Notes under the pieces: model-generated
Told to the model about the DNA's origin: nothing
The model's database searches: none
The model's input: the letters and a program-made list of their open reading frames with translations, nothing else
Program-made: the position numbers and the translations under genes
Part shown: piece by piece, positions 1-62,841 of the stretch
Numbering within the stretch: position 1 is the first letter of the stretch
Layout: each line of letters starts with the position of its first letter
IMG/VR virus record: IMGVR_UViG_3300045973_000170
Span: 1 to 62,841 of that record
Source of the DNA: a virus
Lineage: Duplodnaviria; Heunggongvirae; Uroviricota; Caudoviricetes
Length of the DNA stretch: 62,841 nucleotides
Strand: one strand, 5' to 3'

Positions 1-350
1 GGGGTCACTGACGGTGTCAAGGTAATGCTAGGCGTGATCGACGGCGTGATCGACGGCGTGATCGACGGGGTCACTGACGGCGTCAAGGTAATGCTAGGCG
101 TGACTGACGGCGTGATCGACGGGGTCACTGACGGTGTCAAGGTAATGCTAGGTGTGATCGACGGCGTGATCGACGGTGTCAAGGTAATGCTAGGCGTGAT
201 CGACGGCGTGATCGACGGGGTCACTGACGGTGTCAAGGTAATGCTAGGCGTGATCGACGGTGTTACTGACGGCACAACAGGAGTCACCGATGGGGTGACA
301 CTTGGCGTTACTGACGGCGTTATTGAGGGTGTTGGTGTTGGCGTCGGTGT
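1..350. repeat. Tandem 12-nt-unit coding repeat (TPS[V/I]) with higher-order units
   Basis: Repeated gacggcgtgatc / gacggggtcact / gacggtgtcaaggtaatgctaggc blocks. Confidence 0.9.
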
Positions 351-416
351 GGGTGACGGGGCAACACCCTGAAGTTGTGCGGCGGCAGGAAGGAGTGGTT
401 GAAAATTCCACGCCAT
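1..416 (-). CDS. Thr/Pro/Ser-rich (mucin-like) repeat protein; 3' end runs off the window
   Basis: Manual translation from ATG at 416: MAWNFQPLLPAAAQLQGVAPSPTPTPTPTPSITPSVTPSVTPSVTPVVPSVTPSITPSITLTPSVT..., open to position 1. Absent from the ORF track because it has no stop in the window; the + strand ORF 25..372 is its shadow. Confidence 0.85.
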   Translation of the reverse strand, partial: MAWNFQPLLPAAAQLQGVAPSPTPTPTPTPSITPSVTPSVTPSVTPVVPSVTPSITPSITLTPSVTPSITPSITPSITLTPSITPSITPSITLTPSVTPSITPSVTPSITLTPSVTPSITPSITPSITPSITLTPSVT

Positions 417-420
417 AGTG

Positions 421-768
421 TTATGCTACCTTACGGATAGACCATGTAATGGTTGGTGTTCCCGATACTCCCAACACGGTAACATCCCATGCGTTCAACA
501 AAACCAAACTAGGACTAACCCATGTGGGTGTTCCTGTTCCGATGATGTTAGATTCATAAATGACACGCTGTGTATCAGCGGCACGACACTTTTCGTAAAT
601 ACGAATACGCACATTGTTACCAACTGCCAAACCATTCAAATCAAGAAAGACCTGATACACGCCAGCCACCGCAAGTCCATTGGCGATATTGTAGTTTGCT
701 GTATTTGGTAGTGAATATTCTGTTGCACTTGTAGCAACGGAACCTGAATATGCTTCTGTAATAGCCAT
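421..768 (-). CDS. Hypothetical virion-cluster protein
   Basis: 115 aa beta-rich ORF tightly packed in the late operon. Confidence 0.7.
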   Translation of the reverse strand: MAITEAYSGSVATSATEYSLPNTANYNIANGLAVAGVYQVFLDLNGLAVGNNVRIRIYEKCRAADTQRVIYESNIIGTGTPTWVSPSLVLLNAWDVTVLGVSGTPTITWSIRKVA

Positions 769-770
769 TG

Positions 771-1628
771 TTAACCCCCCATCCCGTAAACACCGATTGT
801 ATAGTTACCTGTTTCTAGTACGCCAGAGTTTTGAATACGAGCATAAATTGTCGAACCACCCGGAACATCATAAGCACACCCGCCAGAAAGTTCTGGTTTG
901 ATTGCCTGTTCGGTAGCATCATAAGTAAAGATTGCGTCAGAAATAATAATATCGGGTGTTGTTGCACTTCCAAATCCAATATCAACATGAAGAGTCGCCG
1001 CCGCCCATGATGTGTCACCCACAGGCATTTGTAATCCAAATTGCCACCACCAAAGAGGATTAGTTGTGGTTCCTATGGCAGTCCATGCTCCAACAGATGT
1101 TGTACCCGGAACTACAGTAACACCAACCGCAGTACCAGCACCAACTGTTATTCCTAATGTTTCAAAAAATGATCCTCGGCGCATATTTTGAGCATTTTCT
1201 GGCGTTTGATACACTTCACAACCAACAGTAAACGCCGTGACAACAGACCCCCTTCCCGCTACCGCAATGGTGGCACCAGAGTTGATGAAGTATGGAAAGT
1301 AATACCACATACCTCCACCTAACGTATATGGAGCCGCACCACCGCATAGTAGTCCAGTAAGAACAGCGGTATAAGCAGTTCCACCAGCAGGATCGACCAT
1401 CAATTGAATAACACTGTTTCTACTTGCGGCAGAACCAGAGTTGGAGTTTATGTTGATGAGAATTCCCCAAGCATCTGCTGTTAATGCATTACCTAATCTT
1501 ACGGCTGTTCCATACGCATTTGTTGTTACCGGAGTAATTGATGTTCCGTTTGCCGCCGCTGGTCGCGTGGTTCCCCATGAAGGAGTAACGAGTCCGTATC
1601 GTTCAGCACTTTGTGGTACAAATAACAT
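771..1628 (-). CDS. Hypothetical virion/fibre-associated protein (Gly/Thr/Ala-rich)
   Basis: 285 aa ORF, abuts its neighbours, two similar beta-rich halves. Confidence 0.7.
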   Translation of the reverse strand: MLFVPQSAERYGLVTPSWGTTRPAAANGTSITPVTTNAYGTAVRLGNALTADAWGILININSNSGSAASRNSVIQLMVDPAGGTAYTAVLTGLLCGGAAPYTLGGGMWYYFPYFINSGATIAVAGRGSVVTAFTVGCEVYQTPENAQNMRRGSFFETLGITVGAGTAVGVTVVPGTTSVGAWTAIGTTTNPLWWWQFGLQMPVGDTSWAAATLHVDIGFGSATTPDIIISDAIFTYDATEQAIKPELSGGCAYDVPGGSTIYARIQNSGVLETGNYTIGVYGMGG

Positions 1629-1810
1629 TATACTACCTCCAAGTCATAAGCCGATTGAAGATGAATAACTTCTTCTTCAGATATTGGATTATCTAATGTA
1701 ATGGTATAATACGTTCCATCTGTAGTCATTGAAACAATTAGTGTTCCATAGGCATCAATATGTGCCATGATTGCAGAAAGAAAATTCTTATCGAATCGAT
1801 AGGTGTTCAT
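1628..1810 (-). CDS. Hypothetical protein
   Basis: 60 aa ORF; stop overlaps the next start. Confidence 0.6.
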   Translation of the reverse strand: MNTYRFDKNFLSAIMAHIDAYGTLIVSMTTDGTYYTITLDNPISEEEVIHLQSAYDLEVV

Positions 1811-1818
1811 TGTTGTTC

Positions 1819-2793
1819 CTAGTTGGTGTCAACCCACAAGTCATTGACTGTGGGTAATGCTGGTGGGGTGGTTCCAACAGATATTCCTAGTTGGAGGTAC
1901 ATGATTTGATGGATGTTTAACGATACACCACATGTAGAAGCTATTCCATTATCTGGGTCTGCTGGAATTGTACTAATAGATATTCCACCCACTTCACTGC
2001 ACCCTGAAGACCACATTAATTGATAGGTTTCACCAGCAGATACGGTAATAAATTCTGCACCAATACTAACCAAATATCCCTTTAATACCTCATCTGTATC
2101 TGTATCTCTGGTTGGCCCCGGAATAATATAACGATTATTAGAATCGACAAGTTCTACACCGTCGAGAACTGACCATATATCGACAATATCAGGATCATAC
2201 CCTTCATTTTGAAATTGAATTATGTAATTGATACTATATGTTCCGGCATTATCAAAACGAATAGTTTGTTGATCTAATAATGTTATTCCATTGGAACTTG
2301 AAACACCCCCAAGAGAAACAAAAAGTGGTTCATTTTTTCCTGTAGTATATTGTGTGGAACTATCGCGTGTTGATATGTAATTTCCTAAAACACCACCCGT
2401 TCCAGTTAATCCTTGATCCCCCTGATCACCTTTATCTCCTTGATCCCCCTGATCACCCTTATCGCCTTTGTCACCCTTATCGCCTTTGTCACCCTTATCG
2501 CCTTTATTACCAGTGGCTACTTCCCATCCTGTTCCTTCAACAAATATTGAAAGTATGTCGGTAGCCGGAACCATCCAAAGATCACCGTTTTGGGGGCTAC
2601 TAGGGGCTACAGCATCATAGGTGAAGACGTTTTCGGAACCGATCTGGACGATAGATTCAATCAAGCCACGCTTTTGCTTGATGAACATTTTTCCCATATA
2701 GGTGTTAATAGCAATTTCACCTAAATCCAAATCGGAAGTAGACGGGATGCGTCCATCGACAGAACTACGTTTGACCCGTATTGTATTCGCCAT
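1819..2793 (-). CDS. Collagen-repeat tail-fibre-like protein
   Basis: N-terminal MANTIRVKRSS...GEIAINTY fibre-attachment-type motif; 13 G-X-Y triplets (GNK GDK... GDQ) at about 2400-2511. Confidence 0.75.
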   Translation of the reverse strand: MANTIRVKRSSVDGRIPSTSDLDLGEIAINTYMGKMFIKQKRGLIESIVQIGSENVFTYDAVAPSSPQNGDLWMVPATDILSIFVEGTGWEVATGNKGDKGDKGDKGDKGDKGDQGDQGDKGDQGDQGLTGTGGVLGNYISTRDSSTQYTTGKNEPLFVSLGGVSSSNGITLLDQQTIRFDNAGTYSINYIIQFQNEGYDPDIVDIWSVLDGVELVDSNNRYIIPGPTRDTDTDEVLKGYLVSIGAEFITVSAGETYQLMWSSGCSEVGGISISTIPADPDNGIASTCGVSLNIHQIMYLQLGISVGTTPPALPTVNDLWVDTN

Positions 2794-2873
2794 ATGGCCC
2801 TCTGAGTGCTATGAAGCTTATGGGACGAGGATGCCCCTTGACAACCCTATAAAGGGTGTGAGTATTCTACACC

Positions 2874-2881
2874 TATTTATA
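2874..2881 (-). promoter_or_regulatory. T4-type late promoter TATAAATA
   Basis: Exact consensus, 80 nt upstream of the collagen gene. Confidence 0.75.
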
Positions 2882-2885
2882 CTAA

Positions 2886-2915
2886 AGGAGAGGTCATCGT
2901 GTGATGGCCTCTCCT
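2886..2915. terminator. Stem-loop, probable terminator
   Basis: aggagaggtcatc-gtgt-gatggcctctcct, 13-bp stem, intergenic. Confidence 0.6.
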
Positions 2916-2941
2916 GTGGTTAAGTCAACAATACCAATGTC

Positions 2942-3202
2942 TTAGAACGATCCCCCGTCCACATCAATGTTCTCGTTGACTACGGTTTGAATATGTTGGG
3001 TTTTCCATGTTTGGGTGGCAACATCATAGACCACAGTGAATCCATCCTGCAACCCATAGGTTAGAGGGTCAACATTCTGTAGTTCTTCCAGCTTGGCGTT
3101 GGCAATCATAATACGGCGCAAGGAGGTATTGATGGTGGTTGGTGCCTGAACCTGAACCCTCAAAACACTCGGCTGTCGTACCCTGACGTTGATATTACTC
3201 AT
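2942..3202 (-). CDS. Small virion-associated protein
   Basis: 86 aa ending in the DGGSF motif typical of T4-like fibre/accessory proteins. Confidence 0.7.
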   Translation of the reverse strand: MSNINVRVRQPSVLRVQVQAPTTINTSLRRIMIANAKLEELQNVDPLTYGLQDGFTVVYDVATQTWKTQHIQTVVNENIDVDGGSF

Positions 3203-3534
3203 TATCGGGTAACCGAAGGAGTAATAGTGATGATTCCTTCAACCACACGCAATTTCTCAAAGGCGTTTGTCAACTTGATATCATAGACATAACGGCCATA
3301 CTTGAGGGATTGGGTTTCTGCATCTGTCAAGGTAATTGACAGTGACCCGTTGGCTGGTGTTCCTACTATGGCTGTGGTGAACGAAAGTCCACTGCTAGAG
3401 GAATAGCTACGACGAATTTGTGCAACCACTTGAAATGTGGACAAATCATAGGGAACCCCGCTGGCGTCGGTTAAATCAAACGTCCGACTGAACGTGGTTC
3501 CCTGATCAATTACTAGATTTTGAATTGCGGCCAT
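3202..3534 (-). CDS. Virion structural protein (BppU-like Ig-fold adaptor)
   Basis: MAAIQNLVIDQGTTF...GRYVYDI...RVVEGIITITPSVTR motif; start trimmed to ATG 3534. Confidence 0.75.
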   Translation of the reverse strand: MAAIQNLVIDQGTTFSRTFDLTDASGVPYDLSTFQVVAQIRRSYSSSSGLSFTTAIVGTPANGSLSITLTDAETQSLKYGRYVYDIKLTNAFEKLRVVEGIITITPSVTR

Positions 3535-3568
3535 GTGTTTCTCGGAGAAAGGTTCTCTCCTATTTATG

Positions 3569-4228
3569 CTACCACTTAGCCAGTGGACAGACAGAACCAG
3601 CCAACTGTGTCTTGACAATCATGGAGCAACCACATTCCTTACACCGATTTGACTCTGTTTCAAAACTCGGACACGCTTGACAGATGGCCAAACGCCTTCC
3701 ACCCTCTTCAGCCGTGGCAATGATTGGAAGATTGGTCATTCCACGCTTGGCTGTTGACCACATTTCCCTAACGAAGTTACGAGCCTGTTGAAGCTTGGGG
3801 GGAAATTCTGTGGCGTGAACCAATTCGTCAGCAAATGCCGCATCGGTCTGTACCATACGCGCCCTTTCATCGTCCGTGTAACGTGCCTGTTCGTGGGTTT
3901 CCCCATTGGCAATCATGCGTTCAGCAACTTCAATATCCTTAATCAAGTTCTGAATCATGTCCTGACCACGCCAAAACACCGGAGTCTGGTTCTTTGGAAG
4001 GTAATAATAAAGTTCTGGGGTAACCGGACGAGGGAAGGTCAAGGTTTCCTCGGGCATACAGACCGTAAACAACGCTACTGGACGGTTGTTGTTGATGATT
4101 TGCCTTTCCAAATCCTCTTGAATCCTTGGCTTGGCCTTGTCACAATTATCCGCGACAATCAAGATAAGGACGGGGGTGGTTCCTTCGTCAACAATTTTGA
4201 TGATTTCTGGAACGGTGTTCTCTCGCAT
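3569..4228 (-). CDS. Hypothetical protein: thioredoxin-like N-terminus plus C-terminal Cys-rich domain
   Basis: RRLAICQACP...CKECGC...CPLAKW; start trimmed to ATG 4228, directly after the upstream stop. Confidence 0.65.
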   Translation of the reverse strand: MRENTVPEIIKIVDEGTTPVLILIVADNCDKAKPRIQEDLERQIINNNRPVALFTVCMPEETLTFPRPVTPELYYYLPKNQTPVFWRGQDMIQNLIKDIEVAERMIANGETHEQARYTDDERARMVQTDAAFADELVHATEFPPKLQQARNFVREMWSTAKRGMTNLPIIATAEEGGRRLAICQACPSFETESNRCKECGCSMIVKTQLAGSVCPLAKW

Positions 4229-4229
4229 T

Positions 4230-6548
4230 CTAATTCTCCCGTCTGTCTTCACGTTCATAATGTGAAGTTCTGTGGTGATGGATTGGTGATGCCAACAGGA
4301 CAGCACCATAAATCTTGTTCTTTATCGATTCCTGATAGACATAGCTCATCCAAGTCTGCTCATAGGGGTGCGCCCATGTCGTTTCCAAGAAGACCTTACG
4401 ATTACCGTCCTTGTTCATGATCGTGGGCCAGTTGGCGTAGTATATGTCTCCTGTAATGTAACACAGTCCATCCACGTTGTCAATGGTGTTGAACGTAGTT
4501 CTTGGACAATTCGGATCAAGCCCGTGGACGGGCAATTTGTCATAATGCGGCCACATGGCAGTCCGGACAGCCTGAGGAACGTTGTACCACGATACCTGAA
4601 TGTTGTTGTCCATGTAGACTTCTGTAAATGATAACTTGAGGAAATCAAAGTCTTCCTTCTGCATAATCTTCTCAAGTTTTTCAAACAACCCCGGAATGAT
4701 GGTACGGAATCCATTGCGACAGAAGGGGGTCTTATCCTCTTCTGTATAGAACAGCATATCGTCTTCAAAGAAGATGTAGTAATCCGCATCCGATGCATCA
4801 AACATCTGGGCGGCAATCATGCGTCCACCACAGATACCACCATTCTTTCCAGAGGGATGATACTTGGCCCCATATGTCATAGCGATAATCCCATTAGCCA
4901 CAATAGAGTCTGGGTTGTTGGAATTGTCAATGACGATAACTTCATTGGCTTTCTTGAGCCAATCAGCTTTCTCAAGGCTCTTGAAAATCTCTGTCAACTG
5001 CTCTGGAAAGTTGAACGTTAGGATGTACAAGTCGGTCTTCTTTGGCTCGGTATTCATATAGGCATTTCCAAACTTCTTGGCTGTTTCAGCCACGGGTACC
5101 AATTCAGCCGTGTCATCCAAGAGAGCTTGAATGTACTTGATGATCAACCCATTCTCGTCTAGTTCGTAACGCCGGAAGATTTCTGGGCGACGATAGGACA
5201 TGATGGTAAAGATACTCTCTTCTGTTCCCATGTATCCAGCACTAAGCGTGTCCATGAGGAGGCTGTAATACATCGTATTCGCTTCACGGATTGCGGCCTG
5301 AGTACCGCCGAATAGACCACCACGACACACATAGTGAACAGGGGTAGTAGCATACGAATCAATCTTATTCTTGGGGAAACCGTGAATCTCTTGTGTTGTC
5401 TCATAGGGATAGCTCAAAAAGAGAAATGGCGAAAGGTGTGGAACCATCTTTTCAAGGGCTTTGTTCTCAATCAACATCTTGTCATAGACGGTATGCGTAA
5501 TGCCACTGTCAATCCAAATGAAGTTCTCGGTGTTGAATGGGTTCCAACACACCGCATTGTGAAGCAATGGCATCTTGGCCATTACGATGGGGTTGTACCA
5601 CTCATTGACAGCTTGAGGGCTACCCTTGAGCCACCCACCCTCTCCGGTCAGGTTTTGCCATGCTTCACTGGTGCGAATGCTTTGTATCTTATCCCAAAAG
5701 GGGGCCATTAGGTCTTTCACATCGGAAAGCTCCCAGACCCGAATGTAGGTATTCTTCTTGGTGCGCTTGGGATTTTCCCAGACGTAATGTTCCAGCGATG
5801 CCGGAAGATACAAGAAGAGCTTGGCGTCAATGTTCAAGAGATTCTTCAAATGCAGGATGTAATGCTCAAGATCACGCCCCACACGGCCAATGTCCCAGAA
5901 TCCGGTGACAATGGTGGTGTTAGTTAATGGGCCTTCTGGGGGTTGTGGACGCATAAGGTAATCCTCTCCTGTATCTTTGTCGCTTGCGGCATTCGTTCGT
6001 TCTCCGTCCCATAAAATGTCATAGGTGATGAAGTACTTGCGGTTTTCTGGAACATCCTTAATGTAGACCCCGAAATCATTACGGAGAGCAAAGGGACGAA
6101 GCCCCTTGTAAATGGTCATGAAAGTTTCAAAGGTAAGATTCTCTTGTAGATGAATCTCAGCTTGATTGTCGTAATACACACCTTGTGGCCCCTTAGGAAC
6201 AGCAATGATCATGTCTCGACACTTGGGATACAAGCGAGCAATAAGTGCAACTCCATCTTTCTCTGAAATATGTTCCAGCACATCTCCAAGAATGATCAGG
6301 TCATAGTACTCAAAGTCAAACGTGAGAATATCTTGATTGAAAACATTGGTATACTTGTCTTTCAGGTGATATTCTTCGATGTATGGGGTGAAGATTTCCA
6401 CGGCATCCATGCGGTGAAAATAGTCCTTCAGCCTGTCAGCATAGGTTCCAGAACCCGCCCCCACATCTAAAACAGTGTCAGTAGGACGGAACTTGGACTT
6501 GATAAAGTCAATGGTTTCTTCTTTGAAAATCGGAGTTGAGAACGGCAT
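4230..6548 (-). CDS. Multidomain enzyme: class I SAM methyltransferase + HtrL/YibB-like domain + GT-A-like glycosyltransferase
   Basis: VLDVGAGSG SAM motif; TIVTGFWDIGR...WIDSG (HtrL-like); C-terminal YYIFFEDD acidic motif. Confidence 0.75.
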   Translation of the reverse strand: MPFSTPIFKEETIDFIKSKFRPTDTVLDVGAGSGTYADRLKDYFHRMDAVEIFTPYIEEYHLKDKYTNVFNQDILTFDFEYYDLIILGDVLEHISEKDGVALIARLYPKCRDMIIAVPKGPQGVYYDNQAEIHLQENLTFETFMTIYKGLRPFALRNDFGVYIKDVPENRKYFITYDILWDGERTNAASDKDTGEDYLMRPQPPEGPLTNTTIVTGFWDIGRVGRDLEHYILHLKNLLNIDAKLFLYLPASLEHYVWENPKRTKKNTYIRVWELSDVKDLMAPFWDKIQSIRTSEAWQNLTGEGGWLKGSPQAVNEWYNPIVMAKMPLLHNAVCWNPFNTENFIWIDSGITHTVYDKMLIENKALEKMVPHLSPFLFLSYPYETTQEIHGFPKNKIDSYATTPVHYVCRGGLFGGTQAAIREANTMYYSLLMDTLSAGYMGTEESIFTIMSYRRPEIFRRYELDENGLIIKYIQALLDDTAELVPVAETAKKFGNAYMNTEPKKTDLYILTFNFPEQLTEIFKSLEKADWLKKANEVIVIDNSNNPDSIVANGIIAMTYGAKYHPSGKNGGICGGRMIAAQMFDASDADYYIFFEDDMLFYTEEDKTPFCRNGFRTIIPGLFEKLEKIMQKEDFDFLKLSFTEVYMDNNIQVSWYNVPQAVRTAMWPHYDKLPVHGLDPNCPRTTFNTIDNVDGLCYITGDIYYANWPTIMNKDGNRKVFLETTWAHPYEQTWMSYVYQESIKNKIYGAVLLASPIHHHRTSHYEREDRREN

Positions 6549-7411
6549 TATCTTAGGTATCCTCTTTTGACATATTCACTGTATTGGTATTCCAAATTAT
6601 CACGGCGATATCGAAAACAACCATCTTCTCCACCACGGGCAATGTGTCTTAGCACTGGAAATGTGATACATCCACCCTTTCCTTGCCACTGTTCCAATGT
6701 AATCAACTTCTCTTCATCCTCAAAGCACCGCACAATTTCCTTGACGCCATTCTTGTGCATGTAGGCACCCACGGTAATATCATCGTTCCAACCGCTGAGT
6801 GTTTCTGGGTCACAGAATTCCTTGATGAAATCTGGGAAGTCTTCACCAAAGAAACGGCGACGGTAGGATACTGTCTTGTAGTGCTGTAGGAAGTTGACAT
6901 CAACATCCTTGTAGACTGATACCACAAAGTGATTTCTCACATCAAAATACGCAGGATCATCACCTTCTTCAACCATCCAGTGAGTATCATCGGCCCGTGA
7001 TCCATCATAGCCACAGACAGTATTCACATAGGTTTCCTGATTCCTCACCTGTTCGGCCACCATTCGTGGATCATAGACCAAGTCATCGTCACAGACAATG
7101 ATAATAGCTTCAGGATCAGTGGTACGCATGACCGTATGATACAGCTTAGTAATCGGCCCCATGTCAGCCACACCCCTGAACAACTTGAGCTTGGGGTTAT
7201 CCCGTTCACGGTCTAGCAACCATTGAGGGATGATATACGGCTCACCTGTGTACTTCAGCACATCAGGGATATTTAGGTGGATTTCATACTCGCCTTCGAA
7301 CTCCTGATTCAGGAGTGAGTCGATGTTAGAAACCATTCCAAGCTCTGTCTCAGAATGAACCCCATTGAAGCGTTCGGGAATCGTGGTGAGAGTTACGATA
7401 ATCGGTGACAT
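6548..7411 (-). CDS. GT-A fold glycosyltransferase
   Basis: IIVTLTTIPERF...DMGPITKL...IIIVCDDDLVY; start trimmed to MSPII. Confidence 0.75.
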   Translation of the reverse strand: MSPIIVTLTTIPERFNGVHSETELGMVSNIDSLLNQEFEGEYEIHLNIPDVLKYTGEPYIIPQWLLDRERDNPKLKLFRGVADMGPITKLYHTVMRTTDPEAIIIVCDDDLVYDPRMVAEQVRNQETYVNTVCGYDGSRADDTHWMVEEGDDPAYFDVRNHFVVSVYKDVDVNFLQHYKTVSYRRRFFGEDFPDFIKEFCDPETLSGWNDDITVGAYMHKNGVKEIVRCFEDEEKLITLEQWQGKGGCITFPVLRHIARGGEDGCFRYRRDNLEYQYSEYVKRGYLR

Positions 7412-7412
7412 A

Positions 7413-9002
7413 TTACTCCGAATAGATTTTGAAGTGTCCGTCTTCCATTTCTGGTTGAACTCGATTGTTATCAATGGTTCCAATATGATTTCCTACAACA
7501 CCCCGATGGTCATGGAACCCACTGATATTGGAGTGAGGCAATGTTCGTACAATCGGAAAAGAATGGGCAGGACGGCCATTGTCATTCACAGGTCTGAAAT
7601 CTGTTTCCTTGTCCCACTTGGCACAGATGATATGAACCTGACGCCGCTTGAGGTAGTATCCCACGGAAATGTCATCATTCACGGCAAGGTCGGTAGTGAC
7701 CTCTTCAAAATCATCAGCAAAGAACTTGCGACGATAGGACACGGAATGCCAGTGACCCGGAACAAGCAACTGCCGATCTTCCTTCACGGGGAAGTACAGA
7801 TGGGTGGGACGAAGCATGTATCGCTTGACACCATTCTCGTCCGTCCAATCTCTCTTCTCTACAATGGAATCCCCACGGAAGCAAATGGCCGCATTGGGGT
7901 ATTGCAATAGCTTCTTCAGATGAAATTCCAACATGTCCTCATGATAGACATGATCATCGTCACACACTAGAATAATGTCTTCTGGGTTCTTAGAGACAGC
8001 CAAGAAGCCATCAATTTTGGCAATCGGCCCTCTGTCCTTCTCAATACGGTTTATGATAAGACGAGGATTGGCTTCTGCATACGCCTTCAACTCGTCAGAA
8101 ATGACATATTCTTCACCCGTAATGCGGTGGACTTTGGGAAGATTCAACAGTACTTTGTACTCAATTCCTGTCTTTTGATTCAACAGCGCATCAAGGTTCT
8201 GTTGTGCCTGTTCCCAATTCGCCAACCTCTTCGGGACTGTAGTGAGGGAAATGTAGATTTCCTGATTGCTCCGTGGAAGCCAGTTCAGGAACTCTAACTT
8301 ATGATCTGGGGCATCCGGCTTGTTAGGCCAATCCAACCCCGCCACGGGAAACTGTTGTAGGTCTGGTTCGAAGGACTCCACATGACGTTTGTTGATGAAG
8401 GACATTTCCAGCACAATGGGAATCATGCGCCCATCAAGGGGGAACATATTCACCCAATTGTTGGCATGAATGTGGTTCATCACGAAGTACTGATTGAGTC
8501 TCTTCATAACCTCAATCATTTTTACTTGGCGCGGTTCTTCATGCAACCAATGGAATTCAAGATTAATACCTGTGACTACCTTGGAAAGAGCCTCCATGTC
8601 CACGTTCAGGAGGTAATCATACTCACCCCCTTCAATATCAATCTTCAGAAAAACCTCTCCGGTCTTCTGAATCTCTGCATAGTGAGCAAGGAAATCTCGA
8701 CAGTTTGGCTCAGACCCCAATCCTTCTCGAAAGAACTTGATGTTCTCATCGACGGTACAGATATGGGGAAGATAGGGTGCCACAGGAAGCGTATGGTCAA
8801 ACATGTAGACAGGCTTCTTATAATCCCTTGAGAACTCTTCTTCATAGCGAGTTTCCCCACCCACTCCGTAGGTAAAGAGGGCATCACATTTCTCAAGTAC
8901 AGATACGGGCATAACGTAGCCGCCATCCTGTTGAGGGCCAAGACGCTTCTTCTCTTGGTGAATGTTCTGCGGTTGCAGGAGGGTGAACAGTTCGCTTACC
9001 AT
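7413..9002 (-). CDS. FkbM-like methyltransferase fused to a GT-A glycosyltransferase
   Basis: KRLGPQQDGGY, YGVG, FLKIDIEGGEY (FkbM/Methyltransf_22-like); C-terminal half ISLTTVPKRL...GPIAK...VCDDDHVY is paralogous to 6548..7411. Confidence 0.75.
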   Translation of the reverse strand: MVSELFTLLQPQNIHQEKKRLGPQQDGGYVMPVSVLEKCDALFTYGVGGETRYEEEFSRDYKKPVYMFDHTLPVAPYLPHICTVDENIKFFREGLGSEPNCRDFLAHYAEIQKTGEVFLKIDIEGGEYDYLLNVDMEALSKVVTGINLEFHWLHEEPRQVKMIEVMKRLNQYFVMNHIHANNWVNMFPLDGRMIPIVLEMSFINKRHVESFEPDLQQFPVAGLDWPNKPDAPDHKLEFLNWLPRSNQEIYISLTTVPKRLANWEQAQQNLDALLNQKTGIEYKVLLNLPKVHRITGEEYVISDELKAYAEANPRLIINRIEKDRGPIAKIDGFLAVSKNPEDIILVCDDDHVYHEDMLEFHLKKLLQYPNAAICFRGDSIVEKRDWTDENGVKRYMLRPTHLYFPVKEDRQLLVPGHWHSVSYRRKFFADDFEEVTTDLAVNDDISVGYYLKRRQVHIICAKWDKETDFRPVNDNGRPAHSFPIVRTLPHSNISGFHDHRGVVGNHIGTIDNNRVQPEMEDGHFKIYSE

Positions 9003-9679
9003 GGTTTGTGGGTGTTGAGGGGTGAAAATTCTCTTGAGGGAAGGGCATGACCATCACGCCCCATGTCTCCCTTACCACTATAGTTCTTCTTGACGATGAT
9101 GAGATTGCCACGATAAAAGTACTCATGCTTCCCAATGATATCAGTTACTTCCTTCAAATAGTAGGCGTACATTTCACGCCCATCCCCGCCACCAGACATG
9201 TCTTCCACACAATAGAATCCTCCATCAACCACATAAGGAAAGAGATTGCGAAGAGTAGTCAACTGAGCAAAAGCCAGATGTAATCCGTCATCGATGATGA
9301 TATCAAACTTTTGATCCCCCAAATTCTCATGACACTGGAAAGCATCGGTGGAACTAAAGATCATGGAATCAATACGATCCTCAGTAATTCGACAATCCTC
9401 GGCAATGTCTACCCCGATAACTTGAGCATTAGGAAAGTAATCGCGCCATGCGCGTAGCGATCCCCCCGGAGTGTAATGGGGGTGGTTTCGTGTAAACCCC
9501 ATTGCTGAACTCGGAACGTTCAAGAGACTACCAATACCAATCTCAAGCACGGTCTTGATTTCTGGTCGAATGTCCTTGAATACCGCATGATAACATTCGG
9601 TATAGTGACTCAGAAATTTGTCAGACCCGTACTTCTCAATGAGAATGGAAAGATCGTTTATGGGGTTGAAGTCGCTCAT
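8996..9679 (-). CDS. Class I SAM-dependent methyltransferase (sugar O-methyltransferase-like)
   Basis: VLEIGIG, GGSLRAWRDYFPNAQVIGVDI, DIIIDDGLH, GGFYCVED. Confidence 0.8.
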   Translation of the reverse strand: MSDFNPINDLSILIEKYGSDKFLSHYTECYHAVFKDIRPEIKTVLEIGIGSLLNVPSSAMGFTRNHPHYTPGGSLRAWRDYFPNAQVIGVDIAEDCRITEDRIDSMIFSSTDAFQCHENLGDQKFDIIIDDGLHLAFAQLTTLRNLFPYVVDGGFYCVEDMSGGGDGREMYAYYLKEVTDIIGKHEYFYRGNLIIVKKNYSGKGDMGRDGHALPSREFSPLNTHKPW

Positions 9680-10926
9680 TTGATGATATGTTCAATGCGT
9701 TCAGCCCAACCCTTGGACTTGCTATAAGCCCAGATAACCCACTTGAATGGTTTCTTGTCTGTCAAGAAATGGCGTTCCATGTGAATCCAATTGTCTGGTC
9801 GTGCCATGAATTCTTTGATTTCGCCTTCCTGAAAGTCTTGACGCCAAATACTAATACCATTTTCATCGTCATAGGAACAGACCATGTACTGATAATCATT
9901 CGACTTGAAGTTGGTCTTGTCAAAGGAAATCAGGTTATAGAAAGACTTACATAGGCTGGCTTCCCAATCTTTCACCTTGGGGTTCGGAGGATACTTGTAG
10001 TCCAGCGTATATTGCTGAACGGCCCGAAGCTTGAAGTCAAAACCAGCGTATTCCTCGTAATCGTGAATGGTGCGCTCTGTACCGATATCGTATCCGGTCA
10101 AATCGAAGCCATTGTCCTCAGTCCGGAACAACTGTCGAATCTTGGCGCGACCTCTGGATTGATGAGCATCTACATTGATACCACGCTTGTGTTCATCGTC
10201 CCACGAAAGCTTACCAGCACGTTCCTGTCGCATCGTGGAATGCCAAATCACCATAATGTGAGGATGAAAGAAATCATAGCCATGGGTAAATGACCGCAGG
10301 GTGAGGTTAATTTCCTCTCCACTGAAGTAGATATCCGGATCGTGTTTGATAGTCTTAGGCCATTCTGTTCTAGCGAAGCAGAAGTGACCAGAGAGGAAGC
10401 GGGAGCGCACTGGCCCTTTGAGATTTTTCCAATCAGGAATGCCGCTAGGACGAATGAAGATTGTTCCATGGGGGTAAAAGCAAACGAAATGTTGCAACCA
10501 TGGGTCTATTGAACGTCCCGCTGGATCATTGAAGGGGTCATAGAGTGGGAGATATCCTGTAATGATGGGTTTGAAGCCTTCCTCTTCCAACTTGGAATGC
10601 ATGTTGATTAGAGTTTCATCCCAGTTCTCTGCAAACCTGTGGTGAGAATCCAATTGTAAAATGTAGGTTTCATCAGTGATCATGTCATTGATGCGCTGTC
10701 TTGCATATGGCAAACCTTTGGCATCCGAATACAAAATGCGGTCAATTTTGAAGCGTGAATCGTCTTTGAATTCATCAAGGTTATCGAACGTATCATCTGG
10801 GTGATACTGATGACAAATACCAAACCGGAGATTCTCAGGATTCTTGGCTTTGGCCAATGCATCCTTAATGGTTGGTACAAGTTCTGGATCACGATAGGCA
10901 GGAAGATGAATGTAGATGGTACTCAT
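9676..10926 (-). CDS. GT60-like polypeptide GlcNAc-transferase (Skp1-hydroxyproline GlcNAc-T family), paralog 2
   Basis: IYIHLPAYRDPEL...KNPENLRFGICHQ...LQLDSHHRF...SGHFCF...YFSGEEINL...WH. Confidence 0.8.
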   Translation of the reverse strand: MSTIYIHLPAYRDPELVPTIKDALAKAKNPENLRFGICHQYHPDDTFDNLDEFKDDSRFKIDRILYSDAKGLPYARQRINDMITDETYILQLDSHHRFAENWDETLINMHSKLEEEGFKPIITGYLPLYDPFNDPAGRSIDPWLQHFVCFYPHGTIFIRPSGIPDWKNLKGPVRSRFLSGHFCFARTEWPKTIKHDPDIYFSGEEINLTLRSFTHGYDFFHPHIMVIWHSTMRQERAGKLSWDDEHKRGINVDAHQSRGRAKIRQLFRTEDNGFDLTGYDIGTERTIHDYEEYAGFDFKLRAVQQYTLDYKYPPNPKVKDWEASLCKSFYNLISFDKTNFKSNDYQYMVCSYDDENGISIWRQDFQEGEIKEFMARPDNWIHMERHFLTDKKPFKWVIWAYSKSKGWAERIEHIIK

Positions 10927-10933
10927 GTTACCC

Positions 10934-12181
10934 TCACTTGGTCACTAATGAACCTTCAATAATTGGGAGCCAACCCTTCTCTTCGGTGGCTGGCCATACG
11001 ATGTATTTAGTCGGCACTGCATCGGAGTAAAAACTACGCCACACATGGGCGAATTTATCATCCACCATTTCAGTCATCAAACGTTTAATCTCATTGGGGC
11101 TTGCGTCTTCTCGGTACAATTCGTTTCCATCAGCATCTTTGAACGCAATAACCCACACGGTATAGCTTCCTTCTGGGAAGGAACCTTTGTACAAGTCGAT
11201 GCAATACTTGCGATAACTGCACAACTTCTCTTCATACGTCGGATCATCGGCATTAGAAATCGGGGGATTTTCCTTGTCAATCGTTTTGCGATGCACCTTG
11301 CGCGTCCTGAATTGAATACCCGCATAACGCTCATAGTCCTCTAACTGTCGTGATCTTCCGATCAAGCGCGGCTGGACTACCCCATCGACACCAAGTAGCT
11401 GTCTATTGTGAGCGTGGGAGTTGTCGTTAAGGACGTTCCAATCAGTATGATCGTCCCAATGCTTCTTCTTATCGGAGCGTGTATACTCATGCCATACGAT
11501 AACCGTATTAGGGTGAAACAAGTCATATCCGGCAAGATAGGCACGGACAGAGAGATTGATTTCTTCCCCGTGGAAGTAGTAGGATGAGTCATATTCGACT
11601 TCTCGACAGAACTTTCCGAAGGTGAAAATGAAGTGACCAGAAACGAATCGAGCAAAAATCGGGTCTGGACGATCCCTCCAATCATCTAATGTATGGGGTG
11701 CAAAATGTACGTTACCATCCGGGGAGAACCTGTCAAAGGTTGTAATCCACGGAGAAGTAACGCGACCTTCTGGATCATGTTTGGGGTTATAGCTTGGGAG
11801 ATAGGCAGTGATCAAGGGCTTTGCGTAGCCCTTGTCCTGTAATCCTTTGAACATCGTGAAGAGTTGTTCATCCCAATCTTGGGTGAAGCGGTGGTGGGAA
11901 TCCAGTTGAAGCATGAATTCCTCATCATTGTATTGAAGGTTGAGCAAATGTCTTGCCCAACATACCCCCCTTGCGTTTTTGTAGTCAATGTCGATGATCT
12001 TTACCTGAGGGTGGTTCTTGAATTCCTCAAGGGTATCCCATTCATCCTCTTGTGCATGTTGCCATGCCACATGAATACGCAAGTTTTCGGGGTACTTTGC
12101 ATGTTTGAAACAATCACGAAGGGTTGGAACCAATTCAGGATCACGGTAGGCCGCGATCTGCACATAGATCAAATTTTTCAC
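10934..12181 (-). CDS. GT60-like polypeptide GlcNAc-transferase, paralog 1
   Basis: IYVQIAAYRDPEL...ARGVCWAR...LQLDSHHRF...SGHFIF...YFHGEEINL...WHEY. Confidence 0.8.
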   Translation of the reverse strand: MKNLIYVQIAAYRDPELVPTLRDCFKHAKYPENLRIHVAWQHAQEDEWDTLEEFKNHPQVKIIDIDYKNARGVCWARHLLNLQYNDEEFMLQLDSHHRFTQDWDEQLFTMFKGLQDKGYAKPLITAYLPSYNPKHDPEGRVTSPWITTFDRFSPDGNVHFAPHTLDDWRDRPDPIFARFVSGHFIFTFGKFCREVEYDSSYYFHGEEINLSVRAYLAGYDLFHPNTVIVWHEYTRSDKKKHWDDHTDWNVLNDNSHAHNRQLLGVDGVVQPRLIGRSRQLEDYERYAGIQFRTRKVHRKTIDKENPPISNADDPTYEEKLCSYRKYCIDLYKGSFPEGSYTVWVIAFKDADGNELYREDASPNEIKRLMTEMVDDKFAHVWRSFYSDAVPTKYIVWPATEEKGWLPIIEGSLVTK

Positions 12182-12216
12182 TAGAAACCTCTCAAAGAGT
12201 TAAACTGTTGTAGCGG

Positions 12217-12224
12217 TATTTATA
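12217..12224 (-). promoter_or_regulatory. T4-type late promoter TATAAATA heading the glycosyltransferase cluster
   Basis: Exact consensus in the 46-nt gap, 35 nt upstream of ATG 12181. Confidence 0.75.
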
Positions 12225-12227
12225 CGG

Positions 12228-12986
12228 TTAGCAAGAAGTGAATGTACAATCTCCACCACTACAGGAATAATATCCGGATGGTAGATTTCCCGTTCCAGCA
12301 GTAATCCAGTATGTTCCATTTGCGGGGTTACTACAATCGGAAACGTCAGCATACCACGTTCCATCACTTGCATGATGCAATAATCCTTCTGAACCAGTAA
12401 AGACTGAGGCACAACCAGCCAAATGACCGTAAGAAACGCTACTTACACTACAGTTAACAGCCGAAGGTGCTGGTGTTGAGGACGGGGTCACTGATGGTGT
12501 GACTGACGGGGTCACTGACGGCGTGATTGACGGGGTCACTGACGACGTGATTAACGGGGTCACTGACGGCGTCAATGATACTGACTCCGAAGGTGGTGGC
12601 GCACCAGCAGATGCCGAAGGTGTTCTTGACGGCGTTACTGACGGAGTACGGGTGATTGACGGCGTCACTGATGGGGGTGGCGCACCAATAGATGTTGACG
12701 GTGTGATCGATGGTGTGATCGATGGTGTGACAGACGGAGTCACAGATGGTGACGATGCAACAGCGTTTGTCGGTGTGACAGACGGGGTGACCGAAGGACA
12801 CACTGCGCTATGATTGTAGTTGTAGAACTTGGACATTGAATATGGTGCCAATCCGTCTGGTCTGAATGCACTGCATGGATTGATACCTATGGTTGACAAG
12901 TCCTTCAGGGAATAATTTCCACCAGACAAACCCATTTCTAGACGGATTTGATTGATGGTAATTTGCCCACTGGCTGGTAAAGTCAT
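12228..12986 (-). CDS. Tail-fibre-associated protein with a central TPS[V/I] mucin-like tract and Cys-rich C-terminus
   Basis: MTLPASGQITINQIRLEMG...SMSKFYNY N-terminal motif typical of proteins following S74 fibres; about 110 aa T/P/S tract. Confidence 0.8.
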   Translation of the reverse strand: MTLPASGQITINQIRLEMGLSGGNYSLKDLSTIGINPCSAFRPDGLAPYSMSKFYNYNHSAVCPSVTPSVTPTNAVASSPSVTPSVTPSITPSITPSTSIGAPPPSVTPSITRTPSVTPSRTPSASAGAPPPSESVSLTPSVTPLITSSVTPSITPSVTPSVTPSVTPSSTPAPSAVNCSVSSVSYGHLAGCASVFTGSEGLLHHASDGTWYADVSDCSNPANGTYWITAGTGNLPSGYYSCSGGDCTFTSC

Positions 12987-12998
12987 CTGGGTATCCTT

Positions 12999-13658
12999 TT
13001 ATAGACGATCAATTTTGTCGTTCAACTCTCGGATGGCTTCGATGAGCAACCCAATCATGTGTTCATAGTTCACAGCCTTTGTACCATCCTCACGGGTGGC
13101 CACAACTTCTGGAAGAACCTTTTCCACATCCTGTGCAATAACACCAGTGGTTGGACTCTTCTTCAGGTCTGCTCGCACATCCTCATTCCAATCCCATGTC
13201 ACACCACGGAGAGCCATAACCTTTACCAAAGCCTGAGGAATGACCCGAATGTTGTGCTTCATGCTGATATCAGAGGTTGCGTAAGCAATTACATCCCCAA
13301 TGACACTCAAGGTACCTTGAAGTGTGGTCGCACACCCATTAGCACCGATAGTCAGGGTAGTTGCCGCACCAGCAAAGTTAATGGTGGTGGCAACGGTATT
13401 GAAGACGGCGAAAATTGCGCCTGTACAGTACACACCCGTTGTGAAGACAGGGGAATCAGAAAAGACAACCTTTCCCGATCCTGTTTCATCACTCAAAAGT
13501 GCGGCCAACTCAGCCGAATTGGTGAATGTATTGGCGGTAACTGTAACATCAATACCGTCAATGGCATCCTTCAAATACTCAAAGGTACCATCAACCTCAT
13601 CATTAGTTAGTGGGCTACCCTTCGCGCTTCGAAGTAGATAAACGGGTGAAATTGGCAT
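12999..13658 (-). CDS. Fibre protein with C-terminal peptidase S74 (intramolecular chaperone) domain
   Basis: TSDISMKHNI...LRGVTWDW...GVIAQDVEKVLPEVV...AVNYEHMIGLLIEAIREL. Confidence 0.85.
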   Translation of the reverse strand: MPISPVYLLRSAKGSPLTNDEVDGTFEYLKDAIDGIDVTVTANTFTNSAELAALLSDETGSGKVVFSDSPVFTTGVYCTGAIFAVFNTVATTINFAGAATTLTIGANGCATTLQGTLSVIGDVIAYATSDISMKHNIRVIPQALVKVMALRGVTWDWNEDVRADLKKSPTTGVIAQDVEKVLPEVVATREDGTKAVNYEHMIGLLIEAIRELNDKIDRL

Positions 13659-13661
13659 TGC

Positions 13662-13853
13662 TTATTCCTTGTTGATTAGTTGTCGAAGAAGAGTCTTTAT
13701 CTCTTCTAGTTCGCCTTTGAGGTTATTTATGTCTTCTGCAATAGTGTCCACTTTAAGCATCTGAGTCTTGCGCTTTTTGTAAGCATCAAGCTCAACCACA
13801 CTTTGGCTGATCAAAGCCTGTGTTTCTGAATCCCGCCTAAAGTTATGTTCCAT
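13662..13853 (-). CDS. Small coiled-coil hypothetical protein
   Basis: 63 aa, DINNLKGELEEIKTLLRQL. Confidence 0.7.
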   Translation of the reverse strand: MEHNFRRDSETQALISQSVVELDAYKKRKTQMLKVDTIAEDINNLKGELEEIKTLLRQLINKE

Positions 13854-13855
13854 GG

Positions 13856-16800
13856 TTATGCCTGTAGAGCAATGGTACGCATATCCCTAACCTTTGGCAC
13901 CCGTGTAGTGTCGCTGGAAAGGAACACAATCTTAATGGCAAATGTCTTGAATCCCGTATACAACACGGTATCTGTGGTGTATTTATAGACATAGGAAGAC
14001 AACCCACCCGCCTCTGAGGTAGAACCTGTGTCTGGAAGGGTGTAGTATTTCTCACTAAAATCCCCCGTTCCACTGACCACATGCTCCGTCATAGGTGTCC
14101 ATGGACGATCACCAAAGAAAACATTATCCGTTGAATTTAGGAGTTTTGCATATACTGCAATGCTTGATCCTGACGGGGTGTAGGATGATAGGTAGACCCG
14201 TAAATCTTCAGCTTCCTGCCCGTCATCAAGGATGACCGTGCGGGAAATGTAGCGAGAAAGGGCAGACCCTCCGTTACCAGTTTCACCTGTTGTGTCATTG
14301 TTGATAGAATTTCCGATGATAACACAACCCACCTTTTCCAAATCCACAATTGGGGAAATGTTAGCGGCATCTGTTGTCAAGGTAGCTTCCATCATGAATG
14401 ATACGTTGAACTTCGAATGAGAGAAAACAGCCATTGGGACAAGGAATTCAGTTGTTCCGTTAACTGCCAATCCTGAGTAAGAACTGAATGGTGTTTCATC
14501 GTACTTGTACAACATGTACGACCAATCGATGTTGGTGTTATTGAAATCAAGGTATGAAAGCGTTGGAGAAATAGCATCAACAGCCTTCACATTTTGTGTG
14601 GTTGTTGCAGTCAAATCTGGAAGCAAAATTGAACGGGTACAGGTGATTGCATCCGATGCATCAAAGTATCCAGAAGTGAGAAGCACTTGAGCTTCGTTGG
14701 TTTCATAGTTGAAGTACTGAATCGTTCCTGTACCTACGCCAGCCCCAGAACCAATTATCACATCACCCGGATAGAATACATCAGACATGTTAGAAAATGT
14801 CATGTATTCGATGGGGCTGTTGCGAAGAATAATGGTTCCTGTACCAGTGAAGTTTGCGGCAAAGGCCACGAACTTCATGTCTTCGTTGATGAACTGTGTC
14901 CATGTTCTGTTGTTTCCAGAGACATAGAGGATACCAGCGTTTGGTTGTTTGTCGATGATGTTGGTTGTTCCAATTTCCAACTGTCCAAGTTCACCCACCC
15001 ATACGTTATAGCCTGTATCATTTCCTGTGGGAAGCAATACAAAAGCGTACTCGGTATTGTTCTTCAAGTAGACAGGTGAAGGGAAGACAAACTCAGTAAC
15101 CCCAGAACCATCTTCTGAAGTATTCACTTCTTCTGGAAGCAAGGTAACTGTGCTATACGGAATAATGTTCTCCGTAGGATAGCCATTCTTTGTCTCTCTC
15201 AACTGTAATGTGATGGGAGAAACCAGAGACTTGGTTTGGAAGAACACACCAATTTTTGTAAGAACCACACCACCATCACTATTGCTCACGAAGAACGTTT
15301 GAGCAATGGGATCAACCGTTTGACTCAAAGATGTGCTAGTTGTAACCTGACGTTCCACTGCGGTATTCTGTGTGGTACGCTGGAAATCAAAGGTTGTTTC
15401 TGGCTTCTGGGTGCTGAGAATGGTGTTCTCATCAAATACCCGATCACCACTTGATGTATAAGAAGCATACGCCATCGTGGTAGCACTCGGTGAGAATGGA
15501 TCACTGCTAATATCAGAAAGGATGAAATTCTTACTTCCTGACATGAACGTTTGCGCCGGGATACGGAATTGACCCGTAACAGAACCAAAAGCATCTGTGG
15601 CAATGGTGGTTCCATAGATATCTGAAGAACTCATCTTGCAATGAGCCGACACATCAACCCCATCAAAGAATGGGAAGACGGTGGTATATGCCTTCAAACG
15701 GGTAGCCGTGAAGGTAACAACCACGCTTCTCATGTAAGGGATCACATTGGCGGTTTTGCTTTCTTCAAGACTCAACGCAATACCATCACGCAACTGACGT
15801 TGTGAGGTTGTGAGAATTGAGGGATCAATTGCCCCATCACTTGACTGATCGATGTTTGAATCAAACTTCTGCCATAGAGTCTTCCAATTTTCCCACTGTG
15901 TACCCCAAGCGGTAATCATGGAAACCCAATTGTCTGAAATACCGTTAGTGTTGTACAGGATTTCAGGCTGAACAGAGGTATCAGGCCATTCGTCGCTACT
16001 CGGTGAAAGCTCCATAGAGCCTTCAAAAGAGAAGAGGATTTGACTTGAACAATTGCGAGACTTGGTGGCGTATGGGCCATCCGTGTACACAACATGTGTG
16101 TATGGGAGTGTAACCAATGTTCCGTCTGATGGGATGGTAACCATTGGGGGAAATACTGTTGATCCAACTGTCGGTGCAACTGAAGGAATAGTACCAATAG
16201 CTCCGCTGTTCGTACCCGTGATTACATTTCCTGTAGTGATAACACCAGATGCCTCTTCCAAATAGACACGAAGCCAACGATATTCAGCGTTGGAAACGAT
16301 CAATGAGAAATAGCGAATGGTTGCGGTACCACCACCATTACAAGTAATTGCTTCACCCTCCACAAAGGAGTATGAACCAATCAACGGCTGTTGAACAACA
16401 ACTGTCTTGTCATTGGACTTGCGAACAACCCCAGAAGAGGCATCGTCAAATTCCATGAACACGTTATCCAGATTGAAGAAAGGTCGTGCCTCTCCCCGTG
16501 CAATTGAACAAGCGTAATCTGGGTTGTATACATTACCGACGTTATGACCGATCAACGGATCAACCATGATACCGTTCTTGAAACGGTCATTTCCACCAAT
16601 GTCAGGAATCAACATTGAAGCGGCTTGCTGTTCCAATACTGAAAGAGAAGCATACTTCTCCAAACGTTCTACTCGACGCTGGATGGAACCAATATCACGC
16701 ATGGTGAATCGGCTGTTGTCTACAAAGGTGATTGTGGTTGCATATTCTGGCTTACCCGCCTGACGCGCATAGTATGGCGACAAAGACGGGAAGGCTGGAA

Positions 16801-19345
16801 TTCTCACAATAGCCAACGTCATAGCATTATCGGCCTGTCGTGGGGTGATCGGATGTTCCGAAGGAATGCCAGTAACAGTGGTAAATGTTCCCGCGCTATC
16901 CAAAATCACACGATCTATGCGTGACAGATTATAGGTGATATCTGTAATGAATGTATCCGATGGGGATGGTGATGTTGCACCAGCACCAAAGGTTACTGTT
17001 GAGGAAGGATTGATTGTGGCCAACGCAATCGTTGTCGGATCGGGGGTGGATGTGTTGTTCGCCGTTGAACGGAAATCCAATACATCACGAAGACTGAACG
17101 TGATCCCAGACGTTGTCGTGTAGGTAGGAATATCGTGCCATTCAATTTGTGATGATGATGGGGCAACACCCTGTACTGGTAGTGGATATGACTTGACAGA
17201 GTAAAATCCACTACTTGATGAATGATAGAAGAAGTCAAGTTTGACAATCAACCACAAACCTGTGATTGTTTCTGCGTTGTTCTTTGCAATGGATGCTAGA
17301 TCATACACCGTATCAGTCTGACCGTTATTCAAGTCAAACCATGAGGTTACATCATTCCAATCCGGATCATCAATCGGGGGGTCTGATGTGGGGTATGCTG
17401 TGCCACTTGGTGCCGCCCAAATCTTCTCAATGGAGATAACATCGTGCAACCCCAAACAGAATGGGCCTTCCCCAGATGCTTGAATCTTCACATAGCGGCT
17501 TGTCTTCAACGTCTTCTGATTGCATGTGGCCGCATTCTTTCTAACAGTAACCATTACATCAACAGTTGGTGATCCCCCTGTTGAGGCATTCAAATCAATG
17601 TCCAGTGTTTGTGCATCTACGCGAGTAACAAAGGCAGTGGCAAGATCAAAGGTCTTTCCTGTGGCCCCAAGACCTGTTCCAGCCTGAACCAATGTAACAC
17701 GAAGGTTCTCGTCAAGAATGGTGTCGCTAACTGCACTAAATGCCCACTCTTCATCCCCAGAAAGGGTAACAGACAATTTTCCTGTTCCGTCCACAGCCTG
17801 TTCTGAGAAGGTCTTCTTGTAGACATATGAAGAGTCTGAGAGTGTCTTTACACTCTTATGTGTCAACGAAAAGATGGGGGCAACAAACTTTGTGTCAATA
17901 AAGGCGGGGGTTCCGGAGACATTGGCAAAACTGTCATTGGTTTCATCCAAGAAGAATGAACCGATGCTCGCCACGCCACCTGATGTAAACACAACGTCAT
18001 GAAGATACAAGCGATAGACAGCACCAGCCGTGCCAATGGTACCATTGTCGTATTGAATGTTTCGTATTCGCGCTGTACCAATTTCTGATCCACCGACAGA
18101 TGGGGTGGGGTACGAACCACCACAAGACGCATTTCGAATGCTCACCTTAGTGTCGGTGTTCAAACGCCACGAACCAACCACATTATTTACCAAAATGTAG
18201 TTGCCAAAGAAAGTGCTGATGGCCTGATTTTGGAGAATGTCGGCATCAAGACTCTTGCTAATCTCAAGGAATTCCGATGAGAAAAGCTCCTGCTCATAAC
18301 CACGCACATACGCCTTTCCGGGTTCTACCCCAACAACAAGCTTGCTGGCATCACCAACAGGTGATGTGGAGTTGGTGTACTTGCCGTGGTTCGTTCCTTT
18401 CAAAAGATGTTCGTTGACAATGATGGGGAATGGACGGACGGTGTAATCACCGGATTCGTCATAGGTGCGCGTAGCAAACTCACGACTCAATTCTGAGTAC
18501 TGAGTCTTATCATATCGACGCTTGATGGCACCAGCCTCAACCTCAAAGAGCAAGAAGAAGTCTGTTGGCTTCTGGTCCAAGACACCATACGAAACCAATT
18601 CAGTGACAATCTTGTATCGATCTGCACCCGGAGCATTAAAGTTGTATGCACCCTGTGCAGGATCGTTTAGTGTGGCATCATCAACGCTGGTAACAATCTC
18701 TTCCACAACACGGAAGCCGATCTTCTGGGTGGGGGTGCTGGAATAACGATCCACGATGATCGTCTGATTGCTGTGTACAAGGAAACGTCCGTTCACATAC
18801 ACAATACCATCATTCAAGGAGAAGAGCGAACCCTCTCCTGTTGGGGCTACACCAGTTACCTTAAACGAACTAACACCAGAGTTGTTTCCAGTGACCGTCA
18901 ACACATCAAAAGCAGAGAAGATCGAAATGGTATTGACCAACAACGGGTCAGGATCGGTCACGTTGTTGGATGTGTAATGGAGATAAAGTGTGTTGAGGTT
19001 TGGGTTTTGAGCTTCTGTTCCCGCAAACGTCTTCTTGATGATAGCACTCACACCATTGGGGGCCGTGACGGTCATCCCCTCATAGTACGACAATGGGTAG
19101 ACGGAAGTATCAATGTCCTCAATCTTCACATAGGGAGTCTTGAAGTTATGTGATTCAGCACAACCCGTGATGATAGAACCCTGCTTGTAAATCGTATCTC
19201 CAAACTTTTTGATCTGGTTTTGGAGCATCGTTTGCAATTGGGTTAGCTCACGCGCCTGTACCGAATATCCCGGCTTGAACAAGATTTCATAGAACTTCTT
19301 GTTCGCAACAAAATCGTCGTAATAAGGAAAGGTATTGATGTTCAT
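13856..19345 (-). CDS. DUF4815-type large virion structural protein
   Basis: 1829 aa; N-terminal PYYDDF...LFKPGYSVQARELTQLQTMLQNQI, DESGDYTVRPF, C-terminal PKVRDMRTIAL. Confidence 0.85.
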   Translation of the reverse strand: MNINTFPYYDDFVANKKFYEILFKPGYSVQARELTQLQTMLQNQIKKFGDTIYKQGSIITGCAESHNFKTPYVKIEDIDTSVYPLSYYEGMTVTAPNGVSAIIKKTFAGTEAQNPNLNTLYLHYTSNNVTDPDPLLVNTISIFSAFDVLTVTGNNSGVSSFKVTGVAPTGEGSLFSLNDGIVYVNGRFLVHSNQTIIVDRYSSTPTQKIGFRVVEEIVTSVDDATLNDPAQGAYNFNAPGADRYKIVTELVSYGVLDQKPTDFFLLFEVEAGAIKRRYDKTQYSELSREFATRTYDESGDYTVRPFPIIVNEHLLKGTNHGKYTNSTSPVGDASKLVVGVEPGKAYVRGYEQELFSSEFLEISKSLDADILQNQAISTFFGNYILVNNVVGSWRLNTDTKVSIRNASCGGSYPTPSVGGSEIGTARIRNIQYDNGTIGTAGAVYRLYLHDVVFTSGGVASIGSFFLDETNDSFANVSGTPAFIDTKFVAPIFSLTHKSVKTLSDSSYVYKKTFSEQAVDGTGKLSVTLSGDEEWAFSAVSDTILDENLRVTLVQAGTGLGATGKTFDLATAFVTRVDAQTLDIDLNASTGGSPTVDVMVTVRKNAATCNQKTLKTSRYVKIQASGEGPFCLGLHDVISIEKIWAAPSGTAYPTSDPPIDDPDWNDVTSWFDLNNGQTDTVYDLASIAKNNAETITGLWLIVKLDFFYHSSSSGFYSVKSYPLPVQGVAPSSSQIEWHDIPTYTTTSGITFSLRDVLDFRSTANNTSTPDPTTIALATINPSSTVTFGAGATSPSPSDTFITDITYNLSRIDRVILDSAGTFTTVTGIPSEHPITPRQADNAMTLAIVRIPAFPSLSPYYARQAGKPEYATTITFVDNSRFTMRDIGSIQRRVERLEKYASLSVLEQQAASMLIPDIGGNDRFKNGIMVDPLIGHNVGNVYNPDYACSIARGEARPFFNLDNVFMEFDDASSGVVRKSNDKTVVVQQPLIGSYSFVEGEAITCNGGGTATIRYFSLIVSNAEYRWLRVYLEEASGVITTGNVITGTNSGAIGTIPSVAPTVGSTVFPPMVTIPSDGTLVTLPYTHVVYTDGPYATKSRNCSSQILFSFEGSMELSPSSDEWPDTSVQPEILYNTNGISDNWVSMITAWGTQWENWKTLWQKFDSNIDQSSDGAIDPSILTTSQRQLRDGIALSLEESKTANVIPYMRSVVVTFTATRLKAYTTVFPFFDGVDVSAHCKMSSSDIYGTTIATDAFGSVTGQFRIPAQTFMSGSKNFILSDISSDPFSPSATTMAYASYTSSGDRVFDENTILSTQKPETTFDFQRTTQNTAVERQVTTSTSLSQTVDPIAQTFFVSNSDGGVVLTKIGVFFQTKSLVSPITLQLRETKNGYPTENIIPYSTVTLLPEEVNTSEDGSGVTEFVFPSPVYLKNNTEYAFVLLPTGNDTGYNVWVGELGQLEIGTTNIIDKQPNAGILYVSGNNRTWTQFINEDMKFVAFAANFTGTGTIILRNSPIEYMTFSNMSDVFYPGDVIIGSGAGVGTGTIQYFNYETNEAQVLLTSGYFDASDAITCTRSILLPDLTATTTQNVKAVDAISPTLSYLDFNNTNIDWSYMLYKYDETPFSSYSGLAVNGTTEFLVPMAVFSHSKFNVSFMMEATLTTDAANISPIVDLEKVGCVIIGNSINNDTTGETGNGGSALSRYISRTVILDDGQEAEDLRVYLSSYTPSGSSIAVYAKLLNSTDNVFFGDRPWTPMTEHVVSGTGDFSEKYYTLPDTGSTSEAGGLSSYVYKYTTDTVLYTGFKTFAIKIVFLSSDTTRVPKVRDMRTIALQA
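13980..13987 (-). promoter_or_regulatory. Possible gene-internal late promoter TATAAATA
   Basis: Exact consensus about 125 nt upstream of ORF 13662..13853. Confidence 0.45.
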
Positions 19346-19351
19346 GGGCTT

Positions 19352-20977
19352 TTAGAATTGAAGATAGAGTTTCACAGATTCGGTTTGATACAACTGACGC
19401 AAATAGGGGGACGTATTCTTGAGGTAGATAATGTCACCCGTCTTCTTATTGATTTCTGGGGCCACCAGAGAAACGATTGTTGCAAGATATGGCCCCGGAA
19501 TAGATGATGTAGTTTCATTGGCCAACACACTATTAACCGTAATATGATCAGAAATCGGTAACAATTTAACCACCGCTGTTTCTGGGTAGGGGTTCTTTTC
19601 AACTACTACAAAACGACCACCCGTATCTGAAACGATAATATCATCGATGTTGTAGTTGGCTATGTCGGTAACAGTGATCTTGTAACAAGAATCTCCTGTT
19701 GTTTCGGTAAACACGTTTCCATACACGCCGTATGCTCTAATGTTCTTGACCACACCAATCTGTCTGAAATCATTCCCATGAAAGAAGTCGCCTTCTGGGG
19801 TTGGCGGGGTGAATGGTGTTTCCACTTCTACCACGATACCCACAACAGACGCCAGTAACTCAGTTGGGACGTTTCCACCATGTCCCCAAATGGGGCTGAT
19901 GATGGATCTAAGAACAGCATTTTCTCCGGAGCCTGTTGAAACGATAGAGGCATAGGTATAACCCTTACCCATGTTGCTTGTTGATATGCTTTCAATTTCT
20001 CCTGAATCGTTAATCACCACAATCAGTGTAGCCCCAGACCCGTCACCCTCGACTGCAAACTGCGAATCGGCTGAGTAATTCTGACCACCATCAAGAATAT
20101 CGATAAACTCAATTGCTCCCGCTGTTGCTTGTGCTGTAGCGGAAACCATTACATTGGGGTCTTCTGGAATTGGGCCGTCAGGCTCAAGATTGGCAGTAGC
20201 TACACAATCTGTTCCGCTGTCGCTAATCAATGTGATGAATGCAAAGGAATATCCATGACCCTCTTGGATCACTTGAATACCATTCACTTCACCATAGGTA
20301 TTGATAGTGGATGTGGCATATGCTCCTGTTCCGTCACCAGTAATCACAACATTCGGTGGAGTGGTATAACCACTACCAGAATTGTTGATTGTGACATCTT
20401 TAATATGTCCCATCACATCAAACTGAACATTTGATGGAATGAAACGAATGGGAAGATACGAAGATGTGTTATTTGAATCAACGAATTTTTCCCTATCTGT
20501 TTCGGGAATCAGGTACACCATCTTCCACCAATACCCATCGGACGTTCTAAACTTTTCTGTTCCTGTAGCGTCGGCTGGCTTGATCGTTGAGGGGACGGGG
20601 GCTGTCCCATCGACGTAATCTTGGCGATTCAAGCACTTGTAGATGCAATAGTTATCCTCATTGTACACATAGAAATTCAGTGTTGAGAGGTCTTCATCGT
20701 CACTGTACCGATCATAGGTTGTTCCCGTTTCCCACAACACCTTAGGAATCAAAAATACCACATCATTTGCCCCAATTCTCTTGACGGCAAGCATTTCCCG
20801 ATGAGCTTCAGCATCAGCTTCCCGTGTGTCAACAACCGTTGGTGGGTTATTGTCATCTGGCCAATGTTCAGTTTTTCCAAAAAAGATATGGAAAACATCA
20901 TTTTCGTTCGTTACATCCCGAAGGAAGGAACGAGCCGCCTCTGTCTTTAGCTTGATTAACGTCGGTGATGTAGGCAT
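19352..20977 (-). CDS. gp8: Baseplate wedge subunit gp8-like
   Basis: W.DDNNPP, W..GTTYDRY, YKCL, DGYWWKMVY, FRQIGVVKN; follows gp7. Confidence 0.8.
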   Translation of the reverse strand: MPTSPTLIKLKTEAARSFLRDVTNENDVFHIFFGKTEHWPDDNNPPTVVDTREADAEAHREMLAVKRIGANDVVFLIPKVLWETGTTYDRYSDDEDLSTLNFYVYNEDNYCIYKCLNRQDYVDGTAPVPSTIKPADATGTEKFRTSDGYWWKMVYLIPETDREKFVDSNNTSSYLPIRFIPSNVQFDVMGHIKDVTINNSGSGYTTPPNVVITGDGTGAYATSTINTYGEVNGIQVIQEGHGYSFAFITLISDSGTDCVATANLEPDGPIPEDPNVMVSATAQATAGAIEFIDILDGGQNYSADSQFAVEGDGSGATLIVVINDSGEIESISTSNMGKGYTYASIVSTGSGENAVLRSIISPIWGHGGNVPTELLASVVGIVVEVETPFTPPTPEGDFFHGNDFRQIGVVKNIRAYGVYGNVFTETTGDSCYKITVTDIANYNIDDIIVSDTGGRFVVVEKNPYPETAVVKLLPISDHITVNSVLANETTSSIPGPYLATIVSLVAPEINKKTGDIIYLKNTSPYLRQLYQTESVKLYLQF

Positions 20978-21000
20978 ATGATTGTGTTAGGATATGAGAC

Positions 21001-21008
21001 TATTTATA
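21001..21008 (-). promoter_or_regulatory. Late promoter TATAAATA
   Basis: Exact consensus between gp7 and gp8. Confidence 0.75.
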
Positions 21009-23066
21009 CTAGTTTTGTGATGGTGTTGGAGTCAACGACGGAGTCACAGACGGTGTTACCGTTGGTGTTCGTGTTGGAGTTACCGAAGGTGTTCGCGTGA
21101 CTGATGGTGTCACGGTAGGCGTTGGTGTCACTGAAGGTGTGATAGATGGTGTTCGCGTAATAGACGGGGTGATTGATGGGGTCACGGTGTTTGTTGGTGT
21201 CACAGACGGTGACCACCCAACACTAGCACTTGGGGTAGCTGACGGTGTCACAGATGGTGTTTTTGATGGTGTATGTGACGGAGTTGGTGACGGTGTGCGT
21301 GACGGTGTCACTGTTGGGGTCACTGATGGTGACCATCCAACACTTGAGCTTGGAGTATTTGATGGTGTTACAAAAGGTGTGGCCGTCAACGACGGAGTAG
21401 CAGACGGCGACCATCCAACACTAGCACTTGGGGTAGCACTCGGTGTTACTGATGGCGACCACCCGATGCTAACACTCGGGGTTATTGATGGGGTTGGTGT
21501 TGGACTTACCATGACTGTTTCCAAAACCTCTTCAATTGATGTAACACCAACATCCAATGGTGTATCTTCCTCAATGTTCAAATTCGCAAAAAGAATAAAG
21601 CCAGCGGGGTGGTTTGTCTTGCTGAATGAATCCTTCCACTCGTCAAGCCCATGGTGACTATGCACCATATAGGAGTATGGCTGATAGAAGAAGTTGTCTT
21701 GCAACTTGTTGATTTCTGACAGCAAGCTGAAGCTCTCTACATAACGCCCCGGCTCAATGTATAGATAACCAGTATTGAACGTTACAGAAGCCGTATTTCC
21801 ACCGCTGTACGATTGAAAGTCAAACACGACTTCGTTCACCGGACGGTGATTGATCAACAATTCCTTCGGAAAAGTGTAGGTCAACCACGATGGGGTTGGA
21901 ATCTCCATGTAATCATCAGATGGATTGCTATGAATGACAAAATATTGTGGTTCAAAGTATTCCCTAACAGAGAATCGTTGACCCGTGGTGACAATTTGAA
22001 TGTGACGAATCTGATTATTTCTTGACATGACAGTGTAAGTGTCAAACATATCAAGCGTATAACTCTGGGCAAAGTATGGGGAAACATTTTCTGAAATGAT
22101 ATTTCTCACACGAATGATAGCGTTGTTCAATTCCAATGATGGGGTGACATATGCGTATTCACCCACGATGTTGACCGTATACCAATCGGCAGGAATCCCA
22201 ATGTCGTATTCGAAGTACTCACCTGTAGTTCCACCTTCATTGACGTAGAACGCCTCTCCAACTCTGAAGTTTGTGCCACCAACATCAATTGACTTGACAC
22301 TTACCAACTGCTTTGAAAGAATACCACAGGTATCCCAATTTTCATTGTCACCAACTGGTGCTAAGTTCATTTTCACATATAGGTGACTGTCATAAATCGT
22401 TTCTGTGGCAAGGTCTTCCGAAGGGTCAGGCTCAATAGCATTATCAGGAAAGATTACATCACCGTTCATTTCCACATCTAGTCTGAAGATGTTTGGTGCA
22501 GAAAGTTGCACCACATCCAAACAGGCTAGTGGAATGGTGTGCAACGTATTTCCCACGCCTTCTTCATAGACAGTGTATTGAATGATGATCTTTCGACCAA
22601 TCATATCAAAAGGACTGTGGAGAGCGTTAGGAAAGTTGGTAGTATCAACCTTCAGGCTCTTCTTCTGTTTCCAGTTACCACCAGACGCTACTAAGCGATA
22701 ATCACCCGGATACTTGATCGTGGCCTGATCATTGAACATGAAGCGGAAGAACAACTCAGAGGCATTTTCAGACCCCTTGGCTTCATAGAATTCACTGATA
22801 AACTTAATCAACCTCTTGATATCCACCAATGTTGATTGGGGAATGTCGATGATGTACTGCTTTTGAAATTCAGGAATGAAGGCGTCAAGCGTATTATCAA
22901 TATCTGTCCATGTGTCTGTGTTGAGCAACACATCATTCGCCTCATCTGATTCTTCTAGAAACAGATAATAGGATTGAATGAATGACACGAAGACAGGGTA
23001 GTTGTCCCGAACGTATTCGGGTACCTGTCCTGAAATGAAGTGATGAAGCTTATGACGGAATGACAT
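21009..23066 (-). CDS. gp7: Baseplate wedge initiator gp7-like with C-terminal TPS mucin-like tail
   Basis: QVPEYVRDNYPVFVSFIQSYY, FYEAKGS, LQDNFFYQPYSY, HPAGF; last ~165 aa are T/P/S repeats. Confidence 0.75.
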   Translation of the reverse strand: MSFRHKLHHFISGQVPEYVRDNYPVFVSFIQSYYLFLEESDEANDVLLNTDTWTDIDNTLDAFIPEFQKQYIIDIPQSTLVDIKRLIKFISEFYEAKGSENASELFFRFMFNDQATIKYPGDYRLVASGGNWKQKKSLKVDTTNFPNALHSPFDMIGRKIIIQYTVYEEGVGNTLHTIPLACLDVVQLSAPNIFRLDVEMNGDVIFPDNAIEPDPSEDLATETIYDSHLYVKMNLAPVGDNENWDTCGILSKQLVSVKSIDVGGTNFRVGEAFYVNEGGTTGEYFEYDIGIPADWYTVNIVGEYAYVTPSLELNNAIIRVRNIISENVSPYFAQSYTLDMFDTYTVMSRNNQIRHIQIVTTGQRFSVREYFEPQYFVIHSNPSDDYMEIPTPSWLTYTFPKELLINHRPVNEVVFDFQSYSGGNTASVTFNTGYLYIEPGRYVESFSLLSEINKLQDNFFYQPYSYMVHSHHGLDEWKDSFSKTNHPAGFILFANLNIEEDTPLDVGVTSIEEVLETVMVSPTPTPSITPSVSIGWSPSVTPSATPSASVGWSPSATPSLTATPFVTPSNTPSSSVGWSPSVTPTVTPSRTPSPTPSHTPSKTPSVTPSATPSASVGWSPSVTPTNTVTPSITPSITRTPSITPSVTPTPTVTPSVTRTPSVTPTRTPTVTPSVTPSLTPTPSQN

Positions 23067-24961
23067 TAGAGTTCAGAGAATGGAATAGAAGTAATGTTTA
23101 ATCCGGCGTTCAAACCGATGGCCACATTGATTTCGCTATCATCCAATTCGATGATGATGTTCTTGGCGGGAGCAGGAAACACCGCACTGGTGGATTGCTC
23201 AGTCGCAGAAATTACGCTTGGGGAAATGTTTTTTGACAAGCTCTGAGGAACAGCGTTTATTCGCACATCGGTGATATTTCCAAGGTATGAAGTGATGTTC
23301 AAATCTGAAAAACTCATAATTCCTGTCTTGTAGTTTACGGTTCCCAAATTAGGAACCAACACAATGTTCGTTCCATACTCCAAAAGCTTCAAGGTTCCTG
23401 TTCCTGTAAAACTCTCAATGACCCCATCATGAAAATCCTTGATATAGGCGTTATATGAAATGCCATTAACCAGTGATACAAACACGGTACTTGAAATACT
23501 ATCCGGTTCCAAAGAGGCCAAGAATCTAAGGTTCTTCGTGGTGTTGAAAGATGCGTTCTTCGTCACACGATTCTGAATTCGCATGTTCACCAAGACACCC
23601 AAAATGGTTGGATTGATACCAGTAATTACATCCACCAACTGTGAGAAGAAGAATGTTTTGTCAAGGGTGGAAAGATTCGTTGCAAAGAACTCGGTAATTC
23701 GGCTATGGGCCAACGCTGTCAATTCGGTTGATGAAAGGTTGGTGAGATTGGCATTGTAGGAAATGACCACATCAAATCCAAGATAGATGAACTCTGGATC
23801 AACAAATTCATGTTGAATAGACATGACACTGCGTGGACGTAAAATCTTGTCGATGATGTACTTCTTGTCTGTATCCGTAATGTAATACTCATTAGATGGA
23901 TCAATGGTGATGAATACCTTACCATAAACAGGAGGGATGTTTTCTTCTCCACCCCAGACTGCAATGGCGTTTGCCTTATAGTTGATATTGGAATCCGCAA
24001 GAATCAACGCTTTGTAATCTTGAGTGGTGACAGCGCGATTGCGTGTGCTGTTGTACTTGGGGGCATTGAAGCGAATGCTGTCAATGGTTTCCTTCTCTGC
24101 ACCAGCACCAGCCACATCAACCGTAGTGATACCAACGGCTGATGTACCAGCAATCGTTCCACTCAAAGTGAAGGTTCTGATTCCGTTTGACGCACTACCA
24201 TTACATCCAATGTAGTACAAGGTGACAATATTACCGACAACCAACTCCTGTCCGATGACCCCGTCCCCAAAGATGATCTGATACTTGCCTTCTGAATTTT
24301 CTTCAACCCAGAAAACCTTGCTGGTGTCAATCACATCAATGACTGTTAGGGAACGGGTGAAGACAGTGTATTCTTCAACGTTTATTGCAGTCTTGATTAC
24401 CACCCGAAGAGTGGATAGGTCAACATTGACCACCGGAATAACGAATGGCCCCTGTGTGTTATCCGCTGAAACTGTGAATGCGTTCTGAAGGCGAGTACCC
24501 TCAACAAGACTCACAGACGGAAATGTGGCGAGATACCCACCCGTAATGGCGTCTGGGGTTACTGTAACTGCTTGCTCCACGTTGAACGTGAAGGGGGTTC
24601 CGTTGTTTGTTGCCGAAAACTTAGTCGTTGTATCAACAGTTACAGGGGATGATGTGGGGGTGGGAACTGTTAGGGCAACCGTGGTGCGTGAAGCGGAGAA
24701 GGAACGAGGGATGTACCCCATCGTCTTGGCAATGGAAACTACTGAAGAACGCTTAATGGCTGTGTCAATGAACATCTCATTGGACATAAGATGAGCCAAG
24801 ATTGCATTGTAGTGGGTATTATAAGCCAGCACATCAATCAACACATTCAAACCGGAACCATCAAAATCATAGTCCATAAACTCGGACTGTGCTTTCATGA
24901 AGTTCTTTAGGTTCGTCTTGATTGTTTCGAAATCAAGTTCAGTAACTCGTAGGTCTGACAT
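23066..24961 (-). CDS. gp6: Baseplate wedge subunit gp6
   Basis: ELDFETIKTNLK...DYDFDGSGLNVLIDVLAYNTHY; RFNAPK...RAVTTQDY; VWGGEEN.PPVYGKVFI. Confidence 0.92.
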   Translation of the reverse strand: MSDLRVTELDFETIKTNLKNFMKAQSEFMDYDFDGSGLNVLIDVLAYNTHYNAILAHLMSNEMFIDTAIKRSSVVSIAKTMGYIPRSFSASRTTVALTVPTPTSSPVTVDTTTKFSATNNGTPFTFNVEQAVTVTPDAITGGYLATFPSVSLVEGTRLQNAFTVSADNTQGPFVIPVVNVDLSTLRVVIKTAINVEEYTVFTRSLTVIDVIDTSKVFWVEENSEGKYQIIFGDGVIGQELVVGNIVTLYYIGCNGSASNGIRTFTLSGTIAGTSAVGITTVDVAGAGAEKETIDSIRFNAPKYNSTRNRAVTTQDYKALILADSNINYKANAIAVWGGEENIPPVYGKVFITIDPSNEYYITDTDKKYIIDKILRPRSVMSIQHEFVDPEFIYLGFDVVISYNANLTNLSSTELTALAHSRITEFFATNLSTLDKTFFFSQLVDVITGINPTILGVLVNMRIQNRVTKNASFNTTKNLRFLASLEPDSISSTVFVSLVNGISYNAYIKDFHDGVIESFTGTGTLKLLEYGTNIVLVPNLGTVNYKTGIMSFSDLNITSYLGNITDVRINAVPQSLSKNISPSVISATEQSTSAVFPAPAKNIIIELDDSEINVAIGLNAGLNITSIPFSEL

Positions 24962-25359
24962 TAGCGTAATCTCTGCAATGTGAAGGAAAATGTGACAGGT
25001 GTTGGAATGCCAATAATGTTCACCTGAAGATAGATGAAGTACGCATTATCTTCTTCTTTTGGGGTTACCTCAAGTAAATCTAATGTCACCCGTGGCTCAT
25101 GATTCTGAAGGACTTGTTCAATGGAACGTTTCAAGACTTCAGTGGTAATAGGATCAATAGGTTCAAAGAGCAATCGGGGCAGTGGTGATCCATCCTCAGG
25201 GTGAAATAGACGCTCACCGAAGTAGGTATTGATCAACAACATGACCGATTGCTTAACCGCATTGACATCCAACGTCTTCGTTACATCGTGGGTATCCGGA
25301 TGCAAAAAGAAGTTTAAGTCAAGGTCTTTATAGAGTCGATAAGGGGTAAGTTTTGCCAT
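24961..25359 (-). CDS. gp25: Baseplate wedge subunit gp25
   Basis: YKDLDLNF..HP, AVKQSV..LI.T..GERLFHP.DGS, HEPRV. Confidence 0.9.
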   Translation of the reverse strand: MAKLTPYRLYKDLDLNFFLHPDTHDVTKTLDVNAVKQSVMLLINTYFGERLFHPEDGSPLPRLLFEPIDPITTEVLKRSIEQVLQNHEPRVTLDLLEVTPKEEDNAYFIYLQVNIIGIPTPVTFSFTLQRLR

Positions 25360-25364
25360 AAGGA

Positions 25365-25372
25365 TATTTATG
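25365..25372 (-). promoter_or_regulatory. Variant late promoter CATAAATA
   Basis: One mismatch to consensus, intergenic upstream of gp25. Confidence 0.5.
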
Positions 25373-25374
25373 CG

Positions 25375-27315
25375 TTAAGCACATGGGGGTGGAATGATAA
25401 ACCCAATGTATGAACGAGGGGTTTTGTAAAAAACACCACAACCATTACGATTAAATCCACCCCCTGAAGTGTTACCTTCAATGGTGGTAATCTTACCATT
25501 CTTATCTACGGCTGACACAATACCAATGTGGTGGGCGGCTCCGGGTGGGCCATAGAGAACTGCCGCACCGACCTTGGGAGTCTGTGAAAAGTACCCTTTC
25601 GATCTTCCCCACGATTCCCAATTCTTACATGAAGCTGAACCACTTGGAACAGGCAAACCAGCGGCCTTCCACCATGCGGTAACCGCAGAGGCACACCAGT
25701 AGTAACCCTCGCCCTTACGTTTGACTTCAGCCTTGTTATCCAAACCAGCCGTCGCACACATTTCATCAATACGCCCAAAGACACCTTCAGGAAGTGCGCC
25801 ACCACCAGCCTTACCACCGTAATTCTTTCCGGGGGGTGTACCCGTTTCCAAAATACCGATATCCTTTTTAGCCATTTCAACTACCCTCAACCCCACAGAA
25901 CAAAGGAAGTCCTTGGGGGTATTCTCCGTGGCTCCATCATCCGGCTTCACCGGAGCAGACACTACAGCATTGCTTGTCAACTCTTCGTTCTTCAAGTTGG
26001 CATATTCTTGAGCCACTTGTCTTCCGGCTGGTTGCATTTTCTTATCATTAGCGGCGGCTTGTGCTTTGAACGCCTCAATCTTAAAGGCTTTCTTCTGGGC
26101 CGCAGAAAGTACAAATCCAAGGTCTGGGAAGGAGGGTTCTGTTGGGGATGCCTTGGGAACAGGATTTGGAACTACTGGCTCTGATACAACACCGACTGCC
26201 GCCTTTGCACCAGCCGCCGTAGCGATAGCCGCAACGGAAATGGTCAAATTCTTCTGTTGGAAAATGGCGTCCATGGCCGCTGTAATAGCCTTGACCGCAA
26301 AGGTAGCAATCGTTTCAAAATAGATAGCGGCCTGTGCTTTGAACCCCATGGTGGTTCCAGCTTCCAAGTGAACAGACGTTTGTGACTTGGCATCCAAGGT
26401 TAACCCCTGCACCTTGACACCAGCTTTACTCTTCACCAAAATATCTCCACCCGCTGTCACATTGACTTTACCAGCCACATTCAGCGTGTAATCTTTGTGT
26501 ACATCAGTGTTCATCGAACCATCAACTTGCAAATTACAGTTGTTCTTAACGTAGATGTTACAGCTTCCGTCAACAGTAACGTTCATCTTCCCCTTGATAT
26601 AGAGGAAACCATTGCGTTCTAGTACTTCATAGTTGTCACCGATTATTCGTGTGACTCTGGTTCCATTTCGATCAACTTCTGTAAAAGTTCCGGTGCTATG
26701 AAATGAATGTATTCGTTCAGCATCCGGAGTGTCATCGAATTCCTGAACGTGTCCGGATTCTGTAGCATGTACATGATTAAAGGGGTAGGTAGCGGCATAT
26801 GGACTTTTCGGTTCATCCCATGTTCCTTGATCCCGTGAGAGAGCGATAGCAGTTGATCGTTTCGCATCTTTCTCATCGACAAATGGGGAACGAACCCCTC
26901 TTGCCAAACGGTTAGTATCAGGCTCATCCAAGAGTTCCGTAATCGGATAAACCTTTTTCGGGTCTTGAAATCCTTGAGTAGGTGGAATAGAATCGTAGTA
27001 TGCAGTTTGAGGGATACCAGCCAAGGTACCAATAACCATAGGTTCCTGATTGTCCTTTCCGTCAGCAAAGAATCCAAGTACCCATGTGCCTTCTACTGGC
27101 CCTAATGGGGTTGTTCCAATACCTGTCATAGCCGCAGACGTAATCGGTTGTACCATGGATGCCCACGGTAAATCATCTGTTGGGAGAATGGTTTTGTCCG
27201 AATCATGATACCCCACGATACGCACCTTGCAACGGCCAAGCTGTAGAGGGTCTTGTCGATCCTCTACTACACCTGTCCACCAAAAGAAACCACCATTGTC
27301 AAAGAAATTGGCCAT
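25375..27315 (-). CDS. gp5: Baseplate central spike gp5 with C-terminal CHAP-like amidase domain
   Basis: WWTGVVEDRQDPLQLGRCKVRI OB-fold; YPFNHVHATESGH..EFDDTP; C-terminal YWCASAV...HIGIV...TIEGNT. Confidence 0.88.
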   Translation of the reverse strand: MANFFDNGGFFWWTGVVEDRQDPLQLGRCKVRIVGYHDSDKTILPTDDLPWASMVQPITSAAMTGIGTTPLGPVEGTWVLGFFADGKDNQEPMVIGTLAGIPQTAYYDSIPPTQGFQDPKKVYPITELLDEPDTNRLARGVRSPFVDEKDAKRSTAIALSRDQGTWDEPKSPYAATYPFNHVHATESGHVQEFDDTPDAERIHSFHSTGTFTEVDRNGTRVTRIIGDNYEVLERNGFLYIKGKMNVTVDGSCNIYVKNNCNLQVDGSMNTDVHKDYTLNVAGKVNVTAGGDILVKSKAGVKVQGLTLDAKSQTSVHLEAGTTMGFKAQAAIYFETIATFAVKAITAAMDAIFQQKNLTISVAAIATAAGAKAAVGVVSEPVVPNPVPKASPTEPSFPDLGFVLSAAQKKAFKIEAFKAQAAANDKKMQPAGRQVAQEYANLKNEELTSNAVVSAPVKPDDGATENTPKDFLCSVGLRVVEMAKKDIGILETGTPPGKNYGGKAGGGALPEGVFGRIDEMCATAGLDNKAEVKRKGEGYYWCASAVTAWWKAAGLPVPSGSASCKNWESWGRSKGYFSQTPKVGAAVLYGPPGAAHHIGIVSAVDKNGKITTIEGNTSGGGFNRNGCGVFYKTPRSYIGFIIPPPCA

Positions 27316-27316
27316 G

Positions 27317-28684
27317 TTACACCGGATTCTTGAAGGAGTCCTTCATCATTTCCAAAAACATCGTATGCTTATTCAACTTAAACGAATGACGAATAGCCGT
27401 CACTAGATACAACCCTGAGATGAATGGGTCAAGGGCATTCTCTTCCTGCGACACATCGTTCTTATCAATAGCCTTGGGATACAAGAAATCAATCAAGACA
27501 CCAACCTCAATGTCTGTTCGTCCGGGGACTTCAATCTCAATGTGAAACTTCGTCGCTTCAAAGAGCAATGAGTTGCGCTGAATCATCCACTTCTCGTACA
27601 TGGGATCATCTTGATCGTTGTGAAGCTTGTATGCTTTGGTTCTCACTACGTTCTTAACAGAGGTATCTCTCGCCATCTTTGAGGGGTAACTTTGGTTGGT
27701 CGGATCGCCCAAATGTTTGAAGTCCTTGTAGCTATTGTAGTAGTCTACAGGATACTCCTGATAAGTCTTCAGGATGTAATCTTGAGTGATCATCGTTCCC
27801 GCATAGTATCCGAAGTCCTGTCCATCCAGCACATTGAAGTAACTGTAAGGGGCAATGTTTCGAACGATATTGTACTGCTTGGTAAGTTCTGGCTTCGAAT
27901 AGAGATACTTACTATTGGGCCGGATCGTCTTGGCTGAATATGTTGGTGCATAGGTGTATTCAGCAAACACCCCACCCTTCGTTTTCTGCTTCTCAATCAA
28001 CTCTTCGATGCTGGCGAACCTGAAAGACTTGTTCGTTTCGAAAAAAAGAAATGAAGGGGCTTCTGTGGAATTGATGAAGCTACGGTGCGCTACCCAATTG
28101 ATGCACTTCAACGGACTCCAAGAACATGCTACAAACGATACGGAAGACCCATGGGGATTTCCACTGGTGACCACAGGAGTATTTGATGAATCACTGCTTC
28201 CCACAAGACGCTTGACCGAAAGGTACTCGGTGAAAATCTTCTTAACCACTTCATCTGTCGTACCCACAAACTTCTTGGTGAGGTTGGTGACGTTATCGAT
28301 GAATGCTTCCATCGACATAAAGGAAATGGTATACCCCTGTTCCACATCGCTCTTTGTGAAGATACGATCATCGATTGAAGTAATCTTGAAGGTCTTACGA
28401 ATACTATCCGTAAATGTTGGGGTGCGAAATGAGAGAGTGATAGTCTCAGTACCCACCAATGGAATTTTGGTAATCAGGTTGGTGGCATCCTTGATATACA
28501 CATGTCCCATCATGGTGTTGGAGAAGATATCCTCAAACAACACGGTTTCCATAACGAAGTTGGTGATGTTGATAGCCTCACCCTTGTCTGTCATGATGAC
28601 AATGGCTTCGGTAATCAAATCTCCGGGTTCGTTGATCTGCTCAAGATTGACATTTGAGCTTGGAATGAATGCGGGGTTGCCCAT
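27317..28684 (-). CDS. Putative baseplate hub protein
   Basis: FEDIFSNTMMG, FFETNKSFRF, IEVPGRTDIEVG, SGLYLVTAIRH; position between gp53 and gp5. Confidence 0.7.
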   Translation of the reverse strand: MGNPAFIPSSNVNLEQINEPGDLITEAIVIMTDKGEAINITNFVMETVLFEDIFSNTMMGHVYIKDATNLITKIPLVGTETITLSFRTPTFTDSIRKTFKITSIDDRIFTKSDVEQGYTISFMSMEAFIDNVTNLTKKFVGTTDEVVKKIFTEYLSVKRLVGSSDSSNTPVVTSGNPHGSSVSFVACSWSPLKCINWVAHRSFINSTEAPSFLFFETNKSFRFASIEELIEKQKTKGGVFAEYTYAPTYSAKTIRPNSKYLYSKPELTKQYNIVRNIAPYSYFNVLDGQDFGYYAGTMITQDYILKTYQEYPVDYYNSYKDFKHLGDPTNQSYPSKMARDTSVKNVVRTKAYKLHNDQDDPMYEKWMIQRNSLLFEATKFHIEIEVPGRTDIEVGVLIDFLYPKAIDKNDVSQEENALDPFISGLYLVTAIRHSFKLNKHTMFLEMMKDSFKNPV

Positions 28685-29205
28685 TATTTGATGATCAGTG
28701 TGTCAAAGATAGAAACAAATTGTTGAAGATATTGAGAATCCAACATCTTGATGTTGCGCTTATCATTATTGATGCCTTCCTCATATTCAATAACTGTTAC
28801 AGGGACAGCACCAGCAAAATTTGAATCCACTTCAAACAATGTCGCAGGATCAATATAGTGATGAACCGCATTGACATTGTCATAATTATCAGCCAAGTAT
28901 TCATTGAACTCTTCGTTGTCCATGGGCCATTCCTCGCGCACATTGACAATATCATTCACAAGGAGAATCACCCAATGATAGTAGGCAGACCCATAGAACT
29001 CATGGGCAATCTTCTCAGGGGTTTCCCCATCCTTGATCACATACGGTACCACGCCATTCGTAATCTCCCCAAATCCTCTTCCCGTGCGAACACGCCGGAA
29101 GAAATCAGTGATGACAACCTGACGCTGAATCTTAGAAGTAGACCCTATCGGCCCCATAGGGCCAGCAATGGTCATGTACAAAGGGAACTTCTGAAAATAG
29201 GACAT
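28684..29205 (-). CDS. gp53: Baseplate wedge protein gp53
   Basis: MSYFQKFP; Y.IKDGETPEKIA..FYGS..YHWVILLVN; HHY; EEGINNDKRNIKML. Confidence 0.88.
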   Translation of the reverse strand: MSYFQKFPLYMTIAGPMGPIGSTSKIQRQVVITDFFRRVRTGRGFGEITNGVVPYVIKDGETPEKIAHEFYGSAYYHWVILLVNDIVNVREEWPMDNEEFNEYLADNYDNVNAVHHYIDPATLFEVDSNFAGAVPVTVIEYEEGINNDKRNIKMLDSQYLQQFVSIFDTLIIK

Positions 29206-30272
29206 TAGAAGCCTCTCTCGCCAAAGCGTTCCTGTGTCATCATTTCAAGTTCAGTGAACTTCAGTTTCATGGTGATTTCCGTGGGCGCACCAGACATATC
29301 ACGAAACGTAGTGAAGTCTGAACCGCCATATTCCACACTCATATCGGTTAATGCACAATTCGAAATGCGGAAAAGTTCTGGGTTGGGCGCACCTTTGTAG
29401 TAGTAGCAGATGGAGAATTCAGCCGGATACTTGAGAATAGCTTTGCCACCACCCAAGCTAGGGTGCATATATCGCTTGAACATGTTGATGATCTGTCTCA
29501 CCGCAAGGTATTCCACATCATCCTTGGGAAGGAATGAATAATCATAAGCAAAAGTACGGAACTTCATTGCCTTAAACAACTGTGCCTTGAAGGGGTTGGG
29601 CGTCATGGCCAACGTTCCTTCCAATGCCTTTCCAGCGTTGCCAAAGATTTTGCTTCCGTTACTCTCAGCACCCTTCATCAGAAGAGATGCACCCATACCA
29701 CCAATTCCCTCCAAAGACCCCAGAGGATTCGAACTGTCAGCAAAGGCACCCATCAGGCCAAGCTCTTCTTCTCCCCATGAGGCACTGTAGCTGGCAATGG
29801 GTTTTCCTGCCATGTACAAGGCAATAACGTCTTTGAGAAGCACCTGAGAGCGATCCACAGCATTGGCGAGAACAGCACCACCCGCCGCGCCAAGTAATGC
29901 GCCAGCCGCCCCCAAACGAAGTGCGGCTCCACCAGCACCACCACCCACCTGATCAACAAGTTTTCCCGCTTCCTTTCCTACTGCCACACCAGCCACCCCA
30001 CCAGCAATCATACCCACCATCGTTCCCTGACCTTCCGTGTTGGGACGATTCATTTTGGTGTTGTCCATCTTCACGTTGGATACCGCAGGGGAGTTTTGCA
30101 TATCACTGATATCCGACACACGAACATTCACAAAGAACATGACGTAGTGTGGATACTGGTTGAATGCCAAATCCATAGGATAACGGATGATGTTGAACGA
30201 ACCTGTCTTGGGGTCGTTTTTTCCGATTGCGGCTGATCTGAAGATATCGTCAGCGGATTTTGTTTCGGCCAT
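29205..30272 (-). CDS. gp48: Baseplate tail-tube cap gp48-like
   Basis: NPFKAQLFKAMKFRTF.YDYSFLPK; YPAEF.I; CALTDMSVEY. Confidence 0.8.
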   Translation of the reverse strand: MAETKSADDIFRSAAIGKNDPKTGSFNIIRYPMDLAFNQYPHYVMFFVNVRVSDISDMQNSPAVSNVKMDNTKMNRPNTEGQGTMVGMIAGGVAGVAVGKEAGKLVDQVGGGAGGAALRLGAAGALLGAAGGAVLANAVDRSQVLLKDVIALYMAGKPIASYSASWGEEELGLMGAFADSSNPLGSLEGIGGMGASLLMKGAESNGSKIFGNAGKALEGTLAMTPNPFKAQLFKAMKFRTFAYDYSFLPKDDVEYLAVRQIINMFKRYMHPSLGGGKAILKYPAEFSICYYYKGAPNPELFRISNCALTDMSVEYGGSDFTTFRDMSGAPTEITMKLKFTELEMMTQERFGERGF

Positions 30273-30307
30273 AAATACTCGTAAGAGAGGGACTACCCCT
30301 ATTTATA
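30270..30307. promoter_or_regulatory. Overlapping divergent late promoters
   Basis: CATAAATA on + at 30270-30277 (towards gp4) and TATAAATA on - at 30300-30307 (towards gp48). Confidence 0.65.
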
Positions 30308-30316
30308 TGGTATTTC

Positions 30317-30772
30317 ATGGCGTACACCAAAGACTGCTACACCGGAAAATTCAAACCACGCAACCCCCAGAAGTATAGGGGAGATGTGTCTAATATCATC
30401 TATCGCTCTTCGTATGAAGTGCGTTTTATGTCATGGTGTGATAAAAATGCAAGTGTTTTGGAGTGGGGCAGTGAGGAAGTCGTTGTTCTCTACCGAAGCC
30501 CCTTGGATAATCAAACCCATCGATACTTCGTGGACTTCTACATCAAACTGAAAACCCGTACAGGCGATATCAAGAAGTACCTTATTGAAGTCAAGCCTTT
30601 TAGGTTTACTCAGGAGCCTGTCATTCCCAAGAGAAAGACAAGGAACTTCATTGCCGAAGTCAAGCAGTGGGGAGTGAATAAAGCCAAGTGGAAGGCGGCT
30701 ACAGCCTATGCCAAGACTATCGGGTTTGACTTCATGTTGGTGACTGAGAAAGACCTTGACCTCATTGCCTAG
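30317..30772 (+). CDS. gp4: Head completion nuclease gp4
   Basis: YTGKFKPRNPQKYRGD..NIIYRSSYE; HRYFVDFY; IEVKP; NKAKWKAA. Confidence 0.92.
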   Translation: MAYTKDCYTGKFKPRNPQKYRGDVSNIIYRSSYEVRFMSWCDKNASVLEWGSEEVVVLYRSPLDNQTHRYFVDFYIKLKTRTGDIKKYLIEVKPFRFTQEPVIPKRKTRNFIAEVKQWGVNKAKWKAATAYAKTIGFDFMLVTEKDLDLIA

Positions 30773-30775
30773 CAC

Positions 30776-30783
30776 TATAAATA
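30776..30783 (+). promoter_or_regulatory. Late promoter TATAAATA
   Basis: Exact consensus upstream of gp2. Confidence 0.75.
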
Positions 30784-30844
30784 GCATTATGCAGTCTTTA
30801 CCCCTTCCATACAGCTATTAGTTCACTCGGTTACACCTTCATTT

Positions 30845-31438
30845 ATGTACTCAGACCCCATTTGTCAACCCCCTATGCCGCCAGTAAGAAGCAACCCTAA
30901 CCCCTTCGTACATATGAGGGAAAGTGCCATAAAAGGCAACTCCCAACGTTCTGTGCGCTGGTATCAAGACCAAATTCGAAAACTCGGAATGGGTCTTCGA
31001 AACATCAACCCACAGCGAGTGATGACCAGTGGGCTAGGGACGGGTTTGAATGGAGTGAAGATTGGCCAAATGTTCATGTACTACTATCACCCCAAACATG
31101 AAGAGCGATTGCCTCATTGGGATGCCTTTCCATTGGTCATTCCGTTCAAGCTAAATGATGACGGATTCCACGGGGTCAACTTTCACTATTTGAACCCCAA
31201 TGACCGCATGGCCTTTTTGAAGACCATCATGTTGATCCAGAAGTCTGGGGGTGGAGTAAGTTGGGAAGTACTCAAGGCTCATGCGGGAACGTTTGCAGAA
31301 CACTGTGTTAAGCGGTACTTGTACAGCCATGTGAAGAACCAGTACTTTCAGAAGATTGATCCAGAGGATTGGAAGACTACGATTATGTTGCCTGTTGAGA
31401 GATTCATGAAGCAAACAAAATATTCAGCTTACCTCTAA
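30845..31438 (+). CDS. gp2: DNA end protector gp2
   Basis: GQMFMYYYHPKH..RLPHWDAFPLV; GVNFHYL; CVKRYL. Confidence 0.88.
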   Translation: MYSDPICQPPMPPVRSNPNPFVHMRESAIKGNSQRSVRWYQDQIRKLGMGLRNINPQRVMTSGLGTGLNGVKIGQMFMYYYHPKHEERLPHWDAFPLVIPFKLNDDGFHGVNFHYLNPNDRMAFLKTIMLIQKSGGGVSWEVLKAHAGTFAEHCVKRYLYSHVKNQYFQKIDPEDWKTTIMLPVERFMKQTKYSAYL

Positions 31439-31447
31439 GGATTCAAC

Positions 31448-32290
31448 ATGTCTGAACTTTACATTCCAAAACTAAGCCAATTCATCAATCTCGCAAGGAA
31501 CAATGCTCTTGCAAGAAGCAATCGTTTCTTGGTTGAGTTTTTCCCACCCTCATCATCTACTCCTAATTTGGATAACGTGATTGGTATGATGTGTGAGGAA
31601 GCAGAATTTCCGGGTAAGAGTATTGAAACGCGCTCCCTTCGTATTGCGGCGTTGACGGAGCAGAGAGCGCATTATGTGGACTACAAGAACAAGCAAATCA
31701 CCTTCAAGTTCATCGTGGATAATTCGTGGCAAGTCAAGAATTACTTTGATGATTGGATGGCTTTGGCCATCGATCCTATGTATGAAGATGCTGATACTCC
31801 CAAGGAAATTGGATTCTACAGCAACTACATTGGTGATGTGAACATCTTCTCCCTTGCGCCCATTTTCAATGCCAAGTACGAGCAGACAGGAACAAAGAAA
31901 GGTCACTATTCTGATCCAGAGAACAACACAGAAGCACCGCTTTACGGTGTTCGATTGCGAGAGGCGTGGCCCACGGAATTGCATTCACAGCCCATGGCAA
32001 GTGGGGCTGAAGGATATCATCGTCTAAGCGTGACACTCACCTTCAAATGGTGGGAAGATATCTTGGTTGGTGGTGCAGGAGATTCAGGGGCGAAACCACT
32101 CGTTCAGAAAAAACCACAAAACATAAGTGGTGTTACACAGGAAGAAGCTATTCTTCGGCTTTCAGAGCCAAAGAAGATTCCACCCGTCCTTCTCAAGTCA
32201 TGTAAGTTGCCCCCTAAGGCACCAACGTTCTGGGAACGTTTTGGTGGTGGTGGTGGGTTCTCTGGTGGTGATAATAGTGGTAGTTGGTAA
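31448..32290 (+). CDS. Tail-tube-fold baseplate protein (gp54/gp19-like)
   Basis: LARSNRFLV, MCEEAEFPG, YFDDW, LREAWPT, LSVTLTFKWW. Confidence 0.7.
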   Translation: MSELYIPKLSQFINLARNNALARSNRFLVEFFPPSSSTPNLDNVIGMMCEEAEFPGKSIETRSLRIAALTEQRAHYVDYKNKQITFKFIVDNSWQVKNYFDDWMALAIDPMYEDADTPKEIGFYSNYIGDVNIFSLAPIFNAKYEQTGTKKGHYSDPENNTEAPLYGVRLREAWPTELHSQPMASGAEGYHRLSVTLTFKWWEDILVGGAGDSGAKPLVQKKPQNISGVTQEEAILRLSEPKKIPPVLLKSCKLPPKAPTFWERFGGGGGFSGGDNSGSW

Positions 32291-32313
32291 CAAACATTTT
32301 TCAAGGAAACAGT

Positions 32314-33021
32314 ATGTCTATACCATTGGTTAAGGTGCCGCGATATCAAATGACTCTCCCGTTCACAGGAGAAGTGGTTGATTACCGTCCGTTCTTGGTG
32401 AAGGAAGAAAAGTTGTTGATCATGGCAAAGGATTCTGGTGATCGACAGATGATCATTCGCACAGTCGGAGATATCGTAAGAGATTGTACAGATGGAAAGG
32501 TGGATGCCAATATTCACCCGATGTTCCATGTGGAGTATGCCTTTCTAGAGATTCGTGGGAAGTCGGTGGGTGAAGAGATTGAGTATTACTTGGTGTGTGG
32601 AAAGTGTGGTCACAAATCAACTACCTTCACCAAGGTGGACGATTTCAAGCTCCTAAAACAAGAGGATCACACCAATACCGTAATGGTTAATGAAGAGATT
32701 CGCTTGACCATGAAGTATCCAACCTTCGAACATTTTGTGAAGTTGTTTGGTGATACAGAAGAAAGTTCACCAAATGTGGAAGCCGTGGTTGCAGAATGTG
32801 TGGATACCATGATCACCAAAGATGAAGTCATCAAGATGACACGGGACAATGTTGAAGAAATGAAAGATTTTATCGACAACATGCTCCCAGAACAGTATAG
32901 CAGACTTGAGCAGTTCTTCTCCACTATGCCAGTACTTCAGTGTGAAAAGGAATACACTTGTGATCGTTGTGGCACAGAGAACGTAGTAAACATCGGTGGA
33001 ATCAACAATTTTTTCGTGTAA
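32314..33021 (+). CDS. gp26: Baseplate hub assembly protein gp26
   Basis: P.YQMTLP..G..VDYRPFLVKEEK; FLEIRGKSVGE; CxxC twice; ends NFFV; start trimmed to MSIPL. Confidence 0.85.
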   Translation: MSIPLVKVPRYQMTLPFTGEVVDYRPFLVKEEKLLIMAKDSGDRQMIIRTVGDIVRDCTDGKVDANIHPMFHVEYAFLEIRGKSVGEEIEYYLVCGKCGHKSTTFTKVDDFKLLKQEDHTNTVMVNEEIRLTMKYPTFEHFVKLFGDTEESSPNVEAVVAECVDTMITKDEVIKMTRDNVEEMKDFIDNMLPEQYSRLEQFFSTMPVLQCEKEYTCDRCGTENVVNIGGINNFFV

Positions 33022-33194
33022 CTCTTTCCCACGATAACTCGGCTAATTTCTACAAGACCAATTTCTTACTCATGCAGTTGCACAAGTATTCGATCAGTGA
33101 ATTGGAAAGTATGATGCCGTGGGAAAGAGAAGTCTTCATCGGGTTGCTTATCGATCACCTTAGGAAAAAGAAACACCCAGACCAAGAAGAATAG
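33009..33194 (+). CDS. gp51: Baseplate hub assembly catalyst gp51, probably the -1 frame extension of gp26
   Basis: NFYKTNFLLMQLHKYSISELESMMPWEREVFIGLL; no ATG ahead of the conserved N-terminal motif; T-TTT-TTC heptamer at 33009-33015. Confidence 0.8.
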   Translation, partial: FFRVTLSHDNSANFYKTNFLLMQLHKYSISELESMMPWEREVFIGLLIDHLRKKKHPDQEE

Positions 33195-33202
33195 GCGCAT
33201 TC

Positions 33203-35587
33203 ATGGCAAATCAGAAACCGCGAAGACCAAATACAAAGGTCAGGCAAGCTATCCGGCCCATCAAGCCAGAAATGGATATCCAAGGAGTCATTCTACGCAA
33301 TGACAAATACTTGGACACCATGCATGGTTTAGAATTGTTGCTTCCTAGTGTTGCTTCAAAAGAAACAGCGGCAGAAGCATCGGATTTGGTGAGTGAAATA
33401 ATCACTCTTCTAGAACAAGTTCCAAGAAACATTGGAACCATGAACGCATTCGATAAGAGAACGGCCACCTTGACGGCGCGACTTATCCTTATTCTGCAAA
33501 AGCCATATAGCAACGTTTCTGATCCAAGTGTCAAGAAACAACTCAAGACCTACCTTGACTCCTTGAAGGTAATGGGTGGCGATCTTTCTGTACACAGGGA
33601 ACAACCCCGAAATATGAAAGAAGTATTGGCGCGAAATTTCCTTGGGCTTCAGCCTCAGGATGTTCGTGCCAAGGGTATTGCAAGTACTTACATGAGGGAA
33701 ACCATGAAGGACTTCAAGGTTCTCTTTGGGGGAACCCGTGAGAAGAGTGCCTTCGATAAGACCATGGAAGATGAAAAGGCTATTAAGAATGCTGAAGAGA
33801 AGAAACAACAGCGTCTAAAAGATATTGATGACAAGACGGAGAATGAAGATAAGCAGAAGCAGAAGGCTGACACAGACAAGGAAAAGGCCCATAGCGAAGC
33901 TATTAAGGAAGACAAGGAACGAGAAGAAAAGAAGTCTGTTCATGAAGAAGCCCTTGAAGAGGACACAAATCGTAACGAAGCCATGAAGCAGGGAGTTCCC
34001 ACAATTCTTGATGCAATTGCAGAGAAGGATGCTATTCATGCACAAGCCATTGAGAAGGAAAACGAGATTGAAGAAGCAACTTTGACAGCGCGTGAGAATC
34101 AGACAAAGAAGGACGATCAAAAAAGACAGAATCAAAATGATCAGGAACAGAAAGAAAAGGATGAGATTGAAGCGAAAAGTGATGACACCGTCACTTCTGA
34201 AATCCTTGAAGAAGTCAAGGCCATTCATGAGCTTATTGAAAAGGGTGGTGGTGTTGGTGGCGGGGATGGAACAGGAAGTGGAAAGGGAAAGAGAAAGCAA
34301 AGTATTGAAGATGTGGGTGAAGTAGACGGGGGGCGCGAAGAAACGATTAAGAAAATGATGAAAGCAATTCCCGGCTTCAAGCGAGAAGATGCAGAAAAAG
34401 CTTATGATAAGGGTGTAATTCAAAAAGAAGATCAGGAAGACAAAGTAGAAGCAGAAAAAGATGCACATGCAGAAGATAGAGAACGCTCTATGGCCCGTGG
34501 AAAGGCAGAGCGCGTTCAAAAGGAACAAGAGGAAGCTCGCATTGAAGAGCTTCAGAATGCTCACGCAGAAGCATTAGATATTGATGAGAATAACAAGGGG
34601 CGCATCCACTCAACAGGAATTGCCCAAGATCGCGCCAATGAGACTGACCGATATCGCTCTATGGACAAAGAGAAGGCTCATGGGGAAGCAAACGCTTGGG
34701 CTGTCATGCGTACACCCGGACGCATTGAAGACAAGGACTTGTCTCATGACGTTGCTAATACCATGGAGGCAAAAAATGAAAGTCAGCGAAAGATTAATGA
34801 GGCGCGTAAGCTAGACAAGGGATCGGCAGAAGCAGAGGCCCATCTTACGGAACGTTGGCGTAATTTGCCCAAGGACGCCTCTCATGAGGAAGCATTGGCT
34901 CAAGAAGCCAAGATGAATCCTGTCGCCACCCCTGTTACGGCGTCTGTTGCGGAGCCTACACCCCTTGAGATGCCTGAAGCTCCCGAAGTGCCAGAAGAAG
35001 GTGGGTCGTGGCTTGGAAAGGCATTTGGGGCGGTTAGCGGGGCTGTGGGAAAGGCTGTTGCCCCCGTTGCCGCTGGTGTTGCCGTTGGTGCTGGTGCGCT
35101 TGGCCTTGGAATCCATGAATGGAACAAACATTCGGAAGCTGGCCAGATGACCCGCGATGTTGAGGCGAAGGACAAGGAACGTGGCACACAGGCATACCAA
35201 TTGGCCCAGAGCAAGGGTTTCAATTCCATCAAGGAAATGCGAGCTTCAGGACAGGACAAACTACAAGGCAGAACTGTTGGTGGTATTGGTCAGAAAGAGG
35301 TTCAAGCTCCACACACCACCTATACCCCAAGAGCGCATCGTCGCGGGGGTGTTATGGCTGGTGGTGTTCTTGGGGCAGAGAAGGGTGGTATCGATGAGGG
35401 GATTACGGAGAAGCCAGTACATGTGGCTCCCATAGCACCGATTATCTATGCTCCCCCGGCACCAGCGGCTCAACAACAGCAACGTCAGGAACGACAGTCG
35501 GTGTTCATTCGACCTGTCCATCCAAGCTTTATGCGATATCAGGAAAAGAGATTATCACGAATACTGTTTCCACAGAACACCGTGTAA
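33203..35587 (+). CDS. Large charged helical protein, tape-measure (gp29-position) candidate
   Basis: 794 aa, long E/K/D-rich coiled-coil, Ala/Gly-rich segment, C-terminal IAPIIY motif; follows gp26/gp51. Confidence 0.55.
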   Translation: MANQKPRRPNTKVRQAIRPIKPEMDIQGVILRNDKYLDTMHGLELLLPSVASKETAAEASDLVSEIITLLEQVPRNIGTMNAFDKRTATLTARLILILQKPYSNVSDPSVKKQLKTYLDSLKVMGGDLSVHREQPRNMKEVLARNFLGLQPQDVRAKGIASTYMRETMKDFKVLFGGTREKSAFDKTMEDEKAIKNAEEKKQQRLKDIDDKTENEDKQKQKADTDKEKAHSEAIKEDKEREEKKSVHEEALEEDTNRNEAMKQGVPTILDAIAEKDAIHAQAIEKENEIEEATLTARENQTKKDDQKRQNQNDQEQKEKDEIEAKSDDTVTSEILEEVKAIHELIEKGGGVGGGDGTGSGKGKRKQSIEDVGEVDGGREETIKKMMKAIPGFKREDAEKAYDKGVIQKEDQEDKVEAEKDAHAEDRERSMARGKAERVQKEQEEARIEELQNAHAEALDIDENNKGRIHSTGIAQDRANETDRYRSMDKEKAHGEANAWAVMRTPGRIEDKDLSHDVANTMEAKNESQRKINEARKLDKGSAEAEAHLTERWRNLPKDASHEEALAQEAKMNPVATPVTASVAEPTPLEMPEAPEVPEEGGSWLGKAFGAVSGAVGKAVAPVAAGVAVGAGALGLGIHEWNKHSEAGQMTRDVEAKDKERGTQAYQLAQSKGFNSIKEMRASGQDKLQGRTVGGIGQKEVQAPHTTYTPRAHRRGGVMAGGVLGAEKGGIDEGITEKPVHVAPIAPIIYAPPAPAAQQQQRQERQSVFIRPVHPSFMRYQEKRLSRILFPQNTV

Positions 35588-35591
35588 CGAA

Positions 35592-35624
35592 AAGGGGGAG
35601 AAACCGAAATGGCTTCTCCCCCTT
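35592..35624. terminator. Bidirectional terminator hairpin
   Basis: aagggggagaa-accgaaatggc-ttctccccctt between convergent genes. Confidence 0.75.
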
Positions 35625-35638
35625 CTCTCATTCATGGT

Positions 35639-36580
35639 CTACGCCTTGTTAGCGAGACTCTTGAAGTATTCTTCTGTATCCTCTGGCTCTTCATCACCCT
35701 CTGGCTCTTCGGCTGGTACGGAACCCGCTGGCTTTCTCGGTTCCTCACTCTTGATTTCCGGTGCCATCTCTGCCTTCAACCCTTCGTTACGAACTTCAAG
35801 GGTTGCGGGAGTATTGGTGACGTATTCGAAACGCTTCTTCAGCACTTCGTAGGACTTGAAGTGGCGTGGGTCAAGGAAATCCTTGAGCGAACGACACTGG
35901 CTCCAAATCGCATCCAACTCTTCATCCGTACCCTCAACCGCACTGCACGGCAAGAATGCGCTCTGGTCGTAGTTCCTACGCTTCTTCACGTTGCAAACCA
36001 CCAACTGAAGATTGGCACCCGTGAACAGATTGAACGGGTTGAACTTCGCCATACCCTCAACCGGGGGCTTTCCAGCATTCTTGATCTTGTCGAAAATCTT
36101 GACGCCGTACTTGAACAAGAATACCTTACCCTCGTTCTCCGGACGCGCAGGGTCTTTGATGACCAAGATGTTGGAGTAGTGGTTCAACCGACGCTTACGG
36201 CTCTTGGCCAGCATACGGTTTGGGCCTTCATCATTCGGGAATTCTCCATCCTTTTCCAACGACCACAGACGGCTGTTATCTTCCGAAACAGGGTCTTTAT
36301 GGTCAGGGCCAAGCGTGGTCAGAGAATTCTCAATGTACCACTTGCCTGACGGCCCCTGAAACCCATGATCCCAACGGCGCACAAAGGCGTCTTCTTCGCC
36401 CTTCGGGGCGGGGAGGAAACGGATAACGGCGATGCCATTACCGGACTTGTCTGCGGGTGGACTCCAAAAAACACCCTCTTCCTCCTTCTCATAATTCTTC
36501 TTCGTTGTATCTTCGATCTTCTTCACCAAATCTGATAGATCGTTGCTCTTCTCGCGCATTTCTCTCAAGCTTGTAAACAT
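35639..36580 (-). CDS. gp32: Single-stranded DNA-binding protein gp32
   Basis: GNGIAVIRFLPAP, HGFQGPSGKWYIENSLTT, KRRLNHYSNILV, EGKVFLFKYG.KIFDKI, acidic tail; AGGAG SD before ATG 36580. Confidence 0.95.
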   Translation of the reverse strand: MFTSLREMREKSNDLSDLVKKIEDTTKKNYEKEEEGVFWSPPADKSGNGIAVIRFLPAPKGEEDAFVRRWDHGFQGPSGKWYIENSLTTLGPDHKDPVSEDNSRLWSLEKDGEFPNDEGPNRMLAKSRKRRLNHYSNILVIKDPARPENEGKVFLFKYGVKIFDKIKNAGKPPVEGMAKFNPFNLFTGANLQLVVCNVKKRRNYDQSAFLPCSAVEGTDEELDAIWSQCRSLKDFLDPRHFKSYEVLKKRFEYVTNTPATLEVRNEGLKAEMAPEIKSEEPRKPAGSVPAEEPEGDEEPEDTEEYFKSLANKA

Positions 36581-36597
36581 CTGAACTCCTGTTTCTA

Positions 36598-36632
36598 ACG
36601 GTGTGTAAACGGTGTGTGACGGTGTGTGAACG
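36598..36632 (-). repeat. Three 10-nt tandem repeats in the gene 32 leader
   Basis: + strand acggtgtgtaa / acggtgtgtg / acggtgtgtg (minus strand CACACCGT x3). Confidence 0.8.
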
Positions 36633-36638
36633 TTGATA

Positions 36639-36806
36639 CTACCATGTTCTAGGTTCATCAGGATCATCATCTAAATCATCAGGCTCGTACTCATACTGCT
36701 TGTTGTACTTCACAAAAGAGTCCTTCTCATCTACCTCATGAATCTTTTTGGGGTGTTCGATATGCTTCTTCGCATTGAACACTTGGTGTCTCCGGTCTTT
36801 ACCCAT
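36639..36806 (-). CDS. Small protein between gp59 and gp32 (55 aa; not in the ORF track)
   Basis: MGKDRRHQVFNAKKHIEHPKKIHEVDEKDSFVKYNKQYEYEPDDLDDDPDEPRTW; start overlaps the gp59 stop. Confidence 0.65.
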   Translation of the reverse strand: MGKDRRHQVFNAKKHIEHPKKIHEVDEKDSFVKYNKQYEYEPDDLDDDPDEPRTW

Positions 36807-37386
36807 TGATCCCAAATACCTTCTCAGTTGCCACCTGAAAGTCCTCCTTGCTGAATGTGAGAAATGGTTCGTACTTGTACATCAGCCTAGAAATCGGTTT
36901 CCAAATGAAGTCATCTTTCAAACGCGCATCGACCACGGGCCGATAGGTATATAGTTTGTCCAGTATGACCATGGTTTCCAGACTAATTCTCTTACCCAGA
37001 TACTCCTTGGCTATCATCGGGTGACTATCTCCATTCCACAAATCGGAGACTGTTTTGGCACCCATATCCTGTAGATGCAATATATCCTGTGTGTAGTGGT
37101 ATGTCAAGCCCTGAATGCGTTTTTGCCAATCCAAAAGTACCTCATCAGCACTCGCGCTGTACATACCCCCGTATTTATCTCCCTTCACAAAGTTAGAAAT
37201 AAAGAACTCCCGAAGCTGTACATCGCTGTATTTCTTAGTTAGCTTGTACAACTTGAATCTTATGGTACCCTTCTCAAAGGATGCCATGGTCATGCGCTTC
37301 ATTCCATACTTTCGCACATCATAACTATCGGACATGAAATGGAGCTTGATGTGCATGTACATTTCATACGCTTGGAATGGACTCAT
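36799..37386 (-). CDS. gp59: Helicase loader gp59
   Basis: AYEMYM.IKLHF....YD..KY; ISLETMVILD; KYEPFL. Confidence 0.85.
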   Translation of the reverse strand: MSPFQAYEMYMHIKLHFMSDSYDVRKYGMKRMTMASFEKGTIRFKLYKLTKKYSDVQLREFFISNFVKGDKYGGMYSASADEVLLDWQKRIQGLTYHYTQDILHLQDMGAKTVSDLWNGDSHPMIAKEYLGKRISLETMVILDKLYTYRPVVDARLKDDFIWKPISRLMYKYEPFLTFSKEDFQVATEKVFGING

Positions 37387-37877
37387 GGGATGATGTAAAA
37401 ATCTACACCCGCTTCATTAAACATGGAGTTAATGTGGGCGAAATGTTCACCCCATTTATCCACATTGATATCTTCTTTGAGCTTACCATAGACTGAAACA
37501 ATGCCACTTTGAATGATGGCTCTAGCACAATCCATGCAAGGAATCCAAGAAGAATACAAAGTACAGCCTTCAAGAGATAAACCCATACGGGCCGCATTGT
37601 AAATGGCATTGCGCTCTGAGTGTTCAGTCCACAGATACTTCTCAGGACGCACCAAACGTTTTGGGGTTTCCATAACCCCGCGAGGAAACCCGTTGTATCC
37701 TACGGAACGCACTTCTTTGTTGGGGCCAACAATCACACACCCAACCTTGGTACTTTCGTCCTTGCTCCATGTAGCCACCAACTCAGCCATTTCAACGAAA
37801 CGTCTGTGCCATTTCAGATTGCGATCTTTTTCCTTGATGGCGACCTTGAAAGGTTCATAATCTTCAATACGAGCCAT
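37383..37877 (-). CDS. cd: dCMP deaminase
   Basis: SKDESTKVGCVIV, GYNGFPRG, HSERNAI, PCMDC. Confidence 0.92.
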   Translation of the reverse strand: MARIEDYEPFKVAIKEKDRNLKWHRRFVEMAELVATWSKDESTKVGCVIVGPNKEVRSVGYNGFPRGVMETPKRLVRPEKYLWTEHSERNAIYNAARMGLSLEGCTLYSSWIPCMDCARAIIQSGIVSVYGKLKEDINVDKWGEHFAHINSMFNEAGVDFYIIP

Positions 37878-37884
37878 AGAGTCC

Positions 37885-38154
37885 TCAGAGGGGTAATTTG
37901 CCTGACTTCTTCTTCATGAGATTGAGGTTTTCTGCTTCCACCTGAATCAATTGCTTGAGGCGATGGTTGATCAACGATGCCGCCGCTGTGGGTTCAACGT
38001 TGCGCTCTTCACAGTACTCAATGATCATTTCATAGTTGCTGATGCCGCGCTTTGCGGCTTCTGTCTCAATGTAGACAGAGAATTCTTCCGAAGTCTTGAA
38101 CTGACGGGTGATCAAATACTCGACAGTAAGTTCGTTAGGTTCCTTCGGTGACAT
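37885..38154 (-). CDS. gp33: Late-transcription coactivator gp33
   Basis: FS..IE......ISNYEMIIEYCEERNVE......LK..I..EA..LNLM...KLPL. Confidence 0.85.
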   Translation of the reverse strand: MSPKEPNELTVEYLITRQFKTSEEFSVYIETEAAKRGISNYEMIIEYCEERNVEPTAAASLINHRLKQLIQVEAENLNLMKKKSGKLPL

Positions 38155-38575
38155 AGAAGATGTGACCCCCAATTTGTTGGATTGGAAGCATGGTCAAACT
38201 CCATTTTGGTTTGACGGACATATTGTGGAAGAACATGGCGTTCTTAATGGTTGGTAAACGCTTATTCTCGAAAAGAACTTCGTGTGCAATACGCATTGCT
38301 TCCTTGTAGATTTTCATGTCGCGGATCGGGTAAGGCTTGGCTGTCCATGAGAATTGTCCCTTCTGATAGACAACTCCACATACGGTCTTGGGCCACTCCT
38401 TGCTCTTTGCCCGATTCATTGTTACGGTAGCCACTGCCAACTTCCCTTCATAAGATTCATCAGGGGCTTCATAGTAAATGTTCTTGGCGAGGCATTCTTG
38501 TTCATTGATTTTAGGCATGGAGGCTGTTTTTGGCATCAGGCCCATGAGGATAATCGTCGCAAGTTTGAACGTCAT
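38135..38575 (-). CDS. SleB/Hydrolase_2 cell wall hydrolase
   Basis: CLAKNIYYEA..E...GK.AVA.V.MNR...WP.TVCGVVYQ..QFSWT. Confidence 0.88.
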   Translation of the reverse strand: MTFKLATIILMGLMPKTASMPKINEQECLAKNIYYEAPDESYEGKLAVATVTMNRAKSKEWPKTVCGVVYQKGQFSWTAKPYPIRDMKIYKEAMRIAHEVLFENKRLPTIKNAMFFHNMSVKPKWSLTMLPIQQIGGHIFYVTEGT

Positions 38576-38604
38576 GTAGTCCTTGTGTAAGGGTTCATAC
38601 TCTA

Positions 38605-38633
38605 AAGGTAGTCACTGAATCATGGTTTGTCAA
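38605..38633 (-). promoter_or_regulatory. sigma70-type promoter
   Basis: TTGACA-17 nt-TACCTT upstream of the hydrolase. Confidence 0.7.
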
Positions 38634-38639
38634 CCCCTT

Positions 38640-38960
38640 CTAAACGAGAACTTCTTGGCATCCAGTAACAAATAAAGGATGCCAAGAAGGGTTGCCCATT
38701 CTGTTTCCAAGAGGGCGATTCTCAGTCTTTACGCCGCAACGAGTGCGTTCATGAAAGACAGGGCATTATAGTTGTTGCCCGTTAAAGTTTTGCTAGGGCT
38801 TACGGCCCTTCGCCTTTTCGGATAGCGTCTTCAGTCTACTTAGCAACCAATCGAAACCATGACGCCCCCAAAGTACTGCGGCCCTGCTAGTGGAGGCGGG
38901 GGGATTCGAACCCCCGTCTTGTCTGCTTTTCCCTTCAGCATTGTACTATCATCCTGCACT
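38640..38960 (-). ncRNA. ssrA: tmRNA, circularly permuted (two-piece) gene
   Basis: Acceptor piece first (T-arm GGGGG-TTCGAAT-CCCCC, CGCCTCC-A ending 38891), then a 21-nt intervening segment, then the coding piece starting GGGGGCG at 38869. 7-bp acceptor stem with G3-U70; tag ORF 38779-38729 GNNYNALSFMNALVAA*. Outer ends approximate. Confidence 0.92.
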
Positions 38961-38962
38961 TC

Positions 38963-38970
38963 TATTTATA
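38963..38970 (-). promoter_or_regulatory. Late promoter TATAAATA immediately upstream of the tmRNA
   Basis: Exact consensus overlapping the HNH stop codon. Confidence 0.7.
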
Positions 38971-39364
38971 GCTCTCGCCTCAAGTCTTTGATCGCGTGAC
39001 AGTTGTAACAACGAATCTCAAGAAAAATATCACCTGATTGTGCCGCCAGATAATAGTGCTTCCAGTTGACATGCTTTCCCTTTCGATGATACTTTCCATC
39101 CCCCTCTGGGTGGTCAATGGTAAATACTCGTCTATCAATTGTTCCACAGTCAACACATCTATCGCCCAAAATTTGGAATGTTAGATTTCTCCACTTTACT
39201 CTGTCTTGCTGTCTTTTTCTTAGGCAAGTATTACAAGAAGTGTTAGAACTAATACCTTCCAAAAAACACCCACACCGAAGACAATGACCACTTTCCTTTC
39301 TCTTTTGGGTTCTTTTTCTGTGCCTTATCTTATCTTGTTCTTTCCTCTTTTCGTATGGGGTCAT
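38966..39364 (-). CDS. Zn-finger/HNH-type endonuclease-like protein
   Basis: CxxC pairs; CVDCG...TIDH...IRCYNCHAIK; locally AT-rich. Confidence 0.65.
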   Translation of the reverse strand: MTPYEKRKEQDKIRHRKRTQKRKESGHCLRCGCFLEGISSNTSCNTCLRKRQQDRVKWRNLTFQILGDRCVDCGTIDRRVFTIDHPEGDGKYHRKGKHVNWKHYYLAAQSGDIFLEIRCYNCHAIKDLRREL

Positions 39365-39618
39365 GCATTCGTTACCTTCTTTAGCTTCGCCTTCTTGGGT
39401 GGATCATACTTCTTTGCTGGTGAAGCCACATTCAACAACATGGCAATGTCTTTCAATGCTTGCTCACGGGAAACATCATGTAGGAACATCATTTCATAGA
39501 CTGCTTCTATACCCACGGTTCCAAACTCAAAATCCATTGACTTTACTCTCGTCCCACCATCTATTAACACCAACCTATGGGGTGCGAGGATTGCGTTTAC
39601 TTCGTGAACTGGCAACAT
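39361..39618 (-). CDS. Hypothetical protein
   Basis: 85 aa, overlaps its neighbour by ATGA. Confidence 0.6.
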   Translation of the reverse strand: MLPVHEVNAILAPHRLVLIDGGTRVKSMDFEFGTVGIEAVYEMMFLHDVSREQALKDIAMLLNVASPAKKYDPPKKAKLKKVTNA

Positions 39619-39625
39619 ACAACCT

Positions 39626-40390
39626 CTAATGTGTAAGTAAATCCTCGTAGTTCATGCGAGCTATAATGTACTCCTTACACAAGGCACTTCTGACGATATC
39701 TTCTACGCCAAATTCAACAATGCGAAATGAGTCCATATGCTCCACGATTGAAACAAACTTCTTGAGTCCTGACATATCGTTACGCTTTGATAGATCGGTC
39801 TGTCGGAAGTCTCCACAGAAGATCATCTTCGTGTTGTTGCCAGCACGGGTCATAACAGAGTTGAGTTCCATGTCTGTCATATTCTGTGCTTCATCAACGA
39901 TAACGATACAGTCATCCAATGTCAAGCCCCTAACGTGAGAAGTGATCATGAATTCGACACACTTTTGCTCCGTTAGACGGCCCCATGCTTGATCTACAAA
40001 CCGTGGAAACAGCGAACTACAAATATCCTGATAGGGGATCATGTAAACTTCACTCTTTTCCTTTTCGTCACCCGGAAGGTGACCAATATCCCGTGAGGGA
40101 ACGGCAGAACGAACAATGACTACCTTCTTGTATTTTCCGTCTTTCTCAAGAACTTCCTTCAAAGCGTTGTAGAGAGCAATGTATGTTTTTCCTGATCCTG
40201 CAACACCATGAAGAAGTAAAGCGGAGTATCCTTTTCTATAGTAGTTGAAAAAAATGTGTTGGTTATCTGTAAGCGGAACAACATCTTTGAGGTCTGCTAT
40301 CTTGACTTTGCACTTAGCTTCTTTGTGAACGGTGGGAGTTGGTGTCGGAGTGATGAATGTCTGAGAAGTGTTGTGCTTCTTGCGCGGCAT
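39626..40390 (-). CDS. phoH: PhoH family ATPase
   Basis: GVAGSGKT, VRSAVP, GHLPG..EK, RGLTLD, VDEAQN, GD.RQTDL. Confidence 0.95.
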   Translation of the reverse strand: MPRKKHNTSQTFITPTPTPTVHKEAKCKVKIADLKDVVPLTDNQHIFFNYYRKGYSALLLHGVAGSGKTYIALYNALKEVLEKDGKYKKVVIVRSAVPSRDIGHLPGDEKEKSEVYMIPYQDICSSLFPRFVDQAWGRLTEQKCVEFMITSHVRGLTLDDCIVIVDEAQNMTDMELNSVMTRAGNNTKMIFCGDFRQTDLSKRNDMSGLKKFVSIVEHMDSFRIVEFGVEDIVRSALCKEYIIARMNYEDLLTH

Positions 40391-40401
40391 AAGTGGTTGG
40401 G

Positions 40402-40671
40402 CTAAATGTATCTGCTGTTGTCCTTGATGGTGGACTGAGGATTCGCGGCATGAATCTTCCGAAGAACATCCTTGAATCCCTCATCAGGGCGTCGAATTCC
40501 AAGACGAACGGCATCCCCTATGGTTGGTGCAATCGATGGAAACATTCTCTCCACCTGAAATTCATTACAAGACGGACAGGCTTCTGATGTGGCGGCATCC
40601 ATAAGGGGAATACGAACCATGAGATTGAAGTGATGGTCACACTTTTTACAGTGATACTCATAGGTCGGCAT
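40402..40671 (-). CDS. FmdB-family zinc-ribbon protein
   Basis: MPTYEYHCKKC...CPSC. Confidence 0.85.
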   Translation of the reverse strand: MPTYEYHCKKCDHHFNLMVRIPLMDAATSEACPSCNEFQVERMFPSIAPTIGDAVRLGIRRPDEGFKDVLRKIHAANPQSTIKDNSRYI

Positions 40672-40864
40672 CGTAATCCTCTTGCAGTTTATGTAGCTTG
40701 TCGCTCACCCATTTGAGAAGTATTTGTGATGACTCAGTTTCCAATAGTCTCTCAAGGTAGTCTAGTTCCTCTTGAAACTCGGTCACAAAGAAATTCAAGT
40801 ACTCTTTCTTATCCTTATTTATGGATTCGACATACTCTTGATTGCGTTCATTTACCCCTGACAT
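40658..40864 (-). CDS. Hypothetical protein
   Basis: 68 aa, in-operon packing. Confidence 0.55.
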   Translation of the reverse strand: MSGVNERNQEYVESINKDKKEYLNFFVTEFQEELDYLERLLETESSQILLKWVSDKLHKLQEDYDADL

Positions 40865-40873
40865 TGCACCCTC

Positions 40874-41950
40874 CTAAATGGTGTACTTCTCCAATACACG
40901 ATTCAACTGGTTGTTCACCCGAATGATTTTTGCTTCTTTCTGTAAATCACTCAACTGCTTCGCGTTTGAATAAGCACATGCTGATCGCAACCCACCCAGA
41001 ATGTGTTCTACGGTTGGGCGCACTTCCCCGCGATAAGGAATCTTCACCACTCGTCCTTCAGAAGAACGATAATCGCTTTTCTGACCCTGTGCCACATGAG
41101 AACTCATTCCATAGAACAATACATTTCCATTTTCGTCCGGTTCAATCTCACCTTCTTTGTGTGCCGCAAAGACACTTCCCGCCATGATGATACTTGATCC
41201 AAGTGCAAATGCCTTGGCAAAATCCCCCGGATCAGTACACCCACCATCACACTCAATGTCTACTACTGGACTACATTCCATGATAGCCGATGCTTGAGGA
41301 TATCCAACGCCAGCAACCTTGCGCGTAGTACACACTGCACCCGTTCCAATACCCACACGGGCCACATCAGCACCAGAATCAACGATGCGTACAGCCGCAT
41401 CAGGGGTACACACTGTTCCTGCCATGATGAATGCATCAGGGGCAATGTCTCTCACTTCCTTGATGTAATCATAGAAGGGATTCATGTACCCATTTGCCAC
41501 ATCAATAACGATCTTCAGCTTCCTGAAACATTTTGCGGCAACCAACATCCTAAGTTTTCTCATGTTGGTTTGCATATTCATCCCATGTTCGTCAACCTTA
41601 TCCATTCCCAGAGTCAAAAACACACTCTCTGCGGGTGACATTCTACCGTAAGAATTTCCATCAATGTAAAATTGTGAGTTTTGGTTTTCATAACTCTCAA
41701 AAAAGTCGAACCATTCCTTCACAGACACATCTTTATTGATGGCAGTGAACAATCCAAGCTTGGAAAGTGACCTTGCCATGGAAAATGTGCCTACTCCATG
41801 CATGTTGGCGGCGATAATTGGTATGCCCGTGAGGGTTTGACCCCAATGACCCTTGATATCCGTGGTCAACATGACCTTTTTTCGGGAATCAACGTCGGTA
41901 AATTGGGGACAAATCATCACATCATCAAAATCCAGCTTCACATCGTCCAT
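40874..41950 (-). CDS. guaC: GMP reductase
   Basis: KLDFDDV, PIIAANM.GVGTF, IDVANGY, RVGIGTGAVCTTR, CDGGC..PGD, FYGMSS, SEGR; start trimmed to MDDVK. Confidence 0.9.
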   Translation of the reverse strand: MDDVKLDFDDVMICPQFTDVDSRKKVMLTTDIKGHWGQTLTGIPIIAANMHGVGTFSMARSLSKLGLFTAINKDVSVKEWFDFFESYENQNSQFYIDGNSYGRMSPAESVFLTLGMDKVDEHGMNMQTNMRKLRMLVAAKCFRKLKIVIDVANGYMNPFYDYIKEVRDIAPDAFIMAGTVCTPDAAVRIVDSGADVARVGIGTGAVCTTRKVAGVGYPQASAIMECSPVVDIECDGGCTDPGDFAKAFALGSSIIMAGSVFAAHKEGEIEPDENGNVLFYGMSSHVAQGQKSDYRSSEGRVVKIPYRGEVRPTVEHILGGLRSACAYSNAKQLSDLQKEAKIIRVNNQLNRVLEKYTI

Positions 41951-41951
41951 T

Positions 41952-42209
41952 TTAGACACCGTTTGGGAGAACAGCCTTGAAAATTGTCTCAAATTCTTCG
42001 AATTCTTCCTTCTCTTCGCCAAAATTCGACCTGAAGAAGGCTTTTGCAAGTCGATTGACAGCTTTTGTCTTCATGTCAAGCGCATCACGAATCTTTTTCT
42101 TCTCTGCCTTGATCAAACCCTTCTCTGCATCCTGTCTGTGCATACACCCATCGATGATTTTCAGGGAGTCAAGCACTTCCTTCTTGTTCTGCGGCGTCAA
42201 ATCGTTCAT
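41952..42209 (-). CDS. T4-like dsDNA-binding protein (DsbA family)
   Basis: 85 aa helical; RLAKAFF..NF.EE..EFEEFET. Confidence 0.65.
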   Translation of the reverse strand: MNDLTPQNKKEVLDSLKIIDGCMHRQDAEKGLIKAEKKKIRDALDMKTKAVNRLAKAFFRSNFGEEKEEFEEFETIFKAVLPNGV

Positions 42210-42238
42210 CTTCTCACCATTCAGTTGATGTTTATGTG

Positions 42239-42334
42239 TTACTTCTTCTTGCGACGATTACGGAGAGCCATGCGCTTCTTGCTCCCCACCTTTCTGCGTC
42301 CCTTGCGGGGACGATTCTTATGAGGATGCGGCAT
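42239..42334 (-). CDS. Highly basic 31-aa microprotein (not in the ORF track)
   Basis: MPHPHKNRPRKGRRKVGSKKRMALRNRRKKK. Confidence 0.6.
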   Translation of the reverse strand: MPHPHKNRPRKGRRKVGSKKRMALRNRRKKK

Positions 42335-42470
42335 TATACGGCTCCCCATTTTGACGTTCGTACTGCTCCAACAAAGCCTTCACTTGTGGAAGGGTAAGTG
42401 CATCAAGCAACGCCGCTGGCATTGTCCCCTTTGTTAGAATCACCTCGTTCGGGTGTAGTCCCTTGCTCAT
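42318..42470 (-). CDS. Hypothetical protein (50 aa)
   Basis: MSKGLHPNEV...; GGAGA SD-like sequence upstream. Confidence 0.5.
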   Translation of the reverse strand: MSKGLHPNEVILTKGTMPAALLDALTLPQVKALLEQYERQNGEPYNAASS

Positions 42471-42588
42471 TGTTTCTCCTTTCCCACCATGGTTTTTTCT
42501 TCCCGAAGGCGAGTTCATGATTAATGTCCCATTGATCTTTAGGGATGAATCGTGGTCTAATTCCATCCCCCTTCCCATTGTCTGTCAT
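42403..42588 (-). CDS. Small T4-like conserved hypothetical protein
   Basis: MTDNGKGDGIRP....W.....FGKK motif. Confidence 0.6.
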   Translation of the reverse strand: MTDNGKGDGIRPRFIPKDQWDINHELAFGKKKPWWERRNNEQGTTPERGDSNKGDNASGVA

Positions 42589-42594
42589 CGCTTT

Positions 42595-43155
42595 CTATCG
42601 TGTCCAGTTTCCGGCAATTGGCGAAACGGCACCATCTAACAAAAGTTCAGGATGTTCCTCTGCGGCCTGTTGTGCTATCTTCTTGATGAACCAGTTTTCA
42701 GACTTCAACCCATCAACAATTGCACTTGGTACTCGGTTGGCAATAAGACCAACTTGCTTTGCCACTGCACCAATTTCAGAAACAGATGCCGTTGTACTCA
42801 TCCCGTACTTCGTTGCATCGCCACCACCAAAAACACCGTCAATATAAGTTGTACCTGAATCAATACCAGTAACACTGTCAAGACCGCGCAGGACTTCGGA
42901 CGGATTCAGACTATCACTCCAACCACCAAACTTCCCACCATCCAAAGAGATATATCCACTCAATGAATTTCCGGGTGTTCCTTGTGGTGTTAGAGAACTT
43001 CCATTCACACTGGTCGGGGCGGCTTTAGCGGCCACACCCCTACTTGGAACGGCAACAGCAACCGCAACGTCTTTCTTGGAGAAAAACAACATCTTAACTG
43101 CAACCCCAAGACCAACCACAACAACAGCCCCAATTGATACGCTTCCGATGTCCAT
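42595..43155 (-). CDS. Membrane-anchored hypothetical protein (MDIGSV paralog A)
   Basis: N-terminal hydrophobic helix; TAAGGAG SD. Confidence 0.7.
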   Translation of the reverse strand: MDIGSVSIGAVVVVGLGVAVKMLFFSKKDVAVAVAVPSRGVAAKAAPTSVNGSSLTPQGTPGNSLSGYISLDGGKFGGWSDSLNPSEVLRGLDSVTGIDSGTTYIDGVFGGGDATKYGMSTTASVSEIGAVAKQVGLIANRVPSAIVDGLKSENWFIKKIAQQAAEEHPELLLDGAVSPIAGNWTR

Positions 43156-43416
43156 AACTGCTCCTTAAAAATGGTTAACTACATTTTTCTGCTTCTTACA
43201 AAACACTTTACTGTGGCTCTGGATGGTCGCCCTTGCCGCCTGTGCTACCATCACCCGTTCCACCACCAACGCTACCACCACCAGTACCACCACCAGTGTA
43301 CGGAGCTTCCTTCTTTGGGAAGAACAACCCCTTAATCACGAAACCAAAGATGGCGACAATCGCCACACCCATCACTACGCTTCCGATATCCATAACTGCT
43401 CCTTAAAAATGGTTAA
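43139..43416. repeat. 40-bp direct repeat (43139-43178 and 43377-43416, one mismatch)
   Basis: acgcttccgat(g/a)tccataactgctccttaaaaatggttaa. Confidence 0.9.
43208..43393 (-). CDS. Membrane-anchored Gly-rich small protein (MDIGSV paralog B)
   Basis: Same leader and N-terminus as paralog A. Confidence 0.7.
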   Translation of the reverse strand: MDIGSVVMGVAIVAIFGFVIKGLFFPKKEAPYTGGGTGGGSVGGGTGDGSTGGKGDHPEPQ

Positions 43417-43666
43417 ACAAACGTGTCCAACTAACGTCAAATACATAGTACAACACGATCTTCAAAATGATATCATATGCCGAAAGTGACAAGCTGATAT
43501 CTACATCATGCGTGAACAAAAAGGCCAAAAGAAACGTCATCAGAACAGAGAAAATTTGAAAGATCGTTGCTTTGGCAAGCAAGATCAACTGTGCTTTTCT
43601 CTGTCTTCGAATCCTCGACCTAAACAGTCGAAGGAGAGCGTGACCAGATGATGTCTTTAATGTCAT
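43403..43666 (-). CDS. Small membrane protein, DUF2061-like
   Basis: LAKATIFQI...KIVLYYVFD..W. Confidence 0.55.
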   Translation of the reverse strand: MTLKTSSGHALLRLFRSRIRRQRKAQLILLAKATIFQIFSVLMTFLLAFLFTHDVDISLSLSAYDIILKIVLYYVFDVSWTRLFNHF

Positions 43667-44654
43667 GACGTTCCCTCAAGTAGGTTTCCACAAACTTCAC
43701 AAAGTTCTCAGAGTTGGAAAAGTAATTCAACCCACCCGCATAGACGCCAAACTTGTCCACTTCCTCTAGCACATCAACCTTATTTATGTAGATTCTGGTG
43801 ACTCCGTTGACCTTACATGCGGGAATAATCTCATCTAAATCCAACCAATCAGTCTTACGTTTACGACCTGTGGTTGCTCCAACTTCATTGCCAGCGGTCT
43901 GAATCTTCAAAAGTGCCGGATCATCAGACTTACACCATGACTCATCGTTACCCACATAGGTACGATACGCCTTCATGATTCCAAAGACCCGATCAATAGC
44001 TTGGGGTGGAATACCATTCAAGCATACGGCCCCTGTTGTACAATGAGAAGAAGTTACAAACGGATACCGCCCAAAGTTGATATCAAGCTGGTAACCCTGT
44101 GCGCCTTCACAGAGAATCTTGGGGTTGGCAATCCTCTCACCCCACTCGTTTATGAAGTAGCTCTTGGGGTTGGTATGAAACATGTCGTACACATTCCCAA
44201 CCCGAAACGGTAATTCGACTAATTCCTCAATGCGAATTCCATCCCGGTTGGCTTTGCTTGCATAAGCTGGCCCAATTCCTTTTCGGGTGGTACCAATTCG
44301 GGTATCTTTTCCGTCTTCATCAAGATGAGTTTGAGTAATTACATGAGTCCGATAATCAACATAGAGTAAATCTTTAGGGTTAAACCCGAAGGATTCTAAC
44401 ATGTTGGTTTCGTCTATCAACTCATCAATATTAACCACACATTCAGGGCCAATGATGCTTACCTTCCCATGAAGAACCCCACACGGAACTTGGTGTGTGA
44501 CGATCTTGACTCCCTTCACAAAGATGGTATGACCCGCATTCCCGCCACCATTATAACGCAACACCCCGTCATAGTTGGGAGCCAGATGGCTGGTAATCTT
44601 TCCCTTTCCACAATCGCCAGCCTGAAGGTCAACAATCACATCGGCTTGTACCAT
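43620..44654 (-). CDS. purA: Adenylosuccinate synthetase (short form)
   Basis: DLQAGDCGKGK, RYNGGGNAGHT, HQVPCG, IGTTRKGIGPAY, EGAQG, YPFVTSS, GATTGRKR. Confidence 0.92.
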   Translation of the reverse strand: MVQADVIVDLQAGDCGKGKITSHLAPNYDGVLRYNGGGNAGHTIFVKGVKIVTHQVPCGVLHGKVSIIGPECVVNIDELIDETNMLESFGFNPKDLLYVDYRTHVITQTHLDEDGKDTRIGTTRKGIGPAYASKANRDGIRIEELVELPFRVGNVYDMFHTNPKSYFINEWGERIANPKILCEGAQGYQLDINFGRYPFVTSSHCTTGAVCLNGIPPQAIDRVFGIMKAYRTYVGNDESWCKSDDPALLKIQTAGNEVGATTGRKRKTDWLDLDEIIPACKVNGVTRIYINKVDVLEEVDKFGVYAGGLNYFSNSENFVKFVETYLRERHDIKDIIWSRSPSTV

Positions 44655-44684
44655 ACGCAAATCTCCTGATTCAAGGTATGACGT

Positions 44685-44753
44685 AAGCTAAACCCCTACA
44701 CAGCACATGTCAAGGGGTAGGGGGTTGACAAATGAGAAACAGGGGACTACCTT
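44685..44753. promoter_or_regulatory. Back-to-back divergent sigma70 promoters
   Basis: Minus: TTGACA(44713-44708)-17-TAGCTT. Plus: TTGACA(44725-44730)-17-TACCTT. Confidence 0.8.
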
Positions 44754-44779
44754 CAGAAGACACCTAAAAAGGAGACAAT

Positions 44780-45043
44780 ATGATCACCCGCCAAGATTTC
44801 TTCAAAGCGGTAGAAGTTGAGCTTGAAAAAGCTCGCGTCAAACACGGTGTCAATCATTGGGGCAGACATGAGTTTCATTCCATCCTTCAAGAAGAGTACG
44901 AGGAAGTGTGGGATGATATCAAAGCGAATGCTCCATCAGCGCAGTTGAACAAAGAAATCATTCAGGTGGTTGCAGTTTGCTTGCACTATCTTGAAACAGG
45001 TGATAGAACAAGAGGGGAGCATCCACCGCTAGACTTGGAGTAA
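44780..45043 (+). CDS. MazG-like all-alpha NTP pyrophosphohydrolase-like protein
   Basis: ILQEEYEEV...KEIIQVVAV. Confidence 0.6.
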   Translation: MITRQDFFKAVEVELEKARVKHGVNHWGRHEFHSILQEEYEEVWDDIKANAPSAQLNKEIIQVVAVCLHYLETGDRTRGEHPPLDLE

Positions 45044-45045
45044 AC

Positions 45046-46266
45046 ATGAACAACATCTTCGGAACACATGACGAAAAAACATTAGCACAGTTGACAGACG
45101 TTGCCAGCCGTGCCGCATATGTCGCATTGATGGCTGACGGCCACATGGGATATGTTATGCCCATTGGTGGTGTTGCCGCCTACCGTAACAAGGTATCCGT
45201 TACGGGGGTTGGGTTTGACATTGCCTGTGGTAACTGTGCCATCAAGACCAACTTGAATGTCAAGGATTTTGAACAGGATGGGATGGAGTGGATTGCAACC
45301 GTTATTCAACACAGCATCTCTTTTGGTCTTGGCCGCACCAACGATACCCGTGATGCACCAACCGATCATTCTCTATTTGACAGTCCGGTATGGGGTTTGT
45401 TACCTTCTGGACAGGCTTCTCTTTCATTGAAGGCGAAGGCCCGTGAACAGTTGGGTACCGTGGGTTCTGGAAACCACTATGTGGACGTTTTCTATGACGA
45501 GAACGGCACCATCTGGGTTGGTGTTCACTTCGGTTCCCGTGGCTTCGGACACACCGTTGCTTCTGGGTTCCTTGCGCTTGGCACAGGCAATGAATGGGGA
45601 ACCAAAGTCAAGGAACAGGAAGTGTTGCTTGATCTTGATACCTACTTGGGACAGGATTATTGGAACTTGATGAACCTCTGTGGCCAGTACGCTTACGCTG
45701 GCCGTGAGTGGGTTGCCCGTAAGGTTGTTGGCATTCTTGGTGGAATAGAAGTTGAAATGGTACACAACCACCACAACTTTGCGTGGAAGGAACAACACTT
45801 CGGTGAAGACCTTATCGTTGTTCGAAAGGGAGCAACACCAGCCTTTCCCGGTCAGAAAGGATTTGTCGGGGGTTCCATGGGAGACAACTCAGTTATTCTT
45901 CAGGGGTCAGGAAGTGTTTGGGTTGGCGATCCTAAGATTCCTATTCAAGAAGCCGCACTCTACTCAACCGTGCATGGTGCAGGACGAGTCATGTCACGCA
46001 CTCAGGCGCGGGGTAAGACCAAGGGTTGGGGTGCCAAGGCGAAAATTGTTTCTCCCGGTCTTGTGTCGTGGGACATGGTCAACAAGTGGCTTGGCCCCAA
46101 GCACATCATCCTGCGTGGTGGTGGGTTGGATGAAGCACCACAGGCGTATCGACGTTTGCCTGAGGTCTTGACAGCGCAAGGCTCAACGATTACTGTTCTA
46201 CATACCCTAACGCCATTGATCGTTGTCATGGCAGGAGAAAACGAGTATGACCCGTACAAAGACTAA
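45046..46266 (+). CDS. rtcB: RtcB RNA ligase
   Basis: MADGHMGY..PIGGV, VGFDIACG, QLGTVGSGNHY, HFGSRG, HNHHN, RKGATPA, HGAGR.MSR, DEAPQAYR. Confidence 0.95.
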   Translation: MNNIFGTHDEKTLAQLTDVASRAAYVALMADGHMGYVMPIGGVAAYRNKVSVTGVGFDIACGNCAIKTNLNVKDFEQDGMEWIATVIQHSISFGLGRTNDTRDAPTDHSLFDSPVWGLLPSGQASLSLKAKAREQLGTVGSGNHYVDVFYDENGTIWVGVHFGSRGFGHTVASGFLALGTGNEWGTKVKEQEVLLDLDTYLGQDYWNLMNLCGQYAYAGREWVARKVVGILGGIEVEMVHNHHNFAWKEQHFGEDLIVVRKGATPAFPGQKGFVGGSMGDNSVILQGSGSVWVGDPKIPIQEAALYSTVHGAGRVMSRTQARGKTKGWGAKAKIVSPGLVSWDMVNKWLGPKHIILRGGGLDEAPQAYRRLPEVLTAQGSTITVLHTLTPLIVVMAGENEYDPYKD

Positions 46267-46711
46267 TGAAGCGGTTGTGGTATTGGAAGAGTGGCACGAT
46301 GAAAATAACCACCTTCATCAACTGATCTATTACGCAAGGGTTGATGAAATTCTTCTCCGCATCGAAGATAAAGATGTGAGCGAGGGGTGGATGTATGTTC
46401 CACAATTCATTCTGAAGGATGACAGTCTTCCTGATTTCAATGATTATTCCGATTCCCTGAAGTTGACGTTCACGGGTAAGCTTTCTCTGATCATTGAGTT
46501 GGCAGAGTTTGATCCCATGCACATTCAGATCAACGACTTGGGATTGACACAGAAGGTTGTGTTGACGGCCCTTAAGGGGATGCAGGAACAGGGGGATGAT
46601 GATGTGAATGAGTACCCAGAAGCAGAGGGTGCGTTGCTCAAGCACATTCTCAATGCTGGTGGTATTAGTAACGAAGAATACCAAGAACATCTGGATCGTC
46701 ACGCGCTATGA
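46247..46711 (+). CDS. Hypothetical acidic protein
   Basis: Overlaps the rtcB end; start trimmed. Confidence 0.6.
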   Translation: MTRTKTNEAVVVLEEWHDENNHLHQLIYYARVDEILLRIEDKDVSEGWMYVPQFILKDDSLPDFNDYSDSLKLTFTGKLSLIIELAEFDPMHIQINDLGLTQKVVLTALKGMQEQGDDDVNEYPEAEGALLKHILNAGGISNEEYQEHLDRHAL

Positions 46712-47175
46712 TCACCTATCGTATTGGGGATGCCACTGCTCCATTTGGCCCACCCGAAGAACGAAAGATAATCGTGCATGTGTGCAATGATTACGGCGGT
46801 TGGGGAAGGGGTTTTGTCTTGGCCCTTTCCTCACGTTGGCATGATCCGGAAAGAGCATATCGAAGTGTCAAACATCTAAAGCTCGGAACAATTCAGATTG
46901 TTCCTGTTAGTTTTCGAATTTGTGTGGTGAACATGATTGCTCAACATGGCAATTCCACCCCCACGGTTCCGGCCATTCAGTATGATGCGCTGAAACAGTG
47001 CTTGCAGAATGTTCATTCGGGAATGCAACTGTACCAGCTTTTGGATCAAAGTATTCATATGCCGCGCATCGGTTGTGGGTTAGGTGGTGGTGAGTGGGAG
47101 AAGGTGGAACAAATCATCAATGAAGTGTTCCCGCCAGAAACCAATATCAACGTTTACGACATGGGGGCCAAATGA
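46708..47175 (+). CDS. Macrodomain (Appr-1''-p/TARG1-DarG-like) ADP-ribose hydrolase
   Basis: GDAT, HVCND.GGWGRGF, VVNMIAQ, IHMPRIGCGLGGG.W. Confidence 0.88.
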   Translation: MITYRIGDATAPFGPPEERKIIVHVCNDYGGWGRGFVLALSSRWHDPERAYRSVKHLKLGTIQIVPVSFRICVVNMIAQHGNSTPTVPAIQYDALKQCLQNVHSGMQLYQLLDQSIHMPRIGCGLGGGEWEKVEQIINEVFPPETNINVYDMGAK

Positions 47176-47381
47176 TTCAGTCAATCAAAGAATGGTGGCA
47201 AGATGCGGGTGTTGTTGATCGATTTGTAGCATCATTAGTAACCTCATTCGTGATTTTCTTGTATGGAATCTTGTGTGTCATTAGCGATGGATGGATGTTT
47301 GCCATTCTCATCCTTTTCATTCTGATCTACAATTTCATGAATTGGTTTTCCAAGGAGAGTCCAAATGCTAAAGGTAACTGA
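47172..47381 (+). CDS. Small two-TM membrane protein
   Basis: Hydrophobic segments. Confidence 0.6.
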   Translation: MIQSIKEWWQDAGVVDRFVASLVTSFVIFLYGILCVISDGWMFAILILFILIYNFMNWFSKESPNAKGN

Positions 47382-47613
47382 ATTCGTCCAGACTTGTGGT
47401 GCCTGTCCTGCACAGTGGGAAGGTAAGCTTGACAACGGCGATTCCTTCTATGCTCGCTTCCGTTTTGGCCATGGTTATGTGACCACGGGAAAGACCATGG
47501 ATGATGCAGTCTTTGGTGACGTTTTGATTGAGTGGAACACTGATGGTGAATACGATGGCGTCATGTCCACTAGTGAATTGAAGGAGAAGACCAAGAGTGT
47601 TTTGGAATGGTAA
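47365..47613 (+). CDS. Hypothetical protein
   Basis: TCGACPAQWEG...YARFRFG. Confidence 0.65.
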   Translation: MLKVTEFVQTCGACPAQWEGKLDNGDSFYARFRFGHGYVTTGKTMDDAVFGDVLIEWNTDGEYDGVMSTSELKEKTKSVLEW

Positions 47614-47744
47614 ACTTGCATGAGTTTCCTTTTCATTACTTCATTCCCCGCTTGTTTGGAATCATGGTCTTTTCTATTCTGGCCTGTATCGGAATGTATC
47701 TAGTGAGGAACAGGTTGAAGAAGGACAAGACTGATGAAGTATGA
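47607..47744 (+). CDS. Small single-TM protein (45 aa; not in the track)
   Basis: MVNLHEFPFHYFIPRLFGIMVFSILACIGMYLVRNRLKKDKTDEV. Confidence 0.5.
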   Translation: MVNLHEFPFHYFIPRLFGIMVFSILACIGMYLVRNRLKKDKTDEV

Positions 47745-47892
47745 TTACGAAACACTCTGTGACGGATGTGCTGATGAAATTGTCAAGAGCAAGAAGTGCA
47801 ACAAGGTGGTTATGAATTCGGCTGAATACGACCTCTGCGACAAGTGCTATCAGAAGCTTGTTGAATGGTTCAACAAGGAGATAACTGTATGA
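47734..47892 (+). CDS. Small zinc-finger protein (52 aa; not in the track)
   Basis: MKYDYETLCDGC...DLCDKCYQKLVEWF. Confidence 0.6.
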   Translation: MKYDYETLCDGCADEIVKSKKCNKVVMNSAEYDLCDKCYQKLVEWFNKEITV

Positions 47893-48152
47893 GTGGCCCA
47901 ATGGATGAAATGATGTTAGATATACCCTTTCAGGACATTGATCGACAAGGTGATTACCTTGCGGCCCTTGAAACAGAAGTGGTAGAGTTGCGTAAGGACA
48001 GGGATCGGCTGGACAAGCTGAATGCCCATCGTATCGCGGCATCCCATGATGATGGATATGGAAACGAAGAACTGGATTACTACTATTGGGAATTGCGGTG
48101 TCAGTGTTATGATATTCGTGATGCCATCGACAACGGAGAAATCAATGGATAA
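47889..48152 (+). CDS. Hypothetical protein
   Basis: ATGA overlap with the previous ORF; ends DIRDAID. Confidence 0.55.
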   Translation: MSGPMDEMMLDIPFQDIDRQGDYLAALETEVVELRKDRDRLDKLNAHRIAASHDDGYGNEELDYYYWELRCQCYDIRDAIDNGEING

Positions 48153-48375
48153 GGAAATCGTACTAAAGAATGAACGCTTGAAAAAGCTTGTTGGATGGCT
48201 GGAAAAGAAGAGCCTTCCCATGCGAGCCTTGATTTTGACTGCCAGTGGATTTCTCGCCTTGGGTGTTATCTTCTCGGCGTTTGCCATCATCTATCTTGTT
48301 CTTGGGCTGGTTGGGTTGTTTGCCGCTATCATGTTTACTGTGGCGTATGTGCTTCTTCTCTCGGCCATGTTATGA
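48145..48375 (+). CDS. Small two-TM membrane protein
   Basis: MDKEIV...GWLEKKS followed by hydrophobic helices. Confidence 0.6.
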   Translation: MDKEIVLKNERLKKLVGWLEKKSLPMRALILTASGFLALGVIFSAFAIIYLVLGLVGLFAAIMFTVAYVLLLSAML

Positions 48376-48737
48376 GGAACACCTGTCCACGGTGTAAACA
48401 TGCGGCAGAAGATCATGCTCCTTATCGGAGCTTCTGCCCCTTGACAGAGAAGGAAGTTCTGTATATGATCATTGAGCTACAGCGCGTCAACCTTCAAGAG
48501 AATGCTAAAGACAAGCATCGTCTTGACTTCTTGAGTTTCTGGGTGGCTAAGAGGGAATGGTTGGACATTGGCTACAATCCTCCGATGCGGGAATTTCTTG
48601 AGGATGGCACGGAGAAGATTAGCGGAAGCTCAGAGTACTACTTGAATGGGGGCAACTACGCCCCCACGCTGAGAGAAGCGGTTGACAAGTGGCTGGATGA
48701 CCAAGAACACAAGGAGGATATCGATGGAGAAGCTTAA
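48372..48737 (+). CDS. Hypothetical protein
   Basis: MRNTCPRC...TLREAVD. Confidence 0.55.
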   Translation: MRNTCPRCKHAAEDHAPYRSFCPLTEKEVLYMIIELQRVNLQENAKDKHRLDFLSFWVAKREWLDIGYNPPMREFLEDGTEKISGSSEYYLNGGNYAPTLREAVDKWLDDQEHKEDIDGEA

Positions 48738-48984
48738 AGGAAAGTTGGAGATATGGCTTGAAAAGGTTATGGGTTGGTTTGAAAAGAAATCTCCATTTGT
48801 TCAGGCATTGCTTGCCACCGTTGCTATTATTGTGGGGATTTCATTGTTCCTTGTGATTAGTGTTTCCACCGTTGTTGTCTTCTGGAAAGTCTTTGGGTGG
48901 GGAAATCTCCTTCTCATTCCCATCCTGTGGTTGTTTGGATGGTTGTGGAGTGAATTCTATGACAAGAGAACGAGGGGCTATTAA
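48724..48984 (+). CDS. Small two-TM membrane protein
   Basis: GWFEKKS followed by hydrophobic helices. Confidence 0.6.
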   Translation: MEKLKGKLEIWLEKVMGWFEKKSPFVQALLATVAIIVGISLFLVISVSTVVVFWKVFGWGNLLLIPILWLFGWLWSEFYDKRTRGY

Positions 48985-49238
48985 TGGACATTCCGAAGAT
49001 GCCAAAGCCAGAAATTACTCGTTGGAAGCGATTTGAAAATTGGGTGGACAGCCTTCCACGCTTTCCCGCTTCGATGGTCATTGCCGCCACCCTTATGATC
49101 GCTATAGGCTTGGTGGCTGGCTTGTCCATTCTCTTGGGTCTATTCCTCTTCAAGCTTGCGGGTGGTGTTGGGTTGATTATCGCAATCATCTTTTTCATGG
49201 TGACATTCTTCATCTATCAGGTCTTGGGGGCTTCATGA
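48984..49238 (+). CDS. Small two-TM membrane protein
   Basis: Hydrophobic helices. Confidence 0.6.
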   Translation: MDIPKMPKPEITRWKRFENWVDSLPRFPASMVIAATLMIAIGLVAGLSILLGLFLFKLAGGVGLIIAIIFFMVTFFIYQVLGAS

Positions 49239-49573
49239 ACATGCTAGATATGGTGATTCAATTCGCCAAGGAACTGAAGGGAATGCAAGTGGGTAACCGC
49301 AACATGCAAATCAAGATTAGCAACCTGAAACGCCAGTTGGGGGAAATGCACAACACGGTTCAGGCTTGGAAGGCAAAGCATCAAAAGCAACATGACATTG
49401 CGGAACACCTGTTGCAATCCTTGTACACCAAGGGAAGATTTGAACAGGATGGAATTCCCTATGCCGTGTGGCGTTATGATTATCTCAAGGGAACGGGGTT
49501 CATCACGGAAGAGCTTACCACTTCTTCCTTTGGCAAAACCATCGAATATGTGGTGCATCCCGATGAAGACTAG
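49235..49573 (+). CDS. Hypothetical coiled-coil protein
   Basis: ATGA overlap; start trimmed. Confidence 0.55.
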   Translation: MNMLDMVIQFAKELKGMQVGNRNMQIKISNLKRQLGEMHNTVQAWKAKHQKQHDIAEHLLQSLYTKGRFEQDGIPYAVWRYDYLKGTGFITEELTTSSFGKTIEYVVHPDED

Positions 49574-49820
49574 AAAAGAAGTTGCTGATATGATCATTGC
49601 TTTGGGAAAATCATTGGAACGCAATGATGCCCTCTGTGAAGAACAATGGGAAATGCTTGATGTTTTCTGCAACATTCCGGAAGAGTGGGCTGAATGTGAA
49701 CGGTTGGCTGACCTTCCCCAGATTAACGAAGTCCTTTTCAATTTTGGCCAAGACCCCACCGGGGATAATGGCATTTGTCTCGTTCGGGAAATCCGAAGAG
49801 AAATTCGGGGGGTGCGTTGA
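49563..49820 (+). CDS. Hypothetical protein
   Basis: Operon packing; start trimmed. Confidence 0.5.
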   Translation: MKTRKEVADMIIALGKSLERNDALCEEQWEMLDVFCNIPEEWAECERLADLPQINEVLFNFGQDPTGDNGICLVREIRREIRGVR

Positions 49821-50002
49821 TGGCACAGAAAGCGTTAAGCCAATTTCAAGTGGTGCATGGAGATTCACTGGCTCATGTGTTTATCTTTGCCTTGGATACG
49901 GACGGTCATCTGTGGCGTGGATATCATCAGTATCCAGATGGGCCAGATGTAAAATGGGAACGTATTCAAAATCCCCCTCACAACAAGGACACTGACCTAT
50001 GA
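49820..50002 (+). CDS. Hypothetical protein
   Basis: TGATG overlap; FALDTDGHLW. Confidence 0.55.
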   Translation: MAQKALSQFQVVHGDSLAHVFIFALDTDGHLWRGYHQYPDGPDVKWERIQNPPHNKDTDL

Positions 50003-50193
50003 AAAAGGCTGTCTTGAAGGAACTGTGGCGTAATCTTGATCCACCCCTGAAGGTGATGAGTCTGATGGTTACTGTCTTGTCTCTCCTATTGATTTGGATG
50101 TTGACCATCATCACCAAGGGACTCTTCATTCTTGTCATTCTTGCCTTCTGGGGAATCATCAAGCTCTTGAATCGATGGAGTGAAAGCCCATGA
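49999..50193 (+). CDS. Small two-TM membrane protein
   Basis: Hydrophobic helices. Confidence 0.6.
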   Translation: MKKAVLKELWRNLDPPLKVMSLMVTVLSLLLIWMLTIITKGLFILVILAFWGIIKLLNRWSESP

Positions 50194-50414
50194 AACGCCC
50201 CACTAAGGCAGAAATAGAAAAGGCACATCGTATTCTGGAACGGGAAGAACAAGCTGACAAGCCCCGCAGGGACGCTCAAATTGAGGCCGATGCTCGTTGG
50301 ATGGCCGATGAAGCCACTGCCTCCTATGAATACAATTCATACAAGAATCGCCCTGCTGGTTGCACCTGTGTTTCCTGTACCGACTATCGAAAGAAATATG
50401 GAGTGACCCCATGA
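50190..50414 (+). CDS. Hypothetical protein
   Basis: ATGA overlaps; CTCVSC. Confidence 0.55.
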   Translation: MKRPTKAEIEKAHRILEREEQADKPRRDAQIEADARWMADEATASYEYNSYKNRPAGCTCVSCTDYRKKYGVTP

Positions 50415-50869
50415 AAGAAGTAGAAAACCACATCTGGTTCAACGAGGAAGTCATTCAGAACAGCGATGGCATCTGGAAGGAGGGGTATTACTTTTCTGAC
50501 GAAGCGGAACAGTTGAATGGCCCCTACGCTTCTCAAAAGGAAGCCAAGGCTGATCTGGCACGGTATTGCGACACGTTCCTCAAGTCCATGTCTCCCTATG
50601 AGAAAGAAGTCCAACTGGCCTACCAAGCGGTCATGGATGGCTTTGGTTGTCCTGCCCCTGATGATGAATATTGCGGAGGTTGCGCCAACCTCATGAGAAA
50701 ATTCGAAGAAGCGGTTCGCTCTCATGAACGTTCCCTCGTCTACGTTCCCACGGAACTTCGTGCCGCCCAACAGGTCATCGCCTTCTACGCCTGTGTCATA
50801 AAATCCGGAGAACGCTGGTCGCCAGCCTGTGAAACCGCCATGCAGGACGCACTGGCCAGCCTCCGATGA
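50411..50869 (+). CDS. Hypothetical protein
   Basis: ATGA overlaps; start trimmed. Confidence 0.55.
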   Translation: MKEVENHIWFNEEVIQNSDGIWKEGYYFSDEAEQLNGPYASQKEAKADLARYCDTFLKSMSPYEKEVQLAYQAVMDGFGCPAPDDEYCGGCANLMRKFEEAVRSHERSLVYVPTELRAAQQVIAFYACVIKSGERWSPACETAMQDALASLR

Positions 50870-51060
50870 GACACACTACATGGACGAACGGGAAGCGCAC
50901 GGTCAAGGGGTGTTGGAATTACTATTGGGCTTCCGACTGTTTTGTGGTGACGCTCTTTCAGCGTGACCGGACAACCGGGGCCAGCGAAAAAACATTTCGC
51001 GTCTATGGCGATACCCCAGAATGGGGCAATTGGAAAATGCAAAAGGAAAACGCCCCATGA
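50866..51060 (+). CDS. Hypothetical protein
   Basis: ATGA overlaps. Confidence 0.55.
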   Translation: MRHTTWTNGKRTVKGCWNYYWASDCFVVTLFQRDRTTGASEKTFRVYGDTPEWGNWKMQKENAP

Positions 51061-51413
51061 AAGTCCTCTCCATCCGTCAACCATGGGCTTGGCTCATCGT
51101 TCAGGGGATCAAGGACATTGAGAATAGAACATGGAGAACGAAATTTCGGGGGCAGTTTCTTGTCCACGCCAGCCTGAAGTTCGACAAGGAAGGATATAGA
51201 GCCATCCAGAGAAAACATTTCGTCTACATGCCACAACCCCATGAGTTTGACCGGGGATGCGTTGTGGGCTATTCCATGCTGGTGGATTGCGTAGAGGAAC
51301 ACAAGAGTCCATGGATGGGGGACGCCTTTGGGTTCGTTCTCACGGAGTCTCACCCCTTACTCACCCCCATCCCTCTCAAGGGGAAGTTGGGATTCTTCGA
51401 TTACGTTGGATGA
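51057..51413 (+). CDS. ASCH domain protein
   Basis: MKVLSIRQPWAWLIV.G.KDIENR.W....RG..LVHAS...KGKLGFF. Confidence 0.9.
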   Translation: MKVLSIRQPWAWLIVQGIKDIENRTWRTKFRGQFLVHASLKFDKEGYRAIQRKHFVYMPQPHEFDRGCVVGYSMLVDCVEEHKSPWMGDAFGFVLTESHPLLTPIPLKGKLGFFDYVG

Positions 51414-51573
51414 CCTTCAGCAAACTCCAAGCATCTACCAGTACCGTGTGATCCTCACGGTGAAAGATGGGGAACCCTGTTCGCATCCGGGTTGCTTGAG
51501 CCATAGGAGCCACCCCTGCGAAGGCTGTGGAAGAATTGGGGGAATAGGAAAAGGAATAATGCGAAACGGTTAA
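51328..51573 (+). CDS. Hypothetical Cys/His-rich protein (true start probably about 51406)
   Basis: DGEPCSHPGCLSHRSHPCEGCGRIGG. Confidence 0.4.
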   Translation: MGSFSRSLTPYSPPSLSRGSWDSSITLDDLQQTPSIYQYRVILTVKDGEPCSHPGCLSHRSHPCEGCGRIGGIGKGIMRNG

Positions 51574-51694
51574 TTTTGGTGTGCATAGCATGTGGTTTGG
51601 TTGAGAATTCCCCTGAGAGAATTTTTTCGGGGGGATTTTTTTCAAAGTGTCAACCTCCTTTCATGTGCCATCGCCCCCATGTGCCATGTGTATG

Positions 51695-52860
51695 TCAGGG
51701 TTTTCCCTAGACTCATATAGGGGTTTTCCTTAGGGGATTCGCAACGTCGGCGGGTCAGGGAAACCCTTACAGCGTGGGTAAGGCGAAGCCCCACATCACT
51801 GTGGGGCTTGGCCCTACGTTGTTCGCCCTACACCGTTGCGGTGGTTGCCCCTGAGAGAACACCCGACGCGATGAGTGAGGGAATGTCGGTAGCCGTTGAC
51901 ACTTCCAACGTGTCACCGTTGAGCTTCGCCACCGTCACGCCGTCGAGCCTGAACTGCCGGAACTTCGCGCTAGGGAGCATCGCCTCAACTTCCTGCCGCG
52001 CAATCGTTTCCGGCTTGCTATTGACCGTGCGGTAGTTGGCCTTTACGATTACGTCTTTACGCATCGTCAGGCCGGAAATGTGCAGGTTGCCCGTTTCCAG
52101 ATGCACCTTTACGCCTTTGATCGCTGTCGGGGCGTAGGCATCAGCACCAGTATACGCGCTGTTATTGCCCACGCCCTTGTCAAGCGACTCCGTGCGGCTG
52201 GCGCGTATCTTCTCAGCGGCGGCAAGCTGAAGACCCGTCAGCGTGGGCATGAGTACCGCCAGCGTTTCGAGGTCGCGGCGGTAGAGGTTTTCCGTGGACG
52301 CGCCCAGAATGAGCAGATGCCGCGCAACTTCCACCGTCAGGCGCGGCCCGGACGGTTGGGCAACGTAGACGAAAGACGCGAACTTCGCCCCCGCCATCGT
52401 TGCGAGTGATTCCAGCAGAGCGACAAAAGCCGACATGGTAGACCCCCAGAGGGTTTAGGTTGACCCCTGAATATCGCCAAATGCACAAACTTCAGCAGTC
52501 AGGGAAACCCCATGAGATTACTCAGGGAAACCTTTACAGCCATGTAGGGCAAACCCCTAAGGGTTTCGCAACACCGGGGGTGTCAGGGAAAACCTTACAC
52601 GAAGTGTAAGGCTTTCCCTGACACGGCGGGGTTGACTTTCCCCTAAGGGAATCCCTGATGCTTCGTTGTTGGGAAACCCTTACAGCCATGTAAGGGTTTT
52701 CCTTAGGACAATCCCCTACAACGGCGTAGGGTTTTCCCCTACAGCGTGGGCAAGAGAAACCCCTACAGCCCTGTCAGATAATGCCTGACAGGGCTGTAGG
52801 GGTTGTGCTGTAGGTAAATGCTGAATAGCAAATCAGGGAATGCCTGATAGACACCCGGAT
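51695..52860. repeat. Clusters of AGGG-N3/4-CCCT palindromes and long inverted repeats flanking ORF 51828..52436
   Basis: For example 52579-52623 (21-bp arms, 1 mismatch, GAA loop) and 52758-52804 (perfect 20-bp arms); at least 10 motif copies in 52499-52850. Confidence 0.85.
51828..52436 (-). CDS. Hypothetical protein (GC-rich early gene)
   Basis: 202 aa ORF; hairpin aagccccac-atcact-gtggggctt downstream. Confidence 0.7.
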   Translation of the reverse strand: MSAFVALLESLATMAGAKFASFVYVAQPSGPRLTVEVARHLLILGASTENLYRRDLETLAVLMPTLTGLQLAAAEKIRASRTESLDKGVGNNSAYTGADAYAPTAIKGVKVHLETGNLHISGLTMRKDVIVKANYRTVNSKPETIARQEVEAMLPSAKFRQFRLDGVTVAKLNGDTLEVSTATDIPSLIASGVLSGATTATV

Positions 52861-52908
52861 ACGACAAAGGGGTGACGGTGCCAGATTCAGCACCGCCACC
52901 CCTTCGCC

Positions 52909-53952
52909 TTACTTCGTCAGGGCCAGTAGGCCGCTGAAAACTTGGAGCTTCGCGTCAGCCATCGGGCCGTAAATCAGCCCTTCGGCCTTCGCCTCTAACG
53001 TCTTCGGACGCCAGAGGGCTACCGAGTGGTCGGCGGCTTCCGTTACTGCCGTGTACGCCTCCCACGCGCTACCGTTGCCCGTGTGACCGAGGCCACCCGT
53101 CCACAACGCCGTTAGCAGTTCGCGCCGATCCTCGACGCGCTTGATAATCCCGGCGTTGCTTCGGCCTTCCGTCTTCGCTTCCGGCATTGGCGCGATGACA
53201 TCCAGCACGGAACGCCGAAAAGTCGCCTCGTCAATGATGAGGGCGCGCAGGGCCAGAATATCGCGCCCTACTGCCTCACGTTGGGCGACCACGCCGCCCC
53301 AAAGCTTCTCGACGCCATCCAGCACCCGCAACCGTGCATTGCGCGTGTGCTTCGTGAGAAACTTTGACGTTGCCGAGTTTACGGCCATGCGCTCCGTGTT
53401 CGCGCAGACTACCGTTACGTCGGTGTCGTAGAACCCGATGGAATCTTTGCCCGACAGGGACGAAACGGCCAGCCCATAGGCTACCATCTTGTCCCCGAAA
53501 GCTTCGCGGCAAACATCGCCAAACTTCTCGATATTCCACCGCATCAGCATGAAAACCTTTTCCCCGTCGCGGAGAACGCCAGCGGTTTCGATAGTCGCCA
53601 GCCCTTCCGCAATAAATGGGTCTAGTGACCGCATCACTTCGGAGTGCTGGACAACCTCAAACGACGGTGACGCCGTGCCGATTTCGGCGTTGGTGTCGGT
53701 GCGAACGATTGCCGCCGACCTTGTGCTTTCCTTCTGGAACGTGTCGCCGTCTTCCGTGTACGCCGTGAACGTCTGGGGCCGCAGTTCGGCCTCGAAATCG
53801 CCACGGCACGCCTTCATTGCCGCCGCGCTGTCCTTCGGCCTGTCGGCTTCCTGAAAGTAGGTGCCGAGATTGTGCCACGCCAGCGAAACCTCACGCCGTA
53901 CCACTTGGAAAAACGAGAACGTCCCGTCTTTCTCTTCCAGTTCGTGCGCCAT
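52909..53952 (-). CDS. DUF932 (DUF945/TIGR03299-like) family protein
   Basis: MAHEL...AWHNLG, VRTDTN..IG......VVQH, ETAGVLRDG.KVF, VVCANT, KHT, GSAWEAY.AVTE. Confidence 0.8.
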   Translation of the reverse strand: MAHELEEKDGTFSFFQVVRREVSLAWHNLGTYFQEADRPKDSAAAMKACRGDFEAELRPQTFTAYTEDGDTFQKESTRSAAIVRTDTNAEIGTASPSFEVVQHSEVMRSLDPFIAEGLATIETAGVLRDGEKVFMLMRWNIEKFGDVCREAFGDKMVAYGLAVSSLSGKDSIGFYDTDVTVVCANTERMAVNSATSKFLTKHTRNARLRVLDGVEKLWGGVVAQREAVGRDILALRALIIDEATFRRSVLDVIAPMPEAKTEGRSNAGIIKRVEDRRELLTALWTGGLGHTGNGSAWEAYTAVTEAADHSVALWRPKTLEAKAEGLIYGPMADAKLQVFSGLLALTK

Positions 53953-54309
53953 CTTTTCCCCCTTGCCAGTTGGCGGGTATGACTCGCGCTAGGTGCGCGG
54001 GTACCTCTCGCCAGATTGTCAAACAGCCCTACACTCGAAACGTAGCCGGGGGCGCATCATTTCCGCAAGTGTTGGCCGAAAGTTTCTCGCGGATATTCCC
54101 CTTAGTTGGGCGTCAGTCGTTGTCCTAAGGGATTCTCTCACGGGGTTGTAGGGGTTTCCCTGACCCGGACGGTGTTGCGTTTCCCTTAGGGCATTCCCTC
54201 ACTCACCTGTCATCTATTCCCTGACCCCGCCGCACAATACACGACTAGGGCATTCTCTCACGGGGTTGTAAGAGTTTGCCCTAGTCGCATGGCTCACGGG
54301 GGAGTGAGG

Positions 54310-54537
54310 CTATCTCGCGGGTCTGTCCTTATTCCCGTTTAGCTCACGGCGTCGGATTGAACCCACGTTGTACCCGTCGCCGTAGAGTAATGCTGAATCG
54401 TCTTTGTAATGCCCCTCGTTGTAGGGCAATCCGTTGCGGCCATCGTCCCACCCGTCACGCCATGACTGTGCGGGGTGCATTCCTACCGTGGCCCTGTGCG
54501 TGACAGTTGGTATGATTCTTCCCATACATTCGTGCAT
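54310..54537 (-). CDS. Hypothetical protein
   Basis: 75 aa; GWDDG..G/YGDGY..G repeat. Confidence 0.55.
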   Translation of the reverse strand: MHECMGRIIPTVTHRATVGMHPAQSWRDGWDDGRNGLPYNEGHYKDDSALLYGDGYNVGSIRRRELNGNKDRPAR

Positions 54538-54643
54538 TGTATCCCCTGAGAGGCAACTAATGATATTTCCTGGGATTGAATCAACCTACCATGTCGCAAC
54601 GTTTTCCGCAACGTTTACATTTACGTTTGCGTTGACGTTTGTG

Positions 54644-55369
54644 TTAAATGTTCGTCCGGGTTCCTGTATACTTGTGGCCCGTGCTACCGTGGGCGAGGAT
54701 TGCCACGTTACGCTGGCTGGCCCCGTCGCATACTCCGCATTCCACGCACGTTGTCAAATGTCCACGTTCAGCACTCGCGGGACAATGGATAGCGTTGGCG
54801 GGAATAGGCTCCAACACGGGCAACACGCGGAACGTTCCGAAACCCTTTGCGTTTGCCTTGGCTACGTCTTCCGCTGTCTCTGTCGATGCTTGACAGAAAT
54901 AGGAGAGGTTGGCAAATCTCTTGCTACGCCATTGGTGAGTGTAGCCCGTTGTCATCTTGGCATAGGCTGAAATAGCCCTGAGGATATGTACCGGGGCGGC
55001 GGCGGGGTCGCCGTAGGTGCCGAGTCTCACGGGGCGATTGGCGAACATGGCATAGTCCGAAATAACCGGATAGTTACCACGCTTCCACGCCTTATAGACG
55101 TTGTTCGGGCCAGTGTCAATACGGACGTAGCAAGTACGCAACCCCGTGAGAGGGTTGCGACGGTGGATGCACCCACCACAGATGCAAGCATCCGTGCCGT
55201 TTTTTACGGCGTTCATCGGGTTTTCGTCGGCGTTCAAGAAATACGTCTGGATCATTCCACCCGTCTTGGCGTTGGAACTAGCCGTCTTGAAACCGATGGC
55301 GATAACTACAATCGCCTTGCCGTTCAAGAGTGACGGGCCTTCATAGAGTACTACGCCGTTGGAAGTCAT
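54644..55369 (-). CDS. Cys-rich GP88-like (possibly Fe-S/radical-SAM-like) phage protein
   Basis: LYEGPSLLNG, NAKTG.MIQTY, CICGGC.HR...CYV, RLGTYGDP, TGYTHQW, CPAS...TCVECGVC; start trimmed to 55369. Confidence 0.65.
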   Translation of the reverse strand: MTSNGVVLYEGPSLLNGKAIVVIAIGFKTASSNAKTGGMIQTYFLNADENPMNAVKNGTDACICGGCIHRRNPLTGLRTCYVRIDTGPNNVYKAWKRGNYPVISDYAMFANRPVRLGTYGDPAAAPVHILRAISAYAKMTTGYTHQWRSKRFANLSYFCQASTETAEDVAKANAKGFGTFRVLPVLEPIPANAIHCPASAERGHLTTCVECGVCDGASQRNVAILAHGSTGHKYTGTRTNI

Positions 55370-55424
55370 GGAGTAAAGGTAAACCCCGACCAACCGTGGC
55401 GGTAGTCGGGGTTTCCCTGAATCT

Positions 55425-55802
55425 TTAGAACGTGATGGTGCCACCAAACCGCTTGACTGTCGCAATGGCGTCGGACAAATCTGTGTGGTTTTCTTTCTGT
55501 GCCACGCCCACCGGAGCCGACTTGCGAACAACGCAAGCCATCACCTTGGAAGGACGGCCACGGCGCAAGCCGCTTGCCAGCTTCTCAGGGGAACGGCGGG
55601 GAATATCCCCACGCTTGTAGAAATTGCTGGTGCCGTAGTACACCGAGCGAATTGACAGCGGGGATATTCCCCACGTTGGCGAAACTTCCTCCATGGCCGC
55701 ACCCGACTTCCACCCACGGGAAATCAGGGTGTCAATTTCCCTACGGAGTTTTGCTACCAGTTCGAACGTCCAACGGCGATTGCGACGGGCAACGGTCATC
55801 AT
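55425..55802 (-). CDS. Hypothetical protein, possible HTH
   Basis: RRWT.E.V..L...G......V...WGIS..SI..VY. Confidence 0.6.
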   Translation of the reverse strand: MMTVARRNRRWTFELVAKLRREIDTLISRGWKSGAAMEEVSPTWGISPLSIRSVYYGTSNFYKRGDIPRRSPEKLASGLRRGRPSKVMACVVRKSAPVGVAQKENHTDLSDAIATVKRFGGTITF

Positions 55803-55871
55803 GGTAGTAATCCGGATGGATTGTTTGACGGGAGCCGTTCGTGAATCGTGAGCTAATGGTAAATTCCCGGC

Positions 55872-56063
55872 TCACCGTAGGCAAGTCGGGGATTCCCCTA
55901 ACTTTTCATCGCACCCCCTACATATGTAGGTAAAAGGTTTGTCCAGAAAATTAGCCAACATGGTCTGGTAAATTGTTCCGATGGATTTTCCGCAGATACG
56001 ACAAAGTCCCCAGACATTATTTCCTGAAGACGAGGTGCGAACGATGGCGGTATTGATTCTCAT
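55872..56063 (-). CDS. Small zinc-finger protein
   Basis: CRIC...ICRGC; has its own promoter cassette. Confidence 0.5.
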   Translation of the reverse strand: MRINTAIVRTSSSGNNVWGLCRICGKSIGTIYQTMLANFLDKPFTYICRGCDEKLGESPTCLR

Positions 56064-56116
56064 GAGGTAAAGGTAATCCCCGGCTCACCGTGAGGCAAGT
56101 CGGGGATTCCCTGAAT

Positions 56117-56275
56117 CTACTTCACGCGCTTCCACGCTCCGGACGGGGTGACGAGGTAGTTCCTGTCGCTGGCCTTGACCACCAGCCCCGGCTCATGCGA
56201 CTCCTTGAAGTCACGCGCCGTGTTGATCCGCATCCACTGACGCTTCTTCTTGGCATCCTTCGTGGTCTTGCCCAT
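56117..56275 (-). CDS. Small basic protein (52 aa; not in the track)
   Basis: MGKTTKDAKKKRQWMRINTARDFKESHEPGLVVKASDRNYLVTPSGAWKRVK. Confidence 0.55.
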   Translation of the reverse strand: MGKTTKDAKKKRQWMRINTARDFKESHEPGLVVKASDRNYLVTPSGAWKRVK

Positions 56276-56358
56276 GGAATTTCACCCCTGTCCAACGTTT
56301 GGGTTTATGTTTCGGTTGACGTTCAGTGCAACGATTGGGGGGCCGTTGGCACTATTCC

Positions 56359-56700
56359 TCAGACGGCACCAATCAGCAGTGCGGCCTTTGCCAGTGCGTA
56401 CTCAGTGTTCGTGATGAACTCCGTGTCCGGAACTTCGAACGTCTTGGCCTCTGCGAGGTTGGCCGCGATCACCGTCACGCACTCCTTCAGCGATTCGATG
56501 GCCTTCTCCTTGGCCTTGGCCTGTTCCGCGTCGATGAAGGGGCCAAGCTCTTCCATCTTGGAACCGCTGGCCATCTTCTCAATGCACTCGTTCATGCACT
56601 TGGTACGGGCATTCTTGTAGTCGGCCATGATGACGGTGACAACGAGTGCCTGAATCGTGTTGCTGGCCTTCAGTTCGCGCATTGATGCCATGGTGTCCAC
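56359..56700 (-). CDS. Hypothetical helical protein
   Basis: 113 aa ORF downstream of a cassette promoter. Confidence 0.65.
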   Translation of the reverse strand: MDTMASMRELKASNTIQALVVTVIMADYKNARTKCMNECIEKMASGSKMEELGPFIDAEQAKAKEKAIESLKECVTVIAANLAEAKTFEVPDTEFITNTEYALAKAALLIGAV

Positions 56701-56927
56701 TCCCTGTGAGACTGTGGTGGTATTGGATCGTGAATGTAATCTATCTCAGGGGGTTAACCCTGTCAGTCAGGATTTCCCTGAACCTTCCATCGTCTTCTTG
56801 CAACAGGGACAATCCATGGATATTGGCGAAAGTACGGTGCCGTCAACAAACGAGACACCCACCACAATGCTGACCATGCAATGAACGCACATGTACACAT
56901 AGTGTGCCGAACTCATGTGCGTTGACA

Positions 56928-57191
56928 TTATCGGGCCTCACCGATACAATAATCTGCCAGCATTCGCAGATCGTTGTAGACTTCGATGAGCTTCTTCTGA
57001 CGCTCCACCATCTGATCCAGAGCCTTCTGGTACGCCTCAGGGGAGAGCGTCTGGTAGTCACGACCATGCACGATTCGTGCCTGAAGGTCGGCGGCATGTT
57101 CCACAGCCTTGGCCGCTTCATAATACTGGCGAGCCAAATCGGTGGCGTCAGCACCATTCAGGTTGATGCCGGGAAACTGAAGATCATCCAT
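56928..57191 (-). CDS. Hypothetical protein
   Basis: INLNG....L..QY..A...HGRDYQ. Confidence 0.65.
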   Translation of the reverse strand: MDDLQFPGINLNGADATDLARQYYEAAKAVEHAADLQARIVHGRDYQTLSPEAYQKALDQMVERQKKLIEVYNDLRMLADYCIGEAR

Positions 57192-57193
57192 GG

Positions 57194-57478
57194 TCAGCCT
57201 TCCATGTTGATGAGATTGTTGGTGCCTTCGAAAAGCATCTGGAACTTGGTGTCAAGCGACTTGTGCTGATCCACGCTGAACGTCTGATCCTCGTCAGCTT
57301 CCAACAGGTTGACGATGGAATCCAGCACCGCCCATGGTGTCACAATGGTGTACAGTGAATCTCCCCACGACACCCAATCGAAATACATGAGGAAATCATC
57401 ACGCTTCTGCAAATCGGAATACCCCACCGCTTTGAGAACTTCGGAGAGGTTGTAGAATGTGACGGTCTTGGCCTTCAT
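57194..57478 (-). CDS. Hypothetical protein
   Basis: 94 aa; downstream of a cassette promoter. Confidence 0.65.
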   Translation of the reverse strand: MKAKTVTFYNLSEVLKAVGYSDLQKRDDFLMYFDWVSWGDSLYTIVTPWAVLDSIVNLLEADEDQTFSVDQHKSLDTKFQMLFEGTNNLINMEG

Positions 57479-57547
57479 TGAAGCCCCCTGAGAGTATGCC
57501 TAAACATATCTCAGGGGGCTTCTCCCGTCAATCAGGGAATCCCTGAA

Positions 57548-57982
57548 CTACAGGAAGCGGCTGATGCTCTTGAAAGTGCTGGCGTTGACGTAATCCTCAT
57601 CCGTCATCTTCAGCATACGGAGCGCGTTCTCAATCTCCGTAATCTGGCTGTCGGGGTTGCCGAAGCGAGGATACTCGAAATCCGGCTTGGGCTGTTCCGG
57701 CACCGCTGACTTCTTGAGGAAGAACGTCAGTTCCACCTTGATCTGACCACGGGGAACCCCGTAGCAATCGGAGTGGGTGGCAACTTCCGAAGCGTCAGCG
57801 TTGTCGGAAATCAGGGTGGTAACCTGCTTGCGCCACTCCACCATCGCCTTCTCATGCGCCTTCTGCTTCTTGGGGATATCCTTGAATTCCTTGACCTTCG
57901 CCTCAAGCGAGGCAATGATCTTCGCCACCGGAACCCGAATGTTGATGCTCGCCACGGTCACGCTCCATGAGTGAGTGTACAC
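57548..57982 (-). CDS. Hypothetical protein (likely GTG start at about 57955)
   Basis: Coherent ORF between two cassettes. Confidence 0.65.
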   Translation of the reverse strand: MYTHSWSVTVASINIRVPVAKIIASLEAKVKEFKDIPKKQKAHEKAMVEWRKQVTTLISDNADASEVATHSDCYGVPRGQIKVELTFFLKKSAVPEQPKPDFEYPRFGNPDSQITEIENALRMLKMTDEDYVNASTFKSISRFL

Positions 57983-58034
57983 CTAATGATAATCATGTCT
58001 CATGGGGCTGTACAGTCGGGGAATCCCTGAAATG

Positions 58035-58367
58035 ATAATGCCCCCCACTCCGTCGAGTGAGAGGCATTCCCATGAGAGTTTGCGCTGGTTATATGTCGGC
58101 TTATCTAGTTTGCCGATTCTACACCTGATCATGGTTCAACTAGTCCCATGAAACGTAGGCTGTGTACCCGCCAACTCTCACTGGTGTTGTCCCTGACGTA
58201 ACCAAGATGTTGTAACATGAGGGTAGGGATCGTTCAGCTATGTAATGCGGGAGGGCTGATTACCTAGGAATCATGCCAACGCGCAACAGGGAAAGTGATA
58301 CAGGATTTGCCGCACAGAGGGAACGAACAGAGCTTGTACTTTCAAAGAGTCCAGCACCAGCTTTATG
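58035..58367 (-). ncRNA. Candidate structured non-coding RNA (about 330 nt), family unknown
   Basis: Has its own promoter (CTGACA-17-TAAACT), no ORF of 60 aa or more, nested helices, two 11-nt loops with complementary CTAGTT/AACTAG, and a terminal G-U-containing hairpin. Confidence 0.55.
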
Positions 58368-58418
58368 TAATGTAGTTTAGCGCATGGTCAGTCTCCTGTC
58401 AGTCAGGCTTTCCCTGAA

Positions 58419-58610
58419 CTAGAGTGGCGTTTCCGATTCGACCAATCTGCCAGTGTAGATGACAATTTGGCCACCGTTGTCGATTTCCACCTGTGCATCC
58501 TGAAGCAGGACACGGAGATTCAGCGGTATTGCCGAAATTGAATAACCTCCCGGCAATCTACCAGCCGCCAGCGCATCCTTGATGATCCTTCGAACGTTGT
58601 CTTTTGTCAT
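58419..58610 (-). CDS. Hypothetical protein
   Basis: 63 aa between two cassettes. Confidence 0.55.
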   Translation of the reverse strand: MTKDNVRRIIKDALAAGRLPGGYSISAIPLNLRVLLQDAQVEIDNGGQIVIYTGRLVESETPL

Positions 58611-58795
58611 GGGAGAAGCTTATCTCAAGGGGTGGCACTGCGTAATCGGGGAATCCCTGAATGTACAATCAGCCCCATGAGAGCGGAAGTCGTGAGACTC
58701 TTCTCAAAGGACTGAAGGGATGGCCCAGAGTTTGTAGCTCCTACCACCGTGAGCATTCAACCTAGCACATGTACCAGACCATGTCAAGGGGTGTG

Positions 58796-59035
58796 TCAGC
58801 GTGACACAATTATGCTCAACGTTTGGGGATTAACCATCAGGCTGGATTGGTACAGTTCTTGCAGTTCCATGGCCTCCCTCTGGCAGTCCATGTGCGAATC
58901 GAACAGTAGGGATTCGTCACATGGCTCCCACGGCTCCCAATCCTCACCACGCTCTTCCACCACTGCCTTGAACAGGCGCACCACTTCGCCACGCACCTTG
59001 GCCAGTGTACTCTTCAGATAGATACGATACTTCAT
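58796..59035 (-). CDS. Hypothetical protein
   Basis: 79 aa with AAGGAGG SD. Confidence 0.65.
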   Translation of the reverse strand: MKYRIYLKSTLAKVRGEVVRLFKAVVEERGEDWEPWEPCDESLLFDSHMDCQREAMELQELYQSSLMVNPQTLSIIVSR

Positions 59036-59454
59036 GCAACCTCCTTCTCATGGGGCTAACCAACAAGTTCGCAATTTCACCAGCGTTCAACGTTTGCGTT
59101 TACGTTTGTGTTTACATCTGTGAATCTCATGGGGCTAATCCGCGCTTGCAACGTTTTCAGCGGTCTGTCCATTGAGTGAAAGCTATCTCATGGGGTGTCA
59201 ACAAACAAGTCAGGCTTTCCCTGATTGTGCGGTGTCCTAAATTGAGGACACTTTAGCGGCGTGTAACCCCTTGAGATAAGTTGTTGGGGCGAAATGATTT
59301 GGATGGGTAATCCCTTGAGAAAGATAAGATGTCCCATTATTAGGACATATGCCTCAAAAAGCCCAAACAGTAATTTCAAGATGAAGTTGTCCAAGCTGTT
59401 GCCTCTCATGGGGCTATAGACGGCCCCACCCCGGAATGTATAGCAAATACTGTC

Positions 59455-59667
59455 CTAATTATGGGAACCTTTTATTACATCTTTCAGGACGATACCATAT
59501 CGGTCATCCCTGAAGAATATCTCCACCACCAGCGGATCAACGTACATCATGGGAAGATTGGTGAGACTCAGAATATCAAGAGCTTCACATGCCGCCCCCT
59601 TCTTTGTCTCATGTTCCTTGGATTGGCAGATGATTACCCCATCCATTTTCACCTTGGCAGTAAACAT
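59455..59667 (-). CDS. Hypothetical protein
   Basis: GAGG SD. Confidence 0.55.
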   Translation of the reverse strand: MFTAKVKMDGVIICQSKEHETKKGAACEALDILSLTNLPMMYVDPLVVEIFFRDDRYGIVLKDVIKGSHN

Positions 59668-59670
59668 GTG

Positions 59671-59877
59671 TTATTCCTCTATGGCACGGATGAGCGTGGA
59701 CAAACATTCCTTTTCCCTTTTCAGCATTTCCTTGATGGCCTTGTCCAATTCCCTCTGGGTTGGGGAATCTTCATGGTTATCCATGTAATGAATATCCCCG
59801 TCAATCTGCTTGATGCGAGCTTGAGCCGTCCGAATCGCATGTTCCGTCCGTTCAGGGAATTCATCACGAAAGGTCAT
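59671..59877 (-). CDS. Hypothetical coiled-coil protein
   Basis: 68 aa. Confidence 0.55.
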   Translation of the reverse strand: MTFRDEFPERTEHAIRTAQARIKQIDGDIHYMDNHEDSPTQRELDKAIKEMLKREKECLSTLIRAIEE

Positions 59878-59977
59878 TCGTTGAAATCTCCCTTACGGTT
59901 GATGGCTTTGGCGATGTGCTTTGCACCCCATTCGATGGACATGCAAATACAGAAGGCACAGATGAAAGTGGTGAGAA

Positions 59978-60202
59978 TCAAAACGAACAACCCTCAATCA
60001 CCTGACTCTTGGTGCATGGCGCATTCCCAAGACGTTCGTTCAGGGCATCCCGCAGAACCCTCAACTGCTCCTGATTGAGAACAACGTTGACGGAAACGCT
60101 GTAGGAATAGACACTCATGGACACCCCACCACCAACATCAGTAACGAAGGTGGCATGGCTGTATTCCTTTTCGCAGGGGCCAGTATTGTGAAGCGTAATC
60201 AT
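59978..60202 (-). CDS. Hypothetical protein
   Basis: AGGAG SD, downstream of a cassette promoter. Confidence 0.6.
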   Translation of the reverse strand: MITLHNTGPCEKEYSHATFVTDVGGGVSMSVYSYSVSVNVVLNQEQLRVLRDALNERLGNAPCTKSQVIEGCSF

Positions 60203-60267
60203 GATGTTCTCCTGTCTTTGGGATATGCCTAATGATAACGGGTGGACTCGCCCCTGTCTGTCAGGGA

Positions 60268-60483
60268 TTACCCTTTATCGTTGTTGAAGTCGATCAGGTA
60301 GGTGTTGGCCCAAATCTCCGTGTGATCCAGAGCCGTAAACGTATCTTCCGTCCACTTGGGGCTGGTCTGAGTGGCCGATCTGAACTGGTGGATGATGCGA
60401 TCTTCCACAGCGTCATAAACCAAACGCTGATCGTTGTTGTTGATCGTCACCTTCCACTTCTCTAATACGAGGATTCTGCTCAT
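60268..60483 (-). CDS. Hypothetical protein
   Basis: ATGA overlap. Confidence 0.55.
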   Translation of the reverse strand: MSRILVLEKWKVTINNNDQRLVYDAVEDRIIHQFRSATQTSPKWTEDTFTALDHTEIWANTYLIDFNNDKG

Positions 60484-60695
60484 GTATTCCTCCTGATTGG
60501 GGTCACGGGTGTCTCTCCCATGAGGATTTCCTTCTGCATCCGGTAGGTGTTCCTGAGGCCATCCAGCCTCACATACTCTTGCAAGTTGCGTACCAACAGG
60601 TTGTCAGCGTAATGATTGGACATACCCGTTTTGATGTTTAGCTCACGGGCATCCAATTGTGCCAGCACCAACGCTTTCCACTGTGCCTTTTTCAT
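60480..60695 (-). CDS. Hypothetical protein
   Basis: ATGA overlap. Confidence 0.55.
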   Translation of the reverse strand: MKKAQWKALVLAQLDARELNIKTGMSNHYADNLLVRNLQEYVRLDGLRNTYRMQKEILMGETPVTPIRRNT

Positions 60696-60874
60696 CGACC
60701 ATCCCTGAGTTTGTTGTGCGTGTCAATCACTGTCTCCGGGCTGAATCCAGCATTCCTCGCCTTCTCAAAAGCGTAGGTACCCATGGATTCGATCAAGAGC
60801 CTGTATTCCTCTTCCGTCAACACCAGCGTATATTCAACCGTGGGCTGAGTGATCGGCCACTTGGTGATCTTCAT
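60692..60874 (-). CDS. Hypothetical protein
   Basis: YTLVLTEEEY motif; AGGAG SD. Confidence 0.6.
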   Translation of the reverse strand: MKITKWPITQPTVEYTLVLTEEEYRLLIESMGTYAFEKARNAGFSPETVIDTHNKLRDGR

Positions 60875-61144
60875 GTTTCATTTCTCCTTGGGCGTATTGT
60901 CCCAACGGGGGTGTGCATATCCCTCACACTCACAGGTATGAAAGATCGTGTAATGATTACACTGAACACAAAATACTTCACCCCGTGTATCTCTCATGGG
61001 AACACTCTGCATCATCTGAAGTTCCTGCACCGTGAATCTCATGGGCGTTTGGTTGGGGCTGAGAAGAGAATTCCCACCCCTAGCACAAGTATGACTGTCA
61101 AGAGAATGGTCACTGTCTTGATGAAGATGAAACCCATGTCATTA

Positions 61145-61459
61145 TCACCCACGGGATTGCACCACAATGCTAAGGTTCACATGACCAACCAGCATGAAAC
61201 AATCACTGGATTGCCACTCATCCCACACACCCATTTCACCTTTGGCGTAATTGTATTTCCACGGATAAGGAATAACAGGAATCTCCCCACCCAAATCCCA
61301 ATTCGGCAGATGAATACCATTATAGGCATGGCCACCCGCATCCGTCATGAAGTACCGATCAAGGATAAGGAACACCTTACCATTCATGGACTCAAGCTTA
61401 CCGTCCACATGATGGTTACCAGCCTTCTCATTGAATCGGATGATATCACCTATTTTCAC
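61145..61459 (-). CDS. Hypothetical protein (GTG start, VKIGDIIRF...)
   Basis: GTGA overlap with the upstream small ORF; the track ORF's N-terminal extension is probably spurious. Confidence 0.5.
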   Translation of the reverse strand: MKIGDIIRFNEKAGNHHVDGKLESMNGKVFLILDRYFMTDAGGHAYNGIHLPNWDLGGEIPVIPYPWKYNYAKGEMGVWDEWQSSDCFMLVGHVNLSIVVQSRG

Positions 61460-61629
61460 TTGACCCTCGCCGTCACCACATCCAGCAACACAAGAATAGC
61501 TGATGCCAGAGTTTTCTGATTGTCCAAAATGCTCTTGAAGGCCGGGGCCGCTTCGTATTCTGAATTCACCAGCGTCACCAGCTTGGTGATTGCTTCTTTC
61601 TGAAACTCGGGCTTGATGATATTGCTCAC
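61456..61629 (-). CDS. Small hypothetical protein (57 aa; not in the track)
   Basis: VSNIIKPEFQKEAITKLVTLVNSEYEAAPAFKSILDNQKTLASAILVLLDVVTARVK; GAGG SD. Confidence 0.5.
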   Translation of the reverse strand: MSNIIKPEFQKEAITKLVTLVNSEYEAAPAFKSILDNQKTLASAILVLLDVVTARVK

Positions 61630-62024
61630 TTGGCCTCATCCTCCAACATGGCCAGTATCAGCCAGAAGGCGTAGTCACGCATGGGGGCGTTTTTGTCGCC
61701 GTAGTAGCCGAACCACGGGGAATTGAACATGATCGGCTCATCCCTGAGATTGGAGTAGAAGTGACGGATTTCGTAGATATCCCCGTTTTCCTTGTCCAAT
61801 GCAATCAGTTCGTTGGGCGTTGGCCGAAAGAGATTCAGCAATTCCTTGAGCTTACCACGTTCCCACTCGGTCAGATTGGGAATGGCGTTGGCGTTGTAGC
61901 CAAATCCATCAGCACCCGTGATATAGCACAGGTAGGCCATGGAGCCTTCGAAATGAAGCGCACCCATTCCTGCCATGTGGTCACGAATCTTGTCTACCAG
62001 CCGCCTCACCAGTACCTTGCTCAC
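61626..62024 (-). CDS. Hypothetical protein
   Basis: AAGGAGG SD, GTG start, downstream of a cassette promoter. Confidence 0.65.
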   Translation of the reverse strand: MSKVLVRRLVDKIRDHMAGMGALHFEGSMAYLCYITGADGFGYNANAIPNLTEWERGKLKELLNLFRPTPNELIALDKENGDIYEIRHFYSNLRDEPIMFNSPWFGYYGDKNAPMRDYAFWLILAMLEDEAK

Positions 62025-62091
62025 GGTGCCTCCTTGAAGTATCCCTGAATCTATCTCAGGGGGATGCTCTTGTCTGTCAGGGTTTCCCTGA

Positions 62092-62445
62092 TTATGAGAA
62101 CAGCTTCTTCAAACGCTGAACGTATGCCACCTTCTCACGAACATCCTTCAACGTCAGCCGATTGACGTAGGGAAACTGGTAGGCATCGCCCAAAGGCAGA
62201 TGAATCAGTCTCAGGGGCTTTTCGCAGAGGACAAGATATCTGGCCTTGCCGTCAGCCACCCCAAACTGAATTTCCTCACCACAAATTGAGGAAGTTTTAT
62301 TCGACGGATTACCCCATTTACGGCAGAACACAGCCACTTTCTCCACCCACGCATCTTCTCGCTTGAACAATTCCTGAATGTTCATGTCCGACTCGTACTG
62401 AGGCGGCTCACCAACTTCTTCAGGGGGTAGGAAAATCTTGGCCAT
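62092..62445 (-). CDS. Hypothetical protein
   Basis: FGVADGKA.Y.V; downstream of a cassette promoter. Confidence 0.7.
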   Translation of the reverse strand: MAKIFLPPEEVGEPPQYESDMNIQELFKREDAWVEKVAVFCRKWGNPSNKTSSICGEEIQFGVADGKARYLVLCEKPLRLIHLPLGDAYQFPYVNRLTLKDVREKVAYVQRLKKLFS

Positions 62446-62479
62446 GATGTATCTCCGTTGAGGTATGCCTAATGATAAC

Positions 62480-62686
62480 TTATGGGGTGTAATGGTTGCA
62501 ATCAGGCTTTCCCTGATCTTCTGTTACTGCATCCACTACATTATCCAATGCGTACTGAATCATCTCATCGTCACGAAACTGTTCAGGTGACCAATACGCA
62601 GTTGTTTCCTTCCATGCGGCCATGGCCTTCTCGTACTTGGAATCAGCCATAGATATCTTCCCAGATACCACGCGCCACCATTCCAA
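62480..62686 (-). CDS. Hypothetical protein
   Basis: 68 aa (probably starts at MADSK). Confidence 0.45.
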   Translation of the reverse strand: MEWWRVVSGKISMADSKYEKAMAAWKETTAYWSPEQFRDDEMIQYALDNVVDAVTEDQGKPDCNHYTP

Positions 62687-62840
62687 AGGCGTAGACCATT
62701 ACACCAATACCAGCCATAATGATCAATCCCCTGAGGAATGCCAAGTTGATGATGAGTGCAATCAATCCAGCGAACGCACCCACAAATCCAATGCCAAACG
62801 CCATCGTCTTGATGAAATTTCTCACTTGACCTCCTTCCAC
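62643..62840 (-). CDS. Small two-TM membrane protein at the window edge
   Basis: Hydrophobic helices. Confidence 0.55.
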   Translation of the reverse strand: MEGGQVRNFIKTMAFGIGFVGAFAGLIALIINLAFLRGLIIMAGIGVMVYAFGMVARGIWEDIYG

Positions 62841-62841
62841 T

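Follow-up and report, generated by a model that had tools for sequence, protein, structure and literature searches.

What does a bacteriophage glycosylate with a run of glycosyltransferase genes placed inside its own tail module? This question is raised by an operon in the window (the whole 62,841-nt stretch analysed here), which belongs to an uncultured T4-like myovirus whose host is probably Gram-negative. The operon genes overlap or abut on the minus strand and are headed by two GT60 genes, GT60A and GT60B, followed by as many as four additional GT-A domains and by three domains that resemble methyltransferases. An earlier, sequence-only reading had taken the locus for a mucin-type O-glycosylation system, an interpretation that our analysis supports in part, and we consider it probable that the operon constitutes a late-expressed, phage-encoded, cytoplasmic protein O-glycosylation system acting on the phage's own tract proteins. 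No published description of this phage GT60/tract system was found. The operon comprises the following genes.

10934..12181, minus strand: GT60A, a 415-aa PF11397/GT60 glycosyltransferase with a GTG start (Pfam, PHROG, fold)
9676..10926, minus strand: GT60B, a 416-aa paralog of GT60A (Pfam, motifs)
8996..9679, minus strand: 227-aa SAM-methyltransferase-like protein (Pfam below cut-off, PHROG)
7413..9002, minus strand: 529-aa fusion protein, FkbM-type methyltransferase in its N half and GT2 GT-A domain in its C half (Pfam)
6548..7483, minus strand: 311-aa protein with a weak GT2 signal only (Pfam GT2 17 bits, below cut-off)
4230..6548, minus strand: 772-aa three-domain protein, with SAM-methyltransferase, HtrL_YibB and a second GT-A (Pfam, AF2 fold)

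The two leading genes are, as had been claimed, tandem paralogs of about 415 residues (38% identical to each other), and their assignment to GT60 was borne out by the HMM search. PF11397 matched both full-length proteins, GT60A at 231.6 bits (E 2.5e-68) and GT60B at 169 bits (E 2.6e-49) against a Pfam cut-off of 21 bits, with no hit to a non-peptide glycosyltransferase family; both genes were also recovered by a six-frame PF11397 search of the genome, and GT60A matches PHROG 24687 over its full length. The motifs AYRDPE, DSHHRF and GEEIN occur in both proteins, with DSH at residues 94-96 of GT60A and 93-95 of GT60B and GEEIN at residues 205 and 203, respectively, and D94, S95, H96, G205, E206, E207, I208 and N209 were invariant in an alignment of 23 GT60 relatives. 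GT60B belongs to a separately conserved paralog clade, its orthologs being 53-87% identical to GT60B and 33-37% to GT60A, and 18 of 80 phage loci (best 80 matches) have a member of this clade behind an A-type gene.

An AF2 model of GT60A (pLDDT 88) predicts a catalytic GT-A domain at about residues 1-300 and a beta-rich C-terminal domain at about 310-415. The nearest solved folds in VIA-align were GalNAc-T1 (Z 21.0) and TgGalNAc-T3 (Z 20.0), ahead of the next GT-A family at 17.9, and the top 47 Foldseek matches against the PDB were all GT27, so that two independent aligners agree on the mucin-initiating GT27 enzymes as the closest solved structures, in keeping with the kinship proposed earlier. 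A GT60 profile (A1) gave no match among PDB sequences. The C-terminal domain of about 110 aa is conserved and lies outside the coverage of the Pfam model; an atlas feature search returned nothing for it, and no ricin-type lectin domain was recognised in the GT60 proteins. The published description of the GT60 family includes no ricin-like C-terminal lectin domain (PMC8724618). Since neither GT60A nor GT60B has a hydrophobic segment or membrane anchor, and strand 1 begins at residue 4-5 of the model, the enzymes would act in the cytoplasm, the site of virion assembly. We propose GT60A as the candidate initiating polypeptide HexNAc-transferase.

The further domains that the sequence-only reading had named (three more GT-A-like, one HtrL-like and three methyltransferase domains) are all present, although some of the GT-A domains and two of the methyltransferases fall below the Pfam threshold. 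The 227-aa protein gave Methyltransf_31 at 23.8 bits, below the Pfam cut-off, and PHROG 21658 ('methyltransferase') at E 4e-12, and its ortholog in L005 is 77% identical. In the 529-aa fusion, GT2 (27.4 bits) lies above the cut-off and FkbM (22.1 bits) slightly below it. This fusion and the 311-aa protein each have relatives in 20 of 80 GT60 loci (best 80 matches); the latter, 71% identical in L005, has an uncertain start, the listed TTG overlapping the upstream gene by 71 nt. The 772-aa protein combines a SAM-methyltransferase (about residues 1-200; 28.8 bits), an HtrL_YibB domain whose GT-A fold is GT6-like (about 208-475; 57 bits) and a further GT-A domain, which has an EDD motif (about 495-772; weak in Pfam, clear from the fold). 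Both halves of residues 208-772 are GT-A folds in the AF2 model (pLDDT 87), where the C half aligns with B4GALNT1 at Z 16.5 and the N half (HtrL) with BoGT6a at Z 13.2; aligned along their whole length with the bifunctional dual-GT-A glycan polymerases LARGE1, K4CP and PmHS2, these residues gave rmsd 14-25. They are a conserved dual GT-A companion of GT60: 56 of 80 phage loci have it, as do 40 of 80 bacterial loci (best 80 matches), often abutting the GT60 gene, and it is also present in XacN1 and RAS14.

The proposed placement of the operon within the fibre/baseplate region was likewise upheld, with fibre genes on both sides of it, baseplate wedge genes at 19352-24961 and a promoter motif at its head.

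12217..12224, minus strand: T4-type late promoter box TATAAATA (motif count against chance)
12999..13658, minus strand: 219-aa fibre protein whose C-terminal part is an intramolecular chaperone, Peptidase_S74 (Pfam, PHROG)
3202..3618, minus strand: tail-fibre assembly protein adjoining the operon downstream (PHROG 3304 and 1084)

The TATAAATA box lies between the stop of the adjacent tract gene (12228) and the GTG start of GT60A (12181), 36 nt upstream of that start, and is followed by a GAGAGG ribosome-binding site before GT60A. The window has seven copies of the motif where chance would give 0.84, and the remaining copies precede structural genes. We infer late-promoter activity ahead of the operon from this motif, and such a promoter fits action on late (virion) proteins. 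The locus thus shows what would be expected of virion glycosylation of the mycobacteriophage type, namely phage transferases in or beside the structural module and behind a late-promoter box.

The candidate acceptors are proteins with (S/T)(V/I)TPS tracts of 117-166 residues, which contain 22-24% proline and occur in four proteins of the genome, among them the following three.

12228..12986, minus strand: 252-aa candidate acceptor directly 5' of the operon (sequence)
21009..23066, minus strand: 685-aa baseplate wedge protein in the gp7 position, candidate acceptor (N-terminus matching PHROG 17744 'baseplate wedge subunit')
3..416, minus strand: first 138 aa of a protein truncated where the contig ends, candidate acceptor (sequence)

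The 252-aa protein, correctly named as the gene directly upstream of the operon, consists of a 60-aa N-terminal domain, a tract with 15 TPS triplets (residues 64-180, nt 12447-12797) and, at the C-terminus, a Cys-rich domain of about 70 aa. It has no Pfam or PHROG family match, and its ortholog holds the same position in L005. In the baseplate protein the last 166 aa form a TPS-rich tail (residues 520-685, nt 21012-21509), and the truncated protein carries a TPS[V/I] tract from residue 14 onward. The claim that the system serves the virion stands for the baseplate protein only, by homology, because one of the four tract proteins is encoded among primase, reductase and endolysin genes (replication/lysis) and in no virion module.

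The suggested co-occurrence of GT60 genes with tract genes holds in phages and in bacteria, both by record and by gene neighbour. The density of Thr/Pro-tract ORFs is 3.68 per 100 kb across 80 GT60 loci and 0.11 across 80 gp6-centred T4-like loci, and tract-bearing genes number 49 of 1442 in GT60 loci against 1 of 696 in T4-like structural control loci. At the DNA level, the TPxxTPxxTP pattern is present in 27 of 37 PF11397-holding records (12 of 13 among those of at least 85% completeness) and in none of the 10 T4-like records that lack PF11397 (Fisher p 3.6e-5); the ten PF11397-holding records without it are mostly fragments, and among the controls one fragment carries a short PF11397 gene but no tract. 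In 13 of 77 phage loci and in 9 of 78 bacterial ones, the gene immediately before GT60 has Thr/Pro repeats, and tract genes lie within two genes of GT60 rather than farther away with p 1e-3 (phage) and 9e-6 (bacteria). The p-values overstate independence because the compared loci, the best 80 matches, are related to one another. In one relative, the cluster and the upstream tract gene are syntenic; the cluster proteins are 62-87% identical there, and the tract gene aligns over its first 60 or so residues only. That these enzymes recur next to Thr/Pro/Ser-repeat proteins across many phages and bacteria makes it probable that this phage glycosylates its own repeat tails.

A cultured phage, XacN1, encodes both a GT60 protein (ORF334, 40% identical) and the dual GT-A companion (ORF330), together with 43 tract-pattern matches that include large genes beside the tail sheath. 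Its GT60 gene is located near replication genes (DNA polymerase, RNase H) and a carbamoyltransferase, with no tract gene adjoining. Schiff staining of XacN1 virions gave at least two glycoprotein bands, unassigned to proteins (PMC5852040).

Under the proposed mechanism, the two soluble GT60 enzymes would start glycans on Thr and/or Ser of the (S/T)(V/I)TPS tracts, the acceptors including small fibre-region proteins as well as the gp7-position baseplate protein, through its C-terminal tail. The first sugar would probably be a HexNAc, with alpha-GlcNAc drawn from host UDP-GlcNAc the likeliest; those GT60 enzymes that have been characterised transfer alpha-GlcNAc to polypeptides (PMC8724618). Chain extension would fall to the dual GT-A protein, with its HtrL-like and GT-A domains, and to the remaining GT2-like domains, and the three methyltransferase-like domains may cap or decorate the chains, methylating sugar rather than protein. 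Which residue accepts the sugar, which sugar it is and in what sequence the steps run are given here as we infer them, and the resulting coat might serve the shielding, adhesion or receptor mimicry suggested earlier.

That the cluster instead acts on a non-protein acceptor (host envelope polysaccharide, lipid-linked sugar or free oligosaccharide), the tracts being flexible linkers common in the same lineages, we regard as unlikely. GT2, HtrL and FkbM-type domains are frequent in polysaccharide and LPS loci, PHROGs classes the GT60 family as 'moron, auxiliary metabolic gene', and both XacN1, whose GT60 gene stands apart from tract genes, and the 10 of 37 records without the pattern would be accommodated. 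However, characterised GT60 and GT27 enzymes take polypeptide acceptors, the operon enzymes examined have no membrane segment, the operon holds no flippase or polymerase gene and is preceded by a late promoter, and shared lineage alone is insufficient because tract genes are enriched at the position before GT60 within the same loci, in phages and in bacteria of many phyla. It is more doubtful still that phage proteins are glycosylated outside the tracts (on surface residues of capsid, sheath or fibre, or on the Cys-rich end domains), leaving the tracts as bare spacers. The unassigned XacN1 bands would allow this, as would the mycobacteriophages, whose capsid and tail-tube subunits bear their glycans at the C-terminus (summary in PMC12619734), but the GT60 link is specific to tract genes when measured against structural controls, and bacterial GT60 genes pair with tract genes though no virion is involved there.

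Two further alternatives concern the chemical nature of the acceptor. Hydroxyproline within the tracts, rather than Thr/Ser, is suggested by the Dictyostelium Skp1 pathway, where a prolyl hydroxylase precedes the characterised GT60 enzyme Gnt1, which uses Skp1 hydroxyproline (PMC8724618), and by the proline content of the tracts; no PF13640 2OG-Fe(II) prolyl hydroxylase was found in 127 kb (record about 75% complete; a host enzyme is possible), and we hold this acceptor to be very improbable. Hypermodification of phage DNA (glycosylated hydroxymethyl bases) against restriction seems scarcely credible, even though DNA glucosylation has its textbook example in T4-type phages, diverse virus glycosyltransferases modify DNA (PMC13326640) and the XacN1 GT60 gene neighbours DNA polymerase and RNase H: the operon lies in the tail module with a late promoter, PMC13326640 includes no GT60 or GlcNAc-type GT-A enzyme, and chromosomal bacterial homologues pair with secreted-type repeat proteins.

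Glycosylation of the phage's own tract proteins, the reading we prefer, can be set beside several known systems. With the GT27 initiators of animals and apicomplexans, the catalytic domain shares its best structural match (rmsd 3.7 over 274 residues for the Z 21.0 alignment), the DSH metal motif and the expectation of dense Thr/Ser/Pro acceptor tracts, and we take the HGEEINLS motif of GT60A and GT60B to resemble the GT27 WGGENxE motif; the phage enzymes differ in being only 13-14% identical, in having no anchor and no recognised ricin-type lectin domain, and in being cytoplasmic rather than Golgi enzymes. With protist GT60 enzymes (Dictyostelium Gnt1, Golgi pp-alphaGlcNAcT and the Trypanosoma cruzi mucin Thr GlcNAc-transferase), they share the HMM, DxH, Gal/GalNAc-T-like motifs and the GT-A fold; they are soluble and cytoplasmic like Gnt1, and their genes are partnered by Thr/Pro-rich tracts that resemble trypanosome mucins. 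Unlike the protist enzymes, they are of phage or bacterial origin, carry the extra beta-rich C-terminal domain of about 110 aa and have a fixed dual GT-A partner.

Among viruses, the chlorovirus PBCV-1 protein A064R joins two transferase domains and a methyltransferase in one polypeptide, and PBCV-1 glycans are N-linked. This domain plan resembles that of the 772-aa protein, and PBCV-1 and the giant-virus fibril clusters represent virus-encoded, host-independent glycosylation; Mimivirus R699 aligns over both GT-A halves of the 772-aa protein (Z 13.8, rmsd 18). The likeness is one of domain plan; PBCV-1 and the giant viruses infect eukaryotes, and the XacN1 paper likewise points to the PBCV-1 parallel (PMC5852040). 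Among phages, mycobacteriophages encode transferases that decorate their own structural proteins (Freeman et al. 2023, as cited in PMC12619734). The sites described in that citing account are terminal extensions, for which the 166-aa baseplate tail is a candidate counterpart, and the targets are capsid and tail-tube C-termini, unlike the long Thr/Pro/Ser repeats here. In Gram-positive serine-rich-repeat adhesins, cytoplasmic GtfA/GtfB initiate O-GlcNAc on long Ser/Thr repeats, which co-encoded transferases then extend. Membership in this system was rejected, GtfA/B being GT-B (GT4) enzymes and the phage initiating candidates GT-A, and the phage operon would follow the same logic of initiation and then several extenders.

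The IMG/VR record of which the window forms the first 62,841 nt (126,841 nt in all, linear, ~75% complete by CheckV) is that of a T4-like myovirus. Its gp6-like baseplate wedge gene (23066-24961) has 35% identity to Pelagibacter phage HTVC008M and 30-34% to Kyanoviridae phages, and no near relative came up when the DNA of the region was searched for near-identity matches among 50,697 phage records. A co-directional run of genes, the two GT60 genes included, crosses the fibre region on the minus strand:

13856-19345, minus strand: large virion-type protein, 1829 aa (PHROG 358/877)
12999-13658, minus strand: fibre with a Peptidase_S74 chaperone end, 219 aa
12228-12986, minus strand: (S/T)(V/I)TPS tract protein, 252 aa, without a family match
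10934-12181, minus strand: GT60A, 415 aa (PF11397, E 2.5e-68)
9676-10926, minus strand: GT60B, 416 aa (PF11397, E 2.6e-49)
8996-9679, minus strand: methyltransferase-like protein, 227 aa
7413-9002, minus strand: FkbM methyltransferase plus GT2, 529 aa
6548-7483, minus strand: weak GT2 match, 311 aa
4230-6548, minus strand: methyltransferase plus HtrL_YibB plus GT-A, 772 aa
3202-3618, minus strand: tail-fibre assembly protein, 138 aa

This row stood overall as the sequence-only reading had described it, the weak parts being one supposed glycosyltransferase (the 311-aa protein) and two methyltransferases with sub-cut-off Pfam scores; several accessory-enzyme domain calls in the operon score under the Pfam cut-offs. 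GC content is 0.52-0.59 at 50000-58000 of the window vs ~0.45-0.47 elsewhere in it.

The assignment of both tandem proteins to the GT60 type was upheld by their PF11397 matches and by nearest folds in GT27. Both contain AYRDPE, DSHHRF and GEEIN, and their hydrophobic stretches of no more than 6 residues argue that they are soluble proteins. An AF2 model of GT60A built from a 23-sequence alignment (pLDDT 88) was compared with the PDB by Foldseek, in which the first 47 matches were all GT27 polypeptide GalNAc-transferases, with E down to 5e-11. This was further supported by an independent alignment of the model against all representatives, which placed mouse GalNAc-T1 best (Z 21.0, rmsd 3.7, 274 residues), Toxoplasma GalNAc-T3 second (Z 20.0), and then SpsA (17.9) and other GT-A enzymes. 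The GT60 alignment profile gave no match to PDB sequences at E 0.01, and the sole line tying the phage family to GT27 is this comparison of predicted folds. GT60A modelled in complex with a tract peptide of 35 residues, without control runs, scored 0.00, a value that weighs on binding in neither direction. The C-terminal domain of GT60A (residues ~310-415, window 10937-11250) lies outside the Pfam model and has invariant Trp, Arg and His, and an atlas feature search with residues 300-415 gave no usable match.

The six-frame scan of the whole record found exactly four long ORFs with TPS-type tracts:

12228-12986, minus strand: 252-aa protein, tract at residues 64-180
21009-23066, minus strand: 685-aa baseplate wedge protein at the gp7 position, tract at residues 520-685, up to the C-terminus
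3-416, minus strand: tract ORF truncated at the edge of the contig
119067-119714, outside the window: fourth tract protein, ~216 aa, with a C-terminal tract

The neighbours of the fourth are primase, ribonucleotide reductase, endolysin and NAMPT genes, with no virion module. The scan also picked up a fifth ORF, of 58 aa at 34228-34401, but it lacks any TPS triplet and appears to be noise. C-terminal to its tract, the 252-aa protein has a Cys-rich domain of ~70 aa (window 12228-12446) with 7 Cys and no family match; this end could be a small binding head on a stalk.

Past the stop codon of this tract gene and ahead of the GTG that starts GT60A lies a T4-type late-promoter box, TATAAATA, at 12217-12224, with a GAGAGG ribosome-binding site 3' of it. 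Exact boxes number 7 in the window vs 0.84 expected, and the copies other than that at 12217 precede structural genes:

TATAAATA late-promoter boxes, exact match: 2874, 12217, 13980, 21001, 30300 (minus), 30776 (plus) and 38963 (minus; 38963-38970)

Given the box ahead of GT60A and the excess of boxes in the window, the sequence suggests that the GT60 operon is probably a separate late unit.

The sequence-only reading expected GT60 genes and tracts to co-occur across T4-like genomes, and this was borne out by local density, by the whole-record pattern and by gene-neighbour position. Thr/Pro/Ser-tract ORFs were found in 33 of 80 GT60 loci (3.68 per 100 kb), as against 1 of 80 gp6-centred T4-like control loci without GT60 (0.11 per 100 kb). 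At the level of whole records, the TPxxTPxxTP DNA pattern was present in 27/36 GT60 records of at least 50 kb (12/13 of those at least 85% complete) and in 0/11 long T4-like control records, and the reversed-pattern control was essentially empty. PF11397 is absent from 10 of these 11 control records, and regrouping by its presence places the pattern in 27/37 records with it vs 0/10 without it (Fisher p 3.6e-5). One T4-like control fragment (G046, the record of locus L227) has a shorter PF11397 gene, with a 333-aa open frame, and no tract pattern in 40 kb. The neighbour test used a greedy gene call, and tracts were defined by a composition rule since a strict repeat regex missed many. By this measure a tract gene directly precedes GT60 in 13 of the 77 distinct phage loci and in 9 of the 78 from bacteria, and tract genes are enriched at no more than two positions from GT60 relative to farther away, both in phage loci (20/300 vs 29/1142, p 1e-3) and in bacterial loci (18/295 vs 6/659, p 9e-6), with 1 tract-bearing gene among 696 in control loci; all these co-occurrence statistics ignore relatedness among loci, so that independence is overstated. 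Shared lineage alone is nevertheless insufficient as an explanation, because phages and unrelated bacterial phyla alike show the pairing, and within a locus the enrichment depends on gene position.

The family itself is widespread. A metagenome protein collection contains 5,333 matches at E<=1e-3, many at 50-76% identity, and an alignment-based scan matched at least 595 IMG/VR contigs, whereas a single-protein scan of viral contigs gave no match. GT60 also occurs in the genomes of 191 bacterial species, Gemmatimonadota, Saprospiraceae, Verrucomicrobiota, Acidobacteriota and Proteobacteria among them, in some cases on megabase contigs. The closest relative among the matches listed is L005, a 168-kb record (93% complete) in which the entire cluster is syntenic, upstream fibre and tract genes included, with cluster proteins 62-87% identical; the upstream tract genes of the two align over the first ~60 residues only. 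One GT60 locus (L043, IMGVR GVMAG-M-3300014493-9_000001) is from a contig that bears a giant-virus MAG label, and a (PT)n ORF lies close to it.

Of the 80 phage loci, 18 (including L005, L007, L012, L015, L016, L025, L026 and L030) carry the A-then-B tandem, and GT60B orthologs form their own group, with 53-87% identity to B and 33-37% to A. Tracts of A+B loci are Ser-richer than those of A-only loci (median S/(S+T) 0.42 vs 0.23, p 0.02) and richer in Val/Ile/Leu (p 0.003), in a small sample of 6 vs 19 loci with p-values that ignore relatedness. This difference in composition hints that the GT60 paralogs may be specialised by acceptor.

Folding of residues 208-772 of the 772-aa protein (window 4233-5927; pLDDT 87) predicted GT-A folds for both halves. 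The C half, which carries an invariant EDD motif, matches B4GALNT1 (Z 16.5), POMGnT1 and GnT-I, and for the HtrL half the matches are two GT6 enzymes, BoGT6a (Z 13.2) and GTB (Z 11.9). HtrL_YibB is a Pfam domain of unknown function that folds here as a GT6-like GT-A. The models point to HtrL_YibB and the following GT-A as a dual-transferase unit; full-length alignments reach Mimivirus R699, LARGE1, K4CP and PmHS2, but at rmsd 14-25. This dual GT-A companion is present in 56 of the 80 best phage loci, often abutting GT60, and in 40 of 80 bacterial loci.

Cultured phages with a GT60 match are only XacN1 and Xoo-sp13 of Xanthomonas and CM1 and RAS14 of Stenotrophomonas, at 36-41% identity. In XacN1 the GT60 homologue is ORF334, and the companion (ORF330, 36% identity over residues 210-772) lies 4 kb downstream. 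Tract-pattern matches number 43 in the XacN1 genome and 52 in that of RAS14, with none for the reversed pattern, and those of XacN1 include the large ORF369-372, adjoining tail sheath genes, and the 2,823-aa ORF384. In XacN1 virions at least two bands were stained by a Schiff glycoprotein kit, and its authors propose the phage's two transferases as makers of the stained proteins (PMC5852040, main text and Suppl. Fig. S4). The staining supports the view that GT60 phages have glycosylated virions, and not yet that the tracts are the sites. In XacN1 and RAS14 alike, GT60 is directly followed by a ~765-aa gene, annotated in the XacN1 record as a carbamoyltransferase (L249, XacN1 219791-222088), which may indicate carbamoylated glycans.

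The proposal that this phage O-glycosylates its own tract-bearing virion proteins, with GT60 initiating, is partly supported, by family, context and co-occurrence; its chemistry is a scheme that we infer. Late in infection, the soluble GT60 enzymes would encounter freshly synthesised tract proteins in the cytoplasm and put the first sugar on Thr and/or Ser of the tracts; by family precedent this sugar would be alpha-GlcNAc, donated by UDP-GlcNAc, which is plentiful in host cells. Further sugars would then be added by the dual GT-A protein together with the GT2 domains, and the methyltransferase domains would modify the added sugars, FkbM-type enzymes that methylate sugars being known. Glycosylated tails would project from the baseplate and fibre region as a coat. 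An epimerase/dehydratase-type sugar-nucleotide enzyme (PF01370) was not found in the 127-kb record (~75% complete), and all its GT2-like signals fall in the GT60 cluster, so host nucleotide sugars are the likely donors.

Set beside the pairing with tract genes, a non-protein acceptor for the cluster appears unlikely, and protein targets other than the tracts, on which the XacN1 staining is silent, have a slimmer chance. Hydroxyproline as the acceptor is less probable again: a prolyl hydroxylase (PF13640) was not found in the 127-kb record, ~75% complete. That the transferases modify DNA is highly improbable, and a paper on DNA glycosylation (PMC13326640) makes no mention of XacN1, carbamoyl groups or GT-A enzymes.

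Beyond O-glycosylation of tracts in this phage, a joint reading can be sketched, speculative and improbable as a whole. GT60 and the dual GT-A enzyme would lie at the heart of a cytoplasmic glycosylation system of mucin or proteoglycan type, widespread in bacteria and their phages and so far undescribed, in which GT60 primes Thr/Ser in Thr/Pro repeats and the dual enzyme, as an alternating polymerase, builds long methyl-capped chains. Its model is LARGE1, an alternating polymerase on dystroglycan. The baseplate and fibre tails of T4-like and jumbo phages would be clad in a true brush of glycans, A and B would be split by acceptor type because Ser- and Val/Ile-rich TPS[V/I] units accompany the A+B pair, and mucin initiation by GT60/GT27 in eukaryotes could stem from the family of prokaryotes and phages.

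To our knowledge, a few actinobacteriophages are the only phages whose particles have been shown to carry glycosylated protein, and mucin-type initiation by GT60/GT27 is seen as a eukaryotic trait. Our literature search found no paper that connects GT60/PF11397 with phages or with Thr/Pro repeats of bacteria; here the family in phages and bacteria shows a systematic association with Thr/Pro-repeat proteins and with a fixed dual transferase. The window contributes a T4-like example with its late promoter, a conserved pair of A and B paralogs and a baseplate protein that ends in a tract, together with fold evidence for the HtrL companion as a dual GT-A enzyme and a link to the Schiff-positive XacN1 virions. 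If the tracts are glycosylated, many large environmental phages would bear a sugar brush on their host-recognition apparatus, which would matter for adsorption, for shielding against proteases and grazing, for how the particles stick to mucus or polysaccharide, and for the way antibodies recognise therapeutic phages. Glycosylated tracts would also bring to light a route of cytoplasmic O-glycosylation in Gram-negative bacteria and would be relevant to how mucin-type glycosylation originated.

That phage virions can be glycosylated is established for mycobacteriophages (as cited in PMC12619734). GT60 comprises protist polypeptide alpha-GlcNAc-transferases related to GT27, the main difference being the absence of the ricin domain (PMC8724618). 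Instead of this domain the phage proteins carry a conserved beta-rich C-terminal domain of ~110 aa, which in GT60A could be a substrate-targeting domain that replaces the ricin domain of GT27.

Follow-up and report, generated by a model that had tools for sequence, protein, structure and literature searches.

Evidence for a circularly permuted tmRNA gene behind a late promoter motif in an uncultured T4-like phage

The uncultured freshwater T4-like myovirus described here carries a genuine, complete circularly permuted ssrA gene, whose product would very probably serve as a phage-timed late rescue RNA using host factors. The gene lies on the minus strand of the window, that is, the whole stretch of 62,841 nucleotides that was analysed, which covers the opening 62.8 kb of an IMG/VR virus record of 126.8 kb, whose completeness CheckV puts at about 75%. 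A pond metagenome, the only run containing the entire stretch, is probably its source. An earlier reading made from the letters alone (the sequence-only reading) had proposed a circularly permuted, two-piece tmRNA in a phage. This proposal is upheld by ARAGORN in tmRNA mode, by the Rfam model of permuted tmRNAs and by the phage genes around the locus. ARAGORN called a permuted tmRNA at 38638-38980 on the minus strand, with the tag GNNYNALSFMNALVAA (gene positions 55-91 for the 3' tRNA domain, 112-138 for the 5' domain and 202-252 for the tag). Rfam RF04321 (tmRNA_permuted) matched at 97.3 bits over model positions 1-213 of 213, with an E value of 1.1e-17 across the whole window. The curated gathering threshold of this model is 47 bits, and the score is far above chance. 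Both ARAGORN and direct reading confirmed the permuted order, in which the T arm and the 3' acceptor strand come first and the 5' acceptor strand and the tag frame follow. Against cultured phages, megablast with a 6-kb segment around the tmRNA gave no match, and a distant blastn search with the tmRNA gene returned short T-arm matches only.

Phage two-piece tmRNAs are already known as a kind; the window copy is unusually diverged and has a late promoter. The sequence-only reading had called phage tmRNAs uncommon, which does not fit the published and database counts. Buchholz et al. 2022 described a two-piece ssrA in Methylophilales phage Melnitz; of the 133 unique tmRNA structures that they counted in 402 phage genomes, 53 were two-piece forms (PMC9004378). 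The 2025 tmRNA database holds 79 unique phage tmRNAs (PMC11915505). RF04321 also scored 113 bits in Melnitz, 90.6 bits in Pelagibacter phage HTVC008M and 88.2 bits in Caulobacter phage CcrRogue, and a looser single DNA pattern was found in 31 IMG/VR contigs.

Architecture of the two-piece tmRNA

The acceptor piece (38891-38956, minus strand, as for all parts below) comprises the 5' strands of the inter-piece helices, the T arm, the 3' acceptor strand and the discriminator A38891. By direct reading, the T arm GGGGG-TTCGAAT-CCCCC occupies 38915-38899 and the 3' acceptor strand CGCCTCC occupies 38898-38892. After the discriminator comes CTA, so the gene does not encode CCA. The intervening segment of 21 nt (38890-38870), the removal of which is expected, is too short to hold a gene and is the part least conserved between the window and its closest relative, contig L135. 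The 5' part of the coding piece (38821-38869) then provides the 5' acceptor strand GGGGGCG (38869-38863), the D-loop analogue TCATGGTTTCGA (38862-38851) and the inter-piece return strands. The acceptor strands pair 7/7 and include G3-U70, the alanine identity pair. On the acceptor stem, the lack of an encoded CCA and the length of the spacer, direct reading of the minus strand agrees with what had been described from the letters.

The two pieces are held together by an inner helix (38927-38919 with 38850-38842) formed by AGCAGACAA and TTGGTTGCT. These are the strands that the sequence-only reading had paired, and they do pair, not perfectly but at 8 of 9 positions, with a single internal A.G where the Rfam consensus also has an unpaired position. 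An outer inter-piece helix (38950-38946 with 38825-38821) is drawn tentatively. The same holds for the pseudoknot-1 region (38792-38820), a hairpin GC..GGGC-CGTAA-GCCC..GC whose loop CG could pair with CG at 38820-38819, giving a second stem of just 2 bp. A more distant relative, L162, keeps this hairpin on an altered stem, CTGC-CGTAA-GCAG. Both the outer helix and the pseudoknot-1 drawing have just 15-35% of their cells paired in a MAFFT alignment of 26 related sequences, with no family-wide support. Energy-based folding of the precursor, like co-folding of its two pieces, recovered the acceptor stem, the T arm and some of the inter-piece helix; the full model was unconvincing.

The tag frame GNNYNALSFMNALVAA (38729-38779) starts at the resume codon GGC, has 16 codons and stops at TAA. 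It ends LVAA, a conventional hydrophobic-Ala-Ala end, and the peptides of the alternative frames are short or atypical. Translation would resume at a Gly codon, where Ala is usual. A Gly resume codon is unusual and has precedent, for example in Bacillus subtilis. After the tag stop, a 3' hairpin (38694-38716) with the stem GCCC/GGGC carries the conserved loop CTTGGAAACAGAA, which belongs to the alpha_tmRNA consensus and occurs in 1 of 27 typical beta and 1 of 79 cyanobacterial copies. The conserved loop, noted at the window, L135, L162, L151 and L005, reads CTTGG(A/G)AACAGAA, or CTTGTAAACAGAA in Melnitz, and stands on five different stems (window/L135, L162, L151, Melnitz).

The phage locus and its transcription signals

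T4-like myovirus genes in the window include gp5, gp6, gp25, gp48-type baseplate and tail genes, gp32, gp59, dCMP deaminase, PhoH and a gp33-like gene. The best cultured relatives of its gp6 are those of HTVC008M (35% identical), Melnitz (34%) and cyanomyoviruses (30-33%). Directly upstream of the tmRNA, on the same strand, lies an HNH endonuclease of 132 aa (38966-39364; phrog_2255, E 1.3e-7). Downstream follow an endolysin of 146 aa (38135-38575, minus strand) and a gp33-like late transcription co-activator (37885-38172, minus strand), then dCMP deaminase, gp59 and gp32. A PhoH-like protein (39626-40390, minus strand) marks the upstream boundary, and the stretch from PhoH to the gp33-like gene spans 37885-40390. 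The block PhoH - tmRNA - endolysin - gp33-like - gp59 - gp32 was found in at least 10 other viral contigs of IMG/VR, a recurrence that is new to us; the loci noted for the block or parts of it are L138, L146, L150, L153, L155, L156, L159, L160, L005 and L006. The gp33-like gene also follows the tmRNA in HTVC008M and in Melnitz, where gp59 comes next. Across a wide group of aquatic T4-like phages, the tmRNA seems to have a settled place in the PhoH-to-gp32 region. The GC content around the tmRNA is that of the phage; elsewhere in the window, at 50000-58000, it rises from about 0.46 to 0.52-0.59. Beyond the window, 38 tRNA genes lie at 85273-104757 of the record, all on the minus strand. None of the 38 encodes CCA, and many have CT right after the discriminator, as the tmRNA acceptor piece has.

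A T4-type late promoter motif, TATAAATA, is found at 38963-38970 on the minus strand, where it overlaps the stop codon of the HNH gene. The late promoter assumed in the sequence-only reading is supported by the enrichment of this motif, with 7 sites in the window against 0.84 expected and 7 reached in none of 100 shuffles, and by its positions near late genes. Four of the six other sites are located 24-62 nt upstream of late gene starts (baseplate or glycosyltransferase), the fifth 81 nt upstream of an unannotated ORF, and the sixth inside the end of a 1829-aa ORF. No -35 element is recognisable before the tmRNA site, and the motif is identical in L135. By analogy with T4 late promoters, the transcript is expected to start at about 38957-38955, a few nucleotides ahead of the first helix (G38950), so the acceptor piece would need no 5' trimming. 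Read-through from the genes upstream on this strand might also give early expression of the tmRNA. Several relatives that were checked have sigma-70-type promoters (TTGACA-17-TATAAT-like), and the beta-type relatives show at this spot either sigma-70-type promoters or none recognisable. As a separate observation, insertion of a homing-type HNH gene may have replaced an ancestral tmRNA promoter in the lineage of the window and L135.

At the other end, a terminator-like hairpin followed by a T-rich tail (38642-38689, minus strand) has a 13-bp stem (38689-38677/38663-38651) and a folding energy of -25.1 kcal/mol (z -5.5; none of 200 shuffles as good). It is kept in L135 with one compensatory pair and is the probable end of the primary transcript. 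A simple terminator scan missed it because its loop is longer than 8 nt; the same scan listed the T arm on the opposite strand, an artefact. A 154-nt assembled contig from a sediment metatranscriptome matches 38715-38863, and a 231-nt assembled contig from a soil library of uncertain type matches 38679-38882. As assembled contigs, these RNA-library matches show neither transcription, ends nor processing. For the 2-kb stretch around the tmRNA, no RNA-library match was listed. A very high depth at 38890-38920 was discarded as a tmRNA signal, as it comes from 31-nt contigs of generic T-arm sequence. Small matching shares in freshwater and sediment runs were not taken to indicate a habitat.

Relatives, selection and subtype

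L135, the closest relative, is a 13.2-kb IMG/VR contig also present as metagenome contig L161. Its gene order around the tmRNA is that of the window, with proteins 79-92% identical except for a 90-aa HNH at the same place (49%). The L135 tmRNA (10725-10948, minus strand) scores 79 bits with RF04321, and ARAGORN gives no call. The earlier warning that tRNA finders may miss or miscall such genes was therefore apt for L135 and misplaced for the window copy, which ARAGORN finds. The acceptor stem is GGGGTGG/CCACTCC in L135 and GGGGGCG/CGCCTCC in the window: two pairs are changed on both sides, with G3-U70 kept. The T-stem closing pair goes from G-C in the window to A-T in L135. In the tag frame, the first 12 codons show no DNA difference, and a 3-nt insertion and several substitutions follow; frame and stop are kept, giving the tag GNNYNALSFMNAMQMVS, which ends MQMVS. 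Relative to the window tag, the soil contig has three synonymous changes and a Val codon replaced by Gln, so that its tag ends ...NALQAA. L162, partial and more distant, has a 27-residue tag ending ALAAA, and its CGTAA hairpin and 3' loop stand on different stems. The tag ends of close relatives vary (LVAA in the window, MQMVS in L135, LQAA in the soil contig), and ribosome release rather than proteolysis might be selected. MQMVS is not a typical xAA degradation signal, so proteolytic targeting may not be the selected function.

Pairing reaches 100% of cells in the T and acceptor stems of the 26 related phage and bacterial sequences, where compensatory changes are seen, and 77% in their inner inter-piece helix. 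The acceptor G-U pair is invariant (26/26). Covariation amounts to 0.316 against 0.110 in shuffles, with none of 500 shuffles as high, and does not exceed 0.115 once the pairing partners have been shifted by 1-3 columns. These comparisons indicate that the tmRNA structure and the tag frame are under selection. In searches for further copies, patterns specific to close relatives matched only L135 (the same as L161) and the partial L162, and a strict DNA pattern matched nothing in IMG/VR.

The subtype is less clear-cut. The sequence-only reading had expected the permuted form to give a host-range clue, and the two-piece models do not bear this out. The window tmRNA scores 21.9 bits with alpha_tmRNA (RF01849, cut-off 50), 51.9 bits with beta_tmRNA (RF01850, E 5e-15, cut-off 84), which is the best-scoring subtype model, and 46.4 bits with cyano_tmRNA (RF01851, cut-off 70), in each case below the cut-off. 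According to the authors of the tmRNA database, these older models can help to subtype permuted genes (PMC11915505). In a tree built from the tRNA-like domain and the following 70 nt, the window and L135 form a pair (100/100) on a long branch (length 1.04), inside a mostly viral beta-like grade and outside the cyanobacterial clade (100/100 support). Judged by its parts, the window tmRNA is a mosaic or intermediate, with a beta/cyano-like tRNA domain and an alpha-like 3' hairpin loop. As the form is mosaic or intermediate and passes no subtype cut-off, we doubt that it can serve as a host-range clue. Host assignment from the tmRNA was rejected on these missed cut-offs and on the long branch among phage copies.

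Comparison with the known types locates the divergence. Melnitz and HTVC008M are, like the window phage, T4-like aquatic myoviruses with a permuted tmRNA at the same genome place, directly upstream of the gp33-like co-activator, and Melnitz shares the 3' hairpin loop (CTTG.AAACAGAA). However, both pass alpha_tmRNA (106.7 and 83.8 bits), have the alpha-type T loop GGCAGTA where the window has TTCGAAT, and encode CCA, which the window tmRNA does not. Their tags are ANDNYVPVDYALAA and ANFNEYALAA, respectively. Melnitz further differs by its promoter (TTGACA-17-TATAAA, against TATAAATA without a -35 element), by a spacer of more than 100 nt against 21 nt, and by a glutamine riboswitch just downstream (RF01739, 52.8 bits). 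No such riboswitch was found in the window, whether at the gathering threshold or at E values up to 10, nor at 16 related loci.

The beta type (RF01850) comprises genes of Rhodocyclales and related bacteria and of uncultured T4-like phage contigs. RF01850-positive genes are found in at least 11 IMG/VR contigs (106-185 bits), and most of those checked sit in the PhoH-to-gp32 block. Their tRNA-like domain and D-loop analogue are very similar to those of the window, whereas the part after the window resume codon does not align. In addition, the near-invariant G-C next to the T arm is A-T in the window gene, where TGGTTTCGA is followed by GAT rather than GAC, the discriminator is not followed by CC, and the resume codon is one for Gly. 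Among the beta-type phage copies checked, several have sigma-70-type promoters, and most are without the CTTGGAAACAGAA loop. Cyanobacterial RF01851 genes share with the window a TTCGA T loop, a short spacer and the lack of an encoded CCA, but the window copy stays below their 70-bit cut-off and outside their 100/100 clade, and psbA was not found in the 126.8-kb record (about 75% complete). The one-piece phage tmRNAs of the mycobacteriophage Bxz1 group and of Bacillus phage G resemble the window in having ssrA beside large tRNA sets, but they have the standard gene order (PMC4131195) and the window gene is permuted.

One conserved phage locus harbours alpha-type genes in Melnitz and HTVC008M, beta-type genes in the typed IMG/VR contigs and, in the window, a gene that no subtype model passes. 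That the three forms descend from one vertically inherited phage gene, and not from repeated captures, is a speculative idea to which we give little credence; if true, the permuted lineages of bacteria, now taken as independent, would be linked via phages, which would carry the permuted form or might even have been its origin. Regulation has been rewired between lineages: sigma-70-type promoters occur in several relatives, Melnitz adds a riboswitch, and the window has a late promoter.

Proposed function and competing explanations

The following scheme draws on established tmRNA knowledge and on the two-piece tmRNA reportedly described in Caulobacter by Keiler and colleagues in 2000. Late in infection, the phage late machinery, for which a gp33-like co-activator is encoded two genes downstream of the tmRNA, would start a precursor of about 315 nt a few nucleotides downstream of TATAAATA. 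Host RNase P would cut 5' of G38869 to give the coding piece. The spacer would be trimmed to A38891 and the host CCA-adding enzyme would add CCA, as for all 38 phage tRNAs. The two pieces would remain base-paired, host AlaRS would charge the acceptor piece, and host SmpB and EF-Tu would bring the charged RNA to ribosomes stalled on broken messages. Translation would then resume at GGC, A-GNNYNALSFMNALVAA would be appended and the ribosome freed. The predicted tag on rescued products is AGNNYNALSFMNALVAA, and the tagged products would probably go to host proteases. The dependence on host enzymes is deduced from the 38 tRNAs without encoded CCA and from the 126.8-kb record, about 75% complete, in which neither SmpB nor a CCA-adding enzyme was found. 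Together with the tRNA island, such an RNA might benefit the phage by keeping the ribosome pool free in the late protein burst, as the host RNA supply fails.

The tag invites another reading, in which the gene yields a modified rescue RNA or a decoy that, unlike a plain spare part of the host system, competes with host tmRNA for SmpB and stalled ribosomes and alters product fate (no degradation after rescue, or another tag) or titrates SmpB. Tag ends that differ among very close relatives, next to the first 12 codons being DNA-identical in L135, would suit this reading, as would the tRNA-like-domain-only tmRNA of phage DS6A, reported to resemble a tmRNA inhibitor (PMC4131195); the Melnitz authors also propose selective tagging (PMC9004378). 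However, the tag frame of the window copy is complete and ends in the conventional way, and its full tRNA-like domain is under structural selection. We consider a decoy or altered rescue RNA unlikely. Even less probable is a decaying relic without function, which would explain the subtype scores under their cut-offs, the branch of length 1.04 to the window and L135, and the failure of ARAGORN on L135. Decay is hard to reconcile with compensatory changes, seen in the acceptor and T stems and at the G-C to A-T pair beside the T arm, with a tag frame and stop kept through an indel, and with a promoter, terminator-like hairpin and 3' hairpin loop that are all conserved.

We also weighed an origin in host DNA, as a temperate-phage attachment-site fragment or an assembly chimera. 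Although tmRNA genes often serve as integration sites and prophages can contain fragments of them (PMC9004378; PMC4383910), here both pieces and the tag are complete; phage genes flank them, the late promoter motif of the phage itself precedes them, and the GC content around them matches the phage. The same layout is present in the independent contig L135, and the same locus in many other viral contigs, which makes such an origin barely credible.

If the preferred reading as a functional rescue RNA is true, the phage, with its 38 tRNAs, would bring most of the RNA side of translation and still need host SmpB, AlaRS, RNase P and CCA-adding enzyme. The working principles of tmRNA, as known, are unchanged by this gene. 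For annotation, a diverged phage tmRNA can be missed by the subtype models and, as in the sister contig L135, by ARAGORN, and the permuted subtype is here no host label.

Some minor observations were made in passing. Two Stenotrophomonas assemblies contain a permuted tmRNA (L114, 7176-7518, and L117, 1330-1678), with the tags ANNDDYHQVLKAA and ANESVYDQPQERELLVA. Gammaproteobacteria of the Stenotrophomonas group normally have a one-piece tmRNA, and these permuted genes may be prophage-borne second copies. In addition, three MAGs labelled Chitinophaga pinensis (L016), Sphingobacterium thalpophilum (L065) and Bordetella parapertussis (L128) carry the acceptor-stem signature of picocyanobacterial permuted tmRNAs, which suggests mislabelled or contaminated bins. 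Finally, a 346-aa protein of the window (43620-44660, minus strand) matches phrog_1211, '2-aminooxy adenylosuccinate synthetase' (PurA/PurZ-like), with an E value of 6.6e-68; if this protein is PurZ, the phage might have 2-aminoadenine in its DNA.

Follow-up and report, generated by a model that had tools for sequence, protein, structure and literature searches.

Here we report that a stretch of about 335 nt on the minus strand of a T4-like phage genome contains no ORF, is bounded by PeSL-type promoter cassettes and could be an orphan module from which an early non-coding RNA is made. We put this reading forward tentatively, on the basis of sequence features and predicted folds. The candidate is probably transcribed as non-coding RNA, judging from its promoter and its lack of coding capacity. 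Within the predicted transcript, one hairpin at the 3' end is certain by the folding model, a junction domain of about 110 nt (domain 2) is plausible, and only the 3' 155 nt, which comprise these two elements, look folded.

The window, that is the whole stretch of DNA analyzed, is the first 62.8 kb of G000, a 126.8-kb IMG/VR virus record that is about 75% complete and represents an uncultured T4-like myovirus by its baseplate, tail-tube and hub proteins. Small early genes lie on the minus strand of G000 from about 51 kb to 77 kb, and most of them have a common cassette upstream. This cassette opens with a 15-bp palindrome belonging to the TCAGGGAWWCCCTGA family; a sigma70-type -35 element starts at the next base, and a 17-nt spacer separates it from the -10 element. 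A leader of about 20-25 nt comes next, and then a Shine-Dalgarno site of the GGAG type. About 20 such cassettes, with the palindrome directly 5' of the -35 element, lie between 55 and 77 kb, and GGAG-type Shine-Dalgarno sites precede nearly all genes of G000. In T4-type phages, PeSL cassettes combine strong sigma70-like promoters with terminator stem-loops and flank shuffled modules; their copies recombine, which leads to indels and replacements in hyperplastic regions, and excised PeSL mini-circles of about 400-1400 bp have been described (PMC2839356, PMC4122927).

Two promoter subclasses are apparent among the cassettes in the window from 55 to 62.8 kb and, on the minus strand of G000, up to 77 kb. 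The majority carry TATCAT followed by a conserved TAGGCATAC leader, and the minority, comprising the cassettes at 58417, 58786, 63927, 65914 and 71466 together with a leader in G001, the closest relative, carry TGnGCTAnnnT around the -10 element. These subclasses may represent different temporal classes. The cassette at 58417 is that of the candidate, which has its promoter subclass in common with the cassettes at 63927, 65914 and 71466 and with the G001 leader. The features of the candidate and its surroundings are as follows.

58662-58790, minus strand: unit A, a second ORF-less promoter-to-hairpin unit, with near-consensus TTGACA, a 17-nt spacer and TAGGTT
58419-58610, minus strand: upstream orphan ORF P0002, 63 aa, with a weak codon score of 0.26 bits per codon
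58403-58417, minus strand: 15-bp palindrome, a TCAGGGAAAGCCTGA variant, which heads the candidate's cassette
58374-58402, minus strand: sigma70-type promoter matching the consensus, with -35 CTGACA (58402-58397), a 17-nt spacer and -10 TAAACT (58379-58374)
58187-58367, minus strand: pyrimidine-rich 5' part of the predicted transcript (domain 1)
58073-58180, minus strand: domain 2, a predicted multi-branch fold with a closing helix of 8-9 bp (58180-58173 with 58080-58073)
58129-58151, minus strand: predicted hairpin 1, 6 bp (58151-58146 with 58134-58129; pair probability at least 0.9), with an 11-nt loop containing CUAGUU inside an ACTAGT palindrome
58096-58116, minus strand: predicted hairpin 2, 5 bp (58116-58112 with 58100-58096), with an 11-nt loop containing AACUAG, complementary to loop 1
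58037-58068, minus strand: terminal hairpin, 14 bp (58068-58055 with 58050-58037), with a GACG loop and two G-U pairs
57986-58031, minus strand: next cassette and 3' border of the unit, with palindrome 58030-58016, TGTACA, a 17-nt spacer and TATCAT
57548-57955, minus strand: downstream gene P0001, 135 aa, with its own Shine-Dalgarno site, a GTG start and 0.77 bits per codon

The candidate's cassette (58417-58372) has the best cassette-HMM score of the three in the neighborhood (33 bits), and we infer that transcription starts near 58367. About 335 nt without an ORF separate this promoter from the terminal hairpin, and the next cassette begins five bases after the hairpin. The candidate is therefore flanked by cassettes on both sides (58417-58372 and 58031-57986), and the module measures about 385 bp from cassette to cassette. 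The second of these cassettes drives P0001, distant homologues of which (33-41% identity) adjoin DUF932 genes in other metagenomic phage contigs. On the other side, the sole match of P0002 in a set of 5.8 billion proteins was P0002 itself. This ORF lacks a Shine-Dalgarno site and would be leaderless, as its ATG follows the -10 element at a distance of 6 nt. P0002 may not be a real gene, and the whole stretch 58032-58795 may be non-coding.

Several lines of analysis addressed coding capacity. With both strands searched, no ORF of 60 aa or more was found in the candidate and the longest stop-to-stop frames reach 50-52 aa; reading of the sequence revealed no Shine-Dalgarno site combined with a start codon. 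Log-odds of codon usage, from a model trained with 24 early genes, were negative in all six frames of 57975-58400, compared with +0.1 to +0.8 bits per codon for the flanking genes. The eight longest frames had no match in Pfam or PHROGs, and tblastx of the candidate against relatives returned no match. Hence none of the marks by which a small gene was to be recognized, namely a start codon with a Shine-Dalgarno site, coding-type codons or homologues, is present. The promoter CTGACA-17-TAAACT and the absence of an ORF of at least 60 aa, both put forward in a preliminary description of this locus, thus stand. A pseudogene or inverted gene fragment was also considered, as the pyrimidine-rich 5' half is antisense-like, but was rejected because the plus-strand frames carry no coding signal.

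The terminal hairpin has a z-score of -6.4, far from chance. Folded as minus-strand RNA it reaches -25.4 kcal/mol, compared with -14.9 kcal/mol for the plus strand, and this gap of 10.5 kcal/mol agrees with the earlier claim that the GACG hairpin relies on G-U pairs and is specific to one strand. The asymmetry argues for a role in RNA rather than in DNA. A strong hairpin directly upstream of the palindrome occurs at 2 of 23 cassettes, namely here and at 58660, where it belongs to unit A. Like Rho-independent terminators, the candidate's hairpin has a G+C-rich stem that forms well only on the transcribed strand, with an A/U-rich tail after it; unlike them, its stem is long (14 bp) and only 4 of the 8 bases after it are T. 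A simple terminator scan, which required a U-tract with at least 5 T in 8, called no terminator at the candidate's 3' end for this reason. We consider the hairpin a likely terminator or 3'-end stabilizer.

Unit A lies 250 nt upstream of the candidate and has a body of about 90 nt with a fold z-score of -2.35. Its hairpin before the palindrome is predicted at -22.3 kcal/mol and includes G-U pairs, and its 3' end is like that of the candidate, with a similar AU-rich tail and an identical 16-nt variant of the palindrome. Unit A could represent a small RNA gene or a terminator module that was duplicated.

The remainder of the predicted transcript is less uniform in its folding. As a whole, the 339-nt unit has a z-score of -1.6 to -1.9, compared with a mean of -1.3 (sd 1.4) for 340-nt windows of the early region, and a third of these ordinary windows reach -1.9 or lower; the stability of the whole unit is indistinguishable from that of ordinary coding DNA of this phage. 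Domain 1 (185 nt) has a z-score of +0.39 and no structure above chance. The complementary 6-mers CTGGTG and CACCAG, which the preliminary description had taken to close this domain, do exist but pair with a probability of only about 0.1. The 5' part consists of 57.6% pyrimidines against a background of 47.2 +/- 4.3% and contains four UCCC motifs.

By comparison, the multi-branch fold of domain 2 was found in both the MFE and the centroid structures, with pair probabilities of 0.59-1.0, and in the full-length ensemble its closing helix and both hairpins with 11-nt loops have pair probabilities of 0.86-1.0, in support of the helix and hairpins originally proposed at these positions. Its z-score is -3.26 (58068-58186), which 1 of 200 shuffles equalled; 7% of arbitrary 119-nt windows of the early region also reach this value, largely because the region is full of palindromes, and the boundaries of the domain 2 window were picked post hoc. 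The two loops, already noted for their complementary CTAGTT and AACTAG, can form six Watson-Crick pairs with a duplex energy of -6.2 kcal/mol, and 0.45-0.8% of shuffled or random loop pairs reach six, which places a match of this kind at about 0.5-1% by chance. The proposal of a structured RNA of about 330 nt with two domains is therefore only partly supported: the 3' 155 nt look folded, the 5' 185 nt fold at chance level, and the unit as a whole is at background.

In purine riboswitches and hammerhead ribozymes, two hairpins under one helix dock via loop-loop contacts. The predicted architecture of domain 2 is similar to such junction aptamers and ribozymes in that a closing helix encloses two hairpins with complementary loops. 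In contrast to them, the loops of domain 2 measure 11 nt, there is an extra 3-bp mini-hairpin as well as an outer helix around hairpin 2, no conserved core motifs were seen, and no Rfam model matched at E-values up to 10. Domain 2 does not belong to families of the purine riboswitch or hammerhead type.

The loop-loop complement rests on CTAG, a tetranucleotide that is avoided about 3.5-fold in G000 (140 copies, or 1.1 per kb; base composition predicts about 490 and a Markov model about 193). This scarcity suggests restriction avoidance or other counter-selection. Three CTAG copies lie within 160 nt in the candidate, and the sole CCTAGG of the 127-kb genome is found at 58263 in its 5' part. Local G+C is 0.49, compared with about 0.54, and this lower value, together with the CTAG enrichment, could mark recently acquired, unselected DNA.

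The candidate does not resemble known RNA families. Using the 4227 models of Rfam 15, with membership defined as a score at or above the gathering threshold, the only match in the window was a permuted tmRNA gene at 38729-38950. Permissive scans of 57500-59000 and of 58020-58380 (361 nt), with E-values up to 10, returned noise with E-values of at least 0.97 and scores far below gathering. ARAGORN found no tRNA or tmRNA in 57900-58900 in its standard mode; its relaxed mitochondrial mode was uninformative, with 9 calls in 1 kb. The preliminary description had not recognized the element as tRNA, RNase P, SRP, 6S or an intron and had proposed an Rfam scan, and the scans now run likewise yield no family, tRNA or tmRNA at this locus. 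A tRNA-like element was accordingly rejected.

Homologue searches were similarly negative. With blastn, 57500-58700 had no homologue among 50,697 phage and 72,556 plasmid records, and the only matches in the phage's own genome were the promoter repeats and one 15-mer shared by chance with a gene at about 90.1 kb. Locus searches based on both flanking proteins and on the DUF932 neighbor found no homologue of the candidate. Scans with the cassette pattern across IMG/VR and a metagenome collection retrieved G001, a 27-kb fragment (G002) and three short contigs, none of which contains the candidate body, and the body was equally absent from 17 metagenome cassette hits. The body had no match in G001, G002 or five contigs that carry P0001 homologues when these were searched with blastn, nhmmer, Smith-Waterman and tblastx; five more distant T4-like records contained only an 18/20 chance match inside a gene, and a scan of IMG/VR for the loop motif found no homologue. 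A single-sequence covariance model of domain 2 and the terminal hairpin found only itself. With filters off, this model gave an alignment of 10.4 bits at the 3' end of the leader in G001, covering the closing helix, a GGG linker and the GACG-loop hairpin; because two unrelated sites within 5 kb scored higher, we rejected this match as homology. In a MAFFT alignment of the candidate with the G001 and G002 leaders, the promoter alone aligns. In a duplex test, the UCCC-rich 5' half reached -27.0 against the phage's own leaders, compared with -27.7 +/- 1.2 for shuffles, and an anti-Shine-Dalgarno regulator of these leaders was therefore rejected as an explanation.

The closest relative, G001, is a 168-kb IMG/VR record, to which the 27-kb fragment G002 and short metagenome contigs can be added. 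G001 shares the cassette with G000, and the structural proteins of the two phages are 65-87% identical; in a conserved tail protein, identity to the next relatives drops to only about 50%. A block of about 7 kb of small early genes (57.2-64.4 kb) shares no protein match with G001, and its flanks are syntenic. This block is a classic hyperplastic region in which the modules have been replaced completely. No ORF from 57.2 to 63.2 kb had a tblastn match in G001, which places the candidate in the part of the genome where replacement has been most thorough.

G001 does carry a leader behind the same promoter subtype (L006:2666-3050), an ORF-poor stretch of about 340 nt located about 2 kb upstream of a shared gene. 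This leader ends in a GACG-loop hairpin of 14-16 bp with a U-rich tail, about 35 nt before the Shine-Dalgarno site of a 69-aa gene, and no promoter lies between the hairpin and the Shine-Dalgarno site or ATG of that gene. The leader and the candidate are unrelated in sequence (local alignment score 19, compared with 18 +/- 2 for shuffles), and the leader has a fold z-score of -0.8. The corresponding leader in G002 (L030:3590-4012) differs from that of G001 by insertions of about 17 and 21 nt.

If the candidate is a non-coding RNA module, host RNA polymerase would start near 58367 and produce a non-coding RNA of about 335 nt. The 14-bp hairpin (58068-58037) with its AU/U-rich tail would stop or attenuate transcription and protect the 3' end, and the stop would fall just before the next gene's own promoter. 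The 3' 155 nt would be compact, made up of the closing helix, the two hairpins with kissing-capable 11-nt loops and the terminal hairpin, and the 5' 180 nt, pyrimidine-rich and unstructured with four UCCC motifs, could provide an interaction surface if the RNA acts in trans. That such an RNA is maintained is supported by the intact promoter cassette, one of about 20, the others of which each drive a gene, by the minus-strand-specific hairpin, by the improbable loop-loop complement and by the occurrence of strong hairpins before the palindrome at just 2 of 23 cassettes. It is opposed by the lack of a homologue in the collections searched, the absence of the candidate sequence from G001 and the ordinary fold of the whole unit; in addition, the tail is not a canonical U-tract and the leader duplex test gave no signal.

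A functionless spacer is nearly as likely as a non-coding RNA module. The stretch would then be debris or recent DNA, or a decayed or replaced module, left between cassettes after PeSL recombination; its RNA may be made but remain idle, and the hairpin would be the stem-loop or terminator part of the next cassette. Such an origin would suit a location in the block of about 7 kb without homologues in the closest relative, the most actively shuffled part of the genome, next to P0002, which is also an orphan with a weak coding signal, and near an inverted half-cassette (58644-58681) that shows local rearrangement. The reduced G+C and enriched CTAG are as expected of DNA not yet adapted, the fold stability of the whole unit is at background, and the ORF-poor leader that follows the same promoter subtype in G001, about 340 nt long, is unrelated in sequence. 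However, the promoter and the strand-specific G-U hairpin are intact and the kissing-loop complement is improbable by chance, which is harder to reconcile with a spacer. The cassette HMM matches nothing in the body beyond the candidate's own promoter, so that the body is not cassette debris, and the absence of a residual coding signal on either strand means that it is not a young pseudogene either. Phage genomes are, moreover, under strong deletion pressure, which we count against a functionless spacer.

Two further readings were weighed. It is improbable, in our estimate, that the stretch is a cis-acting leader, that is a long 5' UTR of P0001 in which the hairpin serves as an attenuator and domain 2 as a riboswitch- or put-like sensor or antitermination element. 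The order of promoter, long leader, strong hairpin with U-containing tail and gene is also seen in G001, the cassette at 71466 of G000 has a leader of about 110 nt, and the layout of domain 2 brings to mind some aptamers. Yet a complete cassette belonging to P0001 separates the hairpin from the start codon of this gene, which can hence do without the upstream unit; Rfam riboswitch and leader families gave no match even at E-values up to 10, and the sequence is not conserved across relatives. We give very little credence to the idea that the stretch encodes one or more very small proteins of less than 50 aa or acts at the DNA level, for instance as an origin or a recombination site. Minus-strand frames of 49-50 aa (57983-58135) and 29 aa (58129-58218) are present, but no Shine-Dalgarno site precedes any start, codon scores do not exceed 0.08, no homologues were found, and the 49-aa frame runs across the hairpin, the palindrome and the next promoter. 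The flanking cassette palindromes could be recombination substrates (PMC2839356), but a repeat search found no iterons in the body, no AT-rich unwinding tract was seen, and the strand asymmetry of the hairpin favors an RNA role. Returning to the non-coding RNA module, a more specific form of it appears unlikely, namely that the 3' 155 nt are a functional, lineage-specific RNA fold with a junction locked by the CTAG kissing loop, expressed early from a mobile cassette and forming, together with unit A, a small RNA-only island within the hyperplastic region.

The candidate shares several properties with PeSL modules. It lies between repeated copies of a sigma70-type promoter and palindrome among small early genes, its length of about 385 bp is close to mini-circle modules of about 400-700 bp, and it is part of a block wholly different from the closest relative. 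Unlike the described modules, which carry ORFs (PMC2839356, PMC4122927), the candidate has none, and its stem-loop element is a 15-bp palindrome abutting the -35 element, in addition to a separate and much stronger hairpin. Thus, among the traits of a PeSL module, the flanking cassettes and the variable region are present and the ORF content is absent. Stand-alone ncRNAs are few in lytic phages and mostly of uncharacterized function (PMC8244752, PMC10884466). The candidate is like these in being ORF-less, in having a promoter of its own and in its 3' hairpin and structured 3' part, and other RNA genes are present in this phage. It differs from tmRNA and GOLLD in that no homologues were found in the collections searched, and so it cannot be called a family. 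In T4-type phages, genes are shuffled by mobile promoter cassettes, and we know of no regulatory RNA among the cargo described for them. If real, the candidate would be a new lineage-specific phage ncRNA, the distinctive trait of which is that an RNA is the cargo of a mobile promoter cassette.

Both of the leading readings bear on how such regions are interpreted. A functional RNA would offer a compact, testable example of a regulatory RNA of a lytic phage that is also cassette cargo, and if the 3' fold is functional, ncRNAs would be cargo of PeSL-type modular shuffling in addition to ORFs. If the stretch is instead a spacer, cassette-mediated shuffling leaves behind transcribed, ORF-less debris, and the case becomes a caution for ncRNA prediction, as palindromes and hairpins in hyperplastic regions give ordinary DNA strongly negative folding z-scores.

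Three further observations were made among the cassettes of this phage. At the cassette at 57546, the spacer and leader (57480-57522, minus strand) form a perfect 14-bp inverted repeat with the -10 element in its loop. The 119-nt window over this hairpin has a z-score of -5.15. In read-through RNA the predicted hairpin would bury the G-rich ribosome-binding stretch of a 94-aa gene, and RNA begun at the cassette's own promoter would leave this stretch free. The inverted half-cassette on the plus strand at 58644-58681 consists of a palindrome (58646-58660) followed by a cassette-like -35 element and spacer (HMM E-value 4e-4). The cassette palindromes are direct as well as inverted repeats and could therefore mediate inversions besides deletions. 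Finally, a 90-nt stretch beyond the window, at 77214-77303 on the minus strand of G000 and directly upstream of the cassette at 77192, matches tRNA in Rfam (40.3 bits). This tRNA sits in a gap of the early region far from the main tRNA island, with a T-arm-like sequence about 150 nt upstream, and its presence in another early-region gap indicates that RNA genes do occur among the cassettes of this phage.
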